Shown here in pieces: positions 1 to 64,000 of a stretch of 64,000 bases of DNA. Location of the stretch: NCBI GenBank assembly GCA_947479085.1, contig CANJYB010000013.1, positions 36,632 to 100,631 of the forward strand. Direction: 5' to 3'. The stretch's first letter is position 1; the number at the start of each line of letters is the position of its first letter. The position numbers and the translations under genes were made by a program. The stretch is from Bacteroidota bacterium. Its GTDB lineage: Bacteria > Bacteroidota > Bacteroidia > 2-12-FULL-35-15. The notes beneath the pieces were generated by a model. It had not been told where the DNA came from and did not search any database. It saw only the letters and a program-made list of their open reading frames with translations.

Positions 1-590
1 AAAAAATTTCCAAGAACAATATAACTATATGATGAATCGGCAATAAATGAACCAGCTATTCTTGTCCAATTCAAGGTATCAGTAATTATAGAATCACTAA
101 ATATCTGAGGATTATTTGTTATCGGTGCAGGATTAAAAATTGTATATGGGATAGTTGAAAACATTGCCCCAATTTTATTTGTGGCGCAATTTGTTGATAA
201 ACTGAAATCAACGCTTAATGCCACTTTTAAAGATACAAAATATTTTGTACCTATGGAAAGCTGAGAAGAAAGCATACTTCCAAGGAATTCTCTAGAATTT
301 GGACCAGTACTTGCATATGTTGCAAAAGCGCAATATGCGTTACCACTAGCTGCAATCTGGTAACCTCCCCAATTATTTGGCACAGACATATAAGAGGAAC
401 ACGAGTTCATATAATCAGGCGATCCTTTATAACTTGACCAATGAGTGCACTTATTTAATTCATTTGCCCCTATGGGGCAATTAATGGTGTCCTCGAAACT
501 TGGATTCATCACTATATTTATTTGCCCGTAACTTATTTTTCCTATAAATAGCAACATAAAAGGAAGAATTTTTCTTAATAATTGTTTCAT
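1..590 (-). CDS. secreted protein, N-terminal part only (the rest lies beyond the window start); paralog of 3561..4532
   Basis: Manual minus-strand translation from ATG at 590..588 gives MKQLLRKILPFMLLFIGKISYGQINIVMNPSFEDTINCPIGANELNKCTHWSSYKGS... and stays open to position 1. It shares the NPSFED...W.SY..SPDY pattern with ORF 3561..4532. Confidence 0.6.
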   Translation of the reverse strand, partial: MKQLLRKILPFMLLFIGKISYGQINIVMNPSFEDTINCPIGANELNKCTHWSSYKGSPDYMNSCSSYMSVPNNWGGYQIAASGNAYCAFATYASTGPNSREFLGSMLSSQLSIGTKYFVSLKVALSVDFSLSTNCATNKIGAMFSTIPYTIFNPAPITNNPQIFSDSIITDTLNWTRIAGSFIADSSYSYIVLGNF

Positions 591-918
591 TGCAATGGAA
601 TTAGTAAAAATAAATAAATGCCAACAGCACCATTAATAAAAGACCTAAAAGGGGTTTTTAATCTTTTATTAAACTTTTGATGCAGCTAAATTAAACTATT
701 AATAAGTAGAAACCTAATTTATTATTTGTTATCCTCTCCCCGCCTTTTTAGTTCATCTCTAATCTAAATTTCCTTCCCAAGTTTTGCTTACATTTTAGCA
801 AATAAAAAACTATCCAAATTAGTTTATGTTAAATGGCAGCAAAGGCAAAAAAGAGAGAAAACGGGATAAGAGGTTATAATTAGGGAAAAGGGGTAAGTTT
901 TTTTTGGAGAGAGGAAAT

Positions 919-958
919 AAAAAAAGCGCTCAGGGTTTTTAAACCCTGAACGCTTTTT
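919..958 (-). terminator. rho-independent terminator downstream of 994..3558
   Basis: Hairpin AGCGCTCAGGG-8 nt loop-CCCTGAACGCT with one mismatch. It is flanked by a 7-A run, which reads as a U-run on the minus strand, just after the stop at 994. Confidence 0.6.
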
Positions 959-993
959 GTCTTACTACTTTGTACTCGGTACTTTATACTCTT

Positions 994-3558
994 TTATTGT
1001 TTCACCATTTTCTTTGTTTCAAATATTTTTCCATCTACCACTAAAGTATAAGTATAAAGCCCGTTTGTTAAATCCTGTGCAAATACATTCAATTGCCCTT
1101 TTCCTCTTTGAGTAAGTTCAACCGATTGAATTAATTTACCACCTGCATTGTAAAATAGCATTTGTGCCTTGTTTACATCATCTGGTAAAAAATAACCAAT
1201 GGTAGTTTGCTCTGCAAAAGGGTTAGGAGAATTTTGATCCAAAATAATACTTTGCCCATCTGTTAGTTTTACATCCGTTTGCGATGTAGTATTGTTTTTA
1301 TTGCCATCATTATTATTCCCATTGCCTCCATTATTATTCATTTGTTGCGGAGAGTGATTTCTGTTGCAGCATTCGTTAATCAAATCACTTAAAGTGTTTA
1401 ATTGAGATTGCACAGCAGAGTTATTTGCTTTTAAACTATCCACTTGGTTTTGTAATGATGTGTTGATCGAATCTTGTTTTGTATTAACAGTTTTTAGGCT
1501 ATCCATTGATTTTGTTTGCTCTTGAATACCTTTTGTTAGAAGGGCAATAAATTCCAAATAATTTAAACCTATAAAACTTACACCTGGAGTTATTACATTT
1601 CCAACCGAATCAACAATCGCAGGTTTTTTAGATGACATAACCAGTTCCGGCAAAATTTGCTGAACATCCTGAGCTATAAATCCATATTGTTTCTTGCTTG
1701 AAAAATTTAATCCATATTGATTTAATGTGTCCATATAGAAAGTTCTTGGCTTTAGTTTTTTTATTATTTCTAAAGACCCGGTTATTGAATCAATATCTGT
1801 TTTAAATTGTTGATCAGAGATCCATACACCAAAAGTATTCCAACAGTTACCGTTTATATTTACATCTCCATCAAAATAGCCAGCCCACCTGTTTCCCATT
1901 GTTAGAGGGGTATTCACTGAAGTTGGATTACAGTTTCCATATATTGCTACGTCAACAGCGGCAGGAAAAGCAAAAGGGGGTAATCCTGGATAAACTACTG
2001 AATAGACACCGAAATTTTGCATTCCACCTGTATTCATTGGTGCTGGGGAAACTCCCTGAACTTCTGCTTTAACACCATAGTTGGTATATCCTCCTGGAGT
2101 GGGCGATTGTGCCATAAAATGACCACCCATATTATTATTACCCACTGCCCCATCGGCATTCCCTGTTACACCAATATTATTACCTGCACAGTTCCATGCT
2201 GTGAAAGACCCTCCAATATTATTATACGTTGCATTTTTAACATAGGATTGCGCAAATACTCCATAATAACTACTCATAGCTGTAGAATTTGCACCATTTG
2301 TAATAAACTGACCTGCAATATTAGCAGGAGATAAGGGCGGAACAGCAGCAGGCATAAGTGTTGCATCATTACTTACGTCTAACTTGGCCTGAGGACCTGC
2401 TGCCACACCTGATAGACCTATACCTACTCTTATACTATCTCCTCCAAGTATCATGGAATAATCTTTTGTAGCTATTGCATTAAAACCTATTGCAGTAGCC
2501 TGTGTAAGGCTGGTAGAAACATCCGCTAAAGTTCCAATAAATGTATTAAAACTTCCTGCCGTATTTGTAGTTCCTGCTTTTTCTCCTACAGCAACATTAT
2601 TGTGCCCTTTGCTGCTATAACCAGCTGCATGCCCAACATATACATTCTTATTTCCTGTACTATTAGTAAAGCCTGTTTCTTCTCCAATAAAAGTATTTTG
2701 ATTCCCAGTTGTATTATTCATCCCGGTACTTTCACCCATAAAACTATTTTCCGTTCCAGTGTTGTTTACTCCAGTTTGACTTCCAATAAAAGTATTTTGA
2801 TCTCCGGTAGATAATCGCCCTGCCCGGTATCCAACAAATGTATTAAAGTCATTTGTACTATTTGAAGTTCCTGCCTGATAACCAGTAAAAGTATTATTAC
2901 TACCCGTTGAATTAGCTACACCCGACTGATAACCTGAAAAAGTATTATTACTTCCGGTTTTATTAACTTTTCCAGATTCATATCCTGTAAAAGTATTATT
3001 GTCCCCTGTTGTACTTCCGCTAACTCCAAAACCTGCCCTATAACCGGCAAAAGTATTACCTGTGCCCGTTGTGTTATAAAGTCCGGATTGAAAGCCTGTA
3101 AAAGTATTATTATCCGCAGTAGTATTTGACCCCCCAGCTTGCATTCCCAAAAAGGTATTTTGGTTTCCTGTTGTATTTACCAAGCCTGACCCCGAACCCA
3201 TAAAAGTATTGTAAGTTCCGAATGTTAATCCATTTCCGGCATGGTCGCCAAACAATGAATTATCTGTGCCAGACGCAGTAGCATTAAAACTGTAATAACC
3301 AAAAGTGGTGTTTTTGTTACCGCTTTGGTCAAGTTGACCGGAAGGGGTGCCGCCAAGTTTAAAATTGATGTTTTGATTACCCTTATGTTCGATATTGAGG
3401 GGGTAAGTTGTTGCATTATCCCATCCACACCAATAGCCGAGTGACAAGCCAGCATGTCCAGTACCCGGTGCTGCAAGATCTGATTGTGAAAATAAATTGT
3501 AATGAGAGCTTACTATCATAAGTAGGCTCATTATTATTATTTGTTTTAATTTTTTCAT
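994..3558 (-). CDS. fibre/adhesin-like protein: signal peptide, about 18 YadA-head-like 14-15-aa repeats, peptidase S74 (intramolecular chaperone) domain, coiled coil, T9SS C-terminal sorting domain
   Basis: 854-aa ORF. NNTF(T/S)GYxxGxxNxTG repeats span roughly residues 85-345. Residues 581-685 read SDQQFKTDIDSI...KKQYGFIAQDVQQILPELV, which resembles tail-fibre S74 domains. The C-terminus NSPNPFAEQTTIGYF...LYTYTLVVDGKIFETKKMVKQ resembles a type-A T9SS CTD. Confidence 0.75.
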   Translation of the reverse strand: MKKLKQIIIMSLLMIVSSHYNLFSQSDLAAPGTGHAGLSLGYWCGWDNATTYPLNIEHKGNQNINFKLGGTPSGQLDQSGNKNTTFGYYSFNATASGTDNSLFGDHAGNGLTFGTYNTFMGSGSGLVNTTGNQNTFLGMQAGGSNTTADNNTFTGFQSGLYNTTGTGNTFAGYRAGFGVSGSTTGDNNTFTGYESGKVNKTGSNNTFSGYQSGVANSTGSNNTFTGYQAGTSNSTNDFNTFVGYRAGRLSTGDQNTFIGSQTGVNNTGTENSFMGESTGMNNTTGNQNTFIGEETGFTNSTGNKNVYVGHAAGYSSKGHNNVAVGEKAGTTNTAGSFNTFIGTLADVSTSLTQATAIGFNAIATKDYSMILGGDSIRVGIGLSGVAAGPQAKLDVSNDATLMPAAVPPLSPANIAGQFITNGANSTAMSSYYGVFAQSYVKNATYNNIGGSFTAWNCAGNNIGVTGNADGAVGNNNMGGHFMAQSPTPGGYTNYGVKAEVQGVSPAPMNTGGMQNFGVYSVVYPGLPPFAFPAAVDVAIYGNCNPTSVNTPLTMGNRWAGYFDGDVNINGNCWNTFGVWISDQQFKTDIDSITGSLEIIKKLKPRTFYMDTLNQYGLNFSSKKQYGFIAQDVQQILPELVMSSKKPAIVDSVGNVITPGVSFIGLNYLEFIALLTKGIQEQTKSMDSLKTVNTKQDSINTSLQNQVDSLKANNSAVQSQLNTLSDLINECCNRNHSPQQMNNNGGNGNNNDGNKNNTTSQTDVKLTDGQSIILDQNSPNPFAEQTTIGYFLPDDVNKAQMLFYNAGGKLIQSVELTQRGKGQLNVFAQDLTNGLYTYTLVVDGKIFETKKMVKQ

Positions 3559-3560
3559 AA

Positions 3561-4532
3561 TTATTGTTTTATAAATTTATAGTTAAATAATTTTTCTTTA
3601 TATAAAATTTGTAATATTAAGATGCCATCCGGATAATTAGAAATATCAATACTTAAATGGCTTGTATTGATATTTTCAGTTCGAAAAAGTGTTTGCCCAT
3701 ATATATTATAAACTGATAAATTAAACTTTCCCGTTAATTCAGGAAAATTTATTGATATATAATTAGAAGCAGGATTAGGGCTAATTATTATAATAGGATT
3801 TTCATTAATTTCATTTATTCCTACATAATTATATGTAAATGCAGAATCTGTGCTTACACAAATATCATCTATATAATAATAAGCTATATTTAATGTCGAA
3901 TTCATAAATTTTAATGTATCAGTATGAGTACTATCAAAAAAATTACCGAGCATTACATAATCATATGTTGAATCAGCGATAAAAGAACCAAATATTCTTG
4001 TCCAATTAAGAGTATCGGTAATAATAGTTGTGGAATATACTTTTGCACTATTAGTAATCGATGCAGGATTGAAAATACTAAATGGGGCAGTTGAAAAGTT
4101 AATCCCTATTTTATTTGTTGCATAATTTGATGGACAGGTTGTGCTGAGACTTAAAGCAATTTTAAATGAAGCAAAATATTTAGTTCCTATATTCAGGGGC
4201 GTTGAAAGTTGCCCTCCAATAATTTCCCTGTAATTAGGTGCTAGGCTCCAATATGTAATAAAACCTGCATAAGCATTACCGCTTGCTGCTTGTTGATACC
4301 CTCCAAAATTAATTGGCACAGAAGCCCCAAATGCACTTGGAGTGCAACAGGAATTAAAGTAATCGGGAGATGCACTATAACTGCTCCAATCAGTTGAATA
4401 ATTCATGTGGTCTGAACCTGGTGGGCAATGAACTGTATCCTCAAATGAAGGATTAGGAACAAGGTTAGTTTGTGCCATTAAAGTAATGAGAGATAAAACA
4501 AAACAGTAGGCAAGAATGAACTTTCTTTTCAT
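3561..4532 (-). CDS. secreted T9SS cargo protein of unknown function
   Basis: 323-aa ORF with a signal peptide (MKRKFILAYCFVLSLITLMAQ). C-terminus SPNPASNYISINF...ILILQILYKEKLFNYKFIKQ looks like a T9SS CTD. Only a 2-nt gap separates it from the downstream ORF 994..3558. Confidence 0.65.
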   Translation of the reverse strand: MKRKFILAYCFVLSLITLMAQTNLVPNPSFEDTVHCPPGSDHMNYSTDWSSYSASPDYFNSCCTPSAFGASVPINFGGYQQAASGNAYAGFITYWSLAPNYREIIGGQLSTPLNIGTKYFASFKIALSLSTTCPSNYATNKIGINFSTAPFSIFNPASITNSAKVYSTTIITDTLNWTRIFGSFIADSTYDYVMLGNFFDSTHTDTLKFMNSTLNIAYYYIDDICVSTDSAFTYNYVGINEINENPIIIISPNPASNYISINFPELTGKFNLSVYNIYGQTLFRTENINTSHLSIDISNYPDGILILQILYKEKLFNYKFIKQ

Positions 4533-4915
4533 GGTATTTATTTTTTTTTGTTTGAATAAAAGATTGTAACGCTATTTTTTTTGCCTCCTGTATCGGTTAA
4601 CTGATAGTAAGGAGGATGGGTTTCTTTTTTTGTCTTTTCTTTCCAAAGACCAATAATAGCAGAGGTAAGGAAGGTAAGCTTAAGAAACTTGAGAAGGATA
4701 AAACAAATAAAATAAGATGTGCAGGAGCAATAGAAATGGAATCATTAAAAACGAATAGAGTAAGTATTATTTTTATGAAATGATTCATGTTAAAGAATAT
4801 TTGGTTATGCAAGGATAGTTTAAATAAATTAGAAATGCAAGGAATGAGAAGGAATTAACAAATGCACAAAGTAAAGAAAAGTGAGTGGCTGAATAAATTA
4901 ATAACAATGCATTTT

Positions 4916-5133
4916 GGCGGGCGGCCACTTAATCATTGGTACAGGTGAAACAAGTCTGCACCTGTCAGGTTATGTACTTTTAAGAAACATACTGAAAGGT
5001 TATTAAAAGCCTTACCGCATCAACCTGCGCCCGATTGCAGTGAAAAGCCCGAAGTGTGTTGGCTTTTTGCGCAGCCGGACTTGTAACGGAAAGCGGGAGG
5101 ACAGTTAATGAAAAGGCAGAAACTGCCCGCCCG
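4916..5133. other. GC-rich intergenic island of nested hairpins (candidate structured RNA, family unknown)
   Basis: A 7-bp GC closing stem (GGCGGGC at 4916-4922 with GCCCGCC at 5125-5131) encloses several helices. These are ACAGGTG/CACCTGT (4941-4965), CTGCGC/GCGCAG (5025-5074), and inside that AAAAGCC/GGCTTTT (5043-5067). By eye the island is far more GC-rich than its flanks. Confidence 0.25.
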
Positions 5134-5168
5134 AATAATTGTAGTTCTTTTTATTTATCCGTTTAAAA

Positions 5169-8036
5169 TTATTGCTTCACCACACTTTGTTTCCACAATA
5201 CATCAGCATTCTCGCCCACCAACCTTACAAAATAAACTCCGTTTTCAAATTCTTCCAGGTTTATTTTCAAAGAAGATTTCCCTCCCGGCAGGGTATATTT
5301 TTGCTGAACTATTTTATGGCTCAATACATCATATAATTCCAAAGTCACATTTCCTTTTAAGGAAGCCACATCCAGTATAAATTCGTTTTGAGCAGGGTTA
5401 GGGTATCCTTTTATAGTGCCGGAAAGCATATCGGAAACACCCGTAACAGTAGTAATGGTGGCTGTAACCGGCACGCGGGGACTGGTGCAGACCACAGGTG
5501 CAGCCTGAACCACCCAGTCGTAAAAATAATAGTAATACGGAAGTCCCTGGCTGGAGCCGGTTATAGAGAGTTCGTTATTGATGGTATAAGGGTAGGCTGC
5601 ACTGCTGTTGCTTCTCCATAAGTAAGGGTTAATGTTATTGTTCCCGAAATTAGCTGCATTTACAGAATCGTTGGTGGTAAGCCTGAAGGTGGTGCCGGGA
5701 GTTAACGGCCAGTTAAGGCTTACCACAGTGGTGTCTGCCGGCAGGTTGATTAACAGGGAATGAAGCACTGTACCCGAATTATCTCTTAATTCAATTTTAC
5801 GAACGCCAACAGAATCGGTATATACCTTTACACTCTGCAAGGTACAAGGCACCAACACATCAAAAAACATTTGCCCGTTGGTAAGGTAATCGTTGTAAAA
5901 ATTAGACCCAATATGATAAGGTTGCCCCACATTAGCCACAGCACCAGAATAGGTAGTGGTGGCATCCACATAATAATCAGTGGTGGTATTGATAACGGGT
6001 GTGGTGTAAGTAGTTCCGGTGGTTAACAATGTTCCGCCCGAAATGGAATCGTACCAGGAAAGCGCTCCGGGTGCGCTTGCATATAATGTCAGGGAAGTTG
6101 GGCCTGTTCCGGTAGCTCCTGTACCAACGGGTGCAGGGTTGGAAAGAACATTTACAGAATCAGGTGCAGAAGTATAGTTTCCGCAAATGCCTGTTATAGT
6201 AACAATGTAAGTTCCTGTTTCGGGAGGATGAATGGATGCGGTGGTGGCGGTAAAGTTGTTGGGCCCTGTCCATAAGTAAGCGGAAGCAGGGCTGCTGGTT
6301 AAGGTCACTGTTCCTTCGCAAGGCAATGAAGTGCCGGTAGTGGTCACCAATGGTGTTTCGTTGGATGGAGGGATGACATGTACAGTAGGCGAAATATTGC
6401 TGCAACCTGCGGCATTGGTAACTTTCACGTTGTAATACCCCACTGCTGAAACATTGATGGATGGGGTAGTAGCCCCGTTAGACCATAAATAAGAACTGAA
6501 TCCGGGAGGTGCAGTAAGGGTTCGCGTTTGCCCGGTACATAATACAAATGGCCCTTGTATAATATTGCCGGTGATGGTGCAACCGCCTTCCACAGCGGTA
6601 ACAAACTGGTCGGCCTGTAAATTATAAAAGTAAGAATGTAAATGAGAAGGCCAGTCGATGCGGGCCGAATCAATGGTGGTATTGGTTCCTAATCCAAAGT
6701 GCATTTGCATGGAATTGGAAGTTCCGTAACTATCACCCGCATGTATTTCCCTTATCTGTTTTCCCCATGCACCGTAAATAGTAATTCGCGCCCCGATGGC
6801 ATTGGAATCGCTGACAGTTCCTATCAAATCGAACGTGATAAAATGATTGTTATTAACGGTGGAATTGAGATACAATATATCCGGATTATTAGTGGGATTA
6901 TTATAGGCCTGCCCGTAGGAAGTATACATATCTGTTTTACCGTCATGGTTCAAATCGCCTGTGGCAAAGGAAAGCATGCCGTAATTAACAGCAGCATTAC
7001 CGGAAACTAAAGAAAATGTTCCGTTACCATTATTATGATAAAAATACATCATATAACCTGAAACTAAAATATCCAGGAAACCATCGTTATCAAAATCCTC
7101 CACAGTTGATTCGAGTGGGTCTGCAAAAACATTAAAGCCGGTCATACCTGTAATGTCAGTATAATGACCTGTTCCGTCATTCTGCAAAATCTGGCTGGGC
7201 TCCCCATGGTTGGTTTTTACTATATCCAAATCACCATCGTTATCCAAATCGCCAAAACTGGTGGTCCAGGTTTGTTTATAATCAAAAGTTTCTATTCCAT
7301 AAGCTCCTGCCTGGTCGGTATACACATTGCTTCCATTATTTACAAACAGCCTGTCCTTTCTTCGAAGGTCGCCATTACTGTTTACTCCTTGCCGGCAATG
7401 CGCTACATACATATCCAGATCCCCATCATTATCAAAGTCGGTCCATACACTTCCGTAATTTCCTGAATCGTAACCACTGTATATATTAGTAACCATAAGC
7501 GAAAAATCGAAGTTTAAAACACCTGCGGTATTTCTGTACACCTTCGGAAAGTCGTCATCATCGCAAACAAATAAATCTACCCAACCATCATTATTAAAAT
7601 CTCCGAAAGTAATGTTCTGCACAAAGTAACTTCCACCAAGAATAACGGAAGAATAAGTAACCATGCCCCCGTTTGAAAAAAGTTTCACCAGGAAAATTGC
7701 TCCATAGCCTCCCACCGCCACATCTTTCCATCCATTGTGGTCCACATCAGCAGCCGACATTCCCCAGGCACCGATATAACTTCCCAACGAATCGCGGGTA
7801 TAAGTACCATCCTGCTGTTGAAGTTGGAGAATTAAAAAATAACCCTGATCCATTATTAACATATCGTCCAGCCCGTCATTGTTAACATCCACCACGGTAA
7901 CGGCATTGCCACTATAGGTTAAAAAAGGTAATGAAGAATTGGAGTTGGTAAATGTGAATTGAGCTTGCGCAGAAGCTGATAACAGCAAAGTAGCTGCAAC
8001 TAAAATCAGCGAACGGGTAAGAGTAATTTTTTTCAT
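5169..8036 (-). CDS. FG-GAP/VCBS-repeat (ASPIC/UnbV, CRTAC1-like) protein with Ig-like region and T9SS C-terminal domain
   Basis: 955 aa with a signal peptide. Repeated DxNxDGxxD motifs are present (DVNNDGLDDMLI, DFNNDGWVDLFV, DFDNDGDLDMYV, DLDNDGDLDIV). There is an UnbV-like segment NAIGARITIYGAWGKQIREIHAGDSYGTSNS. C-terminus GYPNPAQNEFILDV...VYFVRLVGEN looks like a T9SS CTD. Confidence 0.75.
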   Translation of the reverse strand: MKKITLTRSLILVAATLLLSASAQAQFTFTNSNSSLPFLTYSGNAVTVVDVNNDGLDDMLIMDQGYFLILQLQQQDGTYTRDSLGSYIGAWGMSAADVDHNGWKDVAVGGYGAIFLVKLFSNGGMVTYSSVILGGSYFVQNITFGDFNNDGWVDLFVCDDDDFPKVYRNTAGVLNFDFSLMVTNIYSGYDSGNYGSVWTDFDNDGDLDMYVAHCRQGVNSNGDLRRKDRLFVNNGSNVYTDQAGAYGIETFDYKQTWTTSFGDLDNDGDLDIVKTNHGEPSQILQNDGTGHYTDITGMTGFNVFADPLESTVEDFDNDGFLDILVSGYMMYFYHNNGNGTFSLVSGNAAVNYGMLSFATGDLNHDGKTDMYTSYGQAYNNPTNNPDILYLNSTVNNNHFITFDLIGTVSDSNAIGARITIYGAWGKQIREIHAGDSYGTSNSMQMHFGLGTNTTIDSARIDWPSHLHSYFYNLQADQFVTAVEGGCTITGNIIQGPFVLCTGQTRTLTAPPGFSSYLWSNGATTPSINVSAVGYYNVKVTNAAGCSNISPTVHVIPPSNETPLVTTTGTSLPCEGTVTLTSSPASAYLWTGPNNFTATTASIHPPETGTYIVTITGICGNYTSAPDSVNVLSNPAPVGTGATGTGPTSLTLYASAPGALSWYDSISGGTLLTTGTTYTTPVINTTTDYYVDATTTYSGAVANVGQPYHIGSNFYNDYLTNGQMFFDVLVPCTLQSVKVYTDSVGVRKIELRDNSGTVLHSLLINLPADTTVVSLNWPLTPGTTFRLTTNDSVNAANFGNNNINPYLWRSNSSAAYPYTINNELSITGSSQGLPYYYYFYDWVVQAAPVVCTSPRVPVTATITTVTGVSDMLSGTIKGYPNPAQNEFILDVASLKGNVTLELYDVLSHKIVQQKYTLPGGKSSLKINLEEFENGVYFVRLVGENADVLWKQSVVKQ

Positions 8037-8077
8037 TTATTATATGGTTTTAAGTTCAAATCACGACACCTTTTTCT

Positions 8078-8198
8078 AAACGCCTCACCCCCGGCCCCTC
8101 TCCAAAGGAGAGGGGTGACTATGTGTAAAGTGGGGTATTTAATTATCTCACCTAACACCCCCTCTCTTTTGGAGAGGGGATTAAGGGGTGAGGCGTTT
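8078..8198. repeat. 121-bp GC-rich palindromic element: a 14-bp terminal inverted repeat enclosing two CCCCTCT/AGAGGGG hairpins
   Basis: AAACGCCTCACCCC (8078-8091) is the exact reverse complement of GGGGTGAGGCGTTT (8185-8198). Inner hairpins are CCCCTCTCC-AAA-GGAGAGGGG (8095-8115) and CCCCTCTC-loop-GAGAGGGG (8159-8179). Confidence 0.8.
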
Positions 8199-8317
8199 TA
8201 AAAAAGGATTTTATTCATCAGATATTTTTTAATTTTTATTTTATTTAAGTTCCTTTATTAAGTAGATGTTATAAATGGGATTTTGGTTGCACCAAAAATA
8301 AAGCAAAAAGAAAGTTT

Positions 8318-9172
8318 TTAATTTTTATATTTTCCAAAAACTTTCAAAAGGTGAATAATTTGGTCCGACTGCATAAAGTCGAGGCTTTTGTAAATGGCAT
8401 CCGTGTTTTCCTTGTCCTTCTGCAAATTCCAAATGGTAACCCTTATTCCGTTTTCGTGCGCCAGCTTTACCTGTTCGGTAGTAATTTTTTCATTGTCAAT
8501 GGTAATACCAAAAAGGTTCATTTTGCGGGCTATTGCCAGGCCTTCTTCAAACGAAGAAGGATAGATAAAGGAGCGAACAAGGCTGTCTTTGTTTTTAAGA
8601 ATTCTCAAAAAAGTAGTATCCTGGCTTTCCACCATTACCTTTTCATAAGATAAAGAATGGTTATTTTTAAAATTGATGATTGCATTGGCAAACTGGCTTT
8701 TATAAGCATTGGCATCCGGTGCAGAAGTATATAATTTGCAATCAAAAGTAAAAACGCGGTCAGCAGGATTATTCAACCGGGAAAATAAATCATTAACAGA
8801 AACTATACTAATGGTGGATGAAAAAGGGTTAGCATAATGACATCCCCATACATTCTGCCACAAAACATCGTTAATAGTACCGCTACATAAGGAGGATTCG
8901 TTAAGGTTGGAATTATGAAAAGCGACTAACACACTATCTTTTGATAATTGCACATCCAGCTCCGTTCCATCTGCCCCAATCCGCAGGCAAGGTTCAACAG
9001 ATTAGTAAGAGTTAATGGGATATTTAAACCCTATTCCCATTCCGGCATTTCCATAACAGGAAATTTTATTCCCGTTCAGGTTATCAATTACAAACAAAGG
9101 AACATCCCTTTTGCATGCAGAGAAGAGAACAGAGATAATTACGAAGAAAAAGAATACTTTAAAAAATTTCAT
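8318..9172 (-). pseudogene. glycerophosphodiester phosphodiesterase (GDPD)-like lipoprotein gene interrupted by an in-frame TAA
   Basis: ATG at 9172 gives MKFFKVFFFFVIISVLFSAC (lipobox) ...GMGIGFKYPINSY. A TAA follows at 9004..9002. The same frame then continues SVEPCLRIGADGTELDVQLSKDSVLVAFHN... into the tracked ORF 8318..8953. C-terminal HENGIRVTIWN resembles GDPD. Confidence 0.6.
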
Positions 9173-9212
9173 CGGGCTAAATTAATATTTTAGTTTTACT
9201 TTCTCCAAGCTT

Positions 9213-9220
9213 TATCTTTG
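9213..9220 (+). promoter_or_regulatory. Bacteroidota -7 box (TATCTTTG) for nth
   Basis: Matches TAnnTTTG and ends 4 nt before the ATG at 9225. Confidence 0.45.
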
Positions 9221-9224
9221 TACC

Positions 9225-9869
9225 ATGACAAAAAAAGAACGATTTGAAAAAGTAATAGATTATTTCAGCAAAAACCACCCTATAGCCGAAACGGAGTTGC
9301 ATTATAAAAACCCTTACCAGTTATTGATGGCGGTTATTCTTTCAGCACAATGCACAGACAAAAGAGTGAATACGATTACACCGGCATTGTTCAAAGCATT
9401 TCCTGAACCGGAGGTGATGGCGATGGCAAGTAGTGATGAAGTATTTCAATATATTAAGAGCATCAGTTACCCTAACAATAAAGCAAAACACCTGGTGGGG
9501 ATGGCCTCCATGCTTATCAACGAATTCAAAGGAATAGTTCCTTCGGATGTGGAGGAACTTCAAAAGCTACCGGGAGTAGGTCGCAAAACAGCCAACGTAA
9601 TTGCATCAGTAGTATATGATAAACCGGCAATGGCGGTAGATACGCATGTATTCAGGGTTTCTGCAAGGCTGGGGTTAACCACCAACTCAACAACTCCATT
9701 AGAAACGGAAAAGCAACTGATGAAATATATTCCGTTGGATAAGGTAGCCATTGCGCATCATTGGCTGATACTGCACGGAAGATATGTTTGCCTTGCACGC
9801 ACACCTAAGTGCGAGGTATGCGAACTAAAAGGGTTTTGTAAATACTTTGAGAAATTACAGAAAAAATAA
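9225..9869 (+). CDS. nth: endonuclease III
   Basis: HhH-GPD motif LPGVGRKTANV. C-terminal 4Fe-4S Cys cluster CLARTPKCEVCELKGFC. Confidence 0.9.
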   Translation: MTKKERFEKVIDYFSKNHPIAETELHYKNPYQLLMAVILSAQCTDKRVNTITPALFKAFPEPEVMAMASSDEVFQYIKSISYPNNKAKHLVGMASMLINEFKGIVPSDVEELQKLPGVGRKTANVIASVVYDKPAMAVDTHVFRVSARLGLTTNSTTPLETEKQLMKYIPLDKVAIAHHWLILHGRYVCLARTPKCEVCELKGFCKYFEKLQKK

Positions 9870-9889
9870 CTCTTCTGAAATTCTAAAGT

Positions 9890-11638
9890 TTACTTAGCTT
9901 TCCTCTCAGCACGTTTTCTTTTAATATAAAAGAAACCGCTTAACCCAACTACTATAACAAGGAAATGAACCAGGTAGGAACGGGACAAACCATCCTCGGT
10001 TACGAAACAAAAGAAACGGTTCCATCTTAATTTTCCATTCTGTGCATTCTGCGACAAGGATTTAATTATCCCCACCTTACCCGATACCGGATTTTTGGCA
10101 GGGTCTTTAATACTCATCCAAACAAATACAGGTTTCCCAACGATATGATCTGCTGGTACATATCCCCAAAACCTTGAATCGGCTGAATTCTGGCGGTTAT
10201 CACCCATCATAAAATAATAATCCAGTTTAAAAGTATAAGTTTTGGTTTCCTTTCCATTAATAAAAATTTTATCTCCTTTTACCTCCATGGTATTACATTC
10301 GTAATTAATTATGGCACGACTGTACAGGCAAATATTTGCAGTATCAAGGTTAACAGTGCTTCCGGTTTTAGGAAGAGTAAATGGCCCGAAATTATCATTG
10401 TTCCATTTAATGGTAGGATTGTGAGGGAACACATGGGATTCGTAAACTCCTTTCTTAGAAAATTGTTTTTCCATAGAGATAACTTCTGACATGCCCTTTA
10501 CCTTTTCAGCAGTTGAAACAGGCATATTTAAAAGGTATTCAATCGTGTCCCCGGTTATATTGGTGATACCAGCTTCATCAATGTAGATGTCTAGTTTATC
10601 AAGCACATTATTATTAGGAACAAATCTTCTGTCGTTAAAATCGTAATCACCAAAAGCAAATCCTTTCGTTTTTACAATATAATGATGTTGAGCATGCTCA
10701 GGTGTTTCCACATGTTTATCATTGATGTACACTTCATCATCCTTTATTTCCAACTTATCACCTGCAATGGCAATGCAACGTTTAACATAATTTTCACGTT
10801 TATCAGCCGGGCGATAAGTTACTTTTCCAAACGGATGCCCTGTGTATTGATTGATGGCATTTGGATTATTTACTGTTGACCAGCCAAAATCGCGGCATAA
10901 CTGATAATAGCTTTGTGCCTGGTCTTCCTGACTTAAACCAAGGGCAACGGTATCTCCATCGGGATAGTTAAAAACCACTATGTCGTTATTCTTTACAGAA
11001 CCAAACCCCGGCAAACGGAAATAAGGTAGTTTGAACCATTCCAAATACGATTTGGTGGTACCAGTAAATGGCATAGTGTGCATGGCAAAAGGGAAGGATA
11101 GGGGAGTATTGGGCACCTTTGCTCCGTAACTTATTTTACTCACAAAAAGATAATCTCCCACCATCATTGATTTCTCTAAGGAAGAAGTAGGAATGGTAAA
11201 TGCTTCGAAAAAGAAAGTACGGATAACAGTAGCAGCCACTACTGCAAATACAATGGCTTCTGTCCATTCGCGGGCAATGGATGGTTTTTGTTTGCTTCTG
11301 TCTTCTGGTCCTACATACCTGGTGTCTTTTTGAAAACCAATGTAAGCAAGGTAAAGAAAACCAAAAATAGCAGCAATGGTTCTTTCTCCAAAACTTCTTT
11401 TGTTAAATGCCTTCGCCATCAGCAAACACATAATAACATACATTAAAAAGTTCACCCCCGGGGTAATAATCAGGAAAATCCACCACCATGGTTTTTTAAT
11501 TATTTTCAACCAAACAATGAAATTGTAAAAGGGTACAAAAGCTTTCCAACTAGCTTCCCCGGCCAATGGAAATAATTTCCATAAACCGATCATTGTGGTG
11601 ATTGAAAAAATAATAAGAAATAAATAAGACGTATCCAT
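9890..11638 (-). CDS. lepB: signal peptidase I (long Bacteroidota form)
   Basis: S26 motifs SSLEKSMMVGDYLFVSK and GDNRQNSADSRFWGYVP, with N-terminal TM segments. Confidence 0.85.
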   Translation of the reverse strand: MDTSYLFLIIFSITTMIGLWKLFPLAGEASWKAFVPFYNFIVWLKIIKKPWWWIFLIITPGVNFLMYVIMCLLMAKAFNKRSFGERTIAAIFGFLYLAYIGFQKDTRYVGPEDRSKQKPSIAREWTEAIVFAVVAATVIRTFFFEAFTIPTSSLEKSMMVGDYLFVSKISYGAKVPNTPLSFPFAMHTMPFTGTTKSYLEWFKLPYFRLPGFGSVKNNDIVVFNYPDGDTVALGLSQEDQAQSYYQLCRDFGWSTVNNPNAINQYTGHPFGKVTYRPADKRENYVKRCIAIAGDKLEIKDDEVYINDKHVETPEHAQHHYIVKTKGFAFGDYDFNDRRFVPNNNVLDKLDIYIDEAGITNITGDTIEYLLNMPVSTAEKVKGMSEVISMEKQFSKKGVYESHVFPHNPTIKWNNDNFGPFTLPKTGSTVNLDTANICLYSRAIINYECNTMEVKGDKIFINGKETKTYTFKLDYYFMMGDNRQNSADSRFWGYVPADHIVGKPVFVWMSIKDPAKNPVSGKVGIIKSLSQNAQNGKLRWNRFFCFVTEDGLSRSYLVHFLVIVVGLSGFFYIKRKRAERKAK

Positions 11639-11644
11639 AAAAAG

Positions 11645-11760
11645 AAATTAAGAGTTATAAATTATAAAATAATGAATGTTGGTGATTTTTTGATGTGTGA
11701 ATTGGTTTAATGAATGTGATTTTTTGAAAGCGAAAGAATTTATAATTTATAATTCATCAT
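11645..11760. repeat. AT-rich inverted-repeat intergenic element (same family as 17876..17971)
   Basis: Arms GAGTTATAAATTATAAA and TTTATAATTTATAATTCAT flank a spacer ending TTGAAAGCGAAAG. This parallels GAGTTATGACTTATGAATT ... TTGAGCGAAGCA ... AATTCATAACTCATAATT at 17.9 kb. Confidence 0.5.
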
Positions 11761-12480
11761 TTATAATTTCTCAAGCATGTCACTCATTCCGAAAATTCCT
11801 TTTTTTCCGATAAGCCACTCTGCTGCCACCACAGCTCCGGTAGCGAAACCTTTTCTGTTGCGTGCAAAATGGATAAGGCTGATTTCATCCACATCCGAAC
11901 GATAGCTAACAGTATGTGTTCCGGGAACTTCGCCCAGACGTTTTGAAATAATACTTAATTCGTTTTTATTTTCAGTTGAATCATTCACCCATTTTTCCTT
12001 TTCATCAAGTTCCTTGATTATTTGATTAGCCAGGCTGATTGCTGTTCCGCTTGGTGAATCCAGTTTATGTATATGATGTATTTCTTCTATTTCAACTGCG
12101 TATTCAGGATGCGCATTCATTACTTTAGCCAGGTATTCGTTTACCTTGTAAAACAGGTTAACACCAATACTGAAATTAGAAGAATAAAAAAAGGATTGAT
12201 TATTTTCCCTGCAATTCTTTTTCACTTCTTCCAGTTTATCAATCCATCCTGTAGTTCCCACAACCACAGGAACTCCTGCTTCAAAACATTTATAAATATT
12301 ACTTACAGCCGACTCCGGAATACTGAATTCTATTGCCACATCTGCTTTCCTCAGCTCGTCAACAGTGAATTTATCTGTATTGTCCTGGTCAATGGTCAGT
12401 ACAATGGAATGTCCACGGGAAATGGCAATCTGTTCAATTATTTTCCCCATTTTTCCGTAGCCTATAATTGCTATATTCAT
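11761..12480 (-). CDS. dapB: 4-hydroxy-tetrahydrodipicolinate reductase
   Basis: N-terminal MNIAIIGYGKMGK Rossmann motif. Also EEIHHIHKLDSPSGTA, which resembles the DapB signature. Confidence 0.9.
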   Translation of the reverse strand: MNIAIIGYGKMGKIIEQIAISRGHSIVLTIDQDNTDKFTVDELRKADVAIEFSIPESAVSNIYKCFEAGVPVVVGTTGWIDKLEEVKKNCRENNQSFFYSSNFSIGVNLFYKVNEYLAKVMNAHPEYAVEIEEIHHIHKLDSPSGTAISLANQIIKELDEKEKWVNDSTENKNELSIISKRLGEVPGTHTVSYRSDVDEISLIHFARNRKGFATGAVVAAEWLIGKKGIFGMSDMLEKL

Positions 12481-12537
12481 AATTACTTTCTTTTTTTATT
12501 TTTTAAAAAGTGAACTGAATTTTTTTGCAGTGCGAAA

Positions 12538-13140
12538 TTACAATTTAATTGTTAACGAAAGTCCCGCAGCGCAATGATTTACATGAGCGGAATTTATCAA
12601 TGTTGGGTGGAGCCTGAAAGACAGGTCCTCGCTTACATCAAAAGTAAATAAATGCGCATCAACATTTGCATCAACTATATTCAATAGATACAAGGCAGCC
12701 GCCCCAATAACAGAGAGGTCGCGGTAGCGGTGATAATAATGCTGTAGGGTATTCAATTGATCTTTACTATATACACCTGTATAGGTATTATCATAGCTAT
12801 CTTTTAAATCAAACAGGTATTTTTTATACTTGGTCTGATTAAAAGTGATGGAATACGCCAAGGCTCCAAAACCAACATATATAATAGGGAGTTTCCAGTA
12901 TTTTTTGTTGTAAATCTGTCCAAGGCCTGGACATGCCGCTGACATCAATGCTGCTTTTCTTGGCGAATGTTTGATGGCGACAGGTTTGGTTGCATTAAGG
13001 TTTAAGGAATGTAAGGTATCCTTTCTAATGCTGTCGTTAAATTGTGCGAAAGAAACCGACTTATTTAAAAACAAAAAAGTTATTACAAGTATTAGTTGCA
13101 ATAACTTTTGAAATGAAAAAGGAGTAAATGATTTAGGCAT
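12538..13140 (-). CDS. DUF5683-like membrane-associated protein
   Basis: 200 aa with a signal sequence. The segment SAACPGLGQIYNKKYWKLPIIY is present. It sits in the usual Bacteroidota position between parB and dapB, and its start overlaps the parB stop. Confidence 0.55.
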   Translation of the reverse strand: MPKSFTPFSFQKLLQLILVITFLFLNKSVSFAQFNDSIRKDTLHSLNLNATKPVAIKHSPRKAALMSAACPGLGQIYNKKYWKLPIIYVGFGALAYSITFNQTKYKKYLFDLKDSYDNTYTGVYSKDQLNTLQHYYHRYRDLSVIGAAALYLLNIVDANVDAHLFTFDVSEDLSFRLHPTLINSAHVNHCAAGLSLTIKL

Positions 13141-14041
13141 CTAACAAATCGAGGATACGTTTTAAATCGTTTTCAGATTTGAATGGGATAACTATTTTTC
13201 CTTTGCCGCTTGCTTCCTTACTTATTTGTACTTTAGTGTTGAACACTGCTCTCAAATCGTTTACAAAATTTATTTGTTCAACAGATAAGGCAGCTTTCGA
13301 TGATTTTTTTTCTTTTGTTGTTTTGCCGTCTGTTTTAATTTCTGCCTTCACCCCTCTTGCAAGGTCTTCTACTTCACGCACTGATAAACTGTTTAAAACA
13401 ATCTGGTTGTAAATATCCAGTTGAGTATCTTCATTGTCAATATTAATCAATGCACGTGCATGACCCATCGAAACATCTCCGTTGCGTATTGCCAGTTGAA
13501 TCTCTACCGGAAGTTTCAATAAACGTAAATAATTAGTTATGGTTGAACGTTGTTTACTTACTTTTTGAGAAAGTTGCTCCTGGGTCAGGTCACATTCATC
13601 TATCAAGCGTTTGTAGCTGATAGCGACTTCAATAGCATCCAGTTCTTCACGTTGAATATTTTCTACCAAGGCCATCTCCAGCATTGCCTGGTCGTTTGCT
13701 ATACGAATATAGGCAGGAACACTGGTTAATCCGGCCAATTGGGAAGCACGAAAACGTCTTTCCCCGGAAATTAACTGGTATTTATCATATCCTAACTTAC
13801 GAACAGTAATAGGTTGTATAATCCCATGTTCTTTTATAGAAGCAGCCAGCTCATTCAGGGCATCTTCTTCAAAATTGGTTCTTGGTTGAAATGGATTGGT
13901 TTCTATTTGTGAAATTTCGATGTTCGCAACAGCGCCTACTACTTTTCCTTCCCCTTCCAGTTTATTATTTGTAATATCAGTTTTTGCATCTTCCAGCAAT
14001 GCACTTAATCCTCTTCCTAATGCGTTTCTTTTAACAGTCAT
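13133..14041 (-). CDS. parB: chromosome partitioning protein ParB
   Basis: ParB-box motifs NPFQPR, GIIQPITVR and LISGERRFRASQLAG. Confidence 0.9.
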   Translation of the reverse strand: MTVKRNALGRGLSALLEDAKTDITNNKLEGEGKVVGAVANIEISQIETNPFQPRTNFEEDALNELAASIKEHGIIQPITVRKLGYDKYQLISGERRFRASQLAGLTSVPAYIRIANDQAMLEMALVENIQREELDAIEVAISYKRLIDECDLTQEQLSQKVSKQRSTITNYLRLLKLPVEIQLAIRNGDVSMGHARALINIDNEDTQLDIYNQIVLNSLSVREVEDLARGVKAEIKTDGKTTKEKKSSKAALSVEQINFVNDLRAVFNTKVQISKEASGKGKIVIPFKSENDLKRILDLLDA

Positions 14042-14108
14042 TTTTAATACTTCAATATTTTTTTTATACTCAGATTAGTAAATTCGTAATTATTAGTTAT
14101 CCGTAACT

Positions 14109-14924
14109 CTAATTTTCTTCAACAATATTAATAAATTTTTCGTCATCATCCATTCGGGTGAGTTTATTTTTTTGCAGTATTTCCCTTGCCAGGTTTAGAT
14201 AGTTCACAGCAGCTTTACCGCTTGCATCATGCATAATAATACTTTGTCCAAAACTCGGAGCTTCTCCTAGTTTGGTATTACGTTGTATTATAGTGTCGAA
14301 TACCAACTGCTGAAAATGTGTTTTTACTTCTTCCACTACCTGGTTGCTCAATCGTAAACGCATATCATACATGGTCAGCAAAATTCCTTCTATTGCTAAT
14401 TCCGAATTCATACGGGTTTGAACAATCTTTATGGTATTAAGCAGTTTTCCTAACCCCTCCAAAGCGAAATATTCGCATTGAACAGGGATAAGCACAGAGT
14501 CGGCTGCAGCAAGCGCATTAACCGTAATCAAACCCAGAGAAGGGGAACAATCGATAATAATAAAAGCATAATCATCTTTTATTTTATCCAATGCCAGCTT
14601 CATCATCTTTTCGCGGTTAGGCAGGTTAATCATTTCTATTTCAGCACCCACCAAATCAATATGTGCCGGCAACAGAAACAAATTAGGTGTTTCAGTAGCC
14701 AGAATAATATCTTTAGGTTCTACCCCGTCAATGATACATTCGTAAATTCCTGTCTTAATATTGCGAGGGTCGAAACCGACTCCGGATGTAGAATTAGCTT
14801 GCGGGTCTGCATCTATCAATAAGGTCTTGTATTCCAGTACCGCAAGGCTTGCCGCCAGGTTAATTGCAGTAGTTGTTTTCCCAACTCCTCCTTTTTGATT
14901 TGCTATCGCTATTATTTTTCCCAT
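14109..14924 (-). CDS. parA: chromosome partitioning ATPase ParA/Soj
   Basis: Deviant Walker A in [20 protein letters not shown]. It lies directly upstream of parB. Confidence 0.9.
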
Positions 14925-15000
14925 TATTTTTTATTAAATATTTAAGTTCTGTTATTTGTTTTAAAGTGTCTTTATTTATTATTTTGGAATTAATTAATTA

Positions 15001-15681
15001 TCAAATTGACTTCGTTTCTCCGACTTCAAACAAAATTAATTCCCGTTTTGCGGCTGCAAATTTACTGATTGCTTCCGGTTTGTCTATTTTAATATAGCCA
15101 AAAGTATCGTAATGCATCCCTATTATTTTGTTACAATTCACAAAATCGGCCGCTACCACTGCACTTTTAATGTCCATGGTAAAATTATCACCAATAGGAA
15201 GGAAACAAAAATCAATTTTATGAAATTCACCTATAAGTTTCATGTCGTAGGTCAATGCAGTATCCCCTGCAAAATAAAAACACTCTTCTGCTGATTCAAC
15301 CACAAATCCCATTGCTGTTCCGCCCTGGGTACCATCAGGCATGGTGCTTGAATGAACCGCAACCACACATTTCACACTTCCGAATTCAAATTTCCATGTT
15401 CCTCCAACGTTCATCGGGTGGGTATTGGTCACCCCCTGATTGTTCACCCACGTTATGACTTCAAAATTACTCACCACTTTTGCCCCTGTTCGCTTTGCAA
15501 TACTCACAGCATCTGCCACATGGTCAGAATGTCCGTGTGAAATTAGAATATAATCGGCTTTTACCGTATTTATATCAATATTCTTTGCCAATTCATTAGG
15601 AGTAATAAAAGGATCGAATAAAATATGCTTTCCTGATATCTCAACACCAAAACAAGAATGACCGAAATAAGTAATATTCAT
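15001..15681 (-). CDS. metal-dependent hydrolase, metallo-beta-lactamase fold (UPF0173-like)
   Basis: MNITYFGHSCFG start and ILISHGHSDH motif. I prefer the internal ATG at 15681 over the tracked start at 15750, because homologs as I recall them begin M.ITY.GHS. Confidence 0.75.
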   Translation of the reverse strand: MNITYFGHSCFGVEISGKHILFDPFITPNELAKNIDINTVKADYILISHGHSDHVADAVSIAKRTGAKVVSNFEVITWVNNQGVTNTHPMNVGGTWKFEFGSVKCVVAVHSSTMPDGTQGGTAMGFVVESAEECFYFAGDTALTYDMKLIGEFHKIDFCFLPIGDNFTMDIKSAVVAADFVNCNKIIGMHYDTFGYIKIDKPEAISKFAAAKRELILFEVGETKSI

Positions 15682-15799
15682 ATATATTGTTTTACTTTGT
15701 ACCCTTAAATTTTCGCACGAAATTACATTTTTTGACCCGTTACTTATCAAAACTTATTATAGATTTTTAAACAATTTTATTTAACAACGCTACAACCCA

Positions 15800-16321
15800 A
15801 TGATAACAATAATATCCGGCACTAACCGACCTGACAGCAATACACTGAAAATAGCCCAAAACTATGTAATGCTAATGCAAAAGCACAATGTAGAGCCCAA
15901 ATTGCTGTCACTTGAAAACCTGCCACAAAACATAGCTTTTACCGATTTGTACGGTCACCGTTCTGCTGATTTCGATAAAATAATAGCCGAATACATTGCT
16001 CCGGCTCAAAAATTTGTCTTTATCTCACCTGAATACAACGGAAGTTTCCCGGGTATCCTCAAAGTATTCCTGGATGCTATACATCCTGATTTAAACCGGC
16101 ACAAAAAAGCTGCTTTAATTGGTATATCAACCGGAAGGGCTGGCAATTTAAGGGGTATGGACCACCTTACCAGCATTTTGCATTACCTTGGTTTGCACGT
16201 TCACCCGATGAAACAACCTATTTCCAATGTACTGCATCTTATGGACGAGCACGGAATATTAAAAGATGCTTATACCATTAAGATATTGGAGAAACAAATT
16301 GAAGAGTTTTTGCAATGGTGA
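15800..16321 (+). CDS. NAD(P)H-dependent FMN reductase-family oxidoreductase
   Basis: MITIISGTNRPDSNT N-terminus and SPEYNGSFPG motif. Confidence 0.7.
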   Translation: MITIISGTNRPDSNTLKIAQNYVMLMQKHNVEPKLLSLENLPQNIAFTDLYGHRSADFDKIIAEYIAPAQKFVFISPEYNGSFPGILKVFLDAIHPDLNRHKKAALIGISTGRAGNLRGMDHLTSILHYLGLHVHPMKQPISNVLHLMDEHGILKDAYTIKILEKQIEEFLQW

Positions 16322-16453
16322 TAATAGGGGAGGGGGTAATTAAAAAATCATCTCTTTATTAATGTAAACTTATATTTATGCTGCCAGAGTCCCTTGTTTC
16401 TTTAAAATCAAGCAGAACAAAAATACCGGACAAGTTAAGTAGTGAATAAAAAT

Positions 16454-16461
16454 TATCTTTG
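16454..16461 (+). promoter_or_regulatory. -7 box (TATCTTTG) for the cca-like gene
   Basis: Matches TAnnTTTG and ends 6 nt before the ATG at 16468. This supports the ATG rather than the TTG at 16459 as the start. Confidence 0.45.
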
Positions 16462-16467
16462 CGGCAA

Positions 16468-17871
16468 ATGAAGGAAAAATTGACTCACCCGGTGTTTAAA
16501 ATAATTGGCCAATGTGCTGATGAGATGGGGGTGGATGCTTATGTAATAGGTGGCTGGGTAAGGGATTTGATATTGCATCGCCCTTGCAAAGATATAGACA
16601 TTGTTGCTATAGGAAGCGGTATAGAACTGGCCGAAAGGGTGGCAAAAGAGCTTGGAGGGAAGTATCATGTGGCCGTTTATAAAAACTTTGGCACTGCCCA
16701 GATAGCTTATGAGGATTATGACATTGAATTTGTAGGTGCCAGAAAGGAATCGTACCGGTCAGAAAGCCGCAAGCCAATAGTGGAGGATGGAACGCTGGAA
16801 GACGACCAGAACAGGAGAGATTTTACCATCAACGCCATGGCTATTTGCCTAAATAAAAACAGGTATGGAGAACTGCTCGACCCTTTTAATGGTTATAAGG
16901 ATATGGAAGAACAGCTTATCAGAACTCCCCTGTCTCCTGATGTTACCTATAGCGATGATCCGTTAAGAATGATGCGGGCCATACGGTTTGCTACTCAATT
17001 GGATTATATAATAGAGGAAACATCACTTCAAAGCATTACCAACAATAAAGACCGGATTAAAATTATCTCGAAGGAGCGGATAGCTGATGAGTTGAATAAG
17101 ATAATTTTAGCAAAAAAACCTTCGGTAGGTTTTAAACTTCTTTTCGATACCGGGTTGCTTCACCTTATTTTTCCGCAAATGGTATTGCTTCATGGGGTGG
17201 AAATAATAAAAGGGAAAGGGCACAAAGATAATTTCTATCATACACTTGAAGTACTTGATAATATTTGCAAAACCACTGATGATTTATGGTTGCGATGGGC
17301 TGCCATATTGCACGATATAGCAAAACCTCAGACCAAACGTTTTGAACCCGACCACGGCTGGACATTTCACGGGCATGAGGACAAAGGTTCGCGAATGGTG
17401 CCTAAGATATTTGCAGAACTTAAGCTTCCGCTGAACGAAAAAATGAAATACGTGCAGAAACTTGTGCTGCTTCATTTGCGCCCCATAGTGCTTGCCAAAA
17501 GTGAAGTAACTGATAGTGCTATCAGAAGATTATTGTTCGAAGCCGGTGATGATATAGATGACCTGATGAAGCTTTGCGAAGCAGATATTACTTCAAAAAA
17601 TGAATACAAAGTTCAGAAATACCTCAAAAACTTTGAACTCGTGAGGCAGAAACTGAAAGAGGTAGAGGAAAAGGACAACATCAGAAACTGGCAACCGCCT
17701 GTAACCGGTGAAGATATTATGAAAACATTCAACATCCCGGCAAGCCGAGAAGTGGGGATAATTAAAAATGCAATAAGGGAAGCAATATTGGATGGGGAGA
17801 TTCCGAATGAATACGAAAAGGCGTTTGAGTTCATGATAAATAAAGGAAAAGAATTGGGGCTGGTGAAATAA
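16468..17871 (+). CDS. tRNA nucleotidyltransferase / poly(A) polymerase family protein with HD domain
   Basis: [10 protein letters not shown].....KDIDIV nucleotidyltransferase head, RRDFTINA, and HD motif [10 protein letters not shown]. Confidence 0.85.
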
Positions 17872-17875
17872 TGAT

Positions 17876-17971
17876 GAATTATGAGTTATGACTTATGAAT
17901 TCAAAACATAATTCTTATTTTTGTCTCCTTGAGCGAAGCAACTCATAATTAATAATTCATAACTCATAATT
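17876..17971. repeat. AT-rich inverted-repeat intergenic element
   Basis: GAATTATGAGTTATGACTTATGAATTC (17876-17902) against ACTCATAATTAATAATTCATAACTCATAATT (17941-17971). The spacer carries a TATTTTTG -7 box facing gene 17980. Confidence 0.6.
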
Positions 17972-17979
17972 AAAATAAG

Positions 17980-18627
17980 ATGTCAGTTTACAGGTTTAAA
18001 GTTACGTTTGAGGAAAACGAAGATGTTTACAGGGAGATAGAATTAAAGTCAACGCAAACTTTCGAGGATTTTCATTTTATTATTTTACAATCCATCGGAT
18101 TCGACACGATACATAATGCATCATTTTTTATCAGTGATGATTACTGGCGCAAAGGGGATGAAATAACCTATAAACCGGTAGACGAGGCCGATACTAAAAG
18201 CAGGAAAAAGGAAAACCTTGCTCCTAAAAAGCAAATGAACAAATGCAAAATGGCATCGCTGATAGACGATCCTCATCAGAAATTTGTTTACGTGTATGAC
18301 CCGAATGTGCAATGGACTTTTCTGGTAGAGTTGGTTAAAATACTTGGAGATGATGCCTCAATCAGTTATCCGAGAATATCAAAAAGCGTAGACGATGCTC
18401 CTAAACAATATATTGCAGTTGCTTTGCCTGCAGTAGCTGCCGAAGAAGAGTTTGATGAAGAGGATGACGAGGTGCTGGAAGATGATGATGATGCCTATAA
18501 TGCAAAAGATGATGAAGATATAGCAGAACTGGAAAGTGAAGAAGGCGAAGAGGAAGCCGAAGAAGAATTGGATGATGATGGAATGGAAGATGCTTCGGAA
18601 TATGAAGGACAGGTGGAAGAAGACTAA
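17980..18627 (+). CDS. conserved hypothetical protein (possibly pRiA4b-ORF3-like fold) with a roughly 70-aa poly-acidic C-terminal tail
   Basis: 215 aa. The last ~70 residues are mostly D/E (EEEFDEEDDEVLEDDDDAYNAKDDEDIAELESEEGEEEAEEELDDDGMED...). Confidence 0.4.
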   Translation: MSVYRFKVTFEENEDVYREIELKSTQTFEDFHFIILQSIGFDTIHNASFFISDDYWRKGDEITYKPVDEADTKSRKKENLAPKKQMNKCKMASLIDDPHQKFVYVYDPNVQWTFLVELVKILGDDASISYPRISKSVDDAPKQYIAVALPAVAAEEEFDEEDDEVLEDDDDAYNAKDDEDIAELESEEGEEEAEEELDDDGMEDASEYEGQVEED

Positions 18628-18734
18628 CAATTAAAATTACTAAACAAACATATAGCCCTTGTCAGTCTGAAAGATTTCATGACCGGCAAGGGTTTAATTT
18701 TAACAGGAAATGGTCCTGGTAAAGAACAAATAAA

Positions 18735-19637
18735 ATGCCTGCTAAAACGCTTATTGTAATTGTTGGTTCAACCGCTATAGGAAAAACTTCTTTAAGTATT
18801 TTAATTGCCAAAGAATTAAAATGTTCCATTCTTTCGGCCGACTCCAGGCAGTTTTATAAAGAGATGACAATAGGTACCGCTAAGCCCGGTGAAGAGGAAA
18901 TGCTGGGAATCCCACATTATTTTATTAATTCACATAGTGTTTCTGATGATTATAATGTAGGGAAATACGAAACCGATGCCATCGCTTTATTGGATAAGCT
19001 TTTCTTAACGGACGATACAGCCATCCTGGTGGGAGGTTCAGGTTTGTATATTGATGCAGTATGCAAAGGGTTTGATGATTTGCCGGAGGCAAATGCTGAA
19101 GTAAGAACAAAAATAAATACCCTGTTTGAAGAAAAAGGAATAGAGGGCTTGCAACAATTGCTTAAAGAACTGGATGATGCGTATTACCGCAAAGTAGATT
19201 TGCAAAACCCTCAACGCATCAGCCGGGCACTGGCGGTTTGCCTTACTTCAGGAAAAACATATTCTTCATTCAGGGAAGGCAAAATAAAGAAACGGAATTT
19301 TAATATCATTAAAATTGGCCTGAATACGCAACGGGAACTATTGTATGAGATAATAAACCATCGGGTGGAAAAAATGATGGAGATGGGATTTCTGGAAGAA
19401 GTAAAATCCTTGCAAAACTACAAACAACTGAACTCCCTGCAAACCGTTGGATACAAAGAGCTGTTTGATTACCTGGAAGGAAAAATGGAATTAAATACAA
19501 CCATTGATTTGATAAAACAAAACACAAGGAGATATGCCAAGCGGCAACTGACCTGGTTCAGAAGGGATGAAGAAATAAAATGGTTTGAGCCAAATGAAAC
19601 TGAAGCGATTATGGAGTATTTGAAATCTCAAATTTGA
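18735..19637 (+). CDS. miaA: tRNA dimethylallyltransferase
   Basis: P-loop GSTAIGKTSLSI, SADSRQFYKEMTIGTAKP, and C-terminal YAKRQLTWFRR. Confidence 0.9.
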   Translation: MPAKTLIVIVGSTAIGKTSLSILIAKELKCSILSADSRQFYKEMTIGTAKPGEEEMLGIPHYFINSHSVSDDYNVGKYETDAIALLDKLFLTDDTAILVGGSGLYIDAVCKGFDDLPEANAEVRTKINTLFEEKGIEGLQQLLKELDDAYYRKVDLQNPQRISRALAVCLTSGKTYSSFREGKIKKRNFNIIKIGLNTQRELLYEIINHRVEKMMEMGFLEEVKSLQNYKQLNSLQTVGYKELFDYLEGKMELNTTIDLIKQNTRRYAKRQLTWFRRDEEIKWFEPNETEAIMEYLKSQI

Positions 19638-19655
19638 GAACCTGAAATTTGAGAG

Positions 19656-20900
19656 ATGTTACGAACCATTAAGGAATATTTACAATTAGACAGAACCTTT
19701 CACAACCTTGTGATTGTTGAATTATTTGTACAGATAATAAATGTGACATTTATTACTGTTCTTCCTTTATACATGAAAGCGGAAGGTTTCAGCGATGCGC
19801 AATATGCTCATTTTACTTCTTACCGATATTTGGGTATGCTGGCTTTGGCTTTATTTCTTGGTATGTATATTAAAGGAAGAAAAATACTTCCCATGTTTTA
19901 TATTGCCGCCATAGGGGTTCCGTTTTTTGCTTTATTAATTTTAATCGGGGTTCATATTCATTCCACCGGTTTATTATTGATTTCGCATTTGCTTTGGGGA
20001 ACGGCTTATACTTTTATCCAGATTCCTATTTTACCTTATATTATTCGTAATGCACCCAAACATCAGCAAACGCTGGCAATAACATTAAACTTTGCTACCT
20101 GGAGCATTGCAAGCATTGCAGGCAGTTTGGTAGTAGCAGTTTTTAATGGAATTAACAAAACCATTTTCAGTGAACAGAATTTATTGTTTGCAATAAGTAT
20201 TATTGGCTTTGCAGGAGTTTATTTTGTAATGAAAATTAAAAAAAGTGAACATGTACCTGTTATTAATGAAAAGAGAAGCGACCTGAGAGAATACGACTGG
20301 AAAATAATTATAAAAGCATTGATACCAACCGCCATCATTGCTATTGGTGCAGGGTTTACCATTCCGTTTATGAGTTTGTTTTTTTCCAATGTTCATAATA
20401 TGAGTACTTCTGCCTTCTCTTATCTCAATTTTACAACAGCCATATTGGTAACTATTGTTGCCATTTACGTTCCTAAAATAAAAAACCGTTGGGGTTATAA
20501 AAAAGCAGTTTCGCGAACACAATTGATGGCCATATTTTGCCTGATAATGATGGCAACTACCCAATATTACAATATGTTTAGCTTCTCGGTTTATATTGCT
20601 GCGGTCTTTTATTTATTTCGCCAGCCATTAATGAGTACTGCAGTACCTATGACTTCTGAAATAACCATGAAGTACGTGGGCGAACGAAACCGAGAAATGG
20701 TGAGCGGCCTTACTTCGGCTATTTGGTCTGGTTCGGCCTATTTCAGTGCCATTGGTTTTGGTATTCTTCGCCATTTGGAAGTGGCTTATGTAAATATTTT
20801 CTGGATAACAGCTGGAATGTATTTATTGGGTGTATTCTGGTACACTTTATTAATAGGAGATTTTAACAGAAAGGAACTTGCCGGGGAAATTGTTCATTAA
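19656..20900 (+). CDS. MFS transporter
   Basis: 414 aa with about 12 hydrophobic segments and a central basic loop (KIKKSEHVPVINEKRSDLREYDWK). Confidence 0.6.
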   Translation: MLRTIKEYLQLDRTFHNLVIVELFVQIINVTFITVLPLYMKAEGFSDAQYAHFTSYRYLGMLALALFLGMYIKGRKILPMFYIAAIGVPFFALLILIGVHIHSTGLLLISHLLWGTAYTFIQIPILPYIIRNAPKHQQTLAITLNFATWSIASIAGSLVVAVFNGINKTIFSEQNLLFAISIIGFAGVYFVMKIKKSEHVPVINEKRSDLREYDWKIIIKALIPTAIIAIGAGFTIPFMSLFFSNVHNMSTSAFSYLNFTTAILVTIVAIYVPKIKNRWGYKKAVSRTQLMAIFCLIMMATTQYYNMFSFSVYIAAVFYLFRQPLMSTAVPMTSEITMKYVGERNREMVSGLTSAIWSGSAYFSAIGFGILRHLEVAYVNIFWITAGMYLLGVFWYTLLIGDFNRKELAGEIVH

Positions 20901-21006
20901 TGAGAATGACCGATATTAGATGTCGGCTGACCGATGAAAGTTGGTCTCTTTATACTTGATTTTTAATAAAAACCTACTTTTTTTGTTTTTGCCTTATGTC
21001 CAACAA

Positions 21007-21258
21007 CCAAGTGAGTAAAATGAATCCTTTTTGCTTACTTCCCAGTTACCAAGTAAGCAAAATGAATCCTTTTTGCTTACTTCCCAGTTACCAAGTAAGC
21101 AAAATGAATCTATTTTGCTTACTTCCCAGTTACCGAGTAAGCAAAATGAATCTCTTTTGCTTACTTCCCAGTTAACAAGTAAGCAAAATGAATCTTTTTT
21201 GCTTACTTCCCTGTTGATAAGGATGCGAAATGAATCCTTTTTGCTTACTTCCTAAGTG
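21007..21258. repeat. tandem array A1: 6 x 42 bp, each unit containing a 10-bp perfect hairpin
   Basis: Unit is CCAAGTAAGCAAAATGAATCCTTTTTGCTTACTTCCCAGTTA. TTGCTTACTT and AAGTAAGCAA are exact reverse complements. Unit starts are 21007, 21049, 21091, 21133, 21175 and 21217. Confidence 0.9.
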
Positions 21259-21301
21259 TATGTTGCATATAATCAGTATTTTGAAATAATTATTTCAATT
21301 T

Positions 21302-21379
21302 TGCCTTTGTTGCTATTTTCACCAACAAACACTGAAGTAAGTTTAGTTCGTTTGCACTTAAAAAACACCTGCAAAGGCA
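21302..21379. repeat. tail module T1 (78 bp, closed by TGCCTTTG/CAAAGGCA); repeated at 21656..21734
   Basis: TGCCTTTGTTGCTATTTTCACCAACAAACACTGAAGTAAGTTTAGTTCGTTT...ACCTGCAAAGGCA aligns by eye with 21656..21734, with scattered substitutions. There is an internal TTGTTG/CAACAA hairpin. Confidence 0.8.
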
Positions 21380-21418
21380 TAAAACCTACTTTTTTTGTTT
21401 TGGCCTTATGTCCAACAG

Positions 21419-21652
21419 GGAGGTAAGCCCGTACACTTGTCCGAGCTTACTTCCCAGTTAGGAGATGGGTTCGGACAAGTGTTTGCTCAAACCTCCCAAT
21501 TAGGAGGTAAGGCCAAACACTCGTCCGGGCTTACTTCCCAGTTAGGAAGTTAGTCCGTACACTTGTCCGAGCTTACTTCCTTGTTGGACATAACCTCCGG
21601 ACACTTGTTTTGGCATACTTCCCAGTTGGGAAGTGAGTCCGTACACTTTTAG
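21419..21652. repeat. tandem array A2: about 5.5 x 42 bp, sharing the CTTACTTCCCAGTTA core with A1
   Basis: Units start at 21419, 21461, 21503, 21545, 21587 and 21629. The conserved core is GCTTACTTCCCAGTTA with a variable ~26-nt part. Units 1 and 2 contain ACACTTGTCCGA and TCGGACAAGTGT, a 12-bp inverted pair. Confidence 0.85.
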
Positions 21653-21655
21653 TTA

Positions 21656-21734
21656 TGCCTTTGTTGGTGTTTTCGCCAACAAACGCTGAATGAAGTTTAG
21701 TTCGTTTTATAGGTAAAAAATACCTGCAAAGGCA
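21656..21734. repeat. tail module T2 (copy of 21302..21379)
   Basis: Same order of motifs as T1: TGCCTTTGTTGG..GCCAACAAACGCTGAATGAAGTTTAGTTCGTTT..ACCTGCAAAGGCA. Confidence 0.8.
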
Positions 21735-21802
21735 TAAAATGAATCTTCGGGAATTGTAATAAGTTATTCGAAGGGAAAAAAGAACAACAGACAAGTGGTA
21801 AA

Positions 21803-22714
21803 TTAAAACCCCAAAAGGTTTCCCTTTACACCATATTTACTAAACTCAACAGAAGGGGCCGGGATTTTTATAAAACCAATGGTATTAAACACCGTATTTA
21901 AAATTTTCGACTTGGTTTTAATTCTTGTTAAGTCAACATCCAGCGATAAATAAAACTGCCGGTATCTTTCAAAATTAATCTGCCAACCGTTGGCATCAAT
22001 ATAGGGTGGGTTAAAAACAGCACCCGTCATTCCATCTGCTCCATACCCCACAGCCAGGTTTAACCATTTTGGGAATTTTGTTCCTTTCCTCATAAATGCT
22101 GAAGGGTTAACCGACAACCAATAGGTTTGGCCGTTATAGTCTTTCAAAATACTTTCCTGCCAGTCTTTTCCCAGTTGGTCAGGCCGGTAAGGTGCATACA
22201 TACTTTTTTGATACGAACATTTTAAAACAATTCGCTGGTCGTCCCAGACCAATTGTTCTCCCACCACCATCAATGAACCCACCGTATTTGCAGCAAAGTC
22301 GCCCACCGAAAAGCCCCATTGCGAAGAAAAACCATCCAGTACTTCTATGGTACTTTGATAAACAGAACCCACCATACCACCATACCAGATGGCTTTTTTA
22401 CGCTCCACTCCGCTCCATTTCATTAACCCGATTCCTACCCGGCCAACATAATAAGCAGTGGTAAGGTGTCCAAACTTATCCATTTGCATCCATTCATTGT
22501 TATCGTTAAAAAAATGGAACGAAGAACGGGGATAGTCCTTGTACCACAATTCATTTAAGCCATACATGGAACCGGCATATAATACTGCTTCGGTGGAAAC
22601 AACAAGAGCTGCTCTTTTTTTATTAAAAGGAATCGCTTTAGTTGTATCCGTTTGCGATAAAACATGACTACTTATTATAAACAGGACAATAAAAACGAGA
22701 AACTTGTTCATCAA
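21803..22714 (-). CDS. DUF2279-like periplasmic lipoprotein
   Basis: 303 aa with a signal peptide and the motif NEWMQMDKFGHLTTAYYVG. Confidence 0.45.
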   Translation of the reverse strand: MMNKFLVFIVLFIISSHVLSQTDTTKAIPFNKKRAALVVSTEAVLYAGSMYGLNELWYKDYPRSSFHFFNDNNEWMQMDKFGHLTTAYYVGRVGIGLMKWSGVERKKAIWYGGMVGSVYQSTIEVLDGFSSQWGFSVGDFAANTVGSLMVVGEQLVWDDQRIVLKCSYQKSMYAPYRPDQLGKDWQESILKDYNGQTYWLSVNPSAFMRKGTKFPKWLNLAVGYGADGMTGAVFNPPYIDANGWQINFERYRQFYLSLDVDLTRIKTKSKILNTVFNTIGFIKIPAPSVEFSKYGVKGNLLGF

Positions 22715-22789
22715 TATTAAGAAATTTACCGCTAAGGCGGAAAGGGCACTAAGGTAAGCAAAGAAATGATTGGTGGTTGAATGTACTGA

Positions 22790-22824
22790 TACCCCTGTAA
22801 GGGTTTAGAACCCTGACAGGGGTA
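22790..22824 (-). terminator. long hairpin downstream of the SpoIID-like gene (no U-run)
   Basis: TACCCCTGT..GGGTT-TAG-AACCC..ACAGGGGTA, about 15 paired positions. Confidence 0.35.
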
Positions 22825-22851
22825 ATACTTAAAAGAGCCAATATGCGAATT

Positions 22852-24033
22852 TCACTCCTGCCTGAAGTAACTTAGTGCTGATAAATCAACAAGGTGTACG
22901 TCCTTATAATAGAAGTTCAATATATGTTTATAGGTATAACCCAGAACAGCCTGGCGCATGGCACCTTCCTGGCAAAGTCCTACACCATGTCCGTAACCTC
23001 TTCCGTTAAAACGAATAGAATCGCCAATTTGTTCAATGGAAAAGTAAGTAGAACGCAATTTAAAATCAGCGCGAATGATTTTAAGCGGAATTTTAAGATT
23101 CCTATCCATAAAATAAATAGTTCGTCCGTTAGATTGGGAGAAAGAGGTAGCTCCTGCAAATTTAGAACTATCATCCACCGGATATTTATGTTTAAGTTGC
23201 AGATAAGCCTTCCAGTCTTCCAGCGGAATGGTTCGTTGCCATACCGCATTATAACTATGAATGCAAAAAGTATCCTTTACCGATTTTAAATACGAAGTGG
23301 AAATAGACCAGACATCCTGGGAGTTGCAGGTTACTCCTCCGCAATTGGAATGAAATGCAGAGGTGATAAGGTTTAAATCATTATCGACTATTACCAGTCC
23401 TCTTGTTTCCAAAACTCCTTTTACAATATTTTCTTCTGTGGCTTTATTTAAATAGGCCTGGCAATGAACATCGTCACATAACTGAAAGCCTTCCGGCTCG
23501 TGGCGATTAAGATGGGATAATAAAAAAGTACGGCATAAGATAGCCTGTAGTTTATAGTATTCTAGGCTTATGTTTTTTCCTGCTTCCGACTGAACAACAC
23601 CTGCAATATAATTTTCAAGGCTAACTTTATTAATAATCAAAAACTGGGCTTTATCAGGAGTTAATCCCACTTCCATATCCCCGTCATACGTTCGCACTCG
23701 GCTTTGCGGGGTTACCGATTTAATTTTAAACTCTCCGGCTTTTTCTTTTGAATAAAATTTCAGGGATGCAAATTTCCCGATGGTTCTTTCAAATGTTTTT
23801 AATAGAATGGAGTCCTTTTCAATATTCATTTGAAATATACCGGTCGGGTCGTAATCTTTTAACAGGTTGCCATCTCCATAAACAAGGTAATCGCCCGAAG
23901 TGGGCGAAAAAGCAAATGTGGTAATTACCTTGGTGGTTAAAATGCGGATACTTACATTAGTAAGGTTTTCAGGCCTTACAAAGGAAGTAAAAAAAATATA
24001 TAAACTGCAAATTATGATAAAGGGCTTTCTCAT
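22852..24033 (-). CDS. SpoIID/LytB domain protein
   Basis: Motifs NYIAGVVQSE, SAFHSNCGG and GRGYGHGVGLCQEGA. Confidence 0.8.
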   Translation of the reverse strand: MRKPFIIICSLYIFFTSFVRPENLTNVSIRILTTKVITTFAFSPTSGDYLVYGDGNLLKDYDPTGIFQMNIEKDSILLKTFERTIGKFASLKFYSKEKAGEFKIKSVTPQSRVRTYDGDMEVGLTPDKAQFLIINKVSLENYIAGVVQSEAGKNISLEYYKLQAILCRTFLLSHLNRHEPEGFQLCDDVHCQAYLNKATEENIVKGVLETRGLVIVDNDLNLITSAFHSNCGGVTCNSQDVWSISTSYLKSVKDTFCIHSYNAVWQRTIPLEDWKAYLQLKHKYPVDDSSKFAGATSFSQSNGRTIYFMDRNLKIPLKIIRADFKLRSTYFSIEQIGDSIRFNGRGYGHGVGLCQEGAMRQAVLGYTYKHILNFYYKDVHLVDLSALSYFRQE

Positions 24034-25136
24034 TAATTAGCTTTTAAATAGTTAATCATTAAGGTGGCTGCCTTTTTTGAAGCGCCTGCTCCTCCTAATT
24101 TTACAATTAACTCAGCATAGTAATCCAACATTACCTTTCTTGGAAAAGGATTTAAGAGTTTATCAAGTTCTATTTTAAGATTGGCTTCATTCAATTCGTT
24201 TTGAATTAACTCCTTTACTATTTCCTTATCCATTATTAAATTGACCAAAGAAATATATTTTACTTTCACCAATTGTTTGGCAATGGCAAAAGAGATGGCA
24301 CCTCCCTTGTAGCATACTACTTCCGGCACCTTAAATAATGCCGTTTCAAGAGTAGCTGTGCCGGATGTTACCAATGCCGCTTCAGCCTTTTGCAATAGTT
24401 GATACGTTTGATTAAATACTATTTTTACATCAGCATCATTAATAAAAGTGGAGTAATATTCCTTGCTCTGAGAAGGTGCGCCTGCTATTATAAATTGATA
24501 ATTACTGTAATGCTTTTTCAGTGATAACATCAATGGCAGCATGGTTGCAATCTCCTGTTTTCTGCTTCCGGGAAGCAATGCAATAATTGGTTTATCTGAT
24601 GTTATAGCTAAGGTGTTCGATTGATTGGAATATTGGGCAATAGCATCTAACAAAGGATGACCAACAAAATCAACATCATAATCAAATCGTTTATAAAACT
24701 CCTGTTCAAATGGCAGGATAACAAACATTCTGTCTACTACTTTTTTTATTTTATGAACGCGAGATTGCTTCCATGCCCATATTTGTGGTGAGATATAATA
24801 GAAAACTTTAATTCCGTTTGCCTTAGCAAATTCGGCAACACGCAAATTGAAACCCGGATAATCCACTAAAATTAACACATCGGGTTTATGTGCAATAATA
24901 TCCTTTTTGCAAATATCAATGTTATTTAAAATAGTGCGGAGATTCATTAATACTTCCGTGAATCCCATAAATGCAAGTTCACGATAGTGTTTTACTAAAT
25001 GCCCTCCCTGGGCCTGCATTAAATCTCCCCCCCAACATCTGAAGTCAGCTTTTGCATCCAGAACTTTAAGTTCCTTCATCAAATTAGATGCGTGCAAATC
25101 ACCTGATGCTTCTCCGGCAATGATATAATAATTCAT
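24033..25136 (-). CDS. lpxB: lipid-A-disaccharide synthase
   Basis: MNYYIIAGEASGDLHASNLM N-terminus, ISPQIWAWKQSR, LPGSRKQEI. Confidence 0.9.
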   Translation of the reverse strand: MNYYIIAGEASGDLHASNLMKELKVLDAKADFRCWGGDLMQAQGGHLVKHYRELAFMGFTEVLMNLRTILNNIDICKKDIIAHKPDVLILVDYPGFNLRVAEFAKANGIKVFYYISPQIWAWKQSRVHKIKKVVDRMFVILPFEQEFYKRFDYDVDFVGHPLLDAIAQYSNQSNTLAITSDKPIIALLPGSRKQEIATMLPLMLSLKKHYSNYQFIIAGAPSQSKEYYSTFINDADVKIVFNQTYQLLQKAEAALVTSGTATLETALFKVPEVVCYKGGAISFAIAKQLVKVKYISLVNLIMDKEIVKELIQNELNEANLKIELDKLLNPFPRKVMLDYYAELIVKLGGAGASKKAATLMINYLKAN

Positions 25137-25439
25137 TTATTGAATGCGAAGGTGGTCAGTAAAAAAACTAAAGTACGCTATTACTCCTGCCCAAATAAAG
25201 GTAGCAATTAAAACACCCTTAGTAGCCTGGTACTTTTCTTTATTCATGGTTAAATAAAACGGTGCCAGGTTTACCACCATACAGATGCTCACGTTTACTC
25301 TTTTTAAATTATGTTCATTTACAAACATGTAATAAAAAGCAAAAACAATTGGTGGGAGTATTAATCCCAGTAGCAATCCAAACCATACTTTATCAAAATC
25401 AAATTCTTTCATGTATTTAAAGTTTCCAACTGTTTTCAA
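25137..25439 (-). CDS. small membrane protein (3 TM segments) between surE and lpxB
   Basis: 100-aa hydrophobic ORF. It is tightly packed in the operon: it overlaps the surE stop and abuts the lpxB start. Confidence 0.5.
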   Translation of the reverse strand: MKTVGNFKYMKEFDFDKVWFGLLLGLILPPIVFAFYYMFVNEHNLKRVNVSICMVVNLAPFYLTMNKEKYQATKGVLIATFIWAGVIAYFSFFTDHLRIQ

Positions 25440-26193
25440 TTTCTTTAATTGCCTTGTGCGCTGTCATATCAAACTGTGTGGGCACCACCGAAACATAATT
25501 ATTTTCGTTTGCCCAAACATCTGTATCCTTTTTTCCTTTATCGTAATTCTCGAATTTCCCGGTTAACCAATAGTAAGGGTTTCCACTCGGGTCATGTCGT
25601 TCATCAAGCTCTTCAATCCAATTGGCTCGGGCCTGACGGCAAATTTTTATTCCTGCTATTTCGCTATATTTCAATTTTGGAATATTCACATTCAAACAAA
25701 CATCCTTTGGCAAAGAGTTCTTTAAAACGTATTCGGCAATGGTTTTGATTATTTTTTTTGAGGCAGAAAAATCAGCATCATAAGAAGAATCACACAAGGA
25801 AAAACCGATGGAAGGAATACTCTCAATGGCGCCTTCCACTGCAGCAGACATAGTACCCGAATAAATAACATTTATAGACATGTTGCTGCCATGATTAATA
25901 CCTGAAACACATAAGTCAGGTTTTCTTTTTAAAATCTTATTTACTGCAAATTTTACACAATCAACAGGGGTTCCGGTACAACTATACTCTTCCTTTATTC
26001 CGTGAGTCTTCGTTTTATGCAGTCTTAGGGTGGAATTAATGGTAATTGCATGTCCCATACCTGACTGAGGTTTATCGGGTGCCACTACTACCACTTCCCC
26101 TAAAGTTTTCATTACTTCTACCAATGCAATAATGCCCGGAGCGGTAATTCCATCGTCATTGGTAACCAATATTAAAGGTTTTTTCTTTTTCAT
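25417..26193 (-). CDS. surE: 5'/3'-nucleotidase SurE
   Basis: MKKKKPLILVTNDDGITAPGI and SGINHGSN motifs. I use the internal ATG at 26193 because the 43 residues upstream in the tracked ORF look non-coding. Confidence 0.85.
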   Translation of the reverse strand: MKKKKPLILVTNDDGITAPGIIALVEVMKTLGEVVVVAPDKPQSGMGHAITINSTLRLHKTKTHGIKEEYSCTGTPVDCVKFAVNKILKRKPDLCVSGINHGSNMSINVIYSGTMSAAVEGAIESIPSIGFSLCDSSYDADFSASKKIIKTIAEYVLKNSLPKDVCLNVNIPKLKYSEIAGIKICRQARANWIEELDERHDPSGNPYYWLTGKFENYDKGKKDTDVWANENNYVSVVPTQFDMTAHKAIKEIENSWKL

Positions 26194-26390
26194 TTCTGTA
26201 AAATTACAGCTTATTAAAACAAGGAAATAGCAGGATTTAAAAATACATTCACATTTAATTGTTGATAACAACAGGTCCTCATTAACAAAAACAGTAACAT
26301 GGAATACCAACAGTTCGCTCATATTTAATAAATAGGTTTAAGCATTGGTTTAATTTGTAATTTTGACACCCTTTAAAAGAAAAGAAATAA

Positions 26391-27614
26391 ATGAAGAGTT
26401 TTAATATTCCGGAGTTTTATAAAAGTCCGATCATTTCTAAAATAAAACAATTACGAAAACTAAACGATCCTCGTAAAACAGATTTCAGTCCTACCTTACT
26501 TGATTTCGGACCTGTTCGTTTCTTTATTTCCCGTCATTTCGGGTTTTGTTACGGTGTTGAAAATGCGATAGAAATATCCTATAAAGCTATTGAAGAAAAT
26601 CCTGATAAACGAATTTTTCTTTTGAGCCAAATGATCCATAATCCGGATGTAAATAATGATTTACTTAATCGGGGTGTTCGTTTTTTGATGGATACTTCCG
26701 GCAACCAGATAGTACCCTTTTCTGAACTTACTAAGGACGATGTGGTAGTTATTCCTGCTTTCGGTGCCACTTTAAAGATAGAAGATGAGTTAATTAAAAT
26801 TGGAATTGAAGTCAGAAAATATGATACTACCTGCCCGTTTGTGGAAAGGGTTTGGAAAAAATCAGAGAAACTTGGACAGGACGATTATACAGTCATTATT
26901 CATGGTAAGTTTAACCATGAAGAAACAAGGGCCACTTTTTCAAGAAGTGAAAAAAATGCGCCTTCCATTATTGTCAAGGATATAAATGAAGCAAAGGTGC
27001 TTGGTGAATTTATTTTGGGGAATGTTTCTTTGGCCGAATTTGAACAAACATTTGAAGGTAAGCATTGCGAAAATTTTAATACTACAGAGCATCTGCAAAG
27101 AGTTGGAGTAATAAACCAGACCACCATGCTGGCAACAGAAACCCAGGAAATAGCAGATTATTTCAAGAACATCATGATTAAAAAATACGGTGAATCTGAT
27201 TTGAAAAGTCATTTTGCAGACACCCGAGATACCTTATGTTATGCAACCAATGAAAACCAGGAAGCTACTTATGCATTGCTAAAACAACCTGCTGATTTGG
27301 CTATCGTGGTGGGTGGATATAATAGTTCGAATACCTCTCACATTGTGGAATTGTGTGAGCAGATACTGCCTACTTATTTTATTTCTTCTTCATTTGAAAT
27401 AATTTCAAAAAAGCAAATCAATCATTTTAAATTTAAGGAACAGGAACATACGGTTACCTATGATTATTTACCGGAAAAGGAAACAGTTGATATAATATTA
27501 ACCTGCGGTGCTTCTTGTCCTGATTCAATTGTAGATGATGTTCTTCAAAAGATACTTTCCTTTTATCCTTCGGCTACAGATATTGATGAAATATTGATGA
27601 AAATTTCAAATTAA
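26391..27614 (+). CDS. ispH: 4-hydroxy-3-methylbut-2-enyl diphosphate reductase (long, cyanobacterial/plant-like form)
   Basis: FGFCYGVENAI, MIHNPDVN, TTCPFV, HGKFNHEE, INQTT and GGYNSSNTSH. At 407 aa it is clearly longer than my recollection of E. coli IspH (roughly 300 aa). Confidence 0.85.
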   Translation: MKSFNIPEFYKSPIISKIKQLRKLNDPRKTDFSPTLLDFGPVRFFISRHFGFCYGVENAIEISYKAIEENPDKRIFLLSQMIHNPDVNNDLLNRGVRFLMDTSGNQIVPFSELTKDDVVVIPAFGATLKIEDELIKIGIEVRKYDTTCPFVERVWKKSEKLGQDDYTVIIHGKFNHEETRATFSRSEKNAPSIIVKDINEAKVLGEFILGNVSLAEFEQTFEGKHCENFNTTEHLQRVGVINQTTMLATETQEIADYFKNIMIKKYGESDLKSHFADTRDTLCYATNENQEATYALLKQPADLAIVVGGYNSSNTSHIVELCEQILPTYFISSSFEIISKKQINHFKFKEQEHTVTYDYLPEKETVDIILTCGASCPDSIVDDVLQKILSFYPSATDIDEILMKISN

Positions 27615-27635
27615 TAACAATTCTAAAACAAATTT

Positions 27636-28094
27636 ATGACCGAACATTTCGAGGTAAAAAAATCAAAAATTCCGGGAGCAGGGAAAGGACTGTTTACACT
27701 TAAGGATTTTAAAAAGGGTGAAAGAATTATTGAATATCTGGGAGAAATAATTACTGAAGCAGAATGTGACAGAAGGGCTGAAAAGGATGAGTATGGATAT
27801 ATTTTCTATATCAGTAAAAGGAGATACATAGATGCATTTCACATGCCTGAGGTATTAGCCCGTTTTGCAAATGATGCTAAAGGACTGACTAAAATTAAAG
27901 GCTTAAAAAATAATTGCAGTTACGAAATCTGGAAACACCGGGGATGGATAAAAGCAGAAAAGGACATAGCCGCAGGCGAAGAAATTCTTGTTAGTTACGG
28001 AGCTGAATACTGGAGAGATATTCGATACAATATTCGTTTAGAAAAAGAGAAAAAGCTGGAACAACAAAAAGAAAAAGCGAAAAAGAAAAAGTAA
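27636..28094 (+). CDS. SET-domain protein lysine methyltransferase with lysine-rich tail
   Basis: GAGKGLFT, RFANDAKG (in place of NHS) and EILVSYGAEYW. C-terminus reads EKEKKLEQQKEKAKKKK. Confidence 0.7.
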   Translation: MTEHFEVKKSKIPGAGKGLFTLKDFKKGERIIEYLGEIITEAECDRRAEKDEYGYIFYISKRRYIDAFHMPEVLARFANDAKGLTKIKGLKNNCSYEIWKHRGWIKAEKDIAAGEEILVSYGAEYWRDIRYNIRLEKEKKLEQQKEKAKKKK

Positions 28095-28096
28095 AA

Positions 28097-28858
28097 TTGG
28101 AAGAAAAAAAACTATTTGGGCTAATAGGCTATCCGCTTTCACATTCGTTTTCTCAAAAATATTTTAACGAAAAGTTTGAAAAGGAAAACATTCGGGGTTG
28201 TGAATTCAATGTATATCCTATCCATTCCATTGATTTATTGCCGGAACTCATCAATGAAAATTCTTACCTTAAAGGTTTAAGTGTAACCCTGCCATATAAA
28301 GAAAGTGTAATACCCTTCTTAAATCAACTGGATGTAAGTGCTGAAAGGGTAGGAGCGGTGAATTGCATTAAAATCAACAATAATCAACTTACTGGTTATA
28401 ATACCGATGTTTACGGTTTTCGCCAATCCATTAAACCTTTTTTGGAAATTCAGCATGAAAGAGCACTTATACTTGGAACAGGAGGTGCATCCAAAGCGGT
28501 AGCTTACGTTTTAAAAGAAATTGGTATTGATTGTTATTTTGTAACCCGGAATAAAACCAATCAAAACAGTGGGGACAATAAATTGTTTTCTTACCAGGAA
28601 TTGAATGATAATATTATGAATGCATTTAAGTTAATTGTAAATGCTTCTCCGGTCGGAATGTTTCCTGACGTAAATAATGCACCTGAAATTCCATATCAAT
28701 ATTTAACTTCATCACATCTTTTATATGATTTGGTTTACAATCCTGTTGAAACGGAGTTTCTGAAAAAAGGAAAGCAACAGGGCGCTTCGGTGGTTAATGG
28801 TTTATCCATGCTTCATCAGCAGGCAGAAGAAGCATGGAAAATATGGACATCGGTTTAA
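28097..28858 (+). CDS. aroE: shikimate dehydrogenase
   Basis: GLIGYPLSHSFS, SVTLPYK, NTDVYGF and GTGGASKAV. The start codon is TTG. Confidence 0.85.
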   Translation: MEEKKLFGLIGYPLSHSFSQKYFNEKFEKENIRGCEFNVYPIHSIDLLPELINENSYLKGLSVTLPYKESVIPFLNQLDVSAERVGAVNCIKINNNQLTGYNTDVYGFRQSIKPFLEIQHERALILGTGGASKAVAYVLKEIGIDCYFVTRNKTNQNSGDNKLFSYQELNDNIMNAFKLIVNASPVGMFPDVNNAPEIPYQYLTSSHLLYDLVYNPVETEFLKKGKQQGASVVNGLSMLHQQAEEAWKIWTSV

Positions 28859-28902
28859 TTTTACTAAGAATTAAAATTGATACATAGAATTCAAAATATT
28901 TA

Positions 28903-28910
28903 TACTTTTG
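28903..28910 (+). promoter_or_regulatory. -7 box (TACTTTTG) for the DUF423 gene
   Basis: Matches TAnnTTTG and ends 4 nt before the ATG at 28915. Confidence 0.45.
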
Positions 28911-28914
28911 CCAG

Positions 28915-29325
28915 ATGCAAAAACGATTTTTAGTTTTTAGTGGATTTTCGGGAGCCATTGCTGTTTGCCTTGGCGCCATGGCAGCTCATTTTCTAAAATC
29001 AAAATTAGATACAGGTTTAATCACCGAAACCAACCTGCAGACTTTTGAAACTGCTGCCCGATACCAGATATATCACAGCATTGCTTTGATGGTCGTGGCT
29101 TTGTTTGCCGATAAAATTAAAAACAAACTTTTGCCAAAAGCCGGTTATTGTTTTATGGCCGGAATTGTACTTTTTTCTGGTTCGCTTTATTTACTTTCTA
29201 CGGCCGGACTAATGGGTATGCCAAATGTGAACTGGTTAGGGCCGATTACTCCAATTGGTGGGTTGTTTTTTATTGCAGGCTGGTTGCTTCTTGCTTTTTC
29301 GGCTATGAAACCAACAAAAGACTAA
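28915..29325 (+). CDS. DUF423 (YgdD/TMEM256-like) membrane protein
   Basis: 136 aa with 4 TM segments. Contains GAMAAH..., ARYQIYHS and LFSGSLYLL. Confidence 0.65.
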   Translation: MQKRFLVFSGFSGAIAVCLGAMAAHFLKSKLDTGLITETNLQTFETAARYQIYHSIALMVVALFADKIKNKLLPKAGYCFMAGIVLFSGSLYLLSTAGLMGMPNVNWLGPITPIGGLFFIAGWLLLAFSAMKPTKD

Positions 29326-29546
29326 TTTTCACTTCATTCAATTATCCATTATTTATTAACATTTTTAATTTAGACCACTTATGATTAAGTGTTTAAAATA
29401 ATTGATATTTATATACTTACAAACATTAATTAAATCTTCTCTTAGTGTTTAAAAAGTATTATTCAGATAAATAAAATGATTCCTTTGCCCAAAATTTCTT
29501 ACTTTTGAGCCATAAATTTTATTAGTATTTACCAAAAACAAAAGAT

Positions 29547-31160
29547 ATGAATCAATTTGGAATTAAAGCCAAAAATGCAAACATAGCCGATTTAGGGTTA
29601 GGAAATGTAGCTGCCGCGTATTGGAATTTGAATGTGGCCGAACTTGTGGAAGAAACTATAGTAAATGGTGAAGGAATGCTTACTGATACAGGAGCTCTGG
29701 CTGTTGATACTGGTGAGTTTACCGGACGTTCTCCTAAAGATAAATTTATTGTTCTGGATGAAAAAACGAAAGATTCCATCTGGTGGAGTGATGTTAATTT
29801 TAAATTTGAAGCATACCGTTTCGATGCGCTTTATAACCGTGTTACCGCTTATTTATCGGGCAAAGAGGTATATGTGCGCGATTCGTATGCATGTGCCGAC
29901 CCGAAATACAGACTGAACATAAGAGTGGTAACAGAATACCCATGGTCTAATTTATTTGCAAACAACCTTTTTCTTCGCCCAACTACTGAAGAAATAATGG
30001 AATTTGCTCCTGAATGGACCATTATCTGTGCTCCTGGTTTTAAAGCCGACCCTGAAATAGATGGTACCCGCCAGCATAACTTTACCATTTTAAATATGAC
30101 CAGGAAGGTTATTTTAATTGGAGGTTCAGCTTATACAGGCGAAATTAAAAAAGGAATTTTCTCTTTATTAAATTATATTTTACCTCACGAAAAAGGAGTG
30201 TTATCAATGCACTGCTCTGCTAACATAGGTAAAGATGGCGATACTGCCATTTTCTTTGGTTTGTCAGGTACCGGTAAAACTACTCTTTCTGCTGATGAAA
30301 ACAGAGGTCTGATAGGAGACGATGAGCATGGATGGAGCGATAAAGGAGTCTTTAATTTTGAAGGCGGCTGTTATGCAAAATGCGTGGATTTATCAAAAGA
30401 AAAAGAACCTGAAATTTACGCTGCTGTAAAATTCGGTGCATTGCTTGAAAATGTTGAATATTACGAAAACACCTGTACTGTCGACTTTAAGAACATTTCT
30501 AAGACAGAAAATACCCGCGTAAGTTATCCTATTCATTTTATTAAAAATGCTGTGGAGCCTTCTGTTGGGAATATTCCAAAAAACATTTTTTTCCTTACCT
30601 GCGATGCGTATGGAGTTCTTCCTCCGATTTCCAAATTAACTACCGGGCAAGCCATGTACCACTTTATTTCTGGATATACCGCCAAGGTAGCAGGAACAGA
30701 AATGGGAATTACTGAGCCAACACTTACCTTTTCAGCTTGTTTTGGAAAAGTGTTTTTACCATTGCATCCTACAAAATATGCAGAATTGCTTGGTAAAAAA
30801 CTGAAAGAAAATAAAGTTAACGTTTGGTTGGTAAATACCGGCTGGAGCGGTGGAGCTTTTGGAGTAGGAAGCCGTATGAAGTTATCATACACCCGTTCTA
30901 TGATTACTGCTACTTTAACTGGTAAACTGGAAAAAGTAAAATATGATAGCTTACCTGTGTTTGGCTTGCAAATGCCAACAGAATGCCCGGAGGTACCTGC
31001 TGACATACTTAATCCTCGCAACACCTGGAAAGACAAAGATGCTTACGATGCAACGGCTAACAAACTGGCAGCTTCATTTGTAAAAAACTTTGAGCAATAC
31101 GCAAGTGCTGCCAACGAAGAAATAATGGCTGCTGCCCCAAAAGCAGTTGTAAATGCATAA
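29547..31160 (+). CDS. pckA: phosphoenolpyruvate carboxykinase (ATP)
   Basis: TGRSPKDKF, kinase-1a GLSGTGKTTLS, IGDDEHGW, FNFEGGCYAK. Confidence 0.95.
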   Translation: MNQFGIKAKNANIADLGLGNVAAAYWNLNVAELVEETIVNGEGMLTDTGALAVDTGEFTGRSPKDKFIVLDEKTKDSIWWSDVNFKFEAYRFDALYNRVTAYLSGKEVYVRDSYACADPKYRLNIRVVTEYPWSNLFANNLFLRPTTEEIMEFAPEWTIICAPGFKADPEIDGTRQHNFTILNMTRKVILIGGSAYTGEIKKGIFSLLNYILPHEKGVLSMHCSANIGKDGDTAIFFGLSGTGKTTLSADENRGLIGDDEHGWSDKGVFNFEGGCYAKCVDLSKEKEPEIYAAVKFGALLENVEYYENTCTVDFKNISKTENTRVSYPIHFIKNAVEPSVGNIPKNIFFLTCDAYGVLPPISKLTTGQAMYHFISGYTAKVAGTEMGITEPTLTFSACFGKVFLPLHPTKYAELLGKKLKENKVNVWLVNTGWSGGAFGVGSRMKLSYTRSMITATLTGKLEKVKYDSLPVFGLQMPTECPEVPADILNPRNTWKDKDAYDATANKLAASFVKNFEQYASAANEEIMAAAPKAVVNA

Positions 31161-31171
31161 AAATAATCGCT

Positions 31172-31202
31172 TCATCCCCTCTTAATACATGAGAGGGGAT
31201 GA
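31172..31202 (+). terminator. GC-rich hairpin after pckA, a member of the CCCCTCT/AGAGGGG family (no U-run)
   Basis: TCATCCCCTCT-TAATACATG-AGAGGGGATGA, an 11-bp perfect stem starting 12 nt after the stop. Confidence 0.45.
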
Positions 31203-31250
31203 TGGCTGATTCTTCCTTAGGCTAAAGTTCTTACCTTAATACTAACTATT

Positions 31251-32009
31251 GTGCACATTTTTTACACCCCCGACATTACTCCTGAAAAGTATACATTAAG
31301 CGAAGAAGAAAGTAAACATTGTGTTCGTATACTGCGCCTTGGTGAGGGCAAAAAAATTCAACTTATTGATGGAAATGGTGGTTTTTATGAGGCTGAAATA
31401 ACGGACGCTAATCCCAAACATTGTACAGTTGCCATCATTGATTCAAAAAAGGAATTGGGGAAACGTAACTGGAAATTGCACATTGCCATAGCACCTACCA
31501 AAAATATGGACAGGTTAGAAGGATTTGTGGAAAAAGCCACAGAAATGGGCATTGACGAAATTTCTTTACTCAACTGCAATAATAGCGAACGAACAGTAGT
31601 TAAAACAGACCGTCTTACCAAAGTAGCCATATCAGCCATAAAACAAAGCATAAAAACTTACCTCCCCAAAATAAATGAAATAGAAGATTTTAAAAAATTT
31701 ATTGAAAAAAATAAAAATTTTGAAGGTTCAAAACTAATAGCCCATTGTTACGACCCTATTATCTCTGCAACTGAAGGAATGATGGATGATGACAGAAAGC
31801 AGAAAACGCAGCTTGGTGGCTACCTTTTGCCGGAAGCTAATACCAGCGTATTGCTATTAATTGGACCAGAAGGTGATTTTTCCCTGGAAGAGGTGAAATT
31901 AGCTCTTGCCAATGGTTTTCAAGAAGTTGGTTTAGGAAATAGTCGTTTGCGGACAGAAACTGCAGGTATATATGCTGCTGCCGTAATTAATGACTGGAAC
32001 CAGTTTTAA
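31251..32009 (+). CDS. rsmE: 16S rRNA (uracil1498-N3)-methyltransferase
   Basis: MHIFY...HCVRILRL N-terminus (PUA-like) and C-terminal LLIGPEGDFS...LGNSRLRTETA. The start codon is GTG. Confidence 0.8.
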   Translation: MHIFYTPDITPEKYTLSEEESKHCVRILRLGEGKKIQLIDGNGGFYEAEITDANPKHCTVAIIDSKKELGKRNWKLHIAIAPTKNMDRLEGFVEKATEMGIDEISLLNCNNSERTVVKTDRLTKVAISAIKQSIKTYLPKINEIEDFKKFIEKNKNFEGSKLIAHCYDPIISATEGMMDDDRKQKTQLGGYLLPEANTSVLLLIGPEGDFSLEEVKLALANGFQEVGLGNSRLRTETAGIYAAAVINDWNQF

Positions 32010-32040
32010 TTGAATTCCCTTTTTTCCTTCATTCCTTAAA

Positions 32041-32187
32041 TCCTTTAGGGTGTTCCTGAAGTCCTTTAGGGTATTCCCGAAATTCTTTAGGGTATTCCCT
32101 AAATCCTTTAGGGTGTTCCCGAAATTCTTTAAGGTGTTCCTGAAATTCTTTAGGGTGTTCCCGAAATTCTTTAGGGTGTTCCCGAAC
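32041..32187. repeat. tandem array: 7 x 21 bp (T(C/T)CTTTAGGGTGTTCCCGAAA)
   Basis: Units start at 32041, 32062, 32083, 32104, 32125, 32146 and 32167. The unit 3/4 junction forms a perfect CCCTAAA-TCC-TTTAGGG hairpin. Confidence 0.9.
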
Positions 32188-32359
32188 TTTTCTCCTACAT
32201 TAAGGAAATTGTTTCAGGGCATTCCCATTTCTTGTGTTTCATTAGACAGGAGATATTGTTTAACAATAAGTACCTGAATCTTTAAGCTTATAAACCAATA
32301 TAAACAAAAAGACCATTGATTAATATCAATGGTCTTTCCGAGAAATAAATTAAAAATAA

Positions 32360-33886
32360 TTATTTTACCAATAACATTCGTTTTGTTTCAGTAAAAATAA
32401 CTTTGTTGTTTTGTTTTGCTTCCATTTTGTAAAAATAACTTCCTGAGTTAAATGCGGAAATATCAGCTAATTCTACAGTATGATTTCCTGCTGTAACTTC
32501 GCTTGAAGAGTAAATGGTTTTTATTTTTCTGCCGGTAACATCATATAAATCTATGTTTACAGAGGCTGTTTGACTAATACTGAAATCTATTTGAGTTTTT
32601 CCGTTGGTAGGGTTCGGGTAATTTTGTCCCATGGTGTTTTCTATGGCATCGTTGGTAGCAATACCAACTCCGGATGTATGACATATTTTGAAAATTGTTC
32701 CCGCAACGGTGTATCCGCCTTTCATGGCGTAAATGCAACCATCAGCTCCTTGTTTCATTGAGGTCAATCCTCCAGTGGTTACATCAGCAAAAGTTACGTT
32801 AGATGTTACTACATCATAAGCAGGAGCATTTCCCATAGTTAAATTATAAATTTTGCCATTGTCATTATCTCCAACAAGTATGTGGTTATCAAATTCAGAC
32901 ATTATCGAACCTGAATAATAAAGACATCCTGTAACTGCCGGAGGATTACTCCAGGTTGCAATAGGACGAATATCTCCTGTTAAGTTGCAAGCTGTGGTGG
33001 TGGAGCCATTCATAAAATTCCCTTCGCAAGTGGCCCATCCGTAATTTCCTCCTTTATGAATAACATTGAATTCATCCCAGGTATTTAACCCATTTTCACT
33101 TGAATACATTGTATCTGTAACAGGACTGAAACACATACCAAACATGTTCCTGTTTCCGTAAGTCCATATTCTGTCATCATTTCCAACAGCAGGATTACCA
33201 TCATCATAATAAGGATTATCTGTTGGAATAGTTCCGTTTTTATTAATTCTTAATATTTTACCAAAAGGATAATTTAACTTATTTGCCATATTGGTAGCAG
33301 GTACTGTTTGGTTATAAGCAAGGTCACCTATCTGAACATATATTTTATCAGGCTGGCTCGGGCGGAAACGAATAATACCTCCAAAGTGATTACCTGCAAT
33401 GGCAATTGCCTGTCCGTTTACATTCGTTAATCCATTAACACTAATATCCATTATTATAGTAGGATTGGTACCTACGTTAGCATTTTCGGTAAATCTTAAA
33501 ATTCTGCAGGAATTAGCGGTTAACCACTTATGTACATAATAAACATAAACATAATGGTTGTTTGCAAAGTCAGGATCTATGGCAATACCAAGTAACCCTC
33601 TTTCAAAATCGCAATTAACTGAATCGGTTAGATCGTAAAAAGTAGAAAGTAAAACACCTGCTGAGCTATATACCAATATTTTTCCGTTGGCACATGAGCC
33701 TGCCGCGTTACCTCCTTTTTGATTAATAAAGTATCGCCCGTCAGCAGTCCAATCCCAATCGGTTGGATACTGTAAACCGGTAACAATATTAGTTTGAGTA
33801 TACATTGCCGGCAATGCCTGTGCATGTAATTTTAAAGAAGCAGTGATGGTAAACAAAACTGCAAAAGCAAGTAGTATTTTTTTCAT
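32360..33886 (-). CDS. PQQ-dependent sugar (glucose/sorbosone) dehydrogenase-like beta-propeller with T9SS C-terminal domain
   Basis: Signal peptide and ERGLLGIAIDPDFANNHYVYVYY. C-terminus QNYPNPTNGKTQIDF...SYFYKMEAKQNNKV...LLVK looks like a T9SS CTD. Confidence 0.65.
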   Translation of the reverse strand: MKKILLAFAVLFTITASLKLHAQALPAMYTQTNIVTGLQYPTDWDWTADGRYFINQKGGNAAGSCANGKILVYSSAGVLLSTFYDLTDSVNCDFERGLLGIAIDPDFANNHYVYVYYVHKWLTANSCRILRFTENANVGTNPTIIMDISVNGLTNVNGQAIAIAGNHFGGIIRFRPSQPDKIYVQIGDLAYNQTVPATNMANKLNYPFGKILRINKNGTIPTDNPYYDDGNPAVGNDDRIWTYGNRNMFGMCFSPVTDTMYSSENGLNTWDEFNVIHKGGNYGWATCEGNFMNGSTTTACNLTGDIRPIATWSNPPAVTGCLYYSGSIMSEFDNHILVGDNDNGKIYNLTMGNAPAYDVVTSNVTFADVTTGGLTSMKQGADGCIYAMKGGYTVAGTIFKICHTSGVGIATNDAIENTMGQNYPNPTNGKTQIDFSISQTASVNIDLYDVTGRKIKTIYSSSEVTAGNHTVELADISAFNSGSYFYKMEAKQNNKVIFTETKRMLLVK

Positions 33887-34022
33887 ATTTTAAATTTATT
33901 TTTAATTAGCGAACAAAAGTAGTAAAAAAGAAACATGAATTTGATTTTGTAATACTTAGCTTCTGGATTAGAAATTTTTCTGTTTAATTCTTTCTCTTTA
34001 GTTTTTTACTTTGTAGTTTTTT

Positions 34023-34030
34023 TACCTTTG
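34023..34030 (+). promoter_or_regulatory. -7 box (TACCTTTG) for folK
   Basis: Matches TAnnTTTG and ends 5 nt before the ATG at 34036. Confidence 0.45.
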
Positions 34031-34035
34031 GCCCC

Positions 34036-34539
34036 ATGAATAGCGCATATCTTTTAATAGGGGGAAACAAAGGAAATAAAACAGAGAACCTCCTGTTAAC
34101 TTTAAAATCTATTGAAGATAGGGTAGGGGAGGTAATTAAAAAATCTGGGGTGTATCTAACCAAAGCATGGGGAAACACCAATCAACCCGATTTTTTTAAT
34201 CAGGCCATTTGTATCCAGACCAATTTTACTCCAAATGATTTGCTTAAAGAACTTTTATTAATCGAAGAAAAATTAGGAAGAGTGCGCACTGATGAAAAAT
34301 GGATGGAACGAACCATGGACATTGATATTTTGTTTTTTAACAAGGAAGTGATAAATGAACCCTATTTAAAAATACCCCATCCATTCATCCAATTCAGAAG
34401 GTTTGTGTTGGTTCCGATGGAAGAAATAGCAGGTGGTTTTGTACATCCTGTTTTAAATAGAACTATCAAAACATTGTTGAATGAATGCGAGGATGTTTTA
34501 CAGGTATCATTAGTTACCAATGAGCAAATGAACAAATGA
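34036..34539 (+). CDS. folK: 2-amino-4-hydroxy-6-hydroxymethyldihydropteridine diphosphokinase
   Basis: AYLLIGGN, W.ERTMDIDILFF, LKIPHP, RRFVLVPM. Confidence 0.85.
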   Translation: MNSAYLLIGGNKGNKTENLLLTLKSIEDRVGEVIKKSGVYLTKAWGNTNQPDFFNQAICIQTNFTPNDLLKELLLIEEKLGRVRTDEKWMERTMDIDILFFNKEVINEPYLKIPHPFIQFRRFVLVPMEEIAGGFVHPVLNRTIKTLLNECEDVLQVSLVTNEQMNK

Positions 34540-35171
34540 CTAATTATAACTTTATAGCCATAGAAGGAAACATAGGAGCCGGAAAAACAACCCTGGCTGC
34601 TTCCATTTCCAATGATTTTAATGCGAGGTTAATTCTGGAGGAATTTGCTGACAATTCATTTCTACCTAAATTTTACCAGGAACCGGAAAAGTATGCCTTC
34701 CCCTTAGAGTTATCTTTTCTGGCAGAACGTTATCAGCAGTTAAAAACAGAGCTGGTCCGTCAGGATATTTTTAAACCCCGGGTGATTTCAGATTATTATT
34801 TTTTAAAATGTTTGATTTTTGCCAAAGCCAACCTTGATGAAGATGAATTTTCACTTTATTCCAAGTTGTTCCATATTATTAACGATTCTCTCCCAAAACC
34901 CGATTTGTTCGTTTATTTGTACCATTCCATCGAACGACTCCAGGAAAACATCAAAAAGCGAGGGCGAACGTTTGAACAAAATATTACCGATGACTACCTG
35001 ATAAAAATACAAACCGGCTATTTCGATTTCATAAAGCAGGTAGATGATTTAAGGGTGTTAATTATTGATGTCAATAATATTGATTTTGCAAATAATCCAA
35101 AGCATTATAAACAAATAGTGGATATTATCAATCGACCTTATGATAAAGGAATAACGAGAATTACTGCTTAG
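34536..35171 (+). CDS. deoxynucleoside kinase
   Basis: P-loop IAIEGNIGAGKTTLA and the ...ERL..NI.KRGR motif. The start overlaps the folK stop (ATGA). Confidence 0.8.
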   Translation: MTNYNFIAIEGNIGAGKTTLAASISNDFNARLILEEFADNSFLPKFYQEPEKYAFPLELSFLAERYQQLKTELVRQDIFKPRVISDYYFLKCLIFAKANLDEDEFSLYSKLFHIINDSLPKPDLFVYLYHSIERLQENIKKRGRTFEQNITDDYLIKIQTGYFDFIKQVDDLRVLIIDVNNIDFANNPKHYKQIVDIINRPYDKGITRITA

Positions 35172-35303
35172 AATTGACACTAAATTAGTATGAATAAGGA
35201 TATAAAATAAAATAAAAGCTTTCTTTGTTTGAAAATTTAATTATTTTTGCACCTTATTCCAAAAAATTAGAAATAGAAAACTAAGAACAAACAAAAAACT
35301 AAA

Positions 35304-37064
35304 ATGAAAAATCAAACTTTTAAATCTTTATCTTTAGCAGTTGCCACAGTAGTTGCATTTTCAGGATGTAACGGCCTTGGCAAATTGGTAAAAAACGCTG
35401 ACAAAATTACTTACAAAGTAACCCCTGACCCTATGCAAATGCATGGCGACAGTGTAGGTGTAAGTATTTCAGGCACCTACCCTGCAAAAATATTCCCTAA
35501 AAAGGCAACAGTTACAGTTACTCCTTACATCAAATATGCTGGTGGAGAAAAAGCACTTAAACCGGTTGTTTTAGTTGGTGAAAAATCAGATGCAAAAGGT
35601 CAGAAAATAAGTAACTCCAAAGGAGGTTCTTTTAATTATACTTCAGATAAAGTAGCTTATATGCCTGAGATGAAGGTAGCTACTTTGGAATTAAGAGCTA
35701 CTGGTGCTGTTAAGTCCAAATCTAAAGATTTGCCGGCTAAAAAAGTAGCTGATGGAACCATCATTACTCCTTTATTGGTTAGAAATGACGAAAAACCATT
35801 AATGGCAAAAGATAATTTCCAGAAAACCATTCCTCGTTCCATCAGTGCAAGTATGTATTTCGTGATTAACCAATCACAGGTTCGTGCTACTGAGTTAAAA
35901 AGCGATGAAATGAAAGCCTTCAAAGATTTTATTACAAAAGGTACTGCTAAAAATTACGCATTCAAACCAATGAATATTTCTGCTTATGCTTCTCCGGATG
36001 GAGAATTAGCGATTAACTCTCACCTTGCTGAAGACCGTGCTAAAGAAACTGTTAAGTCTTTGATGGATTGGGCGGATGATAAATTGAATCCTAAAGATAA
36101 AAAAGACAAAACTGTAAACTTTGCACCAGGAACAGCAAAAGAATATTACAACACTGTTACTACTGCTGAAGATTGGGATGGTTTCAAAAAAGCAATGGAA
36201 GCTTCTTCTTTAAAAGACAAAGATTTAATTTTACGTGTGTTAAGCATGTATCCTGATGGACCTACCCGTCAGAAAGAAATTAAAAACCTTGCAAAAACAT
36301 GGGTAGAAGTAGCTGATAAAATTTTACCAAGATTACGTAGAAGTGTTCTAACTTTAAATGCTGACGAAAACAGCCGTACCGATGCTCAGATCACTGCAGC
36401 ACTTACCGCTTCTCCTGATAGCTTATCTGTTGAGGAAATGCTTTATGGTGCTACTTTAACTAACGATTTGAATACTAAATTATCTATCTATAAAACAGCT
36501 GAAGCTAAATACGGTCAGGATTGGAGATGTGCTAACAATGTTGGTTACATTTATATTATGCAAAATAAATTAAATGATGCAGAAGCAGAATTTAAAAAAG
36601 CAGATGGTCTTTCAGCTAATAACCCTATTGTAAAAAACAACTTAGGTATTTGTGCTCGTTGGAAAGGAGATAGAAAAGCTGCAATGGATTTATATAAATC
36701 TGCAACTGCTGCCGGAACAGAACCTACTTACAACATGGGAATCATCGAAATTCAAAATGGTAACTATGCAGCAGCTGTTTCTGATTTTGGAACTAACCAA
36801 ACATTCAATATGGCTTTAGCTACTTTGTTAAATGGAAACAACGAAGGTGCTATGGCAACCATTGATAATTCGCCAACCAAAGAGGATGCAATTTCTTTTT
36901 ATTTAAAAGCAGTTGCTTCTGCCCGTCAGGGGAAAGCAGAAGGAGTAGTTAACAATTTAAGAACTGCTATTCAAAAAGATGGTAGCCTTAAAGCAATGGC
37001 TAAAGATGACGCAGAATTTATTAAATTCCGTGACAATGCAGACTTTAAAGGTATGACTAACTAA
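35304..37064 (+). CDS. lipoprotein with C-terminal TPR-like repeats
   Basis: Lipobox VVAFSGC. The C-terminal third has TPR-like A/Y/N periodicity (NNVGYIYIMQNKLNDAEAEFKKA...NNLGICARWKGDRKAAMDLYKSA). Confidence 0.5.
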   Translation: MKNQTFKSLSLAVATVVAFSGCNGLGKLVKNADKITYKVTPDPMQMHGDSVGVSISGTYPAKIFPKKATVTVTPYIKYAGGEKALKPVVLVGEKSDAKGQKISNSKGGSFNYTSDKVAYMPEMKVATLELRATGAVKSKSKDLPAKKVADGTIITPLLVRNDEKPLMAKDNFQKTIPRSISASMYFVINQSQVRATELKSDEMKAFKDFITKGTAKNYAFKPMNISAYASPDGELAINSHLAEDRAKETVKSLMDWADDKLNPKDKKDKTVNFAPGTAKEYYNTVTTAEDWDGFKKAMEASSLKDKDLILRVLSMYPDGPTRQKEIKNLAKTWVEVADKILPRLRRSVLTLNADENSRTDAQITAALTASPDSLSVEEMLYGATLTNDLNTKLSIYKTAEAKYGQDWRCANNVGYIYIMQNKLNDAEAEFKKADGLSANNPIVKNNLGICARWKGDRKAAMDLYKSATAAGTEPTYNMGIIEIQNGNYAAAVSDFGTNQTFNMALATLLNGNNEGAMATIDNSPTKEDAISFYLKAVASARQGKAEGVVNNLRTAIQKDGSLKAMAKDDAEFIKFRDNADFKGMTN

Positions 37065-37087
37065 AATTAATATAGAGTTAACACAAG

Positions 37088-37121
37088 AAAAAACGTTCCG
37101 CAAATTTGCGGAACGTTTTTT
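37088..37121 (+). terminator. rho-independent terminator
   Basis: AAACGTTCCGC-AAATTT-GCGGAACGTTT followed by a T-run. Confidence 0.8.
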
Positions 37122-37209
37122 GTTTATAGCTATGTGAATATGTTATTTGTTTAATTCGTTTTATATTCTAAAAAATCAATAAATTTGCTTATTACTAAAA
37201 AATAAAACC

Positions 37210-37920
37210 ATGAAAAAAAGAAACAACTACTACTTCTTAAAAGGATTCCTTTTCTCTCTTTTTGCTTTAACTTTTTCATCTAACTCATTTGCCCAGGAAG
37301 GTAAACAACCACCTCCAATAGATAGCGCTCAGGCTGCTACATATTATGTAGAAATGAAAGGAACCATCAATCGTTTTGTTCCCGAAGCCGAACAGGGGGA
37401 AAAACTTCCACCTTTGGGTGGCGCATCCGTTCAAGTGTTTTATGGAACTACAGAATATACCACTGCACTTACTACTGAAAAAGGAAAGTGCTCTTTCAAA
37501 CTTCCACTTAATAGAACTTTTAAAGTACTGGTTTCTAAATATGGTTATGTGCCGAAATTTTTCGAAGTAAATACCAAGGTACCTCCTCAAAATCTAGGAA
37601 CCTATACTTTTAATTTTGATGTTGATCTTTTCGAAGAAATTAAAAAACTCGATGTATCCGTGCTAAAAAAACCTATTGCTAAGGTAACTTTCGATGTTAT
37701 CTATACCCGCTTTCAGTACGATGAAAGTTATACAGGGCGTATCAATTTTGACATCAAGAAGATGTATAAAAACTATTTCCTGCTTCAAAAACAACAATCC
37801 GATTCAATTGCTAAGTTCAAAAGTGGAGGTGGAAGTGAGCCTGCAAAACCTGCTGACCCAAAGGACCCAAAAAATAAAACAACAGGACCTGCTAAAGGAA
37901 CGCCAACAAAAAAGAAATAG
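37210..37920 (+). CDS. secreted protein with a carboxypeptidase-regulatory-like beta-sandwich segment and K/P-rich tail
   Basis: Signal peptide and GASVQVFYGTTEYTTALTTEKGKCSFKLPLNRTFKVLVSKYGYVP. C-terminus reads EPAKPADPKDPKNKTTGPAKGTPTKKK. A TAAATTTG -7 box lies at 37180..37187. Confidence 0.45.
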   Translation: MKKRNNYYFLKGFLFSLFALTFSSNSFAQEGKQPPPIDSAQAATYYVEMKGTINRFVPEAEQGEKLPPLGGASVQVFYGTTEYTTALTTEKGKCSFKLPLNRTFKVLVSKYGYVPKFFEVNTKVPPQNLGTYTFNFDVDLFEEIKKLDVSVLKKPIAKVTFDVIYTRFQYDESYTGRINFDIKKMYKNYFLLQKQQSDSIAKFKSGGGSEPAKPADPKDPKNKTTGPAKGTPTKKK

Positions 37921-37950
37921 AACTTATTTAATCATGAATAATGAGTTATT

Positions 37951-37982
37951 AAATCCCGTTCTTAAAAGAACGGGATTTTTTA
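37951..37982 (+). terminator. rho-independent terminator
   Basis: AAATCCCGTTC-TTAAAA-GAACGGGATTT followed by a T-run. Confidence 0.8.
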
Positions 37983-38019
37983 TTAGGTATAACCCATAAT
38001 TCATAACTCTTTAAATAAT

Positions 38020-38544
38020 TCATAATTTCAAAAACAAATCCCAAATCACAATACCCGCACTTACAGAAATATTTAACGAATGTTTTGTCCCCTGTTGAGG
38101 TATTTCTATCACACCATCACATATATCCACCACTTCCTGTCCCACGCCTTTTACTTCATTTCCAAATACCACCGCCATTTTTCTTTCTTTTTGAGGAATA
38201 AAATTATTCAGCATCACAGCCTTTTCTGCTTGTTCAATAGCATATACCAGGAAGTTATTTTGTTTCAATTCTTCTGCAGCCTCCAGAGTAGTTTTAAAAT
38301 ACTTCCATTTAACGCTCTCTGTTGCACCTAATGCTGTTTTCTGAATCTCCGTATTAGGCGGACAACCGGTTATTCCACATAAATAAACCGCCTCTACCAA
38401 AAATGCATCCGCTGTGCGAAACACCGACCCTACATTATTCAGGCTTCTTACATTATCCAATACTATTATTAAAGGAGTTTTATCCGATTGTTTAAATTCA
38501 TCCACCGACTTCCTGTCCAGTTCTTCGTTAAGTAGTTTTCGCAT
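38020..38544 (-). CDS. TrmH/SpoU-family RNA 2'-O-methyltransferase
   Basis: IIVLDNVRSLNNVGSVFRTADAF, VVFGNEVKGV and SLNISVSAGIVIW, which correspond to SpoU motifs 1-3. Confidence 0.8.
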   Translation of the reverse strand: MRKLLNEELDRKSVDEFKQSDKTPLIIVLDNVRSLNNVGSVFRTADAFLVEAVYLCGITGCPPNTEIQKTALGATESVKWKYFKTTLEAAEELKQNNFLVYAIEQAEKAVMLNNFIPQKERKMAVVFGNEVKGVGQEVVDICDGVIEIPQQGTKHSLNISVSAGIVIWDLFLKL

Positions 38545-38602
38545 CTATTTTATATTTTATACCTCCGAATGCGCTCCAGACGCATTTGGAGGTATATCTT
38601 TT

Positions 38603-40072
38603 TTAATTTCCTAAAGAGTAAACAGCAAAATTAACATCATTATAAACAGTTTTAAAGGATTTTGATAAATCAACCAATGGTAGATTATTTTTATCTATAA
38701 ATACATATTTACATCCTTGCAATTTTATCGAATCTATTGTTGTTAAGTTTGAAATGTCTGAGTTAGACAAACTCCACCCCCTGCGGTTCAAAAAATACAT
38801 CACCTGTGGACTCTTATCTCCATTAATTGCAACTAAATCATTTTTAGCTGTTACTTTGTTTGCAACGGGTTCCATTTCCAGCTTGTATTTTTCCGAATCC
38901 CTTATCCTGAAATCATCCTGTTGGTTTAGTAAACCTTCAATCAATATAACTGTAATTAATACAATTCTTATTCTAACTTTCTTTATCTGTATAATTGCAA
39001 ATCCTGTTATTAAGGCCATTATTGGTACGTATGGGATAATGTAATAACTATGTGTAGAAAAAACATAACCGGTTTTGCACATAAAGAGAAAGAAAATACC
39101 GGAAGCAATTACAAAAACTAAAACAAGAACTTTCTGTTTTTCTCTTATCATAAAATAAAGTCCTGCCAGGAACAAACCAAACGCAACAAAACTCTCTAAA
39201 GCAATAAAGTAAAACTTTTCAAATGTATCCGTAGCATAATTTATTAAATCCTTAAATCCTTCTAACAAACCTCTTGGAAAGTAAAGCTGAACCTTGTAAG
39301 TGGCCAGCAGATAGGGATCCCAATAGAAATACCAAATGCACATCACCAATAAAACAAACAAACCTCCTGCGGAAATGTATATTTTGTTCTTAACGGGTAT
39401 TGTTTTATCAAACATTGGAATAGCCATTACGCTTAATAAATACACAGCAGGTATTTTGCACAAAACAGCTAACGAAGAAAGAATAATAAATAATAAAAGA
39501 TGTACACGTTTGTTTTCATATAAATAGATCAATCCATAGTATATGCCAATAATAACAACAGAAATACAAAACGTATCAGGCATCGATTTCCTGCTGTGTG
39601 CAAACCAAAGGGAGGACAATAGAATAAGTACAGCATAAAATGCTAAAGATTCAGAAAAGAAACGTTTGATTATTTTATAAAAATAAAATATTCCAATGGA
39701 TGAAATTACTAGATTTATTAGTCGACCGTACCAATGAGCATAACCAAATATCTTCGCTATTATGTAGATTAAATAATTAAACATCGGAAATTCAGTTGCC
39801 ATTATTCCTGGTTTATTTCCATTTACATCAATTCGTGGATATAGAATATTATTATCAATTTGAAGGAAATTTCGTGCAATCATATTGGTCAGCGATTGTC
39901 TCCAGTTATGTCCCATTTCAAGGGGAGCATTGGTTATTCCATATAGGCGAAGAGTAAAAAAGAGCAGAATCCAGAAACGAATATCATTCAGCCAGTTTTC
40001 CTTTACATAAATTAACTTTTGTTTAAAATCCTTTCTCATCTCTTTCGGCAAAGCTAAAAACAATTCTAGCAA
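38603..40072 (-). CDS. GT-C fold (ArnT/PMT-like) membrane glycosyltransferase
   Basis: 489 aa, more than 10 TM segments, and a soluble C-terminal domain. The start is uncertain: TTG at 40072 or ATG at 40039. Confidence 0.45.
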   Translation of the reverse strand: MLELFLALPKEMRKDFKQKLIYVKENWLNDIRFWILLFFTLRLYGITNAPLEMGHNWRQSLTNMIARNFLQIDNNILYPRIDVNGNKPGIMATEFPMFNYLIYIIAKIFGYAHWYGRLINLVISSIGIFYFYKIIKRFFSESLAFYAVLILLSSLWFAHSRKSMPDTFCISVVIIGIYYGLIYLYENKRVHLLLFIILSSLAVLCKIPAVYLLSVMAIPMFDKTIPVKNKIYISAGGLFVLLVMCIWYFYWDPYLLATYKVQLYFPRGLLEGFKDLINYATDTFEKFYFIALESFVAFGLFLAGLYFMIREKQKVLVLVFVIASGIFFLFMCKTGYVFSTHSYYIIPYVPIMALITGFAIIQIKKVRIRIVLITVILIEGLLNQQDDFRIRDSEKYKLEMEPVANKVTAKNDLVAINGDKSPQVMYFLNRRGWSLSNSDISNLTTIDSIKLQGCKYVFIDKNNLPLVDLSKSFKTVYNDVNFAVYSLGN

Positions 40073-40204
40073 AACTATTTATTCCGGTACATATTATTTA
40101 TCATTACTTTCGCTTCTGTTGAAATTCATTTATGTCCAAAAGAATAAACTGTATTTTTTAATCTTTATTGCCTGTATTGGTTTTTCTTATTAAGAATTAT
40201 AATA

Positions 40205-41884
40205 ATGCCCAAATCCTCAAAAATAATCTTCATCATCATTTCCATTGCCTGGTTTCTGTTAAGCAGCAATCAGAAAAACTGGTCGCGAGACCAGGTAAAG
40301 TCTGATGTAGTAAGTTATTACAGTTATCTCCCTGCTGTATTTATTGATGGTGATATTACCTTAGGTTTTCTTAATGTCCCGAATGCTCAATGGAAGGGCA
40401 GGTATTGGGCAGCAACCACTCCAAATGGAAAACACATAATAAAAACAACCATGGGGGCAAGCGTTATGTATCTTCCATTTTTTCTCATCGCCCATTATGT
40501 GGTAGCACCTTTGGGTGGCTACGTTCGCAATGGATATACCGAGGCATATCAGGCTTGTCTTGCTTTTGGCAGTTTCATTTATCTTCTTTTAGGCTTGCTT
40601 TTCCTGCGAAAAACACTCTTACTCTTTTATACCGAAAAAATAGCAATGACTGTTATTATATCAATATATTTTGGTACTAATCTTTTGTGGTATTCCTATG
40701 GCGAAGCTTTAATGGCGCACGAATACATATTTTGCCTCGTTTCATTGATGATTTATTTTACCATAAAATGGTACGAAGCTCCAACCGTTAAATATTCCAT
40801 CTTCCTTGCCTTAGCTTGCGGAATGATAATATTAGTTCGCCCGGGCGATTTATTACTTTGTTTGTTTCCATTGTTATATGGACAATTAAATAAAGATTAT
40901 CTCCGTCAAAAACTAACGATACTGAAACAGCAATGGCCTAAAATAGTTTTAATTGTTTCTATCGTTCTTATCATCCAACTTCCTCAATTAGTATATTGGA
41001 AAGTAATCACAGGTCAATGGCTTTATAATTCATATACTGGCGAAAACTTCTATTGGAACCATCCTCACATTATCGAAGGTCTTTTTGGATACAGAAAAGG
41101 CTGGCTGCTTTATACGCCAATGATGGCATTTACAGTAATTGGTTTTTTCTTTATTAAAAACAAAGCAAAAAATTTCACACCCTTTTTTCTAATAATCATA
41201 CCCCTGTTTCTGTATATTTTATTTTGTTGGTGGAGTTGGTGGTACGGAGGTTCGTTTGGCATGCGTCCGCTTATCGATATGTATCCCATTTTCGCAATTC
41301 CCATGGGCGCCTCCTTTGCATTTTTAATGAGTAAATCTTTTACAAAAATGATTACAATTTCTTTAATAATATTTTTTATAGCTTTAAATATGCTCCAAAC
41401 CTACCAGTACAACAATTTTATACTCCATTACGATTCAATGACCCGTGAATCTTACTGGCAAATTTTCGGAAAAGTAGAAAAGCCAGACCATTGGTGGGAA
41501 AAATTACATTTCCCAGATGCCGTCCGTTCCGTAAAAGGATTACCGGAAACATACACTAAGGAAGAACTATTTTCAGGTACCTATATTCTCCGAACGGAAA
41601 AAAACAAACTAATTGCCACCGACACAACCAACATCATTGAAATCGAAAATTACGATTGGAATGTATCGGAACATTTCAAATTTATCCTTTCAAAAGAGAA
41701 TAAAATTATACTTCTTGCACCCAACAAAAAATACGTCACAATAACCCCTGAAAACAAATTGTTGGCCAATACTGCATCCGCTGAGAATGCCACCGGGTTT
41801 GATTTAACCCTTATAAACGATAACAAAATCCAATTAACTTACGGAAATTATAAAAAAATGTTCCGGGTTTATATGAGTCAATAA
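40205..41884 (+). CDS. polytopic membrane protein, probable GT-C glycosyltransferase
   Basis: 559 aa with about 12 TM segments followed by a soluble ~150-aa C-terminal domain. Divergent from 38603..40072. Confidence 0.35.
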   Translation: MPKSSKIIFIIISIAWFLLSSNQKNWSRDQVKSDVVSYYSYLPAVFIDGDITLGFLNVPNAQWKGRYWAATTPNGKHIIKTTMGASVMYLPFFLIAHYVVAPLGGYVRNGYTEAYQACLAFGSFIYLLLGLLFLRKTLLLFYTEKIAMTVIISIYFGTNLLWYSYGEALMAHEYIFCLVSLMIYFTIKWYEAPTVKYSIFLALACGMIILVRPGDLLLCLFPLLYGQLNKDYLRQKLTILKQQWPKIVLIVSIVLIIQLPQLVYWKVITGQWLYNSYTGENFYWNHPHIIEGLFGYRKGWLLYTPMMAFTVIGFFFIKNKAKNFTPFFLIIIPLFLYILFCWWSWWYGGSFGMRPLIDMYPIFAIPMGASFAFLMSKSFTKMITISLIIFFIALNMLQTYQYNNFILHYDSMTRESYWQIFGKVEKPDHWWEKLHFPDAVRSVKGLPETYTKEELFSGTYILRTEKNKLIATDTTNIIEIENYDWNVSEHFKFILSKENKIILLAPNKKYVTITPENKLLANTASAENATGFDLTLINDNKIQLTYGNYKKMFRVYMSQ

Positions 41885-41971
41885 AAGGAAACGATACCAC
41901 CAAAACTTCCCCATTAGCATTTAATTCATTGTTTATCAGTACTTTTATTCACTTTTCACCTTTCTATAGAC

Positions 41972-42113
41972 GGTTACCCCCCATACCATAAACCATTACC
42001 CCCCATACCATAAACCATTACCCCCATACCGTAAACCATTTCCCCCCATACCATAAACCATTACCCCCTTACCGTAAACCATTTCCCCCCATACCTTAAA
42101 CCATTACCCCTCC
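41972..42113. repeat. tandem array: about 6.5 x 21-22 bp, C5-6 tract per unit (G-tracts on the minus strand)
   Basis: Unit is CATTACCCCCCATACCATAAAC. Starts are 41972, 41994, 42016, 42037, 42059, 42080 and 42102. C-runs are 6, 6, 5, 6, 5, 6 and 4. Confidence 0.9.
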
Positions 42114-42256
42114 TTCATATTTTGTAACCCTATCTACTATAAACAGTAATTTTATCATAAACACATCTTCACCCTTATTCCTTATTACAATCAATTCCGC
42201 CAACTTTACAATTCATTTCCTTAAAATTGACAACCCCATCATGCAAAATACTTCGA

Positions 42257-42625
42257 GCATTTTAATCCTAATTGGCGAAGCCAATCAAAATCTTATTTTA
42301 TCCTAAATAATCATATAAAATCCGCGTTCCCATCATACCCAACTTTCATCCGTCATCCAACACGAGTCATCGGTCAAAAGGTTTCGGGCATCCTTAATCC
42401 TAATTGGCGAAGCCAATCAAAATCTTATTTTATCCTAAATAATCATATAAAATCCGTGTTCCCATCATACCCAACTTTCATCCGTCATCCAACATGAGTC
42501 ATTCTTCAAATGGTTTCGGGCATCCTTAATCCTAATTGGCGAAGCCAATCAAAATCTTATTTTATCCTAAATAATCATATAAAATCCGCGTTCCCATCAT
42601 ACCCCAACTTTCATCCGACCACCCA
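42257..42625. repeat. tandem repeat: about 2.8 x 132 bp immediately upstream of mutS
   Basis: TAATCCTAATTGGCGAAGCCAATCAAAATC... recurs at 42263, 42395 and 42527. Each unit carries the ATTGGC-GAA-GCCAAT hairpin. Confidence 0.9.
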
Positions 42626-42682
42626 ATAACTTGTTAAAAACTTTCCCCTCCCCATCTTCAACCCTTTTGTATTTTTACCACC

Positions 42683-45397
42683 ATGGCAATGAAAAACCGC
42701 AGCATGATTAAAAGCGCAACATCCGAGGTGGAAACACCCCTGATGAAGCAGTACAACACAATTAAAGGAAAATACCCGGATGCCTTGCTGCTCTTTCGTG
42801 TAGGCGATTTTTACGAAACATTTGGTGCAGATGCAGTTAAAACAGCCAATATCCTGGGTATTGTGCTTACCAAGCGTGCCAACGGCTCAGCAGCTTATAT
42901 CGAACTGGCAGGTTTTCCTCACCATTCATTAGATTCCTATCTTCCAAAACTAGTTCGTGCCGGTCAACGCGTTGCCATCTGCGACCAATTGGAAGATCCT
43001 AAACTAACCAAAACAATAGTAAAAAGGGGAGTAACCGAATTAATCACTCCGGGAGTATCTTATAATGACAAGGTTTTTGATAATAAATCCAATAATTTTC
43101 TTGCATCTGTTTACATCCCCTCTAGAGAGGGGGCAGGGGGTGTGTCAGAAAATTCCGGTATTTCCTTCCTCGATGTATCCACCGGTGAATTTTTTGTTGC
43201 TCAGGGAAACCTCGAATACATTGACAAATTGCTACAAAGTTTTCGCCCCAACGAAGTATTGTTCCAGAAAAACAAAAAGAAAGCCTTTGTAGAAAATTTC
43301 GGAGAAAAGTTTTACATCTATGGAATAGACGATTGGGCCTTTGCTTCCGACTTTGGCACCAACACTTTATTAAAACATTTTGAAGTCAATTCCTTAAAAG
43401 GTTTTGGTATCGAAAGCATGGAAGCCGGCATTATTGCTGCTGGTGCAGCGTTGCATTACCTTGCCGAAACTGCCCACGATAAGGTAAAACACATTTCCAC
43501 CATCTCCCGTATTGAAGAAGAAAAACACGTATGGCTCGACAGGTTTACCATTCGTAACCTCGAATTATTCGGGTCTTATAACGAAAATGCCAAAACATTA
43601 ATAGATGTCATCGATCAGACCGTTTCTCCTATGGGCGGAAGAATGATGAAACGATGGCTCGCTTTGCCTTTAAAAGACAAAGCTCCCATTGAAGAAAGGT
43701 TGGACATAGTGGATTATTTTTTATCCAAACAGGAATTTACAGAAACCATTGTTGAGCAGATTTCGTTGATTGGCGATTTGGAGCGCATCATCTCCAAAGT
43801 AGCCACTGCCCGTATTTCTCCAAAAGAAGTAGTACAACTAAAACGGGCATTGACTGCAATAGAACCTATTAAAACGGCCTGCGAAAATTCGAATAATAAA
43901 TCATTGCAGAAAATTGCTGAACAGCTTAATCCCTGCAAATCGGTTATCGAGCGCATCGAAAAGGAAATGATGCCCGACCCTCCTTACCTTGTTAATAAAG
44001 GAAATGTAATTGCCAATGGGGTAAATGAAGAACTGGATGAATTAAGAAGAATCTCCGGTTCTGGAAAGGATTTTTTATTGCAAATACAGCAACGCGAATT
44101 AGAACGGACTGGTATTACTTCGCTCAAAGTAGCTTTTAATAATGTGTTTGGCTATTATCTCGAAGTTACCAATTCGCATAAAAGCAAAGTGCCTGCCGAT
44201 TGGATGCGCAAGCAAACCCTCAGCAATGCCGAACGTTACATTACTCCTGAATTGAAGGAATACGAAGAAAAAATATTAGGTGCCGAAGAAAAAATACTGG
44301 CATGGGAAGTAAAATTGTTTTCCGAACTGGTTATTTCCTTAATGGATTTTATTCCTGTCATCCAGTTGAATGCCTCCTTAATTGCCCGTTTGGATTGTCT
44401 GCTTTCATTTGCCACCATTGCACAAAAAAACAATTATGTTCGTCCGCATATTCTGGAAAACGATACACTGGATATAAAAGACGGTCGCCACCCGGTTATT
44501 GAAAAGCAATTGCCAATAGGAGAGGAGTACATTGCCAACGATGTGTATCTTGATAATGAAAAGCAACAAATCATCATTATCACCGGACCCAACATGTCCG
44601 GTAAATCTGCTTTGTTGCGCCAAACCGCATTAATTGTTTTGATGGCACAGATGGGAAGTTTTGTTCCTGCAAAGCATGCTAACCTGGGTTTGGTTGATAA
44701 AGTATTTACGAGGGTAGGAGCGTCCGATAATATTTCTTCAGGCGAATCTACATTTATGGTAGAGATGAACGAAACAGCAAGCATCCTGAATAATCTTTCG
44801 AACCGAAGTTTAATTTTGCTGGATGAAATAGGTCGCGGAACGAGCACTTATGACGGTATTTCCATAGCCTGGGCTATTGCCGAATACATCCATCAAAATC
44901 AATCACGAGCAAAAACATTATTTGCCACCCATTATCATGAGTTAAACGAGATGACCAACTCCATGCCGAGAATAAAGAACTTTAATGTTTCTGTAAAAGA
45001 AGTTGGCAATAAAGTATTGTTCATGCGTAAACTGGTGGCTGGTGGCAGCGAACATAGTTTTGGTATTCATGTGGCCAAGATGGCTGGTATGCCAAGAAAA
45101 GTTTTGGACAGAGCAAACGAAATTTTAATTCAACTTGAAAAAACAAAAGATTCTGGAGGAAGACAAGAGCTGGGCACTAATAACCAACAACCAACAACTA
45201 ATCATAAAGAGGGTTGGAAACCTGCGACAGAAAGCAAACAACAAACAATTGATAATGTTCAACTAAGTTTCTTTCAACTGAATGATCCGGTATTAGAAAA
45301 TATAAAAGAGGAATTACAAAAAACAGATATTAATACATTAACCCCGGTGGAAGCGTTAATGAAATTAAACGAAATTAAAAAAATGATAGGCGGTTAA
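42683..45397 (+). CDS. mutS: DNA mismatch repair protein MutS
   Basis: TPLMKQY...FRVGDFYE, Walker [30 protein letters not shown]. Confidence 0.95.
43115..43146. repeat. GC-rich CCCCTCT-AG-AGAGGGG hairpin motif embedded in frame in mutS
   Basis: CATCCCCTCTAGAGAGGGGGCAGGGGGTGTG encodes (I)PSREGAGGV. It shares the CATCCCCTCT...AGAGGGG arms with the hairpin at 31172..31202. Confidence 0.7.
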
Positions 45398-45756
45398 ATC
45401 CCTTCAAATTGGGGTTCCCAGGCAAAGTATAATTCTTTCAGGTATTTATTTTCTTCCACTGTCAGCTTTTTATCAGCCATTACAGTTTTTACTGCATAGT
45501 TAAGAAAATCAATACGTTCCTGCTCATTCGAGTCTTCATAAAAATCATTCATTGCATTATTAAAATGTAAAAAATAATCTTCTTTCGGAAGAGCGCTTAA
45601 TACCTCCATTTCGTTATCAAGGTTGAAACGGATAGGAAACGCATCTTTCAGATAGTTGGCTATTACTAAGCCTTCAGACGGGTCGAATTCCCCATCTACC
45701 TGCGACAGTATAACCAACATGTGGTAGCCTGCCATTACTTTGTTTAGTTTTATCAT
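45394..45756 (-). CDS. hypothetical protein (possibly TerB-like fold)
   Basis: 120-aa ORF convergent with mutS, with a 4-nt overlap of the stops. I see no diagnostic motif. Confidence 0.4.
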
Positions 45757-45855
45757 TGATGGAATTTTAATTGATAGGATAAATGTACAAACTTTAAATT
45801 AAATAACAACATGATTTTTATCAACTATTAAATTATAGGAATTATTACAAATAAT

Positions 45856-45885
45856 TTTGTCGGTTTGAAAATTTACTTACTTTTG
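45856..45885 (+). promoter_or_regulatory. Bacteroidota sigma-A type promoter for tRNA-Gly (-33 TTTG, -7 TACTTTTG)
   Basis: TTTG at 45856-45859, an 18-nt spacer, then TACTTTTG at 45878-45885. The tRNA starts at 45901. Confidence 0.5.
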
Positions 45886-45900
45886 CAATCCGAAATTTAA

Positions 45901-45973
45901 GCGAAAGTAGCTCAGTTGGTAGAGCGCGACCTTGCCAAGGTCGAGGTCGCGGGTTCGAACCCCGTCTTTCGCT
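45901..45973 (+). tRNA. tRNA-Gly (anticodon GCC)
   Basis: Hand-folded cloverleaf: GCGAAAG/CTTTCGC acceptor, GCTC..GAGC D arm, CGACC-TTGCCAA-GGTCG anticodon arm, GCGGG-TTCGAAC-CCCGT T arm. CCA is encoded after discriminator T. Confidence 0.9.
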
Positions 45974-45983
45974 CCAAGAGAAG

Positions 45984-46013
45984 TCCTTCTCTTTAAAGAG
46001 AGGGATTTTTTTT
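45984..46013 (+). terminator. terminator after tRNA-Gly
   Basis: TCCTTCTCT-TTAA-AGAGAGGGA with one mismatch, followed by T8. Confidence 0.65.
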
Positions 46014-46052
46014 GATAGTTAAAATGCCGTGTGGACAAGTTGTCCATTAAAT

Positions 46053-46137
46053 GCCCAGGTGGTGGAATTGGTAGACACGCAGGACTTAAAATCCTGTATT
46101 CATTGCGAATGTATCGGTTCAAGTCCGATCCCGGGTA
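46053..46137 (+). tRNA. tRNA-Leu (anticodon TAA)
   Basis: Type II tRNA. It has a CAGGA-CTTAAAA-TCCTG anticodon arm, a long variable arm (ATTC-ATTGC-GAAT) and an ATCGG-TTCAAGT-CCGAT T arm. The acceptor has one A x C mismatch (5-68) and G1-U72. CCA is encoded. Confidence 0.85.
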
Positions 46138-46140
46138 CCA

Positions 46141-46178
46141 AGAGAGACAAACTAAAAAGTTTGTCTCTCTTTTTTTTT
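46141..46178 (+). terminator. terminator after tRNA-Leu
   Basis: AGAGAGACAAAC-TAAAAA-GTTTGTCTCTCT, a 12-bp stem, followed by T8. Confidence 0.85.
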
Positions 46179-46186
46179 GAAGTATA

Positions 46187-46241
46187 CAGTATAGAATTTT
46201 TTAGCAGAAAAGGAGTAAATAATGTAAACAACAAATTCCAT
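46187..46241 (-). pseudogene. 5' fragment (about 18 codons) of a second GIY-YIG gene copy
   Basis: The minus strand from ATG at 46241 reads MEFVVYIIYSFSAKKFYT. The intact gene at 46654 reads MEFVVYILYSFTAKKFYT. Similarity stops at about 46187, next to the tRNA-Leu terminator. Confidence 0.75.
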
Positions 46242-46255
46242 CAAAGTTGTTTAAA

Positions 46256-46280
46256 TAAAAAAGCCCCAATGGGGCTTTTT
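46256..46280 (-). terminator. hairpin AAAAGCCCC-AAT-GGGGCTTTT (copy of 46671..46697)
   Basis: GC stem flanked by A/T runs. It occupies the same position relative to the tRNA-like sequence as the other copy does. Confidence 0.55.
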
Positions 46281-46283
46281 ATT

Positions 46284-46360
46284 TAGCGAAAAGGGGAGTT
46301 GACAGGCTGTCCGCCCAGGCGGATATGAATAGTGCCTTCAAACATCTGAGCTACTTCGCC
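46284..46360 (-). pseudogene. degenerate tRNA(CAT)-like sequence (copy A)
   Basis: It keeps GGCGAAGTAGCTCAGATG at the 5' end and TCAACTCCCCTTTTCGCTA at the 3' end. The D-stem 3' strand, anticodon stem and T-stem 5' strand are replaced (..TTTGAAGGCACTATTCATATCCGCCTGGGCGGACAGCCTG..). I cannot fold a cloverleaf. Confidence 0.6.
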
Positions 46361-46366
46361 ATATTA

Positions 46367-46654
46367 TTATAGTTGAAAGCTTTCCTCCTTATCAGAAACA
46401 AATCCATTAATTTCTGAAAAATGAGAATTAATCCATATTCTCGCATTCCCTGTTTTTAGATATTTTTCTCTTGCCAAAGCATCATTTTTAGAATCGAAGA
46501 ATTCCACATGAATGACTTTCCAAGGTCTGAATCGGCAGGTAAAACCTTTGTTTCCGTTATTATGCCAGAAAAAACGTTGAATTAAATTGGAAGAATATCC
46601 GGTATAGAATTTTTTAGCAGTAAATGAGTATAATATGTAAACAACAAATTCCAT
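46367..46654 (-). CDS. GIY-YIG nuclease family protein (small, UPF0213-like)
   Basis: 95 aa. Contains VYILYS....FYTGYSSNL..R...HN and EKYLK. Confidence 0.8.
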   Translation of the reverse strand: MEFVVYILYSFTAKKFYTGYSSNLIQRFFWHNNGNKGFTCRFRPWKVIHVEFFDSKNDALAREKYLKTGNARIWINSHFSEINGFVSDKEESFQL

Positions 46655-46670
46655 CGAAGTTATTTAAATA

Positions 46671-46697
46671 AAAAAAGCCCCATGGGGCCTTTTTTGT
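46671..46697 (-). terminator. terminator after tRNA(CAT)
   Basis: Palindromic GCCCCATGGGGC core flanked by A7 and T6. Confidence 0.6.
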
Positions 46698-46698
46698 G

Positions 46699-46772
46699 TA
46701 GCGAAAAGGGGAGTTGAACCCCTGACCTCAGGGTTATGAATCCTGCGCTCTAACCATCTGAGCTACCTCGCC
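46699..46772 (-). tRNA. tRNA with anticodon CAT (Met or Ile2; initiator-like CCC at 39-41), with atypical pairings
   Basis: The minus strand folds as GGCGAGG TA GCTC AGATGGTTA GAGC G CAGGA TTCATAA CCCTG AGGTC AGGGG TTCAACT CCCCT TTTCGCT A, a canonical 74-nt cloverleaf. However, the acceptor has three G-U pairs including 1-72, and 31-39 is A x C. Confidence 0.65.
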
Positions 46773-46787
46773 ATATTATTATTTTAG

Positions 46788-46850
46788 TAGAACCCCTGTC
46801 CGCCCAGGCGGATATGAATCCTGCGCTCTCACCATCTGAGCTACCTCGCC
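46788..46850 (-). pseudogene. truncated tRNA(CAT)-like sequence (copy C)
   Basis: The 5' half GGCGAGGTAGCTCAGATGGTGAGAGCGCAGGATTCATA differs from copy B at a single base. The sequence then diverges to TCCGCCTGGGCGGACAGGGGTTC. No acceptor 3' strand is present. Confidence 0.6.
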
Positions 46851-47080
46851 ATGTTTATTGGTCTCATAAAGACCAATCTCAAAATAAAACCTTCTGATAA
46901 ACAATATTTTAAGGCTCAGAAGAGCTGATTAACATTGGTTTTTAAATTTTGAGGGCGCAAATATACAGTTTATATTTTCATATATAAAAATGGTTTTTAA
47001 TAAATATTATCTATTTTATCGGGGAAGTGATACAATTTTTTATATATATTGCGTCACAATTGTTTTAATACGTAATTAAA

Positions 47081-48142
47081 ATGAGCAAAAAAACAACTAA
47101 AAAAAAGAAGCTGGTAAAAGTTACCAAGCCTTTAAAGTCACAAGTCGCGAAACAAAAAGCGAAGAAGACGAAATCTGATAAAGAAAAACTTTCAAAAAAA
47201 ACGGTCGTTAAAAAGCCGGCAAAAGAAATAGTGAAGAAAAATTCAAAAGAAAAAAAAGCAGTTAAGAAGGATCAAAAAGTAGTTTCAAAAAAAATTGTTC
47301 CTTCTTCTAAAAAAGACAATAGCAAGAAAGCAGTTAAAAAGGAGAAACCTCTTAAAAAAGTTGCGCCAAGCAAAATAGCCTCTAAATCACTTGTTAAGGA
47401 AAAAACTGCTAAAAAGGATGTAGTTGTTTCGAAAAAGCCTAAGGCTGAGAAAGAAATTAAATCAAAAAAATTATTGCTGGACGATTCCGATTTTTCGGAT
47501 ATGGATTCTTTTGATGATGCAAAGAAAAAACCGAAAAGGAGAAAAGGGGGAAGAAAAAAGAAAAACAAGGGGGGAGATGATGATGAACCGGAAATTATGC
47601 ATGACGAATTGGTTGAACAATTAATCCGTTCAACTAAAAAACTACGTGCTCAGCCAAAGAAACCTAGGATATTAAAAACTTTTACAAATCCTATGGCTTC
47701 CTTATCCGTTGCGCCTGCGGATGATAAAGATAAAAAAGCAGCAGCTCTTCCTAAAAAGGAACCAAAAGGAAAATTTACGTTGGAATATGTTATGAATACC
47801 TCCGTTGGTATTCTCTACGAATTTCTTACTTCTCCTTCCGGTTTGATGGAATGGTTTGCTGATGACGTGAGCATACATGATGGCATTTTTACTTTTGTTT
47901 GGGATGGAAGCGCTCAAAAAGCAAAGCTTCTTGGTTTTAAGGAAAATGAATATGTACGCCTTCAATGGTTAGATAAACCTGCCGGAACTTTTTTCGAATT
48001 CCGCATCCAGGTGGATAAAATAACAAATGATGTTTCCCTTATGGTAACTGATTTTGCTGATGAGGCTTCTGATTTGGATACCTCCAGAAGACTTTGGGAT
48101 AGCCAGATGGATCAATTGTTAAATGTTATAGGTTCTTATTAA
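47081..48142 (+). CDS. lysine-rich (histone H1-like, low-complexity) N-terminal region fused to a START/SRPBCC-like C-terminal domain
   Basis: Roughly the first 200 residues are lysine-rich low-complexity sequence (KKKKLVKVTKPLKSQVAKQKAKKTKSDKEK...). The C-terminal ~130 aa read FTLEYVMNTSVGILYEFLTSPSGLMEWFADDV... Confidence 0.55.
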   Translation: MSKKTTKKKKLVKVTKPLKSQVAKQKAKKTKSDKEKLSKKTVVKKPAKEIVKKNSKEKKAVKKDQKVVSKKIVPSSKKDNSKKAVKKEKPLKKVAPSKIASKSLVKEKTAKKDVVVSKKPKAEKEIKSKKLLLDDSDFSDMDSFDDAKKKPKRRKGGRKKKNKGGDDDEPEIMHDELVEQLIRSTKKLRAQPKKPRILKTFTNPMASLSVAPADDKDKKAAALPKKEPKGKFTLEYVMNTSVGILYEFLTSPSGLMEWFADDVSIHDGIFTFVWDGSAQKAKLLGFKENEYVRLQWLDKPAGTFFEFRIQVDKITNDVSLMVTDFADEASDLDTSRRLWDSQMDQLLNVIGSY

Positions 48143-48202
48143 TAAATATTAGTAGTATAGTTTTATTAATACTGCTAATTTTGCGGGTGAAAACTTTATC
48201 GT

Positions 48203-48850
48203 GTGAAAGCCTTTTTTAAAACTAATTTCTACTTTCTTTTTCCATACCTTGTTTTTGTTCTATTTGGTATCATTTGGATAATCAGAGATTCGAAAGCAGA
48301 AAAGCACCTAGAGTTTAATTCGTTTCACAATTCTTTTTTCGATTCCTTTTTCTATTACTTTACTTTTCTGGGAGATGGCTTTACTGCTGCACTTGTCATA
48401 ATAGTTCTTTTAACCGTTAATATAAGAATTGGATTGTTTGCCGGATTATCGAATATTATTTCGGCTTTAGTTACCCAGCTTCTCAAACATACCTTATTTG
48501 CTGATGTAGTTCGTCCAAAGAAATTTTTTGAAGGTATGCATGATTTGTACTTTATACCCGGAGTAGATAATTATTTGTATAACAGCTTCCCTTCAGGGCA
48601 CAGCACTTGCGCCTTTTCTTTATATTTAGCTTTATCATTAATTACAGAAAACAAAATATTAAAATTAATATTCTTTACAATTGCGGGCCTTGTTGGATAT
48701 TCACGCATATATTTGTCTCAGCATTTTTTCGAGGATGTTTATGCTGGTTCTATTGTAGGAGTTGTTTTTACGTTATTAGTTTATTATTTGATGACAAAAA
48801 TAAAACGCGATTGGATGAACAGGTCCTTAATTAAAATTTCAGGAAATTAA
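48203..48850 (+). CDS. PAP2-family lipid phosphatase
   Basis: Motifs KHTLFADVVRP, SFPSGHS and SRIYLSQHFFEDV, with 5-6 TM segments. GTG start, with a TAATTTTG -7 box at 48176..48183. Confidence 0.75.
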   Translation: MKAFFKTNFYFLFPYLVFVLFGIIWIIRDSKAEKHLEFNSFHNSFFDSFFYYFTFLGDGFTAALVIIVLLTVNIRIGLFAGLSNIISALVTQLLKHTLFADVVRPKKFFEGMHDLYFIPGVDNYLYNSFPSGHSTCAFSLYLALSLITENKILKLIFFTIAGLVGYSRIYLSQHFFEDVYAGSIVGVVFTLLVYYLMTKIKRDWMNRSLIKISGN

Positions 48851-50487
48851 TGAATTCAACAGTTCTTAGGAATAATATTTTTATTGCAGCGGCAGCTTTT
48901 TTATTGTTTGTTCCTTTTTTAGGTGCGGTGCATTTATTTGATTGGGACGAAATCAACTTTGCTGAATGTGCCCGTGAAATACTGGTTACTCATGATTATT
49001 TTTCGGTGAAAATTAATTTTCAGCCTTTTTGGGAAAAGCCTCCTGTGTTTATCTGGATGCAGGCCTTGTCCATGTCGGTTTTTGGTATTAATGAATTTGC
49101 AGCTCGATTACCAAACGCCATTTGTGGAATTATTACCCTTTTAGTTTTATTTAATATCGGAAGAAAATTAGTTGATGAACGTTTTGGTTTAATTTGGGTG
49201 CTGGCCTATGCAGGCTCGTTACTGCCTCATTTTTATTTCAAATCAGGAATTATTGATCCATGGTTTAATCTTTTTATTTTTTGTGGATTCTATTATTTTA
49301 TTTTGTTTACCAATAATAAAAATACCAGATTACTTATCTTATCAGCGCTTTTTATCGGGTTAAGTGTTTTAACTAAAGGGCCTGTAGCGGCTTTGGTATT
49401 TGGTTTATGTTTGGGTGTTTATTGGATAATAAAGCGATTTCAACCTGTTTTAAATATAAAAGAGATTCTGATTTACATTTTAGCTGTTGCTACAGTAGGG
49501 GGGCTCTGGTTTCTCATGTTAGTATTAACAGGTAACACAAGTATCATAAAAGAATTCTTTTTATACCAGGTCAGGTTGTTTAATACTCAGGATGCTGGGC
49601 ATGGTGGGCCATTTTATTATCATTGGTTGGTTTTGCTAATCGGATGTTTTCCGGTTTCTGTTTTTGCGCTGCGAAGTTTCAGGAAAAGCAGTTTCGATAC
49701 CCCATATCAAAAACATTTTAAATTATGGATGATGATTCTGTTTTTTGTAGTGTTGATTTTATTTAGCATCGTTAAAACTAAAATTGTTCATTATTCTTCC
49801 TTGTGCTATTTCCCTTTAAGTTTTATGGGTGCCTATGTAATTTACAAGCTGATTAATCTGGAAATGCAATGGAAAAAAATAACAACAATTTTACTCATTA
49901 GTATTTCTGGAATATTAGGAATCATACTATTAGCGTTACCTTTCGTTGACAAATACAAGCAAAGTATTATTTCATCCAATCTGATTGAAGATAGCTTTGC
50001 AATTGAGAATTTGAAAGCCAATGTTCATTGGTCGGGTTTCGAAGGGATAATTGGAGTGTTATTAATAGCTGGGGTAGGAGTGATGCTGGTTTTAATTAAG
50101 CTTAAAAAATCAGTACAAGGAATCGCAGGGCTTTTTGTTATTAGTCTTGTAGTTGTTAATTTGACGGCTTTAATTATTGCTCCTAAAATTGAGCAATATT
50201 CTCAGGGAGCAGCAATAGAATTTTATCAGTCATTAAGAGGCAAAGATTGTTATGTAGAAACTTATGGATATAAAAGTTATGCCAACCTTTTTTATTCTGA
50301 CAAACCGAATCCGATTAATAGAAACAGTTTAGACATGGACTGGTTGCTTCGCGGAAAGATAGATAAACCGGCCTATTTTGTTTGCAAAAACATAGACTCG
50401 GAGGAAATGGAGAAAAGATACGAGGAATTAAAGGAGTTATACAGAAAAAACGGATTTGTGTTTTTGGTAAGAATCCCCAAAAAATAA
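48850..50487 (+). CDS. ArnT-like (GT39/GT83) undecaprenyl-phosphate-sugar-dependent glycosyltransferase
   Basis: WDEINFAECAREIL and EKPPVFIWMQA motifs, with more than 10 TM segments. The start overlaps the PAP2 stop (TAATG). Confidence 0.75.
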   Translation: MNSTVLRNNIFIAAAAFLLFVPFLGAVHLFDWDEINFAECAREILVTHDYFSVKINFQPFWEKPPVFIWMQALSMSVFGINEFAARLPNAICGIITLLVLFNIGRKLVDERFGLIWVLAYAGSLLPHFYFKSGIIDPWFNLFIFCGFYYFILFTNNKNTRLLILSALFIGLSVLTKGPVAALVFGLCLGVYWIIKRFQPVLNIKEILIYILAVATVGGLWFLMLVLTGNTSIIKEFFLYQVRLFNTQDAGHGGPFYYHWLVLLIGCFPVSVFALRSFRKSSFDTPYQKHFKLWMMILFFVVLILFSIVKTKIVHYSSLCYFPLSFMGAYVIYKLINLEMQWKKITTILLISISGILGIILLALPFVDKYKQSIISSNLIEDSFAIENLKANVHWSGFEGIIGVLLIAGVGVMLVLIKLKKSVQGIAGLFVISLVVVNLTALIIAPKIEQYSQGAAIEFYQSLRGKDCYVETYGYKSYANLFYSDKPNPINRNSLDMDWLLRGKIDKPAYFVCKNIDSEEMEKRYEELKELYRKNGFVFLVRIPKK

Positions 50488-50489
50488 AC

Positions 50490-51239
50490 TTATTTTTTCC
50501 TGGTATAAATTGGGCTTTTGTTCAATCCCATTTTATAGAAAAAATGTTTGAAAGAAACATTTAATACTCCCATTCCATACTTCATACTTCTGCTGAAATT
50601 AATAGAAGAGGCATCGGGAAAATACTTCGTAGGGCAGGTAATCTCGGCAATTTCAAAACCAGCCATAAAAATCTGGGAAATCATTTCATTGTCAAAAACA
50701 AAATCATCATTGTTTGCTTCATAATTAACAGTTTCCAATACTTCCCTTGAAAAAGCACGATAACCGGTGTGGTATTCAGAAAGCTTCTGGTTAATTAATA
50801 TGTTTTGTGAAAGTGTCAGGCATCGATTGAAAATATACTTATACATTGGCATTCCACCTTTTAGTGCACCTTTCCCTAATATCCGGGACCCAAATACTAC
50901 GGGATATAAATCATTGGCAATTATATGAGCCATCGAATGAATAAGTAACGGAGTGTATTGATAATCGGGATGCAACATAATTACTATGTCTCCACCAAGT
51001 TCCAATGCTTTGTCGTAACACGACTTTTGATTACCTCCGTAACCCCTGTTTTTCTGATGTTTGATGATGTGTTTTATTCCAATTCGGGTAGCTACTTCCA
51101 CAGTATCATCCTTGCTCACATCATCCACCAACACCACTTCGTCCACTATATCAAAAGGAATTTCATTATAGGTTTTTTCAAGTGTCTGGGCTGCATTGTA
51201 TGCAGGAAGCACCACCACAATTTTTTTGTTTTTTATCAT
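50490..51239 (-). CDS. GT2 polyprenyl-phosphate glycosyltransferase (ArnC/DPM1-like)
   Basis: VVVLPAYNAAQTL, VLVDDVSKDDT and IVIMLHPDYQYTP (DxD-like). Confidence 0.75.
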   Translation of the reverse strand: MIKNKKIVVVLPAYNAAQTLEKTYNEIPFDIVDEVVLVDDVSKDDTVEVATRIGIKHIIKHQKNRGYGGNQKSCYDKALELGGDIVIMLHPDYQYTPLLIHSMAHIIANDLYPVVFGSRILGKGALKGGMPMYKYIFNRCLTLSQNILINQKLSEYHTGYRAFSREVLETVNYEANNDDFVFDNEMISQIFMAGFEIAEITCPTKYFPDASSINFSRSMKYGMGVLNVSFKHFFYKMGLNKSPIYTRKK

Positions 51240-51493
51240 CGCAGGGGCAAAAGTAAGAAAATATATTAATTGTGTTTAATAGTGAATTGTTTTATCAATG
51301 ACTGAAAATGCCGAGAAGGAAAATACTTTGGCTTATTTCGTGTTTGCTGGAATGGATACAAAGAAGAAAAAATGAATATAGAAAGTGATTGATTTGTGAA
51401 AAAAGTCACAATAAGTCAGGGGTGAATCAACATTTGTAGTAAGATAATGATGATTGATTGGCCGGAATCAACCTTAGGGGTAAAAGGACCCTG

Positions 51494-51703
51494 CCCGCAA
51501 ACGTTTGGGATAGCATTTCCTTTTTCGGAAACCCGCCCGGAAACGTTCGGGATAGCATTTCCTTTTTCGGAAACTCGCCCGCAAACGTTTGGGATAGCAT
51601 TTCCTTTTTCGGAAACCCGCCCGGAAACGTTCGGGATAGCATTTCCTTTTTCGGAAACCCACCCGCAAACGTTTGGGATGGTATTTCCTTTTTCGGAAAT
51701 CAT
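51494..51703. repeat. tandem array: 5 x 42 bp in two alternating subtypes (true period 84 bp) with palindromic cores
   Basis: Units start at 51494, 51536, 51578, 51620 and 51662. Odd units carry the perfect palindrome CAAACGTTTG (51498, 51582, 51666). Even units carry GAAACGTTC. All units carry TTTCC-TTTTTC-GGAAA. Confidence 0.9.
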
Positions 51704-51941
51704 GATTGTTATACCAGGAGTCAGTCTTCGAGGTATTAGATTCATGATTGTTTTGCCAATAATTATCCTTAAGGGTGAAATAATTATAAAAGGAAGAAAC
51801 AAAAATCTTTTCGCTCTTTTATAGGAGTAATGAAATACATAATAAATAAGGTAAAAAGAATATTCAGAAATCAACATTTATTGCCTTAATAATTGTTTTA
51901 TAAAAAATCGCTACATTTACATCGATTTAATAATACCTTTT

Positions 51942-52445
51942 ATGCTTTTTAAGCGAATACTTACTTTGTTCCTTATTATTAATAGTTCCCTCATCATTGG
52001 ACAAACTATTCAGAGGGAAAGCCATTTCAGTTCTGCCGGTAATTATTCAAATAATGCCGGAATAATATTGCAATCGAACATTGGTGAGATGATGATTACT
52101 ACCGAAAATAATGGTCAGAACATGTTTATACAGGGATTTGTTCAGCCTGAACCGGTTATACTTACTTCTATTCCTTCCCTTTCCGGAATGGGAGGGAGCG
52201 TATATCCTAATCCGGTTATCAATAATCTTGTTGTACAGATTTATTTTGCAGATTGTTCAGATTTAAAAATAGAAGTTTTTGATGTATTAGGTAAAAAGCA
52301 GCTTTTTAAAAGAGAAGAAAATCAGTTCAACGGATATGTAAATTATGAATTGAATTTCCAGTCCTTTTCTGCCGGAATTTATTTTGTTAGAGTTGTTTCA
52401 GAAAGAAATCAATTTAATAAGACCTTTAAGATTAATAAAATATAA
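51942..52445 (+). CDS. small secreted protein consisting of a short N-terminal region plus a T9SS C-terminal sorting domain
   Basis: 167 aa with a signal peptide. SVYPNPVINNLVVQIYF...AGIYFVRVVSERNQFNKTFKINKI looks like a T9SS CTD. A 2-nt gap separates it from the next ORF. Confidence 0.65.
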   Translation: MLFKRILTLFLIINSSLIIGQTIQRESHFSSAGNYSNNAGIILQSNIGEMMITTENNGQNMFIQGFVQPEPVILTSIPSLSGMGGSVYPNPVINNLVVQIYFADCSDLKIEVFDVLGKKQLFKREENQFNGYVNYELNFQSFSAGIYFVRVVSERNQFNKTFKINKI

Positions 52446-52447
52446 CC

Positions 52448-54424
52448 ATGAAGTATATTACAAAACACTTTATATTTATTTTTCTTTTTTGTTTTTTTCT
52501 TAATGGTTCATTTGTTTCCTTTGCTCAATCTGTTCCACAGGGTTTCAATTATCAAACTACTATAAGAAATAATATTGGTGTGATTTTACCAAATCAATCC
52601 GTACGCCTGGAATTTTCATTTTATTCAGGAGCAGGGGGCACTTTATTGCAGTGGCAGGAAACTCAGTTGGTCACCACAGATATTTACGGGCAGGTAAAAA
52701 TGACAATTGGGATAGGAGCCAGTACCGGGGCGGGCGCGATTTCAGCATTCAATCAGATAAACTGGACAGGAGGCGTTTATTATTTAAAAGTATCAATGGA
52801 TGCAAGCGGGGGAAATAATTTTACAGATATAGGCACTGCTCAATTATTCTCGGTACCTTATGCATTTTATGCTCATTCCGCAAATTCGTTAAATAATATG
52901 AGTCTTGCAGAAATGCAGGATGTGGATACCACCGGACTGTTAACAAACAAAGTACTAAAATACAATGGCACTTATTGGGTTCCCGGAAATGATAATCATC
53001 ATGATACTGTTTCTTTTTCTTATAATGCAGGAAATTCTCACCTTACAGATACGGCTTATTACGTTTACAGTAATATTGTGCCCGATACGGTTTACTTTTC
53101 ATATAATTCAGGTAACACTGTTTATGCAACCAGTTCAGGCTTTTCTACAAATTCATTAAATGCGAATTACGCTGATACTGCCATTTATGCCTTAAATGTT
53201 ACTTCGGCCATTTGGTCATTAACCGGTAACTCCATTGGTGTTGCCGCTAATTTCCTTGGAACAAATGATGTAAATGATTTGGTTTTTAAAACAAACAATA
53301 CTGAAAGATGGAGAGTGAAAAACACAGGAAATGTTTCTGTTGGAAATAATGTAAATAACGGGAGATTTGCTTTTTCGGGTAATGATGGAATACTTGCTAC
53401 CGGAACTTTGGGACTTACCACTTCTCCATCGGTATATGGTTCCGGAACAAGAATGATGTGGTATCCGGCCAAGGCCGCTTTCAGGGCAGGAGGGATAAGT
53501 GGTAACTTATGGGATACGGCAAATGTCGGAAAATATTCGTTTGCCGCTGGATATAATAATAAAGCAGGAAACTATTCTTTTGCTGCAGGGTTTGGTTGCA
53601 GTGCCGGTGATTTTGATATGGCCATCGGGCGAAAGAACCAGGTTACCCCGACAGGAGCTTTTGCTTCCGGAGGAAACATTACAGCTGTGGCATTAGGAGA
53701 TAGCTGCACAGCAGGGGCTCAACGTTCTGTTTCAATAGGTAGGGGAAATGTTACTTCTGCATCCACAGCAGTTGCATTAGGTACCAATTGTAAATCGTTG
53801 GGAATTGTTTCATTAACCATTGGTAACAATAATACGGCTAACGGACATTATTCAACAGCTATCGGAAATCATGCAGTTACAGCATCAAATGCTTATGGTT
53901 CTTTTATGTTTGCAGATAATTCAACTTCAGCAGTTGCAATAAATAGTACACCAAAATCATTTCATGTAAGGGCGGATAGTGGAGTAGTTTTTTACACAGA
54001 CCCTTTATCTACTATGGGAGTACGTGTATTTGGAGGAGGAGGCAGTTGGTCAAATGTTTCAGACAGAACAAAAAAGGAAAACTTTAAAGTAGAAGATTGC
54101 GAAGCCATACTAAAAACAATAATAAAATTAAAAATTACAAGCTGGAATTACAAATCGCAAAATGATAATATCCGTCATATAGGACCAATGGCTCAGGATC
54201 TTTACGGTGCATATCATTTCGGTGAAAGCAGACAATCAATTACTACCACTGATATGGATGGAATAATACTATCAGGAATAAAAGCATTAAATACCAGGTT
54301 GAATCATCTTCAGGATTTTAAAAATGTGGATGAACTTAAAAGTGAAATTCAGGAAGAGGAAAAAGGTTTGGATGAACTGAACAAGCGGTTGGATTTAATT
54401 GAAAATTCAGAAATAAAAAAATAG
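52448..54424 (+). CDS. tail-fibre-like protein with peptidase S74 (intramolecular chaperone) domain and C-terminal coiled coil
   Basis: 658 aa with a signal peptide. AxG-type repeats span roughly residues 350-480 (YSFAAGYNNKAGNYSFAAGFGCSAG...). S538 begins SDRTKKENFKVED...ITSWNYKS....RHIGPMAQDLY. The tail is heptad-like. Confidence 0.7.
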   Translation: MKYITKHFIFIFLFCFFLNGSFVSFAQSVPQGFNYQTTIRNNIGVILPNQSVRLEFSFYSGAGGTLLQWQETQLVTTDIYGQVKMTIGIGASTGAGAISAFNQINWTGGVYYLKVSMDASGGNNFTDIGTAQLFSVPYAFYAHSANSLNNMSLAEMQDVDTTGLLTNKVLKYNGTYWVPGNDNHHDTVSFSYNAGNSHLTDTAYYVYSNIVPDTVYFSYNSGNTVYATSSGFSTNSLNANYADTAIYALNVTSAIWSLTGNSIGVAANFLGTNDVNDLVFKTNNTERWRVKNTGNVSVGNNVNNGRFAFSGNDGILATGTLGLTTSPSVYGSGTRMMWYPAKAAFRAGGISGNLWDTANVGKYSFAAGYNNKAGNYSFAAGFGCSAGDFDMAIGRKNQVTPTGAFASGGNITAVALGDSCTAGAQRSVSIGRGNVTSASTAVALGTNCKSLGIVSLTIGNNNTANGHYSTAIGNHAVTASNAYGSFMFADNSTSAVAINSTPKSFHVRADSGVVFYTDPLSTMGVRVFGGGGSWSNVSDRTKKENFKVEDCEAILKTIIKLKITSWNYKSQNDNIRHIGPMAQDLYGAYHFGESRQSITTTDMDGIILSGIKALNTRLNHLQDFKNVDELKSEIQEEEKGLDELNKRLDLIENSEIKK

Positions 54425-54449
54425 AAATATTGTTTGTAAAAAATATAAA

Positions 54450-56447
54450 ATGAAAAAACAAATTACAAAAACCTACTTGCTGTTGCTTTTTTTGATAGCA
54501 AACGCATACTCTGGTTGGGCACAATCTGTTCCACAGGGTATCACTTACCAGGGATTAGCAAGGTATTCATCCGGTGCCATTATTTCCAGCCATTTAATTG
54601 GCGTTAAAATCGGAATTTATTCAACATCGGTTAATGGTCCTTTGCAATGGGAAGAAATTCATAATCCTACTACAAATTCTTTGGGTTTATTTTATTTTAT
54701 TATCGGCCAGGGAGCATCTACCGGTGCAGGAGCACAGCCTTCCTTTTCTTCCATTAATTGGAGTTCGGCACCACATTTTATTAAAATAGCAATCGATTCT
54801 TCCGGTGGTTCCAATTATACAGATATTGATAACATGCAGTTCTGGTCGGTGCCTTATGCCATGAATGCTCAATCGGCCAATTCTGTGAATCAGACAATGC
54901 GATTGAATGACCTTATAGATGCTGATACTATTGGAGTAAACACAGGCTATTTATTGAAATGGAATGGCTCACTTTGGGTACCAGCTCCTGATAACAATTC
55001 GGATACTGCACTTTATTCTTATAATTCCTATCATTCTGTTACTTCCGATTCTGCATCTTATGCTGTAAATGTTTTATCCACAGTAGATACCGTATTATTT
55101 TCATATAATTCAGATTCTTCCCAGTTTGCAACTAATTCAACTAATTCCATTTATTCTCAAAACTCCAATTATTGCGATACCGCAACCTATGCTTTAAATT
55201 GCGGAGGTTCCAATTCAGGATGGAATTTGATGGGCAATGCAGGAACCAATGCAAATACTAACTTTATAGGTACCATTGATAATGCAGATTTTGTAATAAA
55301 ATCCAATTCGGCAGAAAGGATGCGAATAACTGCAGCCGGTAGAACCGGGATTGGAACATCATTACCATTGGCATCATTACACATTGTTGGAAATGATGGT
55401 TTACTTGCCGAAGGAACCTTAGGAACAGGAGCAGCACCTCCAACAGGAGTAGGAGTAAGGCTGGTTTGGTATCCAAAGAAAGCAGCTTTCAGGGCAGGTG
55501 GTGTTGCTGCCACCGGAGCAATAACCTGTTGGGATGACTACAGGATAGGTAATTATTCGTTAGCAGGTAATTATAATACTGTTGCATCAGCCGACTATTC
55601 AACTTCTTTTGGGGCATATAGTACTGCCAGCGGAATGTATTCTTTTTGTGGTGGTTATACAAGCACTGCATCAGGAATAAGTTCGGTTGCTATTGGCAGT
55701 GTGTGTAATGCAACAGGACCCTATTCGATAGCAATGGGCAGAGGTGCTACTGCCGCGGATACAGGTTCTGTTTGTTTGGGTTATCATAGTTACGCTTATG
55801 GGAAATATGGTTTTGCATTTGGAAATTATGATACAGTATATGCAAATTCTTTTGCCTTTGGATATAAAGGAACGTCAAATCATCACACAGGTTGTTTTGT
55901 TTTTTCAGATTCTACCAATGTGCCAACAAGAAATACTAACAATAACCAATTTATGGTTAGGGCATCAGGAGGTACTATTTTATACTCTAATGCAGCTATG
56001 ACTTCCGGTGTTTCATTACCTCCGGGAGGTGGTGCCTGGGCCAGTGTTTCTGACAGGAATAAAAAGGAAAATTTCAGGACAGAAAACAAGAATGATGTTT
56101 TAAACAAACTTTCTGAAATTGAAATTACTTCGTGGAACTATAAATCACAACCTGCCAGGATACGTCACATAGGACCTATGGCCCAGGATTTATATGCAGC
56201 ATTTAAAATGGGCGAAAGCGATTCTACCATTACTACAATTGATGTGGACGGATTAAGTTTACTAGCCATACAGGCACTTGCTGATAAAACAAAAGAACTA
56301 AATCAAAAAGCAAAAGAAATAGAGCAATTAAAAAAGCAATTAAGTGAATTGGCTACTCAGAAGAAACAACTCGAAAAAAGAATTTTTTCCATTGAAACAA
56401 GGTTAAACAATGGAACATTACCAAAGTCTGAAGGAAAGAAAGAATAA
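54450..56447 (+). CDS. tail-fibre-like protein with S74 domain (paralog of 52448..54424)
   Basis: 665 aa and collinear with the neighbouring paralog. Shared segments include AQSVPQG..YQ, SVPYA, WYPKKAAFRAGG, SDRNKKENF (S534), ITSWNYKSQPARIRHIGPMAQDLY and a coiled coil. Confidence 0.7.
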   Translation: MKKQITKTYLLLLFLIANAYSGWAQSVPQGITYQGLARYSSGAIISSHLIGVKIGIYSTSVNGPLQWEEIHNPTTNSLGLFYFIIGQGASTGAGAQPSFSSINWSSAPHFIKIAIDSSGGSNYTDIDNMQFWSVPYAMNAQSANSVNQTMRLNDLIDADTIGVNTGYLLKWNGSLWVPAPDNNSDTALYSYNSYHSVTSDSASYAVNVLSTVDTVLFSYNSDSSQFATNSTNSIYSQNSNYCDTATYALNCGGSNSGWNLMGNAGTNANTNFIGTIDNADFVIKSNSAERMRITAAGRTGIGTSLPLASLHIVGNDGLLAEGTLGTGAAPPTGVGVRLVWYPKKAAFRAGGVAATGAITCWDDYRIGNYSLAGNYNTVASADYSTSFGAYSTASGMYSFCGGYTSTASGISSVAIGSVCNATGPYSIAMGRGATAADTGSVCLGYHSYAYGKYGFAFGNYDTVYANSFAFGYKGTSNHHTGCFVFSDSTNVPTRNTNNNQFMVRASGGTILYSNAAMTSGVSLPPGGGAWASVSDRNKKENFRTENKNDVLNKLSEIEITSWNYKSQPARIRHIGPMAQDLYAAFKMGESDSTITTIDVDGLSLLAIQALADKTKELNQKAKEIEQLKKQLSELATQKKQLEKRIFSIETRLNNGTLPKSEGKKE

Positions 56448-56471
56448 ACTATTTAAAGTATAGAATTATTA

Positions 56472-57683
56472 ATGAAAAAGGTACTTTATTTGTTTACCGC
56501 AGAATACCCCTATGGAAGAACCGAAAGTTTTCTTGAAAATGAAATTCCTGTATTGGAAAAAAAATTTGAAACAATATTTATTTTTCCACATTCATCACAA
56601 AAGATTGAGAAAAGAACAATTCCTGAAAATGCTTACACCACCAAAGCAATAAACAAAAGGGAGGATTTAAATACCAAGAAGGTTTTTAGTAATAATTTTT
56701 TTTTTATTTGTTCCGTTCTCTTTTCAGAATTCATTCATTGTCCACGACCTGTTAATTTCCTGAAAAACATAAGGCAATATAACGCCTTATTAATCAGGGG
56801 AATTTATGATGCAGATAAAATAACAGTTGAAGCAAAGCATTTGCAAAAAGATGTTATTTATTATTCTTATTGGCTTAATGATTGGGCATTGGCACTTGCC
56901 GTATTAAAAAAGAAGAAGCTAATTGAGGGTTTTGTTTTTCGTTGTGCAGGGTTCGATATTTATGATGAAAGGCATCAGAGCGGTTTTTTACCATTCAGGC
57001 ATTTTGTTTATAAATGCGCTACTGCCATTTATCCCAATTCGATGGATGGAGTAAATTACATTAAAGCTAAAAAATGCTTTCCTGAAAAGGTTAAAATCCA
57101 ATATTGGGGAACAGGTGATTATGGTTTAAATCCTTTTAATTCTTCCGGAAAATTCACAATAGTTTCCTGTTCAAACATTATTCCCTTAAAAAGAGTAGAA
57201 TTAATTATCGAGATTCTTAAAAATATTACCTTTGAGGCTGATTGGGTGCATTTTGGTGATGGACCTTGTATGAAAGAAATGAAGGAAAGAGCATCCGATT
57301 TACCTGCAAATATTAATTTTGCATTTATGGGCAGGCTGCCAAACAAAGAGATTATTGAATTTTACAAAACCAATTCTGTAAATTTGTTTATTACAACAAG
57401 CGAAACAGAGAGTTTACCGGTTTCTGTTCAGGAGGCAATAAGTTTTGGGATTCCGTTGATAGCAACCAATGTTGGTGGCATGGCTGAAATTGTAAATGAA
57501 AAAACCGGTTTTTTAATTAACAAAGCTGTTAATGTGGAACAGGTGGCTAACCTGATTTCTCAATTTAAGTATGGGGCAGGTAACACTCCTGAATTCCGAA
57601 TAGGGGTAAGGAAATTTTGGATGAATAATTTTGAAGCGATAAAAAACTATTCTCTTTTTTATGAAGAAATAATTAAAACATAA
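56472..57683 (+). CDS. GT4-family (GT-B) glycosyltransferase
   Basis: E-x7-E region: TTSETESLPVSVQEAISFGIPLIATNVGGMAEIV. Confidence 0.7.
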   Translation: MKKVLYLFTAEYPYGRTESFLENEIPVLEKKFETIFIFPHSSQKIEKRTIPENAYTTKAINKREDLNTKKVFSNNFFFICSVLFSEFIHCPRPVNFLKNIRQYNALLIRGIYDADKITVEAKHLQKDVIYYSYWLNDWALALAVLKKKKLIEGFVFRCAGFDIYDERHQSGFLPFRHFVYKCATAIYPNSMDGVNYIKAKKCFPEKVKIQYWGTGDYGLNPFNSSGKFTIVSCSNIIPLKRVELIIEILKNITFEADWVHFGDGPCMKEMKERASDLPANINFAFMGRLPNKEIIEFYKTNSVNLFITTSETESLPVSVQEAISFGIPLIATNVGGMAEIVNEKTGFLINKAVNVEQVANLISQFKYGAGNTPEFRIGVRKFWMNNFEAIKNYSLFYEEIIKT

Positions 57684-57691
57684 AAAGTACC

Positions 57692-59152
57692 ATGTTATTT
57701 AATTCTTTTAGTTTTTTAGTTTTCTTTCCGCTCGTTACTCTTCTTTATTTTATATCTCCGTACAAATATCGTTGGCATATATTACTGGTAGCCAGCTGTA
57801 TATTCTATATGGCGTTTATTCCCTATTATATTTTAATTTTAGGTGGTACTATTGTCATTGATTTTTTTGCCGGAATTTTTATTGAAAATGCTACTGAACA
57901 AAATCAAAAAAAACAATTTCTTGTTATAACCCTAGTTGGCAATATTGGAGTGTTGGCTGTTTTTAAATACTATAATTTTTTTATTGATAATATTAGTGAA
58001 GTCATTGCTTACTTCGGATTTTCTTCTCCTCTTCGCTATCTTAGTATTATACTTCCAATAGGATTGTCTTTTCATACCTTTCAGGCAATGAGCTATGCTA
58101 TAGAAGTATATAGAGGAGGGCAACCCGCTGAAAGAAACTTCATTAAATATTCGCTTTATGTTATGTTTTTCCCTCAACTGGTGGCAGGGCCAATTGAGCG
58201 TCCTCAAAGTTTATTGCCTCAGTTCAGCTTGAATTATGATGTTAACTATGAAAGAATAGTTGCCGGATTAAAGCAAATGCTTTGGGGGTTCTTTAAAAAG
58301 ATTGTAATTGCTGATAGGTTGGCAGCTTTGGTAAAACAAGGTTACGGGGACATAGAAAACCATGATGGGTTTTCGTTGCTGATTTTTACTTACTTGTTTT
58401 CCTTTCAGATTTATTGCGATTTTTCGGGTTATTCCGATATAGCTATTGGCGCAGCTAAAGTATTGGGAATTAATTTACGCGAGAATTTCAGAACTCCATA
58501 TTTTTCAAAATCTATTAAGGAATTCTGGCAACGATGGCACATGTCATTATCAACATGGTTCAGGGATTACTTATATATCCCACTCGGGGGCAAAAAAGTG
58601 GGAAGAGGGCGTTGGTTTTTTAATTTATCCATTGTGTTTTTAATCAGTGGACTTTGGCACGGAGCAAACTGGACATTTATCGTTTGGGGCGCATTACATT
58701 GTTCTTATTTAATATTCGGTTATTTTTTAAAAAGAAATTTTGGGTGGGTTTTTATTTCGGTAGAGAAGCAAAGGAATACCCTGCAATATTATCTGCTTTC
58801 TGGAGCAAAAATTTTTATCACTTTTAACCTGGTGGCTTTTGCATGGATATTTTTTAGGGCAACAAGTATGGATGAAGCGTTTTCAATTATAGTAAAGATA
58901 TTTACTTTAGAAGATTTTGATAAGTTCAGCAACTTAAGCCTTTTTAAAATAAGTGATATAGCAAGTGTATTTGTAATGCTGGGCTTGTTAGGTTTATTTC
59001 TTGCTTCAGATTCATTTATGGATAAATTACTTAAGCAACAAAAGATAATTAAAAGCAAATTTTTGAATTATGCTTTATTTGCTTGTGTATTGGCTTTCAT
59101 ATTGCTTTTCGGACATTTTTCAGATACTAACTTTATTTATTTTCAGTTTTAA
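57692..59152 (+). CDS. MBOAT-family membrane O-acyltransferase (AlgI/DltB-like)
   Basis: ISFHTFQAMSYAIEVY, FPQLVAGPIERP, FWQRWHMSLSTWFRDYLYIPLGG and the conserved His in GLWHGANW. Confidence 0.85.
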   Translation: MLFNSFSFLVFFPLVTLLYFISPYKYRWHILLVASCIFYMAFIPYYILILGGTIVIDFFAGIFIENATEQNQKKQFLVITLVGNIGVLAVFKYYNFFIDNISEVIAYFGFSSPLRYLSIILPIGLSFHTFQAMSYAIEVYRGGQPAERNFIKYSLYVMFFPQLVAGPIERPQSLLPQFSLNYDVNYERIVAGLKQMLWGFFKKIVIADRLAALVKQGYGDIENHDGFSLLIFTYLFSFQIYCDFSGYSDIAIGAAKVLGINLRENFRTPYFSKSIKEFWQRWHMSLSTWFRDYLYIPLGGKKVGRGRWFFNLSIVFLISGLWHGANWTFIVWGALHCSYLIFGYFLKRNFGWVFISVEKQRNTLQYYLLSGAKIFITFNLVAFAWIFFRATSMDEAFSIIVKIFTLEDFDKFSNLSLFKISDIASVFVMLGLLGLFLASDSFMDKLLKQQKIIKSKFLNYALFACVLAFILLFGHFSDTNFIYFQF

Positions 59153-60121
59153 ATGGAAATCAAAAAAATAATATATAACGGGTTAGTATTTTTATTATTG
59201 TTCTCATTAATATACTTTCCTTCCCTGGTTTTAGTTTGCAAACTGAATTTTAAAAAGAAGCCTTTAATATATAGAACATCTGATATATACACTCTAAAAG
59301 GAGGGAACAGCTATCAGAAATTCAAGGAATTTAATAAGGAAAAGAAATATGATATTATCGTAATAGGTTCTTCCCATGCCTACAGAGGATACGATCCCCG
59401 AAATTTCAAAAAAGCAGGAATAAGTGTTTTTAATCTTGGAACTAGTGCTCAAACACCTCTAAATTCTTATATAATTGCAAAAAATTATGTCACTGCCTCA
59501 AATTGTAAACTAGTTATTTTGGACGTTTACGATGGAGCTTTTCATAATAATGGTTTCGAATCTTCCTCTGACTTAATTCAAAACCTTTCGTCTAATAAAG
59601 CAGCTTTTGAAATGGCCACAACTTATAATAACCCTCAGGTTATTAATATGTATGCATTGAGGTTGATTAATCAGAATAGTCCTGTTATTTATACCGATAG
59701 CCTTTATGTTGGAAATGGTTTTAGTGAAAAAAGGGACACCCTGAAGTATTCTCTTCCTTTTGATGAGTATGAAAACAGGTATCTTCCTAATGAATTGCAA
59801 ATTGACTACTTGGAAAAATTATTAAGCTATTTTAATTCAAATAATATTCCTGTAATTATGGTTACAGTGCCTTTTCCAAAAGAAAAAATAAAAGAACAAC
59901 ATAAAATATATAGTAAAATATTTAATGATCTTGCTTTAAAACATCATGTAAGGTACTTAGATTATTCATTTAATACTAATTTTAATTCGCAAACTCATTT
60001 TTATGATTCTCACCACTTAAATCAAACAGGGGTTGATTTGTTTAATAGTATTTTATTACAGGATTTTAAAAAGATGAAAATTCTTGAAGAAGAAGGTATT
60101 AAGTTTAATATTAAAAATTAA
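59153..60121 (+). CDS. SGNH/DUF1574-like partner of the MBOAT acyltransferase (AlgJ/X- or DltD-like role inferred)
   Basis: N-terminal TM anchor, block I-like VIGSSHA and block V-like YDSHHLN (D-x-x-H). It begins 1 nt after the MBOAT stop. Confidence 0.5.
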   Translation: MEIKKIIYNGLVFLLLFSLIYFPSLVLVCKLNFKKKPLIYRTSDIYTLKGGNSYQKFKEFNKEKKYDIIVIGSSHAYRGYDPRNFKKAGISVFNLGTSAQTPLNSYIIAKNYVTASNCKLVILDVYDGAFHNNGFESSSDLIQNLSSNKAAFEMATTYNNPQVINMYALRLINQNSPVIYTDSLYVGNGFSEKRDTLKYSLPFDEYENRYLPNELQIDYLEKLLSYFNSNNIPVIMVTVPFPKEKIKEQHKIYSKIFNDLALKHHVRYLDYSFNTNFNSQTHFYDSHHLNQTGVDLFNSILLQDFKKMKILEEEGIKFNIKN

Positions 60122-60154
60122 TTAATTCGTTACCAAACTATAAAAATTGGATCG

Positions 60155-61690
60155 TTGAAGTCTTACATTTATCTTGTCATTCTTATATTATTAGCTGTTT
60201 TTGTCAGGTTATTCGCAGTTTTTGAATTGAAACAGAACTTTTCAAATGATGAAAGTGTAACTTATTTAAGCGCTACCGGTAATCAGGTGCGATATGCAGA
60301 ATTGGTAAAACCGGATTCTAATTATATTGACCACCTTACGGTAACGAATATTTGGAAAAATTGTTATCAGCCTAATCCGAAATTTTGTTTTGGAAAGATT
60401 GCTAATGATTTGACTCAATATGATATCCACCCTCCATTATATTTTTGGCTGATACATGTTTTTATTCTGATATTTGGTTTGCACCTTTATACAGGTCTAA
60501 TTCTTAACCTTCTTATAACAATCTTTACTTTATGGGCTTTGTTCAGATTATCATATTTTATTTTGAATAATCAACTCCATGCCATAATGGTTTGTACATT
60601 TTGGTTTTTAAGTCCGGCTGTAGTACAGATGGATCTGGAAGCACGCCACTACCAGTTGCTTGCTTTGTTTACTATACTTTTAACTTATTCTTCTTTATTA
60701 ATTATAAAAAAGGAGGAATTGAGTAAAAAGAATATTTTATCTGTTGTTCTGTTGTCTGCTTTAGGAATGCTTACCCATTATTACTTTATGTTTATAATGA
60801 TTGGTGTTTTTATTCTGTTCTTTTGGAGATTTAAATTCTCCATTGTTCTTGCTAAAATTGTTGCTGCTTTTGTTGGTGGTTTTTGTCTTTTTCTTTTAAT
60901 ATTTCCTCAATTTATTGATTTTATTAAAAACTACTTATTGTTTAAGAAAGGGGTACATCATGTAAACGAGTATCAATCATTTACAGATAAAATAAAAACA
61001 CAGTTATTTGCAAGCCTTGATTTTGGGGCCTACGGTCATTTATTAAAGTACATTTATCTGGTGTTGCTCATAGTCTTTATTATTATAGTGGTAAGCAAAT
61101 TGATTAATAATAAAAAATTGAAGTCTTTTTCTTTTTCTAATCCCATACTTGCTATTTTGTTGCTTTTCTTATGGAATGTGTTTTTTACAGTAATGCTTTA
61201 CTTATGTAACATAAGTCCCAATCAGGCTGTAGGGGAGCAGTACTATTCTTATATCTGGCCATTCATTGCTATTCTTTTAGTTTATGCAATAAGATATATC
61301 AAGGTTTCAGTATATATTACTCTTTTTTATTTAACTGTTCTGTTTGTTTTCTTTATCCAATCTGTAAAGAATAGTCCATATGTAAAACGTGAAATTCTGG
61401 GAGAATGGTACACTGAGGCTAATAAAGCAGATTTGCTGGTTATTGATACTTACGACAGATGTTTGTTACCTCGGACGCTTTATTTTATTGGTAATGATAA
61501 AAAGGTTTTTGTTGGTGACATTAAAAAAATGAAGGAAGATTCAACTTTCAAAAAGGTGGTTGTTTTTTATTTAATTAACGATAAAAAGACTGTTGATCAT
61601 CAGCCATTAAGTGGTTATGAATTAATTAAGAAAGAAAAGTATCTGAAATCCGAAAACCATCCTTATTTTATGGAGTCTTATAAAAAATAA
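60155..61690 (+). CDS. GT-C (PMT_2/ArnT-like) membrane glycosyltransferase
   Basis: 511 aa, polytopic. It has an N-terminal-loop NDES.TY and an IHPPLYFWLIH motif. The start codon is TTG. Confidence 0.5.
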   Translation: MKSYIYLVILILLAVFVRLFAVFELKQNFSNDESVTYLSATGNQVRYAELVKPDSNYIDHLTVTNIWKNCYQPNPKFCFGKIANDLTQYDIHPPLYFWLIHVFILIFGLHLYTGLILNLLITIFTLWALFRLSYFILNNQLHAIMVCTFWFLSPAVVQMDLEARHYQLLALFTILLTYSSLLIIKKEELSKKNILSVVLLSALGMLTHYYFMFIMIGVFILFFWRFKFSIVLAKIVAAFVGGFCLFLLIFPQFIDFIKNYLLFKKGVHHVNEYQSFTDKIKTQLFASLDFGAYGHLLKYIYLVLLIVFIIIVVSKLINNKKLKSFSFSNPILAILLLFLWNVFFTVMLYLCNISPNQAVGEQYYSYIWPFIAILLVYAIRYIKVSVYITLFYLTVLFVFFIQSVKNSPYVKREILGEWYTEANKADLLVIDTYDRCLLPRTLYFIGNDKKVFVGDIKKMKEDSTFKKVVVFYLINDKKTVDHQPLSGYELIKKEKYLKSENHPYFMESYKK

Positions 61691-61783
61691 ATTATCAACT
61701 GATCTGTCATGATAATTTAGTTTATTTCCCTTGTTTCCAATTCAAAAATAATTGTACTTTTAATCGGTTTTGAAAATAATAGT

Positions 61784-62701
61784 TTGAGTAAAATGAATAT
61801 TTGGGTTTCGGTAATAATTCCCTGTTATAATGCAGAAAGCTATATAGGTGAATGCATCGAGTCAGTTTTAAGTCAATCTTATAAGAATATTGAAATAATA
61901 TGTGTGGAAAATAACTCTTCAGATAATACGCTCTCTGTATTAACTACCTACCTGACTAAGTTTCCGGAAAAATTAGTTCTGTTAAAGGAAACAAAACCAG
62001 GAGCTTCAGTAGCAAGAAATACAGGACTATCCGTTGCCAAAGGAGAATGGATTCAATTCCTTGATGCGGACGATATTTTACTTCCGGAAAAAATTATGAC
62101 TCAGCTTAAACTGGCAGTTGAATCGGATGCTGATATGGTTGTTGGTAATTATTCAAGAACAGAAAACAGTATTACAGAAAAGATTGTTCAGATAAAGGAT
62201 AGTTGGGAAGGGTTAATTAAAGGCCGTTTAGGATTTACAAGTTCGAATTTGTGGAAAAGAACAACTTTAACGAAAGTTGGGGGATGGGATGATATAAAAA
62301 GCAGCCAGGAGGCTTACCTGATGTTTAAAATTTTAAAGGAAAAGGGCAAGATAATTTTTGATGAAGAGTTTAATACTATAAAAATGGAAAGAACCAGGAA
62401 CTCTATTTCAAAAACAAATGTGAAGGATAATATAACCAGGTATATTGAGTTAAGAATTGCTGTTTGGAACTTCCTCGATTCTTCAAAACAGATGACAGGA
62501 CATATACAGAATGTCTTAAAAATAAACATTTTTGATAGTATCCGTATTTTGTATTCTGAGAATAAAGACGCTGGAATTTCTTTACATAATCAATATGTGA
62601 AGAATAAATTCATTCCTGTTTCTTCTTCCTCCACATCCGGAATATATTTGTTTTTATATAAATTATTAGGGTTTAAATTAGTTCAGAAACTTAGAGGTTA
62701 G
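61784..62701 (+). CDS. GT2-family glycosyltransferase
   Basis: VSVIIPCYNAESYI, VENNSSDNT and FLDADD. The ATG at 61793 is an alternative to the TTG at 61784. Confidence 0.8.
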   Translation: MSKMNIWVSVIIPCYNAESYIGECIESVLSQSYKNIEIICVENNSSDNTLSVLTTYLTKFPEKLVLLKETKPGASVARNTGLSVAKGEWIQFLDADDILLPEKIMTQLKLAVESDADMVVGNYSRTENSITEKIVQIKDSWEGLIKGRLGFTSSNLWKRTTLTKVGGWDDIKSSQEAYLMFKILKEKGKIIFDEEFNTIKMERTRNSISKTNVKDNITRYIELRIAVWNFLDSSKQMTGHIQNVLKINIFDSIRILYSENKDAGISLHNQYVKNKFIPVSSSSTSGIYLFLYKLLGFKLVQKLRG

Positions 62702-62707
62702 GTATTA

Positions 62708-63811
62708 ATGAAGAAAAAAATATTAATTGTTATAGGAACAAGACCTAATTTTATAAAGGTAACCCAATTCAAAAAGGAGGCATTGAAATATACTTCCCTT
62801 GATTTAAAGATTGTTCATACAGGTCAACATTACAGCAGTAAAATGGCTGATGTTTTTTTTGAACAGTTTGATTTGGTACCTGATTTCTTCCTCAATATAA
62901 CCCAGGATTCTGCCATACATCAAATGGCACAAATAATGACAAAACTGGAAGAACTTATCCTTACTTCTTATTCCCCGAATTTAATAATTGTGGTGGGGGA
63001 TGTAAACTCCACTTTAAGTGCAGCATTAGTAGCTAATAAATTGAATATTAAACTAGCCCATCTTGAAAGTGGTTTGCGTAGTTTTGATAGATTAATGCCT
63101 GAAGAACATAATCGTGTTCTTACAGATGTGATAACAGATTTTTATTTTGTTACTGAACAAAGCGGTATTGATAATCTGTTGAAGGAAGGACAGAATAAAG
63201 ATTCTGTTTATTTTGTTGGAAATACAATGATTGATACCCTGGTTAATTTTAGAACCAAAATCGAATCATCTTTGATATTAAAAGAACTGTCTTTATCCCC
63301 AAATGATTATGTACTAATGACGATGCATCGACCTGCAACAGTTGATGAGACTTCAGGCTTATTAAAGTTAACTGAACTGATTGAAGAAATTACAAAACAT
63401 CATAAAGTTGTATTTCCTGTTCATCCAAGGACATTAAAAAATCTTGAAAAATCAGGATTACTGGAAAGATTTGAGACGAATAAAAATATTATTTCAATAG
63501 AACCATTGGATTATTTTGCTTTTCAGCAGTTAATCTTGAACTGTAAATTTATATTAACCGATAGTGGAGGAATACAGGAAGAATCAACCTTCCTAGGTGT
63601 TCCTTGTTTAACCTTACGCCCCAACACTGAAAGACCAATTACCTGTTCTATTGGAACCAATACTTTAATTCCCTTTGATTTGGAAATCATAAAAGAACAA
63701 ATGAGTTTAATTGAAAAGAATCAATACAAAAAAGGCGAAATTCCTGAATTATGGGATGGAAAGTCTACTGAACGTATTGTAAATATCATCTCACAGGTCT
63801 TGAATGCATGA
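62708..63811 (+). CDS. wecB: UDP-N-acetylglucosamine 2-epimerase (non-hydrolysing)
   Basis: IGTRPNFIK, VGDVNSTL, HLESGLRSFD, PEEHNR, DSGGIQEE and RPNTERP. Confidence 0.9.
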   Translation: MKKKILIVIGTRPNFIKVTQFKKEALKYTSLDLKIVHTGQHYSSKMADVFFEQFDLVPDFFLNITQDSAIHQMAQIMTKLEELILTSYSPNLIIVVGDVNSTLSAALVANKLNIKLAHLESGLRSFDRLMPEEHNRVLTDVITDFYFVTEQSGIDNLLKEGQNKDSVYFVGNTMIDTLVNFRTKIESSLILKELSLSPNDYVLMTMHRPATVDETSGLLKLTELIEEITKHHKVVFPVHPRTLKNLEKSGLLERFETNKNIISIEPLDYFAFQQLILNCKFILTDSGGIQEESTFLGVPCLTLRPNTERPITCSIGTNTLIPFDLEIIKEQMSLIEKNQYKKGEIPELWDGKSTERIVNIISQVLNA

Positions 63812-64000
63812 TTTATCTGACCTATAACGATCAACCTACAGGTGTATATTTTAGCCAGGTAACCGATGTCTGTAATTATGTTAATTTGAAGTTTAATTGC
63901 CGAATTCGTTTGGTAGCTCTTATTTCAATAAGGGGCTTTTCAGAAAATAAAAAGGAAATTAAAAGAAACTTTGCCGATTCAATTGTTCTTCCTATGTTTC
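63808..64000 (+). CDS. hypothetical protein, N-terminal fragment (continues beyond the window end)
   Basis: The ATG overlaps the wecB stop (ATGA). Manual translation MIYLTYNDQPTGVYFSQVTDVCNYVNLKF... stays open to the window end. Confidence 0.4.
   Translation, partial: MIYLTYNDQPTGVYFSQVTDVCNYVNLKFNCRIRLVALISIRGFSENKKEIKRNFADSIVLPMF

Follow-up and report, generated by a model that had tools for sequence, protein, structure and literature searches.

A conserved Bacteroidota cassette that places an ICA (Peptidase_S74) domain between a fibre and its T9SS sorting domain

The stretch of Bacteroidota DNA analysed here (the window, 64,000 nt in all) encodes a fibre protein in which an ICA (Peptidase_S74) domain, predicted to cut its own chain, lies between the fibre and a T9SS type-A C-terminal sorting domain (CTD). 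How can such a fibre be exported if it is able to cut off its only export signal? The CTD is useful only if the cut follows export, or if both trimers, that of the fibre and that of the cut-off stub, stay associated until export. A first-pass annotation made from the sequence had raised this paradox and had offered two ways out: the chaperone and the CTD are one disposable cassette cut off after export, or the cleavage is suppressed. The observation behind it was confirmed overall, with the ORF present as described. The features are collected in Table 1.

Table 1. The fibre gene, its parts and its surroundings in the window
Feature	Residues	Position (nt)	Strand	Basis
Second partner gene, 5' part, cut by the window edge (327 aa in full)		1..590	(-)	
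Intrinsic-terminator-like hairpin (17-bp stem, then T run), 36 nt past the fibre stop		921..958	(-)	
Fibre gene, 854 aa (including stop codon)	1-854	994..3558	(-)	ORF read from sequence
T9SS type-A C-terminal sorting domain	771-854	997..1248	(-)	PF18962, TIGR04183, Foldseek
Asn/Gly-rich linker, predicted disordered	734-770	1249..1359	(-)	AF2 pLDDT
Cys730-Cys731 at helix end, candidate interchain disulfide knot (putative role)	730-731	1366..1371	(-)	
Long C-terminal ICA helix (65 residues), presumed trimeric coiled coil	669-733	1360..1554	(-)	AF2
ICA (Peptidase_S74) core	581-668	1555..1818	(-)	PF13884, PDB profile and Foldseek matches
Predicted autocleavage site Ile580/Ser581 and catalytic dyad Ser581...Lys586 (SDQQFK)	581-586	1801..1818	(-)	Profile alignment
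Distal fibre part, ending WAGYFDGDVNING...VWI just ahead of the cleavage site	355-580	1819..2496	(-)	Alignment A3
Repeat region, 15 clear NTFxGxxxGxxNxTG-type units of 16-17 residues	83-354	2497..3312	(-)	
Putative Sec signal peptide without lipobox Cys	1-25	3484..3558	(-)	Read by eye
Partner gene, 323 aa: signal peptide, CBM-like beta-jelly-roll (~20-235), T9SS type-A CTD (250-323)		3561..4532	(-)	
Terminator-like hairpin after the upstream FG-GAP/CTD gene		5114..5132	(-)	

Domain architecture of the fibre protein

The N-terminus of the fibre protein (MKKLKQIIIMSLLMIVSSHYNLFSQ/S) shows, on reading by eye, typical n-, h- and c-regions. In the repeat region, 15 strict N[TSV]xxG units lie within residues 100-354 at a spacing of 16-17 residues (once 20), and degenerate copies flank both ends; the earlier count of about 18 was thus roughly right. 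The proposed trimeric-adhesin (YadA) head is a resemblance only, as the YadA_head HMM scored 12.8 bits against a GA of 25, and the identification of the repeats as YadA-head/Hep_Hag was dropped. A second fibre encoded in the window, and some other homologues, do match YadA_head. Once the predicted cut occurs, residues 355-580, which form the distal fibre, would become the free C-terminal tip. A PDB profile match to the phage long-tail-fibre tip 6f45 starts approximately 45 residues N-terminal of Ser581.

The ICA domain is well supported. PF13884 (Peptidase_S74) matches residues 581-640 with an E-value of 2e-13 and 50.8 bits (gathering score 22). A phmmer search of the PDB with the full-length fibre gave no matches, and a profile of the C-terminal cassette (ICA, helix, Cys-Cys, linker and CTD) was needed to reach PDB structures; it matched 6f45 (E 2e-15) and 7dc3 (E 8e-12), and also 8jov and 3gud. 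The ICA part of the AF2 monomer model has 7dc3, the ICA of MyRF, as its top Foldseek match. In the profile alignment, Ser581 and Lys586 align to MyRF positions 587 and 592 (the 7dc3 chain has Ala587, being the S587A mutant), and these MyRF residues, S587 and K592, correspond to S911 and K916 of endoNF (PMC8326128). The S-x4-K pair is kept in 269 of 271 cassette proteins, the two exceptions being truncated ORFs, and in all 40 of the CTD-less S74 set. Such conservation disfavors suppressed cleavage, the second of the two earlier proposals. Judged by its residues, the ICA of the fibre is catalytically intact and is placed between the fibre and its sole T9SS signal; both the architecture and the paradox hold up.

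The ICA fold and the long helix that follows it are modeled with pLDDT above 90, and in the profile alignment the helix is matched to the coiled-coil helix found in the ICA domains of MyRF and phages. Near its end, a 'CC' motif is present in 203 of the 271 cassette proteins, at a median of 32 residues N-terminal of the CTD, and no true CTD-less S74 fibre (39 proteins) has it. P0003, the one carrier in the CTD-less set, is a cassette protein that a contig end has truncated. By this comparison, the motif is specific to the CTD-bearing forms. Residues 747-770 of the linker have a pLDDT below 50. When the last 94 residues were scanned alone, the CTD passed the curated cut-offs of both PF18962 (28.6 bits; GA 27) and TIGR04183 (30.4 bits; cut-off 23), but it went unreported when the full-length fibre was scanned with the same profiles. 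Foldseek matched the CTD part of the AF2 model to the mirolase CTD (8qb1, E 6e-4) and also to the PorU CTD. Profile and structure checks thus bear out the S74-like module of the first-pass annotation, starting at Ser581, the helix of its presumed coiled coil (a single helix in the AF2 monomer), the Asn/Gly linker and the T9SS CTD, the last on the isolated tail only; the dyad survey that it called for found Ser and Lys conserved.

Two paralogues of the same genome have near-identical C-termini. Across residues 701-775 (helix end, CC and linker) their dN/dS is 0.027 at a saturated dS of 1.37. These values rule out recent gene conversion for this stretch, and on this sequence comparison the helix end and linker are under very strong purifying selection. 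For the CTD, dN/dS is 0.06 at a dS of 0.26. For the CTD, gene conversion is possible in part from the lower dS, and the purifying selection on it argues that the CTD is in use.

The partner gene and the spread of the cassette

The gene directly upstream of the fibre, whose stop codon lies 2 nt ahead of the fibre ATG, had been listed in the first-pass annotation as an adjacent T9SS cargo gene. This holds, with a CTD score of 36.9 bits (Pfam/TIGR CTD matches). The AF2 model of its product (pLDDT 92) gave Foldseek matches to CBM16, CBM4 and CBM61 for the N-domain and to the CTDs of 8qb1 and 8glk for the tail. Of 65 cassette loci, 37 have a homologue of the partner upstream in the same orientation, at most 60 nt away in 29; in about half of the cassette loci, none lies within 5 kb. 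With the partner family as the starting point, 2 of 3 homologues directly precede an S74 fibre. The neighbor is a conserved operon partner, which had gone unrecognized. Our guess is that the co-transcribed partner most likely acts with the fibre at the surface, for example in docking or as a co-adhesin subunit. Neither tblastn nor a comparison by eye of 55 fibre N-termini gave a clear pattern of an N-terminal 'docking' domain co-varying with the presence of the partner.

The gene fragment at the window edge, described earlier as a paralogue of this partner, is indeed 60% identical to it over 179 aa. On the longer contig, a second cassette fibre (P0241, 829 aa) starts 1 nt after the end of this second partner. 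The unit of partner and fibre is tandemly duplicated in the genome, and what had been read as a lone paralogue begins a second complete unit. Within the window, the two hairpins of Table 1 bracket the two-gene unit (4532 to 994). The flanks are chromosomal and carry parAB, dapB, lepB and nth as well as other T9SS cargo genes; no phage genes were seen in the flanks examined. No T9SS component genes were found among the window ORFs scanned, and the CTD proteins encoded in the window, at least five in number, imply that the host has a T9SS. The same genome also encodes S74 fibres that lack a CTD and whose genes come directly after that of a small CTD-only protein.

The first-pass annotation had treated the S74+CTD fusion as peculiar to one gene and had called for a survey of its frequency. 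It belongs instead to a large Bacteroidota family: with E<=1e-30, the 280-aa cassette matched 1072 clusters, built at 50% identity, and it was found at no fewer than 472 loci in species genomes of Bacteroidota. In each of the best 150 representative matches, and in all 271 parsed proteins, the S74 domain is followed by a CTD that ends at most 5 residues from the C-terminus. The cassette is kept as a block at 40-78% identity and is attached to unrelated N-termini in more than 1000 clusters. This block conservation fits the disposable cassette of the earlier interpretation; its suppressed cleavage is disfavored, and its YadA head is not supported.

Proposed export, cleavage and release

With a probability of roughly 0.55, we take the protein to be a homotrimeric surface or secreted Bacteroidota fibre whose last 274 residues serve as a disposable cassette that trimerizes, exports and releases it. 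We infer the following steps from the observed sequence features. Sec would carry the protein into the periplasm, where trimerization would begin C-terminally with the ICA and the long helix, in the manner of phage tail fibres and MYRF. In this oxidizing compartment, the three chains would probably be locked together by the Cys-Cys pair at the helix end, and the three CTDs would deliver the thin fibre to the T9SS. PorU would then cut off the CTD, with the stub released or attached to the surface. The cut of Ile580-Ser581 by Ser581/Lys586 would free the mature fibre (approximately residues 26-580) from the ICA-helix stub and expose its distal tip. Functionally, the arrangement would be that of MYRF, an ICA between the working trimer and a membrane-targeting or tethering element, moved into the T9SS pathway.

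In phages, the ICA chaperone dissociates after cleavage, and we know of no documented oligomeric T9SS cargo. We count this dissociation against the trimerize-export-release reading, whose cleavage step is predicted from conserved residues, and likewise the kinetics of periplasmic folding. The periplasm is the proposed folding site of T9SS cargo (PMC10202324), and cleavage of the MYRF ICA requires trimerization only (PMC8326128); with the simplest kinetics, the fibre would be cut, and so parted from its CTD, ahead of export.

A second reading, possible though doubtful, accepts this order. If cargo folds before transport (PMC10202324) and trimerization triggers the ICA (PMC8326128), autocleavage may take place in the periplasm as the trimer forms. 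The fibre would then be held non-covalently in the ICA 'donut', the CTDs of the Cys-Cys-stabilized stub would carry it through the T9SS, and it would drop off outside. A stub that has to stay a rigid trimeric carrier would explain why the CC motif is class-specific and why the helix end and linker are so extremely constrained, and the CTD-less S74 fibres downstream of a small CTD-only protein are compatible with export by a non-covalent CTD. However, the ICA fragments of phages and MYRF part from the N-terminal trimer after cleavage, and non-covalent complexes are not in evidence as T9SS cargo. This reading and the trimerize-export-release reading, which differ in the order of events, look alike at the sequence level.

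It is unlikely that the fibre is never cut. The ICA would then be a trimerization module only, and the fibre would stay covalently anchored to the outer membrane through its C-terminus (PorU/A-LPS), as an adhesin of the trimeric-autotransporter style that uses the T9SS. The repeat-rich passenger does look like adhesin heads, some homologues carry the JGI name 'trimeric autotransporter adhesin', and non-cleaving S-to-A mutants of the ICA in other systems (endosialidases) still trimerize. The near-complete retention of Ser and Lys described above, in cassette and CTD-less proteins alike, would nevertheless be unexpected were catalysis dispensable, and by eye the aromatic 'cutting-hole' position (LKPRTFY) also appears conserved in the profile alignment.

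It is hardly credible that the CTD-like tail is incidental and that the gene codes for the tail fibre of a phage, prophage or tailocin: the NCBI name of the homologues ('tail fiber domain-containing protein') and the ICA match to phage tail fibres speak for this reading, but the housekeeping and T9SS cargo genes nearby, the apparent Sec signal peptide and the purifying selection on the CTD speak against it, as do the 237 matching GenBank phage records, which cover the ICA part only and in no case the CTD. In IMG/VR, 79 of the best 80 loci match the ICA alone; a single ambiguous contig (L091) has an S74+CTD gene at its edge, beside an S24 repressor. This contig aside, chromosomal context and the phage-record searches led us to reject a prophage or tailocin origin.

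Comparison with known systems

The fibre shares with phage ICA fibres (endoNF, the S16 long tail fibre 6f45 and the GA-1 neck appendage 3gud) a homologous PF13884 domain, the S-x4-K dyad, the C-terminal helix and the position of the ICA right after a repeat-rich fibre. In phages, however, the ICA ends the chain and does its work in the cytoplasm, whereas here approximately 120 residues follow (Cys-Cys, linker and T9SS CTD), and the gene is chromosomal and encodes a putative Sec signal peptide. The two marks of a phage-type tail fibre, an ICA at the extreme C-terminus and a phage gene cluster, are thus both absent from this fibre. The placement of the ICA is that of MYRF and Dictyostelium MrfA, in which it lies between the N-terminal trimer and a membrane element and cleavage frees the trimer (PMC3742443, PMC3828593), and 7dc3 is also the closest structural match of the model. 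MYRF and MrfA differ in being eukaryotic, in having an ER transmembrane-helix anchor instead of a secretion signal and in carrying a DNA-binding domain as cargo; there is no homology beyond the ICA.

With T9SS type-A cargo (gingipains, mirolase and adhesins of the RemA/SprB type) the fibre has in common a putative signal peptide and the C-terminal beta-sandwich CTD (TIGR04183; 8qb1 fold), but it differs from the described cargo by a putative trimerization-triggered autoprotease ahead of the CTD. To our knowledge, no described T9SS cargo has a self-cleaving module between passenger and CTD, and none has been shown to be an obligate trimer. Adhesins of the type Vc YadA family are alike in concept, as a C-terminal module trimerizes an Asn/Gly-rich repeat fibre and brings it across the outer membrane. 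They export through a self-inserted barrel, whereas the fibre is predicted to use the T9SS; its YadA_head score is sub-threshold, no YadA anchor beta-barrel was matched in Pfam at E<=1, and its C-terminus is the T9SS CTD. Bdellovibrio bd2133 (8ond) and a 'cell wall surface anchor family protein' (8ojn/8ol4) are, like the fibre, chromosomal and phage-fibre-like. The 'GIGTTxP' segments of short cassette homologues match 8ond and 8ojn, but these matches cover only the N-terminal stalk motif of the homologues and give no evidence of the ICA+CTD cassette in Bdellovibrio.

According to PMC10202324, it is an open question at which stage T9SS cargo reaches its final fold, and a putative trimer-triggered cut between passenger and export signal makes this directly testable. 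If the trimerize-export-release reading is true, it would be the first sign that the T9SS handles obligate trimers. The cassette also shows the ICA in a third independent role, besides those in phage fibres and in eukaryotic MYRF. A wider reading, which we offer as speculation and consider rather improbable as a whole, joins these points. The ICA-CC-CTD cassette would be a phage fibre-maturation module turned into a T9SS-specific self-removing tag; trimers would be exported and cut outside, and the freed fibre would be caught by the CBM-like partner with its new tip pointing outward, giving a phage-tail-fibre-like appendage on the bacterial surface. The CTD-less S74 fibres would be served in trans by the small CTD-only proteins encoded just upstream, and, as the cut would report trimer folding, the family would serve as a natural probe of the site at which T9SS cargo folds.

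In full-text searches of the literature, we found no description of an S74/ICA plus T9SS CTD architecture. The two-gene unit of fibre and partner is abundant and unnamed in environmental Bacteroidota, where the fibre is annotated just by its NCBI family name. PF26696 (PTL_trimer) is recorded for some homologues, and an OMV proteome lists, without comment, a 362-aa Tannerella protein under the same family name.

The fibre protein and its C-terminal cassette

The Pfam search identified a Peptidase_S74 domain ("chaperone of endosialidase", ICA) at residues 581–640 of the fibre (E = 2e-13; 50.8 bits, gathering score 22), with the dyad motif S581-DQQF-K586. No T9SS sorting domain was reported by the Pfam or NCBIfam scan of the full-length protein. 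The last 94 residues scored 28.6 bits with PF18962 (cut-off 27) and 30.4 bits with TIGR04183 (cut-off 23), and both curated cut-offs were passed only with this isolated C-terminus as the query. The fibre thus carries a bona fide type-A sorting domain (CTD).

The C-terminal 280 residues are called the cassette here. An AF2 model of residues 575–854 (90-sequence alignment, mean pLDDT 85) shows, from the N- to the C-terminal side, the ICA core, a helix, a disordered Asn/Gly stretch and a β-sandwich. The helix is unbroken over residues 669–733 and has Cys730-Cys731 at its end. When this model was compared with the PDB by Foldseek, the first match was the MyRF ICA domain (7dc3); the CTD of the T9SS protease mirolase (8qb1) was fourth, and the PorU CTD was also among the matches. 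A profile search with the cassette found the phage long-tail-fibre tip 6f45 (2e-15), MyRF 7dc3 (8e-12), the tail fibre 8jov and the GA-1 appendage chaperone 3gud, in alignments that cover both dyad residues and the terminal helix. These HMM, profile and fold matches establish both modules as real, and their order is the one proposed in the first-pass annotation, S74 and then CTD. Its YadA-head label for the N-terminal repeats did not hold (YadA_head profile 12.8 bits against 25 needed). These repeats comprise 15 strict units with a spacing of 16–17 residues (residues 100–354) and degenerate copies at both ends. A trimeric autotransporter was rejected on the head profile and on the lack of a YadA anchor.

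Coordinates of the fibre unit and related features
Feature	Position	Strand	Remarks
Fibre gene	994..3558	-	854 aa, read from the ORF
Cys730-Cys731	1366..1371	-	end of the ICA helix
Partner gene	3561..4532	-	323 aa; stop 2 nt ahead of the fibre ATG
Terminator-like hairpin	5132..5114	-	after the upstream FG-GAP/CTD gene
Terminator-like hairpin, 17-bp stem	958..921	-	36 nt past the fibre stop codon
Second complete partner (327 aa) and cassette fibre (829 aa, P0241) unit	L004:5016..8490		directly downstream of the first, beyond window position 1
Second fibre locus	51942..56447	+	167-aa CTD protein, then two tandem S74 fibres

Among the candidates scored, 5046 were relatives of the full-length fibre at E < 1e-5. 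HMM parsing of the best 120 gave 46 proteins with S74 followed 150–240 residues later by a terminal CTD, and about 40 in which S74 is terminal, as in phages, and a CTD is lacking; the remainder had no S74. The cassette alone matched end to end, at 40–78% identity, in proteins of 244–2041 aa with quite different N-termini. A representative library of 1.84 billion proteins yielded 1072 matches at E ≤ 1e-30 and 7506 at E ≤ 1e-10, and the cassette is the extreme C-terminus in all of the best 150. At least 472 cassette loci were found by scanning one genome per GTDB species, and several genomes hold multiple copies; the record titles of the best 80 loci are all Bacteroidota (Flavobacteriales, Chitinophagaceae, Saprospiraceae, Bacteroidales and an Arcticibacter MAG). 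The fusion of S74 and CTD is a family and not an accident. Databases hold thousands of examples of the architecture, and NCBI names the proteins "tail fiber domain-containing protein". Full-text searches turned up no paper that treats S74 or ICA in connection with T9SS. Both domains, ICA and CTD, were known before; we found no published account of the way they are joined here, of the class-specific Cys-Cys and linker, or of the partner gene.

Constraint, and the proposed cleavage and export

The fibre was compared by segment with P0241, the second cassette fibre of the same genome. The two proteins are 92–100% identical from residue ~700 on (96–100% in the last ~100), and the DNA identity over the C-terminal 498-nt stretch common to both is only 88.8%. 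These values indicate that the C-terminal likeness reflects purifying selection and not a recent copy. By the same comparison, the segment after the ICA is the most constrained part of the fibre, and the CTD counts as functional in that it is under selection.

Segment comparison of the two paralogous fibres
Segment	Residues	aa identity	dN/dS	dS
N-terminal part	26–380	20–40% (66% in the 351–400 window)	0.44	1.61
ICA	581–700	50–58%	0.16	2.12
Distal helix, Cys-Cys and linker	701–775	92–98%	0.027	1.37 (saturated)
CTD	776–854	96–100%	0.06	0.26

Of the 271 cassette proteins, 203 have the Cys-Cys at the helix end, at a median distance of 32 residues ahead of the CTD; none of the 39 true CTD-less S74 fibres has it. 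The sole bearer in the CTD-less set, P0003, is a cassette protein truncated by the end of its contig and was left out of the 39. By analogy with the disulfide knots that end other trimeric rods, the pair may lock the chains together through disulfides, which would form in an oxidising compartment.

In MyRF, the residues S587/K592 correspond to S911/K916 of endoNF; both are indispensable, and cleavage needs trimerisation (PMC8326128). The profile, the dyad and the fold of the monomeric model place the fibre in the ICA domain family, with a predicted cut at Ile580|Ser581. In the survey of homologues suggested in the first-pass annotation, the dyad proved to be conserved: S-x4-K is kept in 269 of the 271 proteins with the S74-then-CTD order, the two exceptions being ORFs truncated at the Ser, and both residues are kept in 40 of 40 CTD-less S74 forms. 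That the cassette retains the two residues exactly as the CTD-less forms do argues that it still cuts.

The annotation had also pointed out that such a cut would remove the export signal. This difficulty is genuine, since fast trimerisation and cutting would cost the fibre its CTD before export. One proposal is that T9SS cargo folds in the periplasm; according to a review (PMC10202324), it is still unclear when the definitive fold is reached. The cassette is common and mechanistically plausible, and it bears directly on this open question. What is observed is a repeat-rich protein, predicted to be secreted, with an intact ICA and a helix ending in Cys-Cys, conserved as one block with the CTD. 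We propose that, after Sec export, the ICA and helix would trimerise the fibre from its C-terminus, and the CTDs would hand it to the T9SS. The dyad would cut at Ile580|Ser581, so that the ICA-helix stub (the part C-terminal to the cut) is shed with any remainder of the export signal and the fibre tip is freed. The logic is that of MYRF, in which an ICA between the working trimer and a membrane anchor cleaves to give two independent trimers (PMC3742443); the fibre likewise would have its ICA between a proposed working trimer and a membrane-targeting element.

Because the dyad and the CTD are both maintained by selection, either export or T9SS engagement precedes the cut, or the cut fibre is carried out in the stub. 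We prefer the first order, in which export, or at least T9SS engagement, comes before cleavage, with a probability of roughly 55%. The second, in which the stub keeps its grip on the cut fibre and takes it along through export, is possible though rather unlikely. Less likely still is a non-cleaving, permanently anchored adhesin: suppressed cleavage, the other branch offered in the annotation, is the weaker one because the Ser and Lys are retained in the cassette proteins.

The two-gene unit and its surroundings

The two terminator-like hairpins bracket the partner and fibre genes as a two-gene unit. The fragment at 1..590, previously noted as a paralogue of the partner gene, is indeed 60% identical to the 323-aa protein. 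A longer contig, L004, comes from the same genome and encodes proteins identical to those of the window; here the fragment is the start of the 327-aa partner paralogue, and P0241 follows 1 nt on. The unit is therefore tandemly duplicated, and the second copy is split by the window edge. Two further T9SS cargo genes with a CTD encode a 955-aa FG-GAP/ASPIC/Ig_7 protein directly upstream of the unit (5169..8036, minus strand) and a 508-aa glucose/sorbosone dehydrogenase (32360..33886, minus strand).

Phages carry the ICA only: none of 237 matching GenBank phage records covers the CTD, and 79 of the 80 best IMG/VR loci match cassette residues ~6–116 alone. The sole full S74 and CTD cassette among those 80 (L091:1..1194, on an IMG/VR contig) lies at the contig edge beside an S24 (LexA/CI-like) repressor and could be host flank or prophage cargo. 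No phage genes occur among the genes flanking the fibre unit, which are chromosomal (parA/parB, dapB, lepB, nth and the Bacteroidota-specific DUF5683 and DUF5684), and the fibre gene is very unlikely to be a phage gene. A phage-type terminal chaperone was likewise rejected, as the ICA is not terminal and there is no phage context.

The partner has 1856 relatives, nearly all of 300–345 aa and each with a C-terminal CTD; no Pfam domain was found in the N-terminal 230 residues of the family. Its AF2 model (pLDDT 92) consists of a β-jelly roll and a CTD. In a structure search with this model, the jelly roll was closest to the carbohydrate-binding modules CBM16, CBM4 and CBM61. The CTD superposes on the substrate CTDs of the F. 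johnsoniae translocon structures 8glk and 8gl8, and its assignment is also supported by a profile search. Among the 65 genome loci with a cassette fibre ORF complete at the 5' end, 37 have a jelly-roll homologue upstream on the same strand, 29 of them within 60 nt of the fibre (typically 10–15 nt). P0002, which is closest to the fibre among its homologues, has this partner as its neighbour too. The reverse search took three partner homologues as its starting point: an S74 fibre comes directly after two of them, and the third has an S74 and CTD fibre 2.2 kb downstream. The partner gene is conserved, and no fibre N-terminal domain was found to track its presence.

A second fibre locus and other features

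The 167-aa protein of the second fibre locus has little beyond a signal peptide, ~60 residues and a T9SS CTD (45.5 bits). Its gene is followed after 2 nt by those of the two tandem S74 fibres (658 and 665 aa, 41% identical), which have signal peptides and an SDRxKK dyad and no CTD; the second matches YadA_head at 36 bits. The same layout is seen on a Williamwhitmania contig (L089:951..10250), where a 162-aa Por_Secre_tail protein precedes four tandem CTD-less S74 fibres. The homology between the two small proteins extends into the part ahead of the CTD (25% identity over 138 aa, E = 2e-14). The likeness of these layouts suggests two ways for a fibre to be paired with a CTD, in trans as well as in cis.

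Intergenic tandem-repeat arrays with periods of 21, 42 or 132 nt lie at 21006..21648, 32031..32226, 41974..42617 and 51488..51699; the last (42 nt × 5) lies shortly before the second fibre locus and yields a spurious repetitive ORF (51416..51877, minus strand). Around and directly downstream of this locus, three PMT_2 (ArnT-like) glycosyltransferase genes and GT4, MBOAT and GT2 genes (38603..40072, minus strand; 48850..50487 and 56472..61690, plus strand) may form a surface-glycan or glycosylation cluster.

Follow-up and report, generated by a model that had tools for sequence, protein, structure and literature searches.

We somewhat favour reading the locus described here as a host-encoded two-component fibre system, in which a 167-aa mini-protein, delivered by T9SS, would serve the base of the fibres encoded immediately downstream as adaptor, carrier or both. 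The true partnership is between a short conserved passenger of the mini-protein (the N-module) and the N-terminal Ig-like (MAT_N-like) domain of the fibres. The pairing recurs across thousands of uncharacterised genes, and it may explain how these fibres get to the cell surface or are held there.

Domain content of the mini-protein and the fibres

The three genes lie on the plus strand of the window (the whole 64,000-nucleotide stretch analysed), with 2 nt between the 167-aa gene and fibre A and 25 nt between fibre A and fibre B. The ORF coordinates, lengths and spacing given in an earlier note on this DNA were exact on recheck. The features are as follows.

51942..52445, + strand: gene for the 167-aa minimal T9SS cargo, with signal peptide, N-module, linker and type A CTD (ORF with PF18962/TIGR04183)
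51942..52001, + strand: predicted Sec signal peptide, residues 1-20, cleavage IIG/Q (read by eye; predicted helix at residues 2-22)
52002..52151, + strand: N-module, the conserved passenger, residues 21-70, QTIQRESHFSSAGNY...NIGEMM...IQGFVQPE
52197..52445, + strand: T9SS type A C-terminal sorting domain (CTD), residues 86-167 plus stop codon (Pfam, NCBIfam and in-house CTD profile)
52448..54424, + strand: fibre A, 658 aa, with signal peptide, MAT_N-like domain, shaft, YadA-head-like beta-helix, S74 chaperone and coiled coil
52526..52897, + strand: fibre A N-terminal Ig-like (MAT_N-like) domain, residues ~27-150 (NF053851 Bdello_MAT_N)
53498..54007, + strand: fibre A YadA-head-like beta-helix, residues ~351-520 (YadA_head/YadA-family matches)
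54059..54247, + strand: fibre A S74 intramolecular chaperone/self-cleaving module, from Ser538 (SDRTKK) (PF13884)
54450..56447, + strand: fibre B, 665 aa, architecture as in fibre A, the more conserved lineage
54522..54893, + strand: fibre B N-terminal MAT_N-like domain, residues ~25-148 (NF053851)
56049..56204, + strand: fibre B S74 module, from Ser534 (SDRNKK) (PF13884)
56472..63811, + strand: co-directional, closely spaced genes GT1, MBOAT, 322-aa ORF, PMT_2-like, GT2 and 367-aa ORF

The earlier description of the first protein as little more than a signal peptide, a short passenger and a T9SS CTD was borne out, with a passenger of about 50 residues followed by a linker. The CTD was recognised by PF18962 (45.5 bits, cut-off 27, residues 87-162) and by TIGR04183 (45.6 bits, cut-off 23), and Pfam and NCBIfam recognised no domain beyond it. 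The signal peptides of all three proteins were judged by eye from a hydrophobic core followed by a small residue (A or G) and then Gln, which gave the putative cleavage sites SFA/Q, GWA/Q and IIG/Q. The N-module has a core of about 47 aa and the family motif ..IGE..LTQGFxQP; the residues G65-F66-V67-Q68-P69-E70 are invariant among close homologues of the 167-aa protein, which matched the N-module profile built in this analysis at 2.8e-24. The family comprises 8,019 clusters at E<=1e-3, and no functional annotation was found for these roughly 8,000 clusters. Modelled alone, residues 20-74 had pLDDT below 50, so the N-module by itself is predicted to be disordered with no fold of its own, unlike the CTD (a predicted beta-sandwich, block-mean pLDDT 69-86 over residues 81-167) and the fibre A N-domain (76-92 over residues 31-130), both of which fold confidently in the models. 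The N-module directly abuts the sorting signal in every case, the 407-436-aa versions included. Two proteins have it joined to an IPTL-CTERM-like hydrophobic tail (10.5 bits, threshold 20.5) and not to a CTD, and the genes downstream were still MAT_N-like in the single locus of this kind that was examined; therefore the sorting signal is interchangeable and the partner is not.

Fibres A and B are 40% identical to each other, and over 12 loci the mean identity was 47% for B-B against 35% for A-B comparisons. The regions least conserved between A and B include the beta-helix (30% identity) and the C-terminal coiled coil (29%). Both N-domains matched NF053851 under its 60-bit cut-off (fibre A 29.7 bits, E=4.7e-7; fibre B 42.1 bits, E=7.2e-11), the MAT_N profile built in this analysis matched them at 4.6e-45 and 1.3e-45, and NF053851 was matched significantly by 31 of 32 fibre relatives. 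The fibre A beta-helix is strand-rich, with block-mean pLDDT mostly 71-86 (residues 361-480) and about 65 towards residue 520. S74 modules had been placed at Ser538 (nt 54059) and Ser534 (nt 56049), and PF13884 Peptidase_S74 (cut-off 22 bits) confirmed both, with 36.0 bits in fibre A (residues 538-586) and 42.2 bits in fibre B (residues 534-585). Analysis of 32 relatives showed that the Ser of the motif SDxxxK reaches at least 90% conservation and the Lys (Lys543 in fibre A) is invariant, and the fibres would be expected to trimerise and cleave themselves. The coiled-coil tails reported earlier are present, but they are C-terminal to the point at which S74 cuts and would therefore be lost along with the chaperone on its release; once S74 is cleaved, the beta-helix of fibre A is probably the exposed tip. 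The statement that the fibres have neither CTD nor lipobox also stood. Pfam, NCBIfam and the in-house CTD profile found no CTD in A or B, neither has a lipobox (a lipobox-like motif occurs in 1 of 32 family members), and PF18962 was in none of the fibre A relatives listed, among them roughly 85 of full length (at least 90% query coverage).

Conservation of the gene pairing

Looking for the pairing in related genomes had been proposed as a check, and the result was clear: the gene immediately before the fibre genes was a homologous small CTD gene in 15/15 related loci, against a CTD gene in 1/120 non-adjacent genes (Fisher p = 2e-11; the loci are not all phylogenetically independent). This arrangement is far beyond chance. 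The triplet was kept in L001, L004, L007-L019 and L032, and L046 has the small gene with a single fibre. Crocinitomicaceae and a Cyclobacteriaceae MAG are among the taxa represented, and the identity of the small protein drops below 30% among the conserved loci.

Metagenomic loci were also fetched by the N-module motif alone, which gave 64 evaluable loci. A gene with a MAT_N-like start was directly downstream of the N-module gene in 47 of them (typical gap 2-21 nt) and a MAT_N-like gene directly upstream in 3 more, and 14 had no adjacent MAT_N gene. The CTD was present in 0/47 complete MAT_N proteins vs 62/68 complete N-module proteins, which means that labour is divided, with the sorting tag on the N-module protein and none on its MAT_N partner. 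Partners fetched in this way ranged from 174 to 1054 aa, one pair bears collagen-like repeats, and L223 has tandem small-gene-plus-fibre cassettes. Of the partner genes immediately downstream, 31 encode complete proteins, and none of these had an S74 match to the fibre profile. The claim that a small CTD gene pairs with an S74 fibre was thus right about the pairing, but the conserved partner is the MAT_N-like domain and not S74. Since the pairing tracks this N-terminal domain, the suggested role of the mini-protein as tip partner is unlikely, and the cell-proximal fibre base is indicated. Distance-matrix co-evolution gave a partial r of 0.49 for the N-module and 0.41 for the CTD, values that are not separated.

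Known relatives and a proposed mechanism

The window fibres resemble the S74 subgroup of the mosaic adhesive trimer (MAT) fibres on the cell surface of Bdellovibrio bacteriovorus (Caulton et al. 2024, PMC10769870), in being host-encoded, in their variable mosaic shafts and tips and in the C-terminal S74 chaperone with SDxxxK; in both, some wider-family members have no detectable S74 match. By their N-domains they are remote relatives, as both match NF053851 below its cut-off. However, they belong to Bacteroidota, are about 650 aa and not about 1,000 aa long, lie in glycan-synthesis loci and follow a small T9SS-CTD gene dedicated to them. No partner of this kind, and no element that binds the MAT N-domain, has been described for Bdellovibrio (PMC10769870). 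YadA-head-type repeats (fibre B 36.4 bits, fibre A 20, cut-off 25) relate the fibres to the YadA-family trimeric autotransporter adhesins, and a trimeric beta-helix build is expected here too, but S74 and a coiled coil replace the C-terminal membrane-anchor barrel, so the window fibres cannot export themselves. The mini-protein shares a signal peptide, a small passenger and a CTD above curated thresholds with small T9SS type A cargos such as P. gingivalis PorA and F. johnsoniae Fjoh_0547 (PMC7712824); unlike them, it is defined by the LTQGFxQP-type motif and an obligatory-looking pairing with a CTD-less fibre gene.

In the two-component system that we propose, fibres A and B would be Sec-exported and share the general plan of Bdellovibrio MAT fibres, with the conserved Ig-like domain next to the signal peptide, then shaft, beta-helix and C-terminal S74 chaperone. 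The S74 chaperone would drive trimer folding and then cut itself at Ser538/Ser534, which would shed the coiled-coil tail and make the beta-helix the tip. The mini-protein would be a dedicated partner of the fibre base, with the N-module binding the N-terminal Ig-like domain of the trimer, probably via strand addition, and the CTD would direct it to export by the type IX secretion system and be cut off there. Where a species has a PorU/PorZ-type attachment complex, the C-terminus so created would be joined to a surface glycolipid. The mini-protein would so give the fibres, in trans, the missing export and attachment signal, and this could work in two modes: the folded fibre is carried out with the mini-protein, or the fibre is docked at the surface. 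Flavobacterium-like species release many type A cargos instead of anchoring them, so anchoring may not apply here. Hitch-hiker (piggy-back) export is known for the folded-protein systems Tat and T2SS, and likewise a folded signal-less fibre would ride with a signal-bearing mini-protein; unlike for Tat and T2SS, no case for T9SS was found in the literature searched, and here we purely infer it. T9SS does move folded proteins (PMC9251779).

Alternative readings and genomic setting

The fibres might cross the outer membrane by another route, with the mini-protein only a surface receptor that docks the fibre base and no T9SS co-transport, which we consider rather unlikely. To our knowledge, Bdellovibrio has no T9SS. 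If so, the MAT-type fibres that reach its surface (PMC10769870) mean that export of the N-domain is not intrinsically T9SS-dependent. The IPTL-CTERM-like tail variant is more in keeping with an anchor than with a T9SS carrier, although that call is below threshold, and the sorting signal that the N-module always abuts is the future attachment point. But no other export signal or transporter gene is conserved beside the fibres, and the MAT_N proteins have no CTD of their own, though the CTD is the standard surface-export route in the phylum. It is improbable that the link is non-structural, the mini-protein being a PorA-like T9SS cargo with a regulatory or signalling role, or a factor that acts transiently in fibre assembly. 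Small assembly-chaperone genes often accompany phage fibre genes. Small CTD proteins with non-enzymatic roles are known, such as PorA (246 aa), which acts in PorXY-SigP signalling, and the 112-aa Fjoh_0547, whose secretion persists in sprA and porV mutants (PMC7712824). However, PorA carries as its passenger a folded Ig-like domain of 134 residues, to which the passenger here, about 50 residues without a predicted autonomous fold, is unrelated, and no similarity to PorA was detected in the mini-protein. The fibres already own an S74 chaperone, the MAT_N pairing holds even for partners without an S74 match to the fibre profile, and an outer-membrane export tag would be needless for a periplasmic assembly factor.

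The genes within about 10 kb of the triplet encode MutS, START_2, PAP2, PMT_2, GT2, GT1 and MBOAT. The genes at 56472..63811 are a conserved glycan-synthesis context and possibly share a transcript with the fibre genes; the gap between fibre B and GT1 was scanned and contains no terminator-like site. In L001, L004 and L007 the GT1 orthologue comes after the fibres, and in L009 and L010 it is found another 1-3 kb downstream. Glycan genes surround every family locus, with a Wzc-like kinase directly upstream in 10/13 genome loci and Wzm/Wzt orthologues inside the flanks of 11/13. This setting, the GT1, GT2, MBOAT and PMT_2 genes in the window flanks, and a three-fold enrichment of the Bacteroidota O-glycosylation sequon D[ST][AILVMT] in the fibres (four conserved sites) would fit a shared polysaccharide service, with the fibres as glycoproteins, glycan-binding or glycan-processing in a capsule/O-antigen-like layer and the mini-protein an unrelated glycolipid-linked peptide. 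We regard this as quite improbable, because it leaves unexplained both the N-module/MAT_N pairing in loci fetched regardless of context and the tandem cassettes, and Pfam and NCBIfam detected no hydrolase or lyase domain in the fibres; it is compatible with the two-component reading, not exclusive of it. A prophage or tailocin remnant with fibre genes decayed in place is very improbable indeed. The Ser-Lys dyad module of the phage endosialidase/tail-fibre chaperone (Peptidase S74) is above threshold in both fibres, and fibre B matches the PHROG tail-fibre family phrog_1980 (E=4.7e-8). But the remainder of the proteins and the genomic context are cellular, and no phage gene was found within about 10 kb, which agrees with the earlier view that the system is host-encoded. 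Among 2.9 million viral contigs there were 66 matches, 65 of them confined to residues ~485-639 and thus sharing little beyond the S74 module. The remaining one, L085, extends into the beta-helix (residues 360-651). All 66 lack the N-domain and the shaft. Both fibre genes are intact, the same chromosomal glycan context is found across families, and the proteins bear signal peptides.

A second S74 locus in the window

The same pairing had been reported at 3561..4532 / 994..3558, but this did not hold up. The 854-aa S74 protein (994-3558) carries its own C-terminal CTD (in-house CTD profile, 5e-15; PF18962 26.8 bits vs cut-off 27 when the tail is scored in isolation), so the arrangement is a different one, and the N-module profile found no N-module in the 323-aa neighbour (3561-4532). 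The 854-aa protein indicates that tagging of an S74 fibre in cis is possible.

The fibre operon and its products

Mechanical ORF calls bore out the coordinates, lengths and spacing that the earlier note had read for three same-strand genes separated by 2 and 25 nt:

51942-52445, + strand: small CTD protein gene, 167 aa
52448-54424, + strand: fibre A gene, 658 aa, 2 nt after the small gene
54450-56447, + strand: fibre B gene, 665 aa, 25 nt after fibre A

A terminator scan found no terminator-like site in either intergenic gap of the operon and one weak 5-bp stem inside fibre B at 55172, and the genes 3' of fibre B continue on the same strand with short gaps up to 63811. A sigma-70 promoter scan was uninformative, the promoter type being wrong for this phylum. 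A 42-bp unit stands in 5 tandem copies (51488-51699, 91% matches, consensus ACCCGCCCGCAAACGTTTGGGATAGCATTTCCTTTTTCGGAA) within the 700 nt that separate the fibre operon from the divergent GT2 gene; it gives rise to spurious overlapping ORFs on both strands at 51416-51877 and might be a mobile repeat or have a regulatory role.

The T9SS type A sorting domain was the sole Pfam and NCBIfam match of the small protein and sits at its extreme C-terminus (PF18962, 45.5 bits against a cut-off of 27, residues 87-164 of 167; TIGR04183, 45.6 bits against 23), and this region was modelled as a beta-sandwich; by these matches the protein counts as a bona fide type A CTD protein. Its leader has a hydrophobic N-terminus and an IIG/Q site, judged by eye like the signal peptides of the fibres, and residues 2-22 were modelled as a helix. 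About 65 residues lie between leader and CTD, and residues 20-74 had pLDDT below 50 when the protein was modelled alone from a shallow alignment. PHROGs gave no match for the small protein.

Both fibres matched PF13884 Peptidase_S74 over the cut-off of 22 bits (fibre A, 36.0 bits, residues 538-586; fibre B, 42.2 bits, residues 534-585), and the SDxxxK dyad reads SDRTKK in fibre A (S538...K543) and SDRNKK in fibre B (S534...K539), with the nucleotide positions reported earlier for Ser538 and Ser534 agreeing. Among 32 fibre relatives the dyad Lys is invariant and the Ser at least 90% conserved, so by profile and dyad the fibres are bona fide S74 carriers. S74 modules are cut at the catalytic Ser (PMC10769870), so the coiled-coil tail would go with the released chaperone, and by analogy with the family the mature fibres would span about residues 27-537 in A and 25-533 in B (PMC10769870).

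An AlphaFold2 monomer model of fibre A, with 32 aligned relatives as input, gave a confident beta-sandwich at about residues 30-133 (block-mean pLDDT 76-92 across 31-130), low confidence at 135-343, as would be expected of a shaft that folds solely as a trimer, and a strand-rich block at about 360-500 (block-mean pLDDT mostly 71-86 up to residue 480) that coincides with the YadA-head repeat matches. The S74 region follows, and a single long helix (600-657) ends the chain. A Foldseek comparison of this model with the PDB gave nothing better than E=5e-3, with generic Ig-like sandwiches alone, and a PDB sequence search gave no significant match; the Foldseek result agrees with the remark that the MAT N-domain is without structural homologue (PMC10769870).

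Fibres A and B are 40% identical, and least conserved between them are the beta-helix before S74 (30%) and the C-terminal coiled coil (29%); the low beta-helix identity would fit two different tips. Across related loci B-lineage identity averages 47% and A-B comparisons 35%, which points to an old split of the two paralogs.

Gene order in relatives and the partner of the N-module

Close homologues of the small protein are few, and their contigs keep the order small CTD gene, fibre, fibre, GT1. About 85 full-length fibre relatives (at least 90% query coverage) were found, none of them annotated with PF18962, and a scan of one genome per species gave 13 loci with such relatives (L007-L019) from Bacteroidota MAGs including Flavobacteriales, Crocinitomicaceae and Crocinitomix. 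At these loci, and at L001, L004 and L032, a 153-181-aa protein made of signal peptide, short passenger and CTD is encoded directly 5' of two fibre genes; at L046 the small CTD gene stands before a single fibre gene. The upstream position of the small CTD gene held in neighbourhood comparison, a CTD gene adjoining the fibre genes in 15/15 loci vs 1/120 non-adjacent genes (Fisher p = 2e-11, for loci that are partly related to one another and not all independent).

The passenger contains a conserved motif of about 47 residues, called the N-module here, with GFVQPE invariant in close relatives and the form ...GGQ...HGYYPL in Crocinitomicaceae. A word-indexed profile search with the N-module alignment returned 10 short proteins, which supplied a broader form, ...SLSWTIGEP...LTQGF[QH]Q, and an IPTL-CTERM-like variant, and the pattern [NA]xLTQGF[QH]Q alone was used to retrieve 80 metagenomic loci. 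At these loci 62 of 68 complete N-module proteins carry a CTD, and they are mostly 158-193 aa long. The gene downstream, usually 2-21 nt away, encodes a protein with a MAT_N-like domain (the N-terminal Ig-like domain of the fibres) in 47 of the 64 loci with room downstream, and in 3 more such a gene lies just upstream. Partner lengths run from 174 to 1054 aa. No match to the S74 part of the fibre profile was seen in the 31 complete partners encoded immediately downstream, and the 47 complete MAT_N partners have the domain N-terminal every time and a CTD in no case (0/47). The conserved pairing is therefore that of N-module and fibre base domain rather than that of CTD protein and S74, and it is further supported by the constant place of the N-module, by the IPTL-CTERM-like variant and by the tandem cassettes, all described below. 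The CTD, N-module and MAT_N profiles used here were built from the sequences of this analysis itself. Distance-matrix co-evolution gave correlations for the N-module vs MAT_N and for the CTD control alike, and this test does not discriminate.

The N-module abuts the sorting signal always, 407-436-aa versions included. An exhaustive profile search counted 8,019 clusters in the N-module family at E<=1e-3 and 2,894 at E<=1e-10; the best matches are nearly all about 155-170 aa, and public records call them just "T9SS type A sorting domain-containing protein" or "hypothetical". In the literature we found no description of the N-module, of an N-module/MAT_N pairing or of trans-tagged T9SS cargo.

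Several variants were observed as well. Five loci (L163, L177, L186, L190, L194) encode 407-436-aa CTD proteins with the N-module at residues about 267-351, right before the CTD, and the next gene there encodes a 174-175-aa protein that is barely more than a MAT_N domain. Two proteins, P0137 (L151, 7034-7351) and P0135, have the N-module fused to a hydrophobic tail, IPTMSQWAYFLYGLVIFTIGVVG, in place of a CTD; the tail is IPTL-CTERM-like, an assignment under the family threshold, and the downstream genes were again MAT_N-like in the one such locus examined (L151). At L223 (4896-9182), in each of two tandem cassettes, a small CTD protein comes first and a MAT_N protein second; the MAT_N proteins, 329 and 675 aa, carry collagen-like G-x-y repeats, and the second small protein has the variant motif SVGQ...NQGVQQP. 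In the window, the N-module ends in IQGFVQP (52130-52150), and the mature fibres start with QSVPQGFNYQ (52526-52552) and QSVPQGITYQ (54522-54545); this common QGF/QGI-type strand motif might mark a contact.

Kinship with MAT fibres and a two-component reading

The fibre N-domain matched NF053851 (Bdello_MAT_N) with 29.7 bits in fibre A (E=4.7e-7) and 42.1 bits in fibre B (E=7.2e-11), both under the cut-off of 60 bits, and 31 of 32 family members matched at E<=1e-3. As in the MAT fibres of Bdellovibrio, a beta-rich N-domain of about 130 aa comes straight after the signal peptide. The mosaicism of those fibres, with exchangeable distal parts and both S74 and non-S74 members, is also seen here, since proteins starting with a MAT_N-like domain range over 174-1054 aa, some being collagen-like, some carrying S74 and some having no S74 fibre-profile match. 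By these likenesses the fibre N-domain is a remote relative of the Bdellovibrio MAT N-domain that falls outside the NF053851 subfamily model, and the module would work as a MAT fibre joined to T9SS cargo. To our knowledge, Bdellovibrio has no T9SS. Its MAT fibres are displayed on the cell surface, and what their conserved N-domain binds was left open (PMC10769870); the small protein's N-module is a concrete candidate for that partner. Bacteroidota are not mentioned in the supplementary text of the MAT paper (PMC10769870). On the present reading, mosaic fibres of MAT type would occur not only in a predatory bacterium but also in common Bacteroidota of the environment.

The evidence is best read as a two-component fibre system, whose central mechanistic step we infer. 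The fibre would be a MAT-like, S74-matured trimer, exported by Sec to the periplasm; the small protein would provide the T9SS signal in trans, and its N-module would bind the fibre base domain, probably by strand addition to the Ig-like sandwich. The fibre would either travel with the small protein through the translocon, the latter being a carrier, or meet it at the surface, where it would be an anchor. T9SS transports folded proteins (PMC9251779), and co-export is therefore physically reasonable; we found no precedent in the literature for piggy-back or hitch-hiking export through T9SS. A dedicated carrier, in which the N-module clamps the base of the folded CTD-less trimer in the periplasm and the CTD pulls the complex through SprA, the small protein then staying on as the glycolipid-linked foot of the fibre, is a tentative proposal that we consider less likely than not. 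If true, it would be the first hitch-hiker export through the type IX secretion system, would reveal what kind of surface element keeps MAT-type fibres attached to cells, a class long sought, and would hold for thousands of Bacteroidota gene pairs that are so far uncharacterised. By definition, a T9SS substrate bears its own CTD. A widespread class of surface fibres that outsource the tag to a partner of about 160 aa would change the prediction of T9SS secretomes, because CTD-less cargo is currently invisible, and the N-module family, a very large one with its roughly 8,000 clusters at 50% identity, would gain a function. The pattern is of considerable interest since it is widespread and directly testable.

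Other ways for the fibres to reach the surface were weighed. A hidden CTD was ruled out by Pfam, NCBIfam, the CTD profile built here and the precomputed Pfam annotations of relatives, so the fibres are CTD-less as first described. Lipoprotein sorting was likewise ruled out, with no Cys or lipobox in A or B and a lipobox-like motif in 1 of 32 relatives. The YadA-head-like beta-helix recalls a trimeric autotransporter, a candidate rejected on the lack of a C-terminal anchor beta-barrel in Pfam and NCBIfam scans; S74 and the long helix stand where that barrel would be. A prophage or tailocin remnant, for which the S74 module might speak, was already dismissed in the earlier note, and rightly: the flanking genes are cellular (MutS, START_2, PAP2, PMT_2, GT2, GT1, MBOAT) and none is phage, and among 66 matches in 2.9 million viral contigs there was no full-length fibre relative, 65 being confined to S74 and its close surroundings (residues about 485-639) and the widest, L085, covering residues 360-651.

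For the small protein itself, two other roles come into question. In PorA the CTD is preceded by a folded N-domain, Ig-like and FimH-like, of about 135 residues (PMC7712824); the passenger here, some 50 residues that match no family and have pLDDT below 50, does not fit a PorA-like signalling protein. The role of tip partner, raised in the earlier note, is unlikely, since it is the base domain that the pairing follows and the tips are variable.

Glycan-synthesis genes surround the fibre loci throughout. A Wzc-like tyrosine kinase (Wzz, GNVR, AAA_31, Tyr-rich tail) lies directly 5' in 10/13 genome loci, and Wzm/Wzt orthologues are in the flanks of 11/13, so the fibre module looks like a regular component of a surface-glycan locus of ABC-transporter type; the window itself has no Wzc-like kinase, Wzm or Wzt genes. 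At L004, L007, L009, L011 and L013-L019 the autokinase directly 5' of the small gene is about 800 aa long with a YGYGYG tail, and Wzm/Wzt are nearby. That the fibres lie in capsule or O-antigen-like loci suggests that they serve adhesion, aggregation or the ordering of surface glycans. Per fibre there are 7.6 copies of the Bacteroidota O-glycosylation sequon D[ST][AILVMT], vs 2.6 in shuffled sequences. At fibre A residues 186, 201, 213 and 243 it lies within a repeated DTAxYAxN motif and is kept by at least 70% of 32 relatives, with equivalents in fibre B. The sequons, together with the flanking PMT_2 and glycosyltransferase genes, hint at a glycosylated shaft. We speculate from the glycan context and the DT[AV] sequons that the fibres are glycosylated, or that the neighbours make an anchor glycolipid.

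The second S74 locus and looser pairings

Further CTD-bearing proteins are encoded at 3561-4532, 5169-8036 and 32360-33886. The five CTD proteins in the 64-kb window suggest that the organism uses T9SS; at 5 of about 52 window genes it is rich in T9SS cargo, which makes any single CTD-gene adjacency, such as 994-4532, more likely by chance. That locus had been taken for a repeat of the pairing (3561-4532 / 994-3558), and this claim did not survive. The 854-aa S74 protein (994-3558) has its own CTD, scoring 26.8 bits on the isolated tail, where the cut-off is 27, and 5e-15 by the CTD profile built here, and no MAT_N domain by the MAT_N profile; the 323-aa CTD protein upstream had no N-module by the N-module profile. 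The locus thus does not repeat the module. On the minus strand, the CTD of the 854-aa protein follows the S74 module and the coiled coil, so self-cleavage at the S74 serine would part the fibre from its secretion tag; cleavage would have to be delayed past export, or the cut chaperone-CTD would stay bound and carry the fibre. This would be the cis counterpart of the trans mechanism proposed above.

A looser pattern was also found, in which CTD-less S74 fibres, mostly about 380-480 aa, adjoin unrelated CTD proteins of 324-575 aa (12/15 loci, Fisher p = 4e-7, about 7 independent lineages) in Dyadobacter, Niastella, Taibaiella, Rufibacter and other Bacteroidota. Ten fibres inspected from these and related loci are 378-514 aa long and have signal peptides and no N-terminal domain, their fibre-profile match beginning at about position 250-325, past that domain. 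Trans tagging may here take a second, independent form. The 324-575-aa CTD proteins belong to a different family, with an LPVxLxxFxA...W.T domain ahead of the CTD. The pattern was observed at L021, L022, L024, L029, L034, L037, L043, L045, L064, L077 and L081, and also at L063, a WOR-3 MAG outside the 15-locus count.
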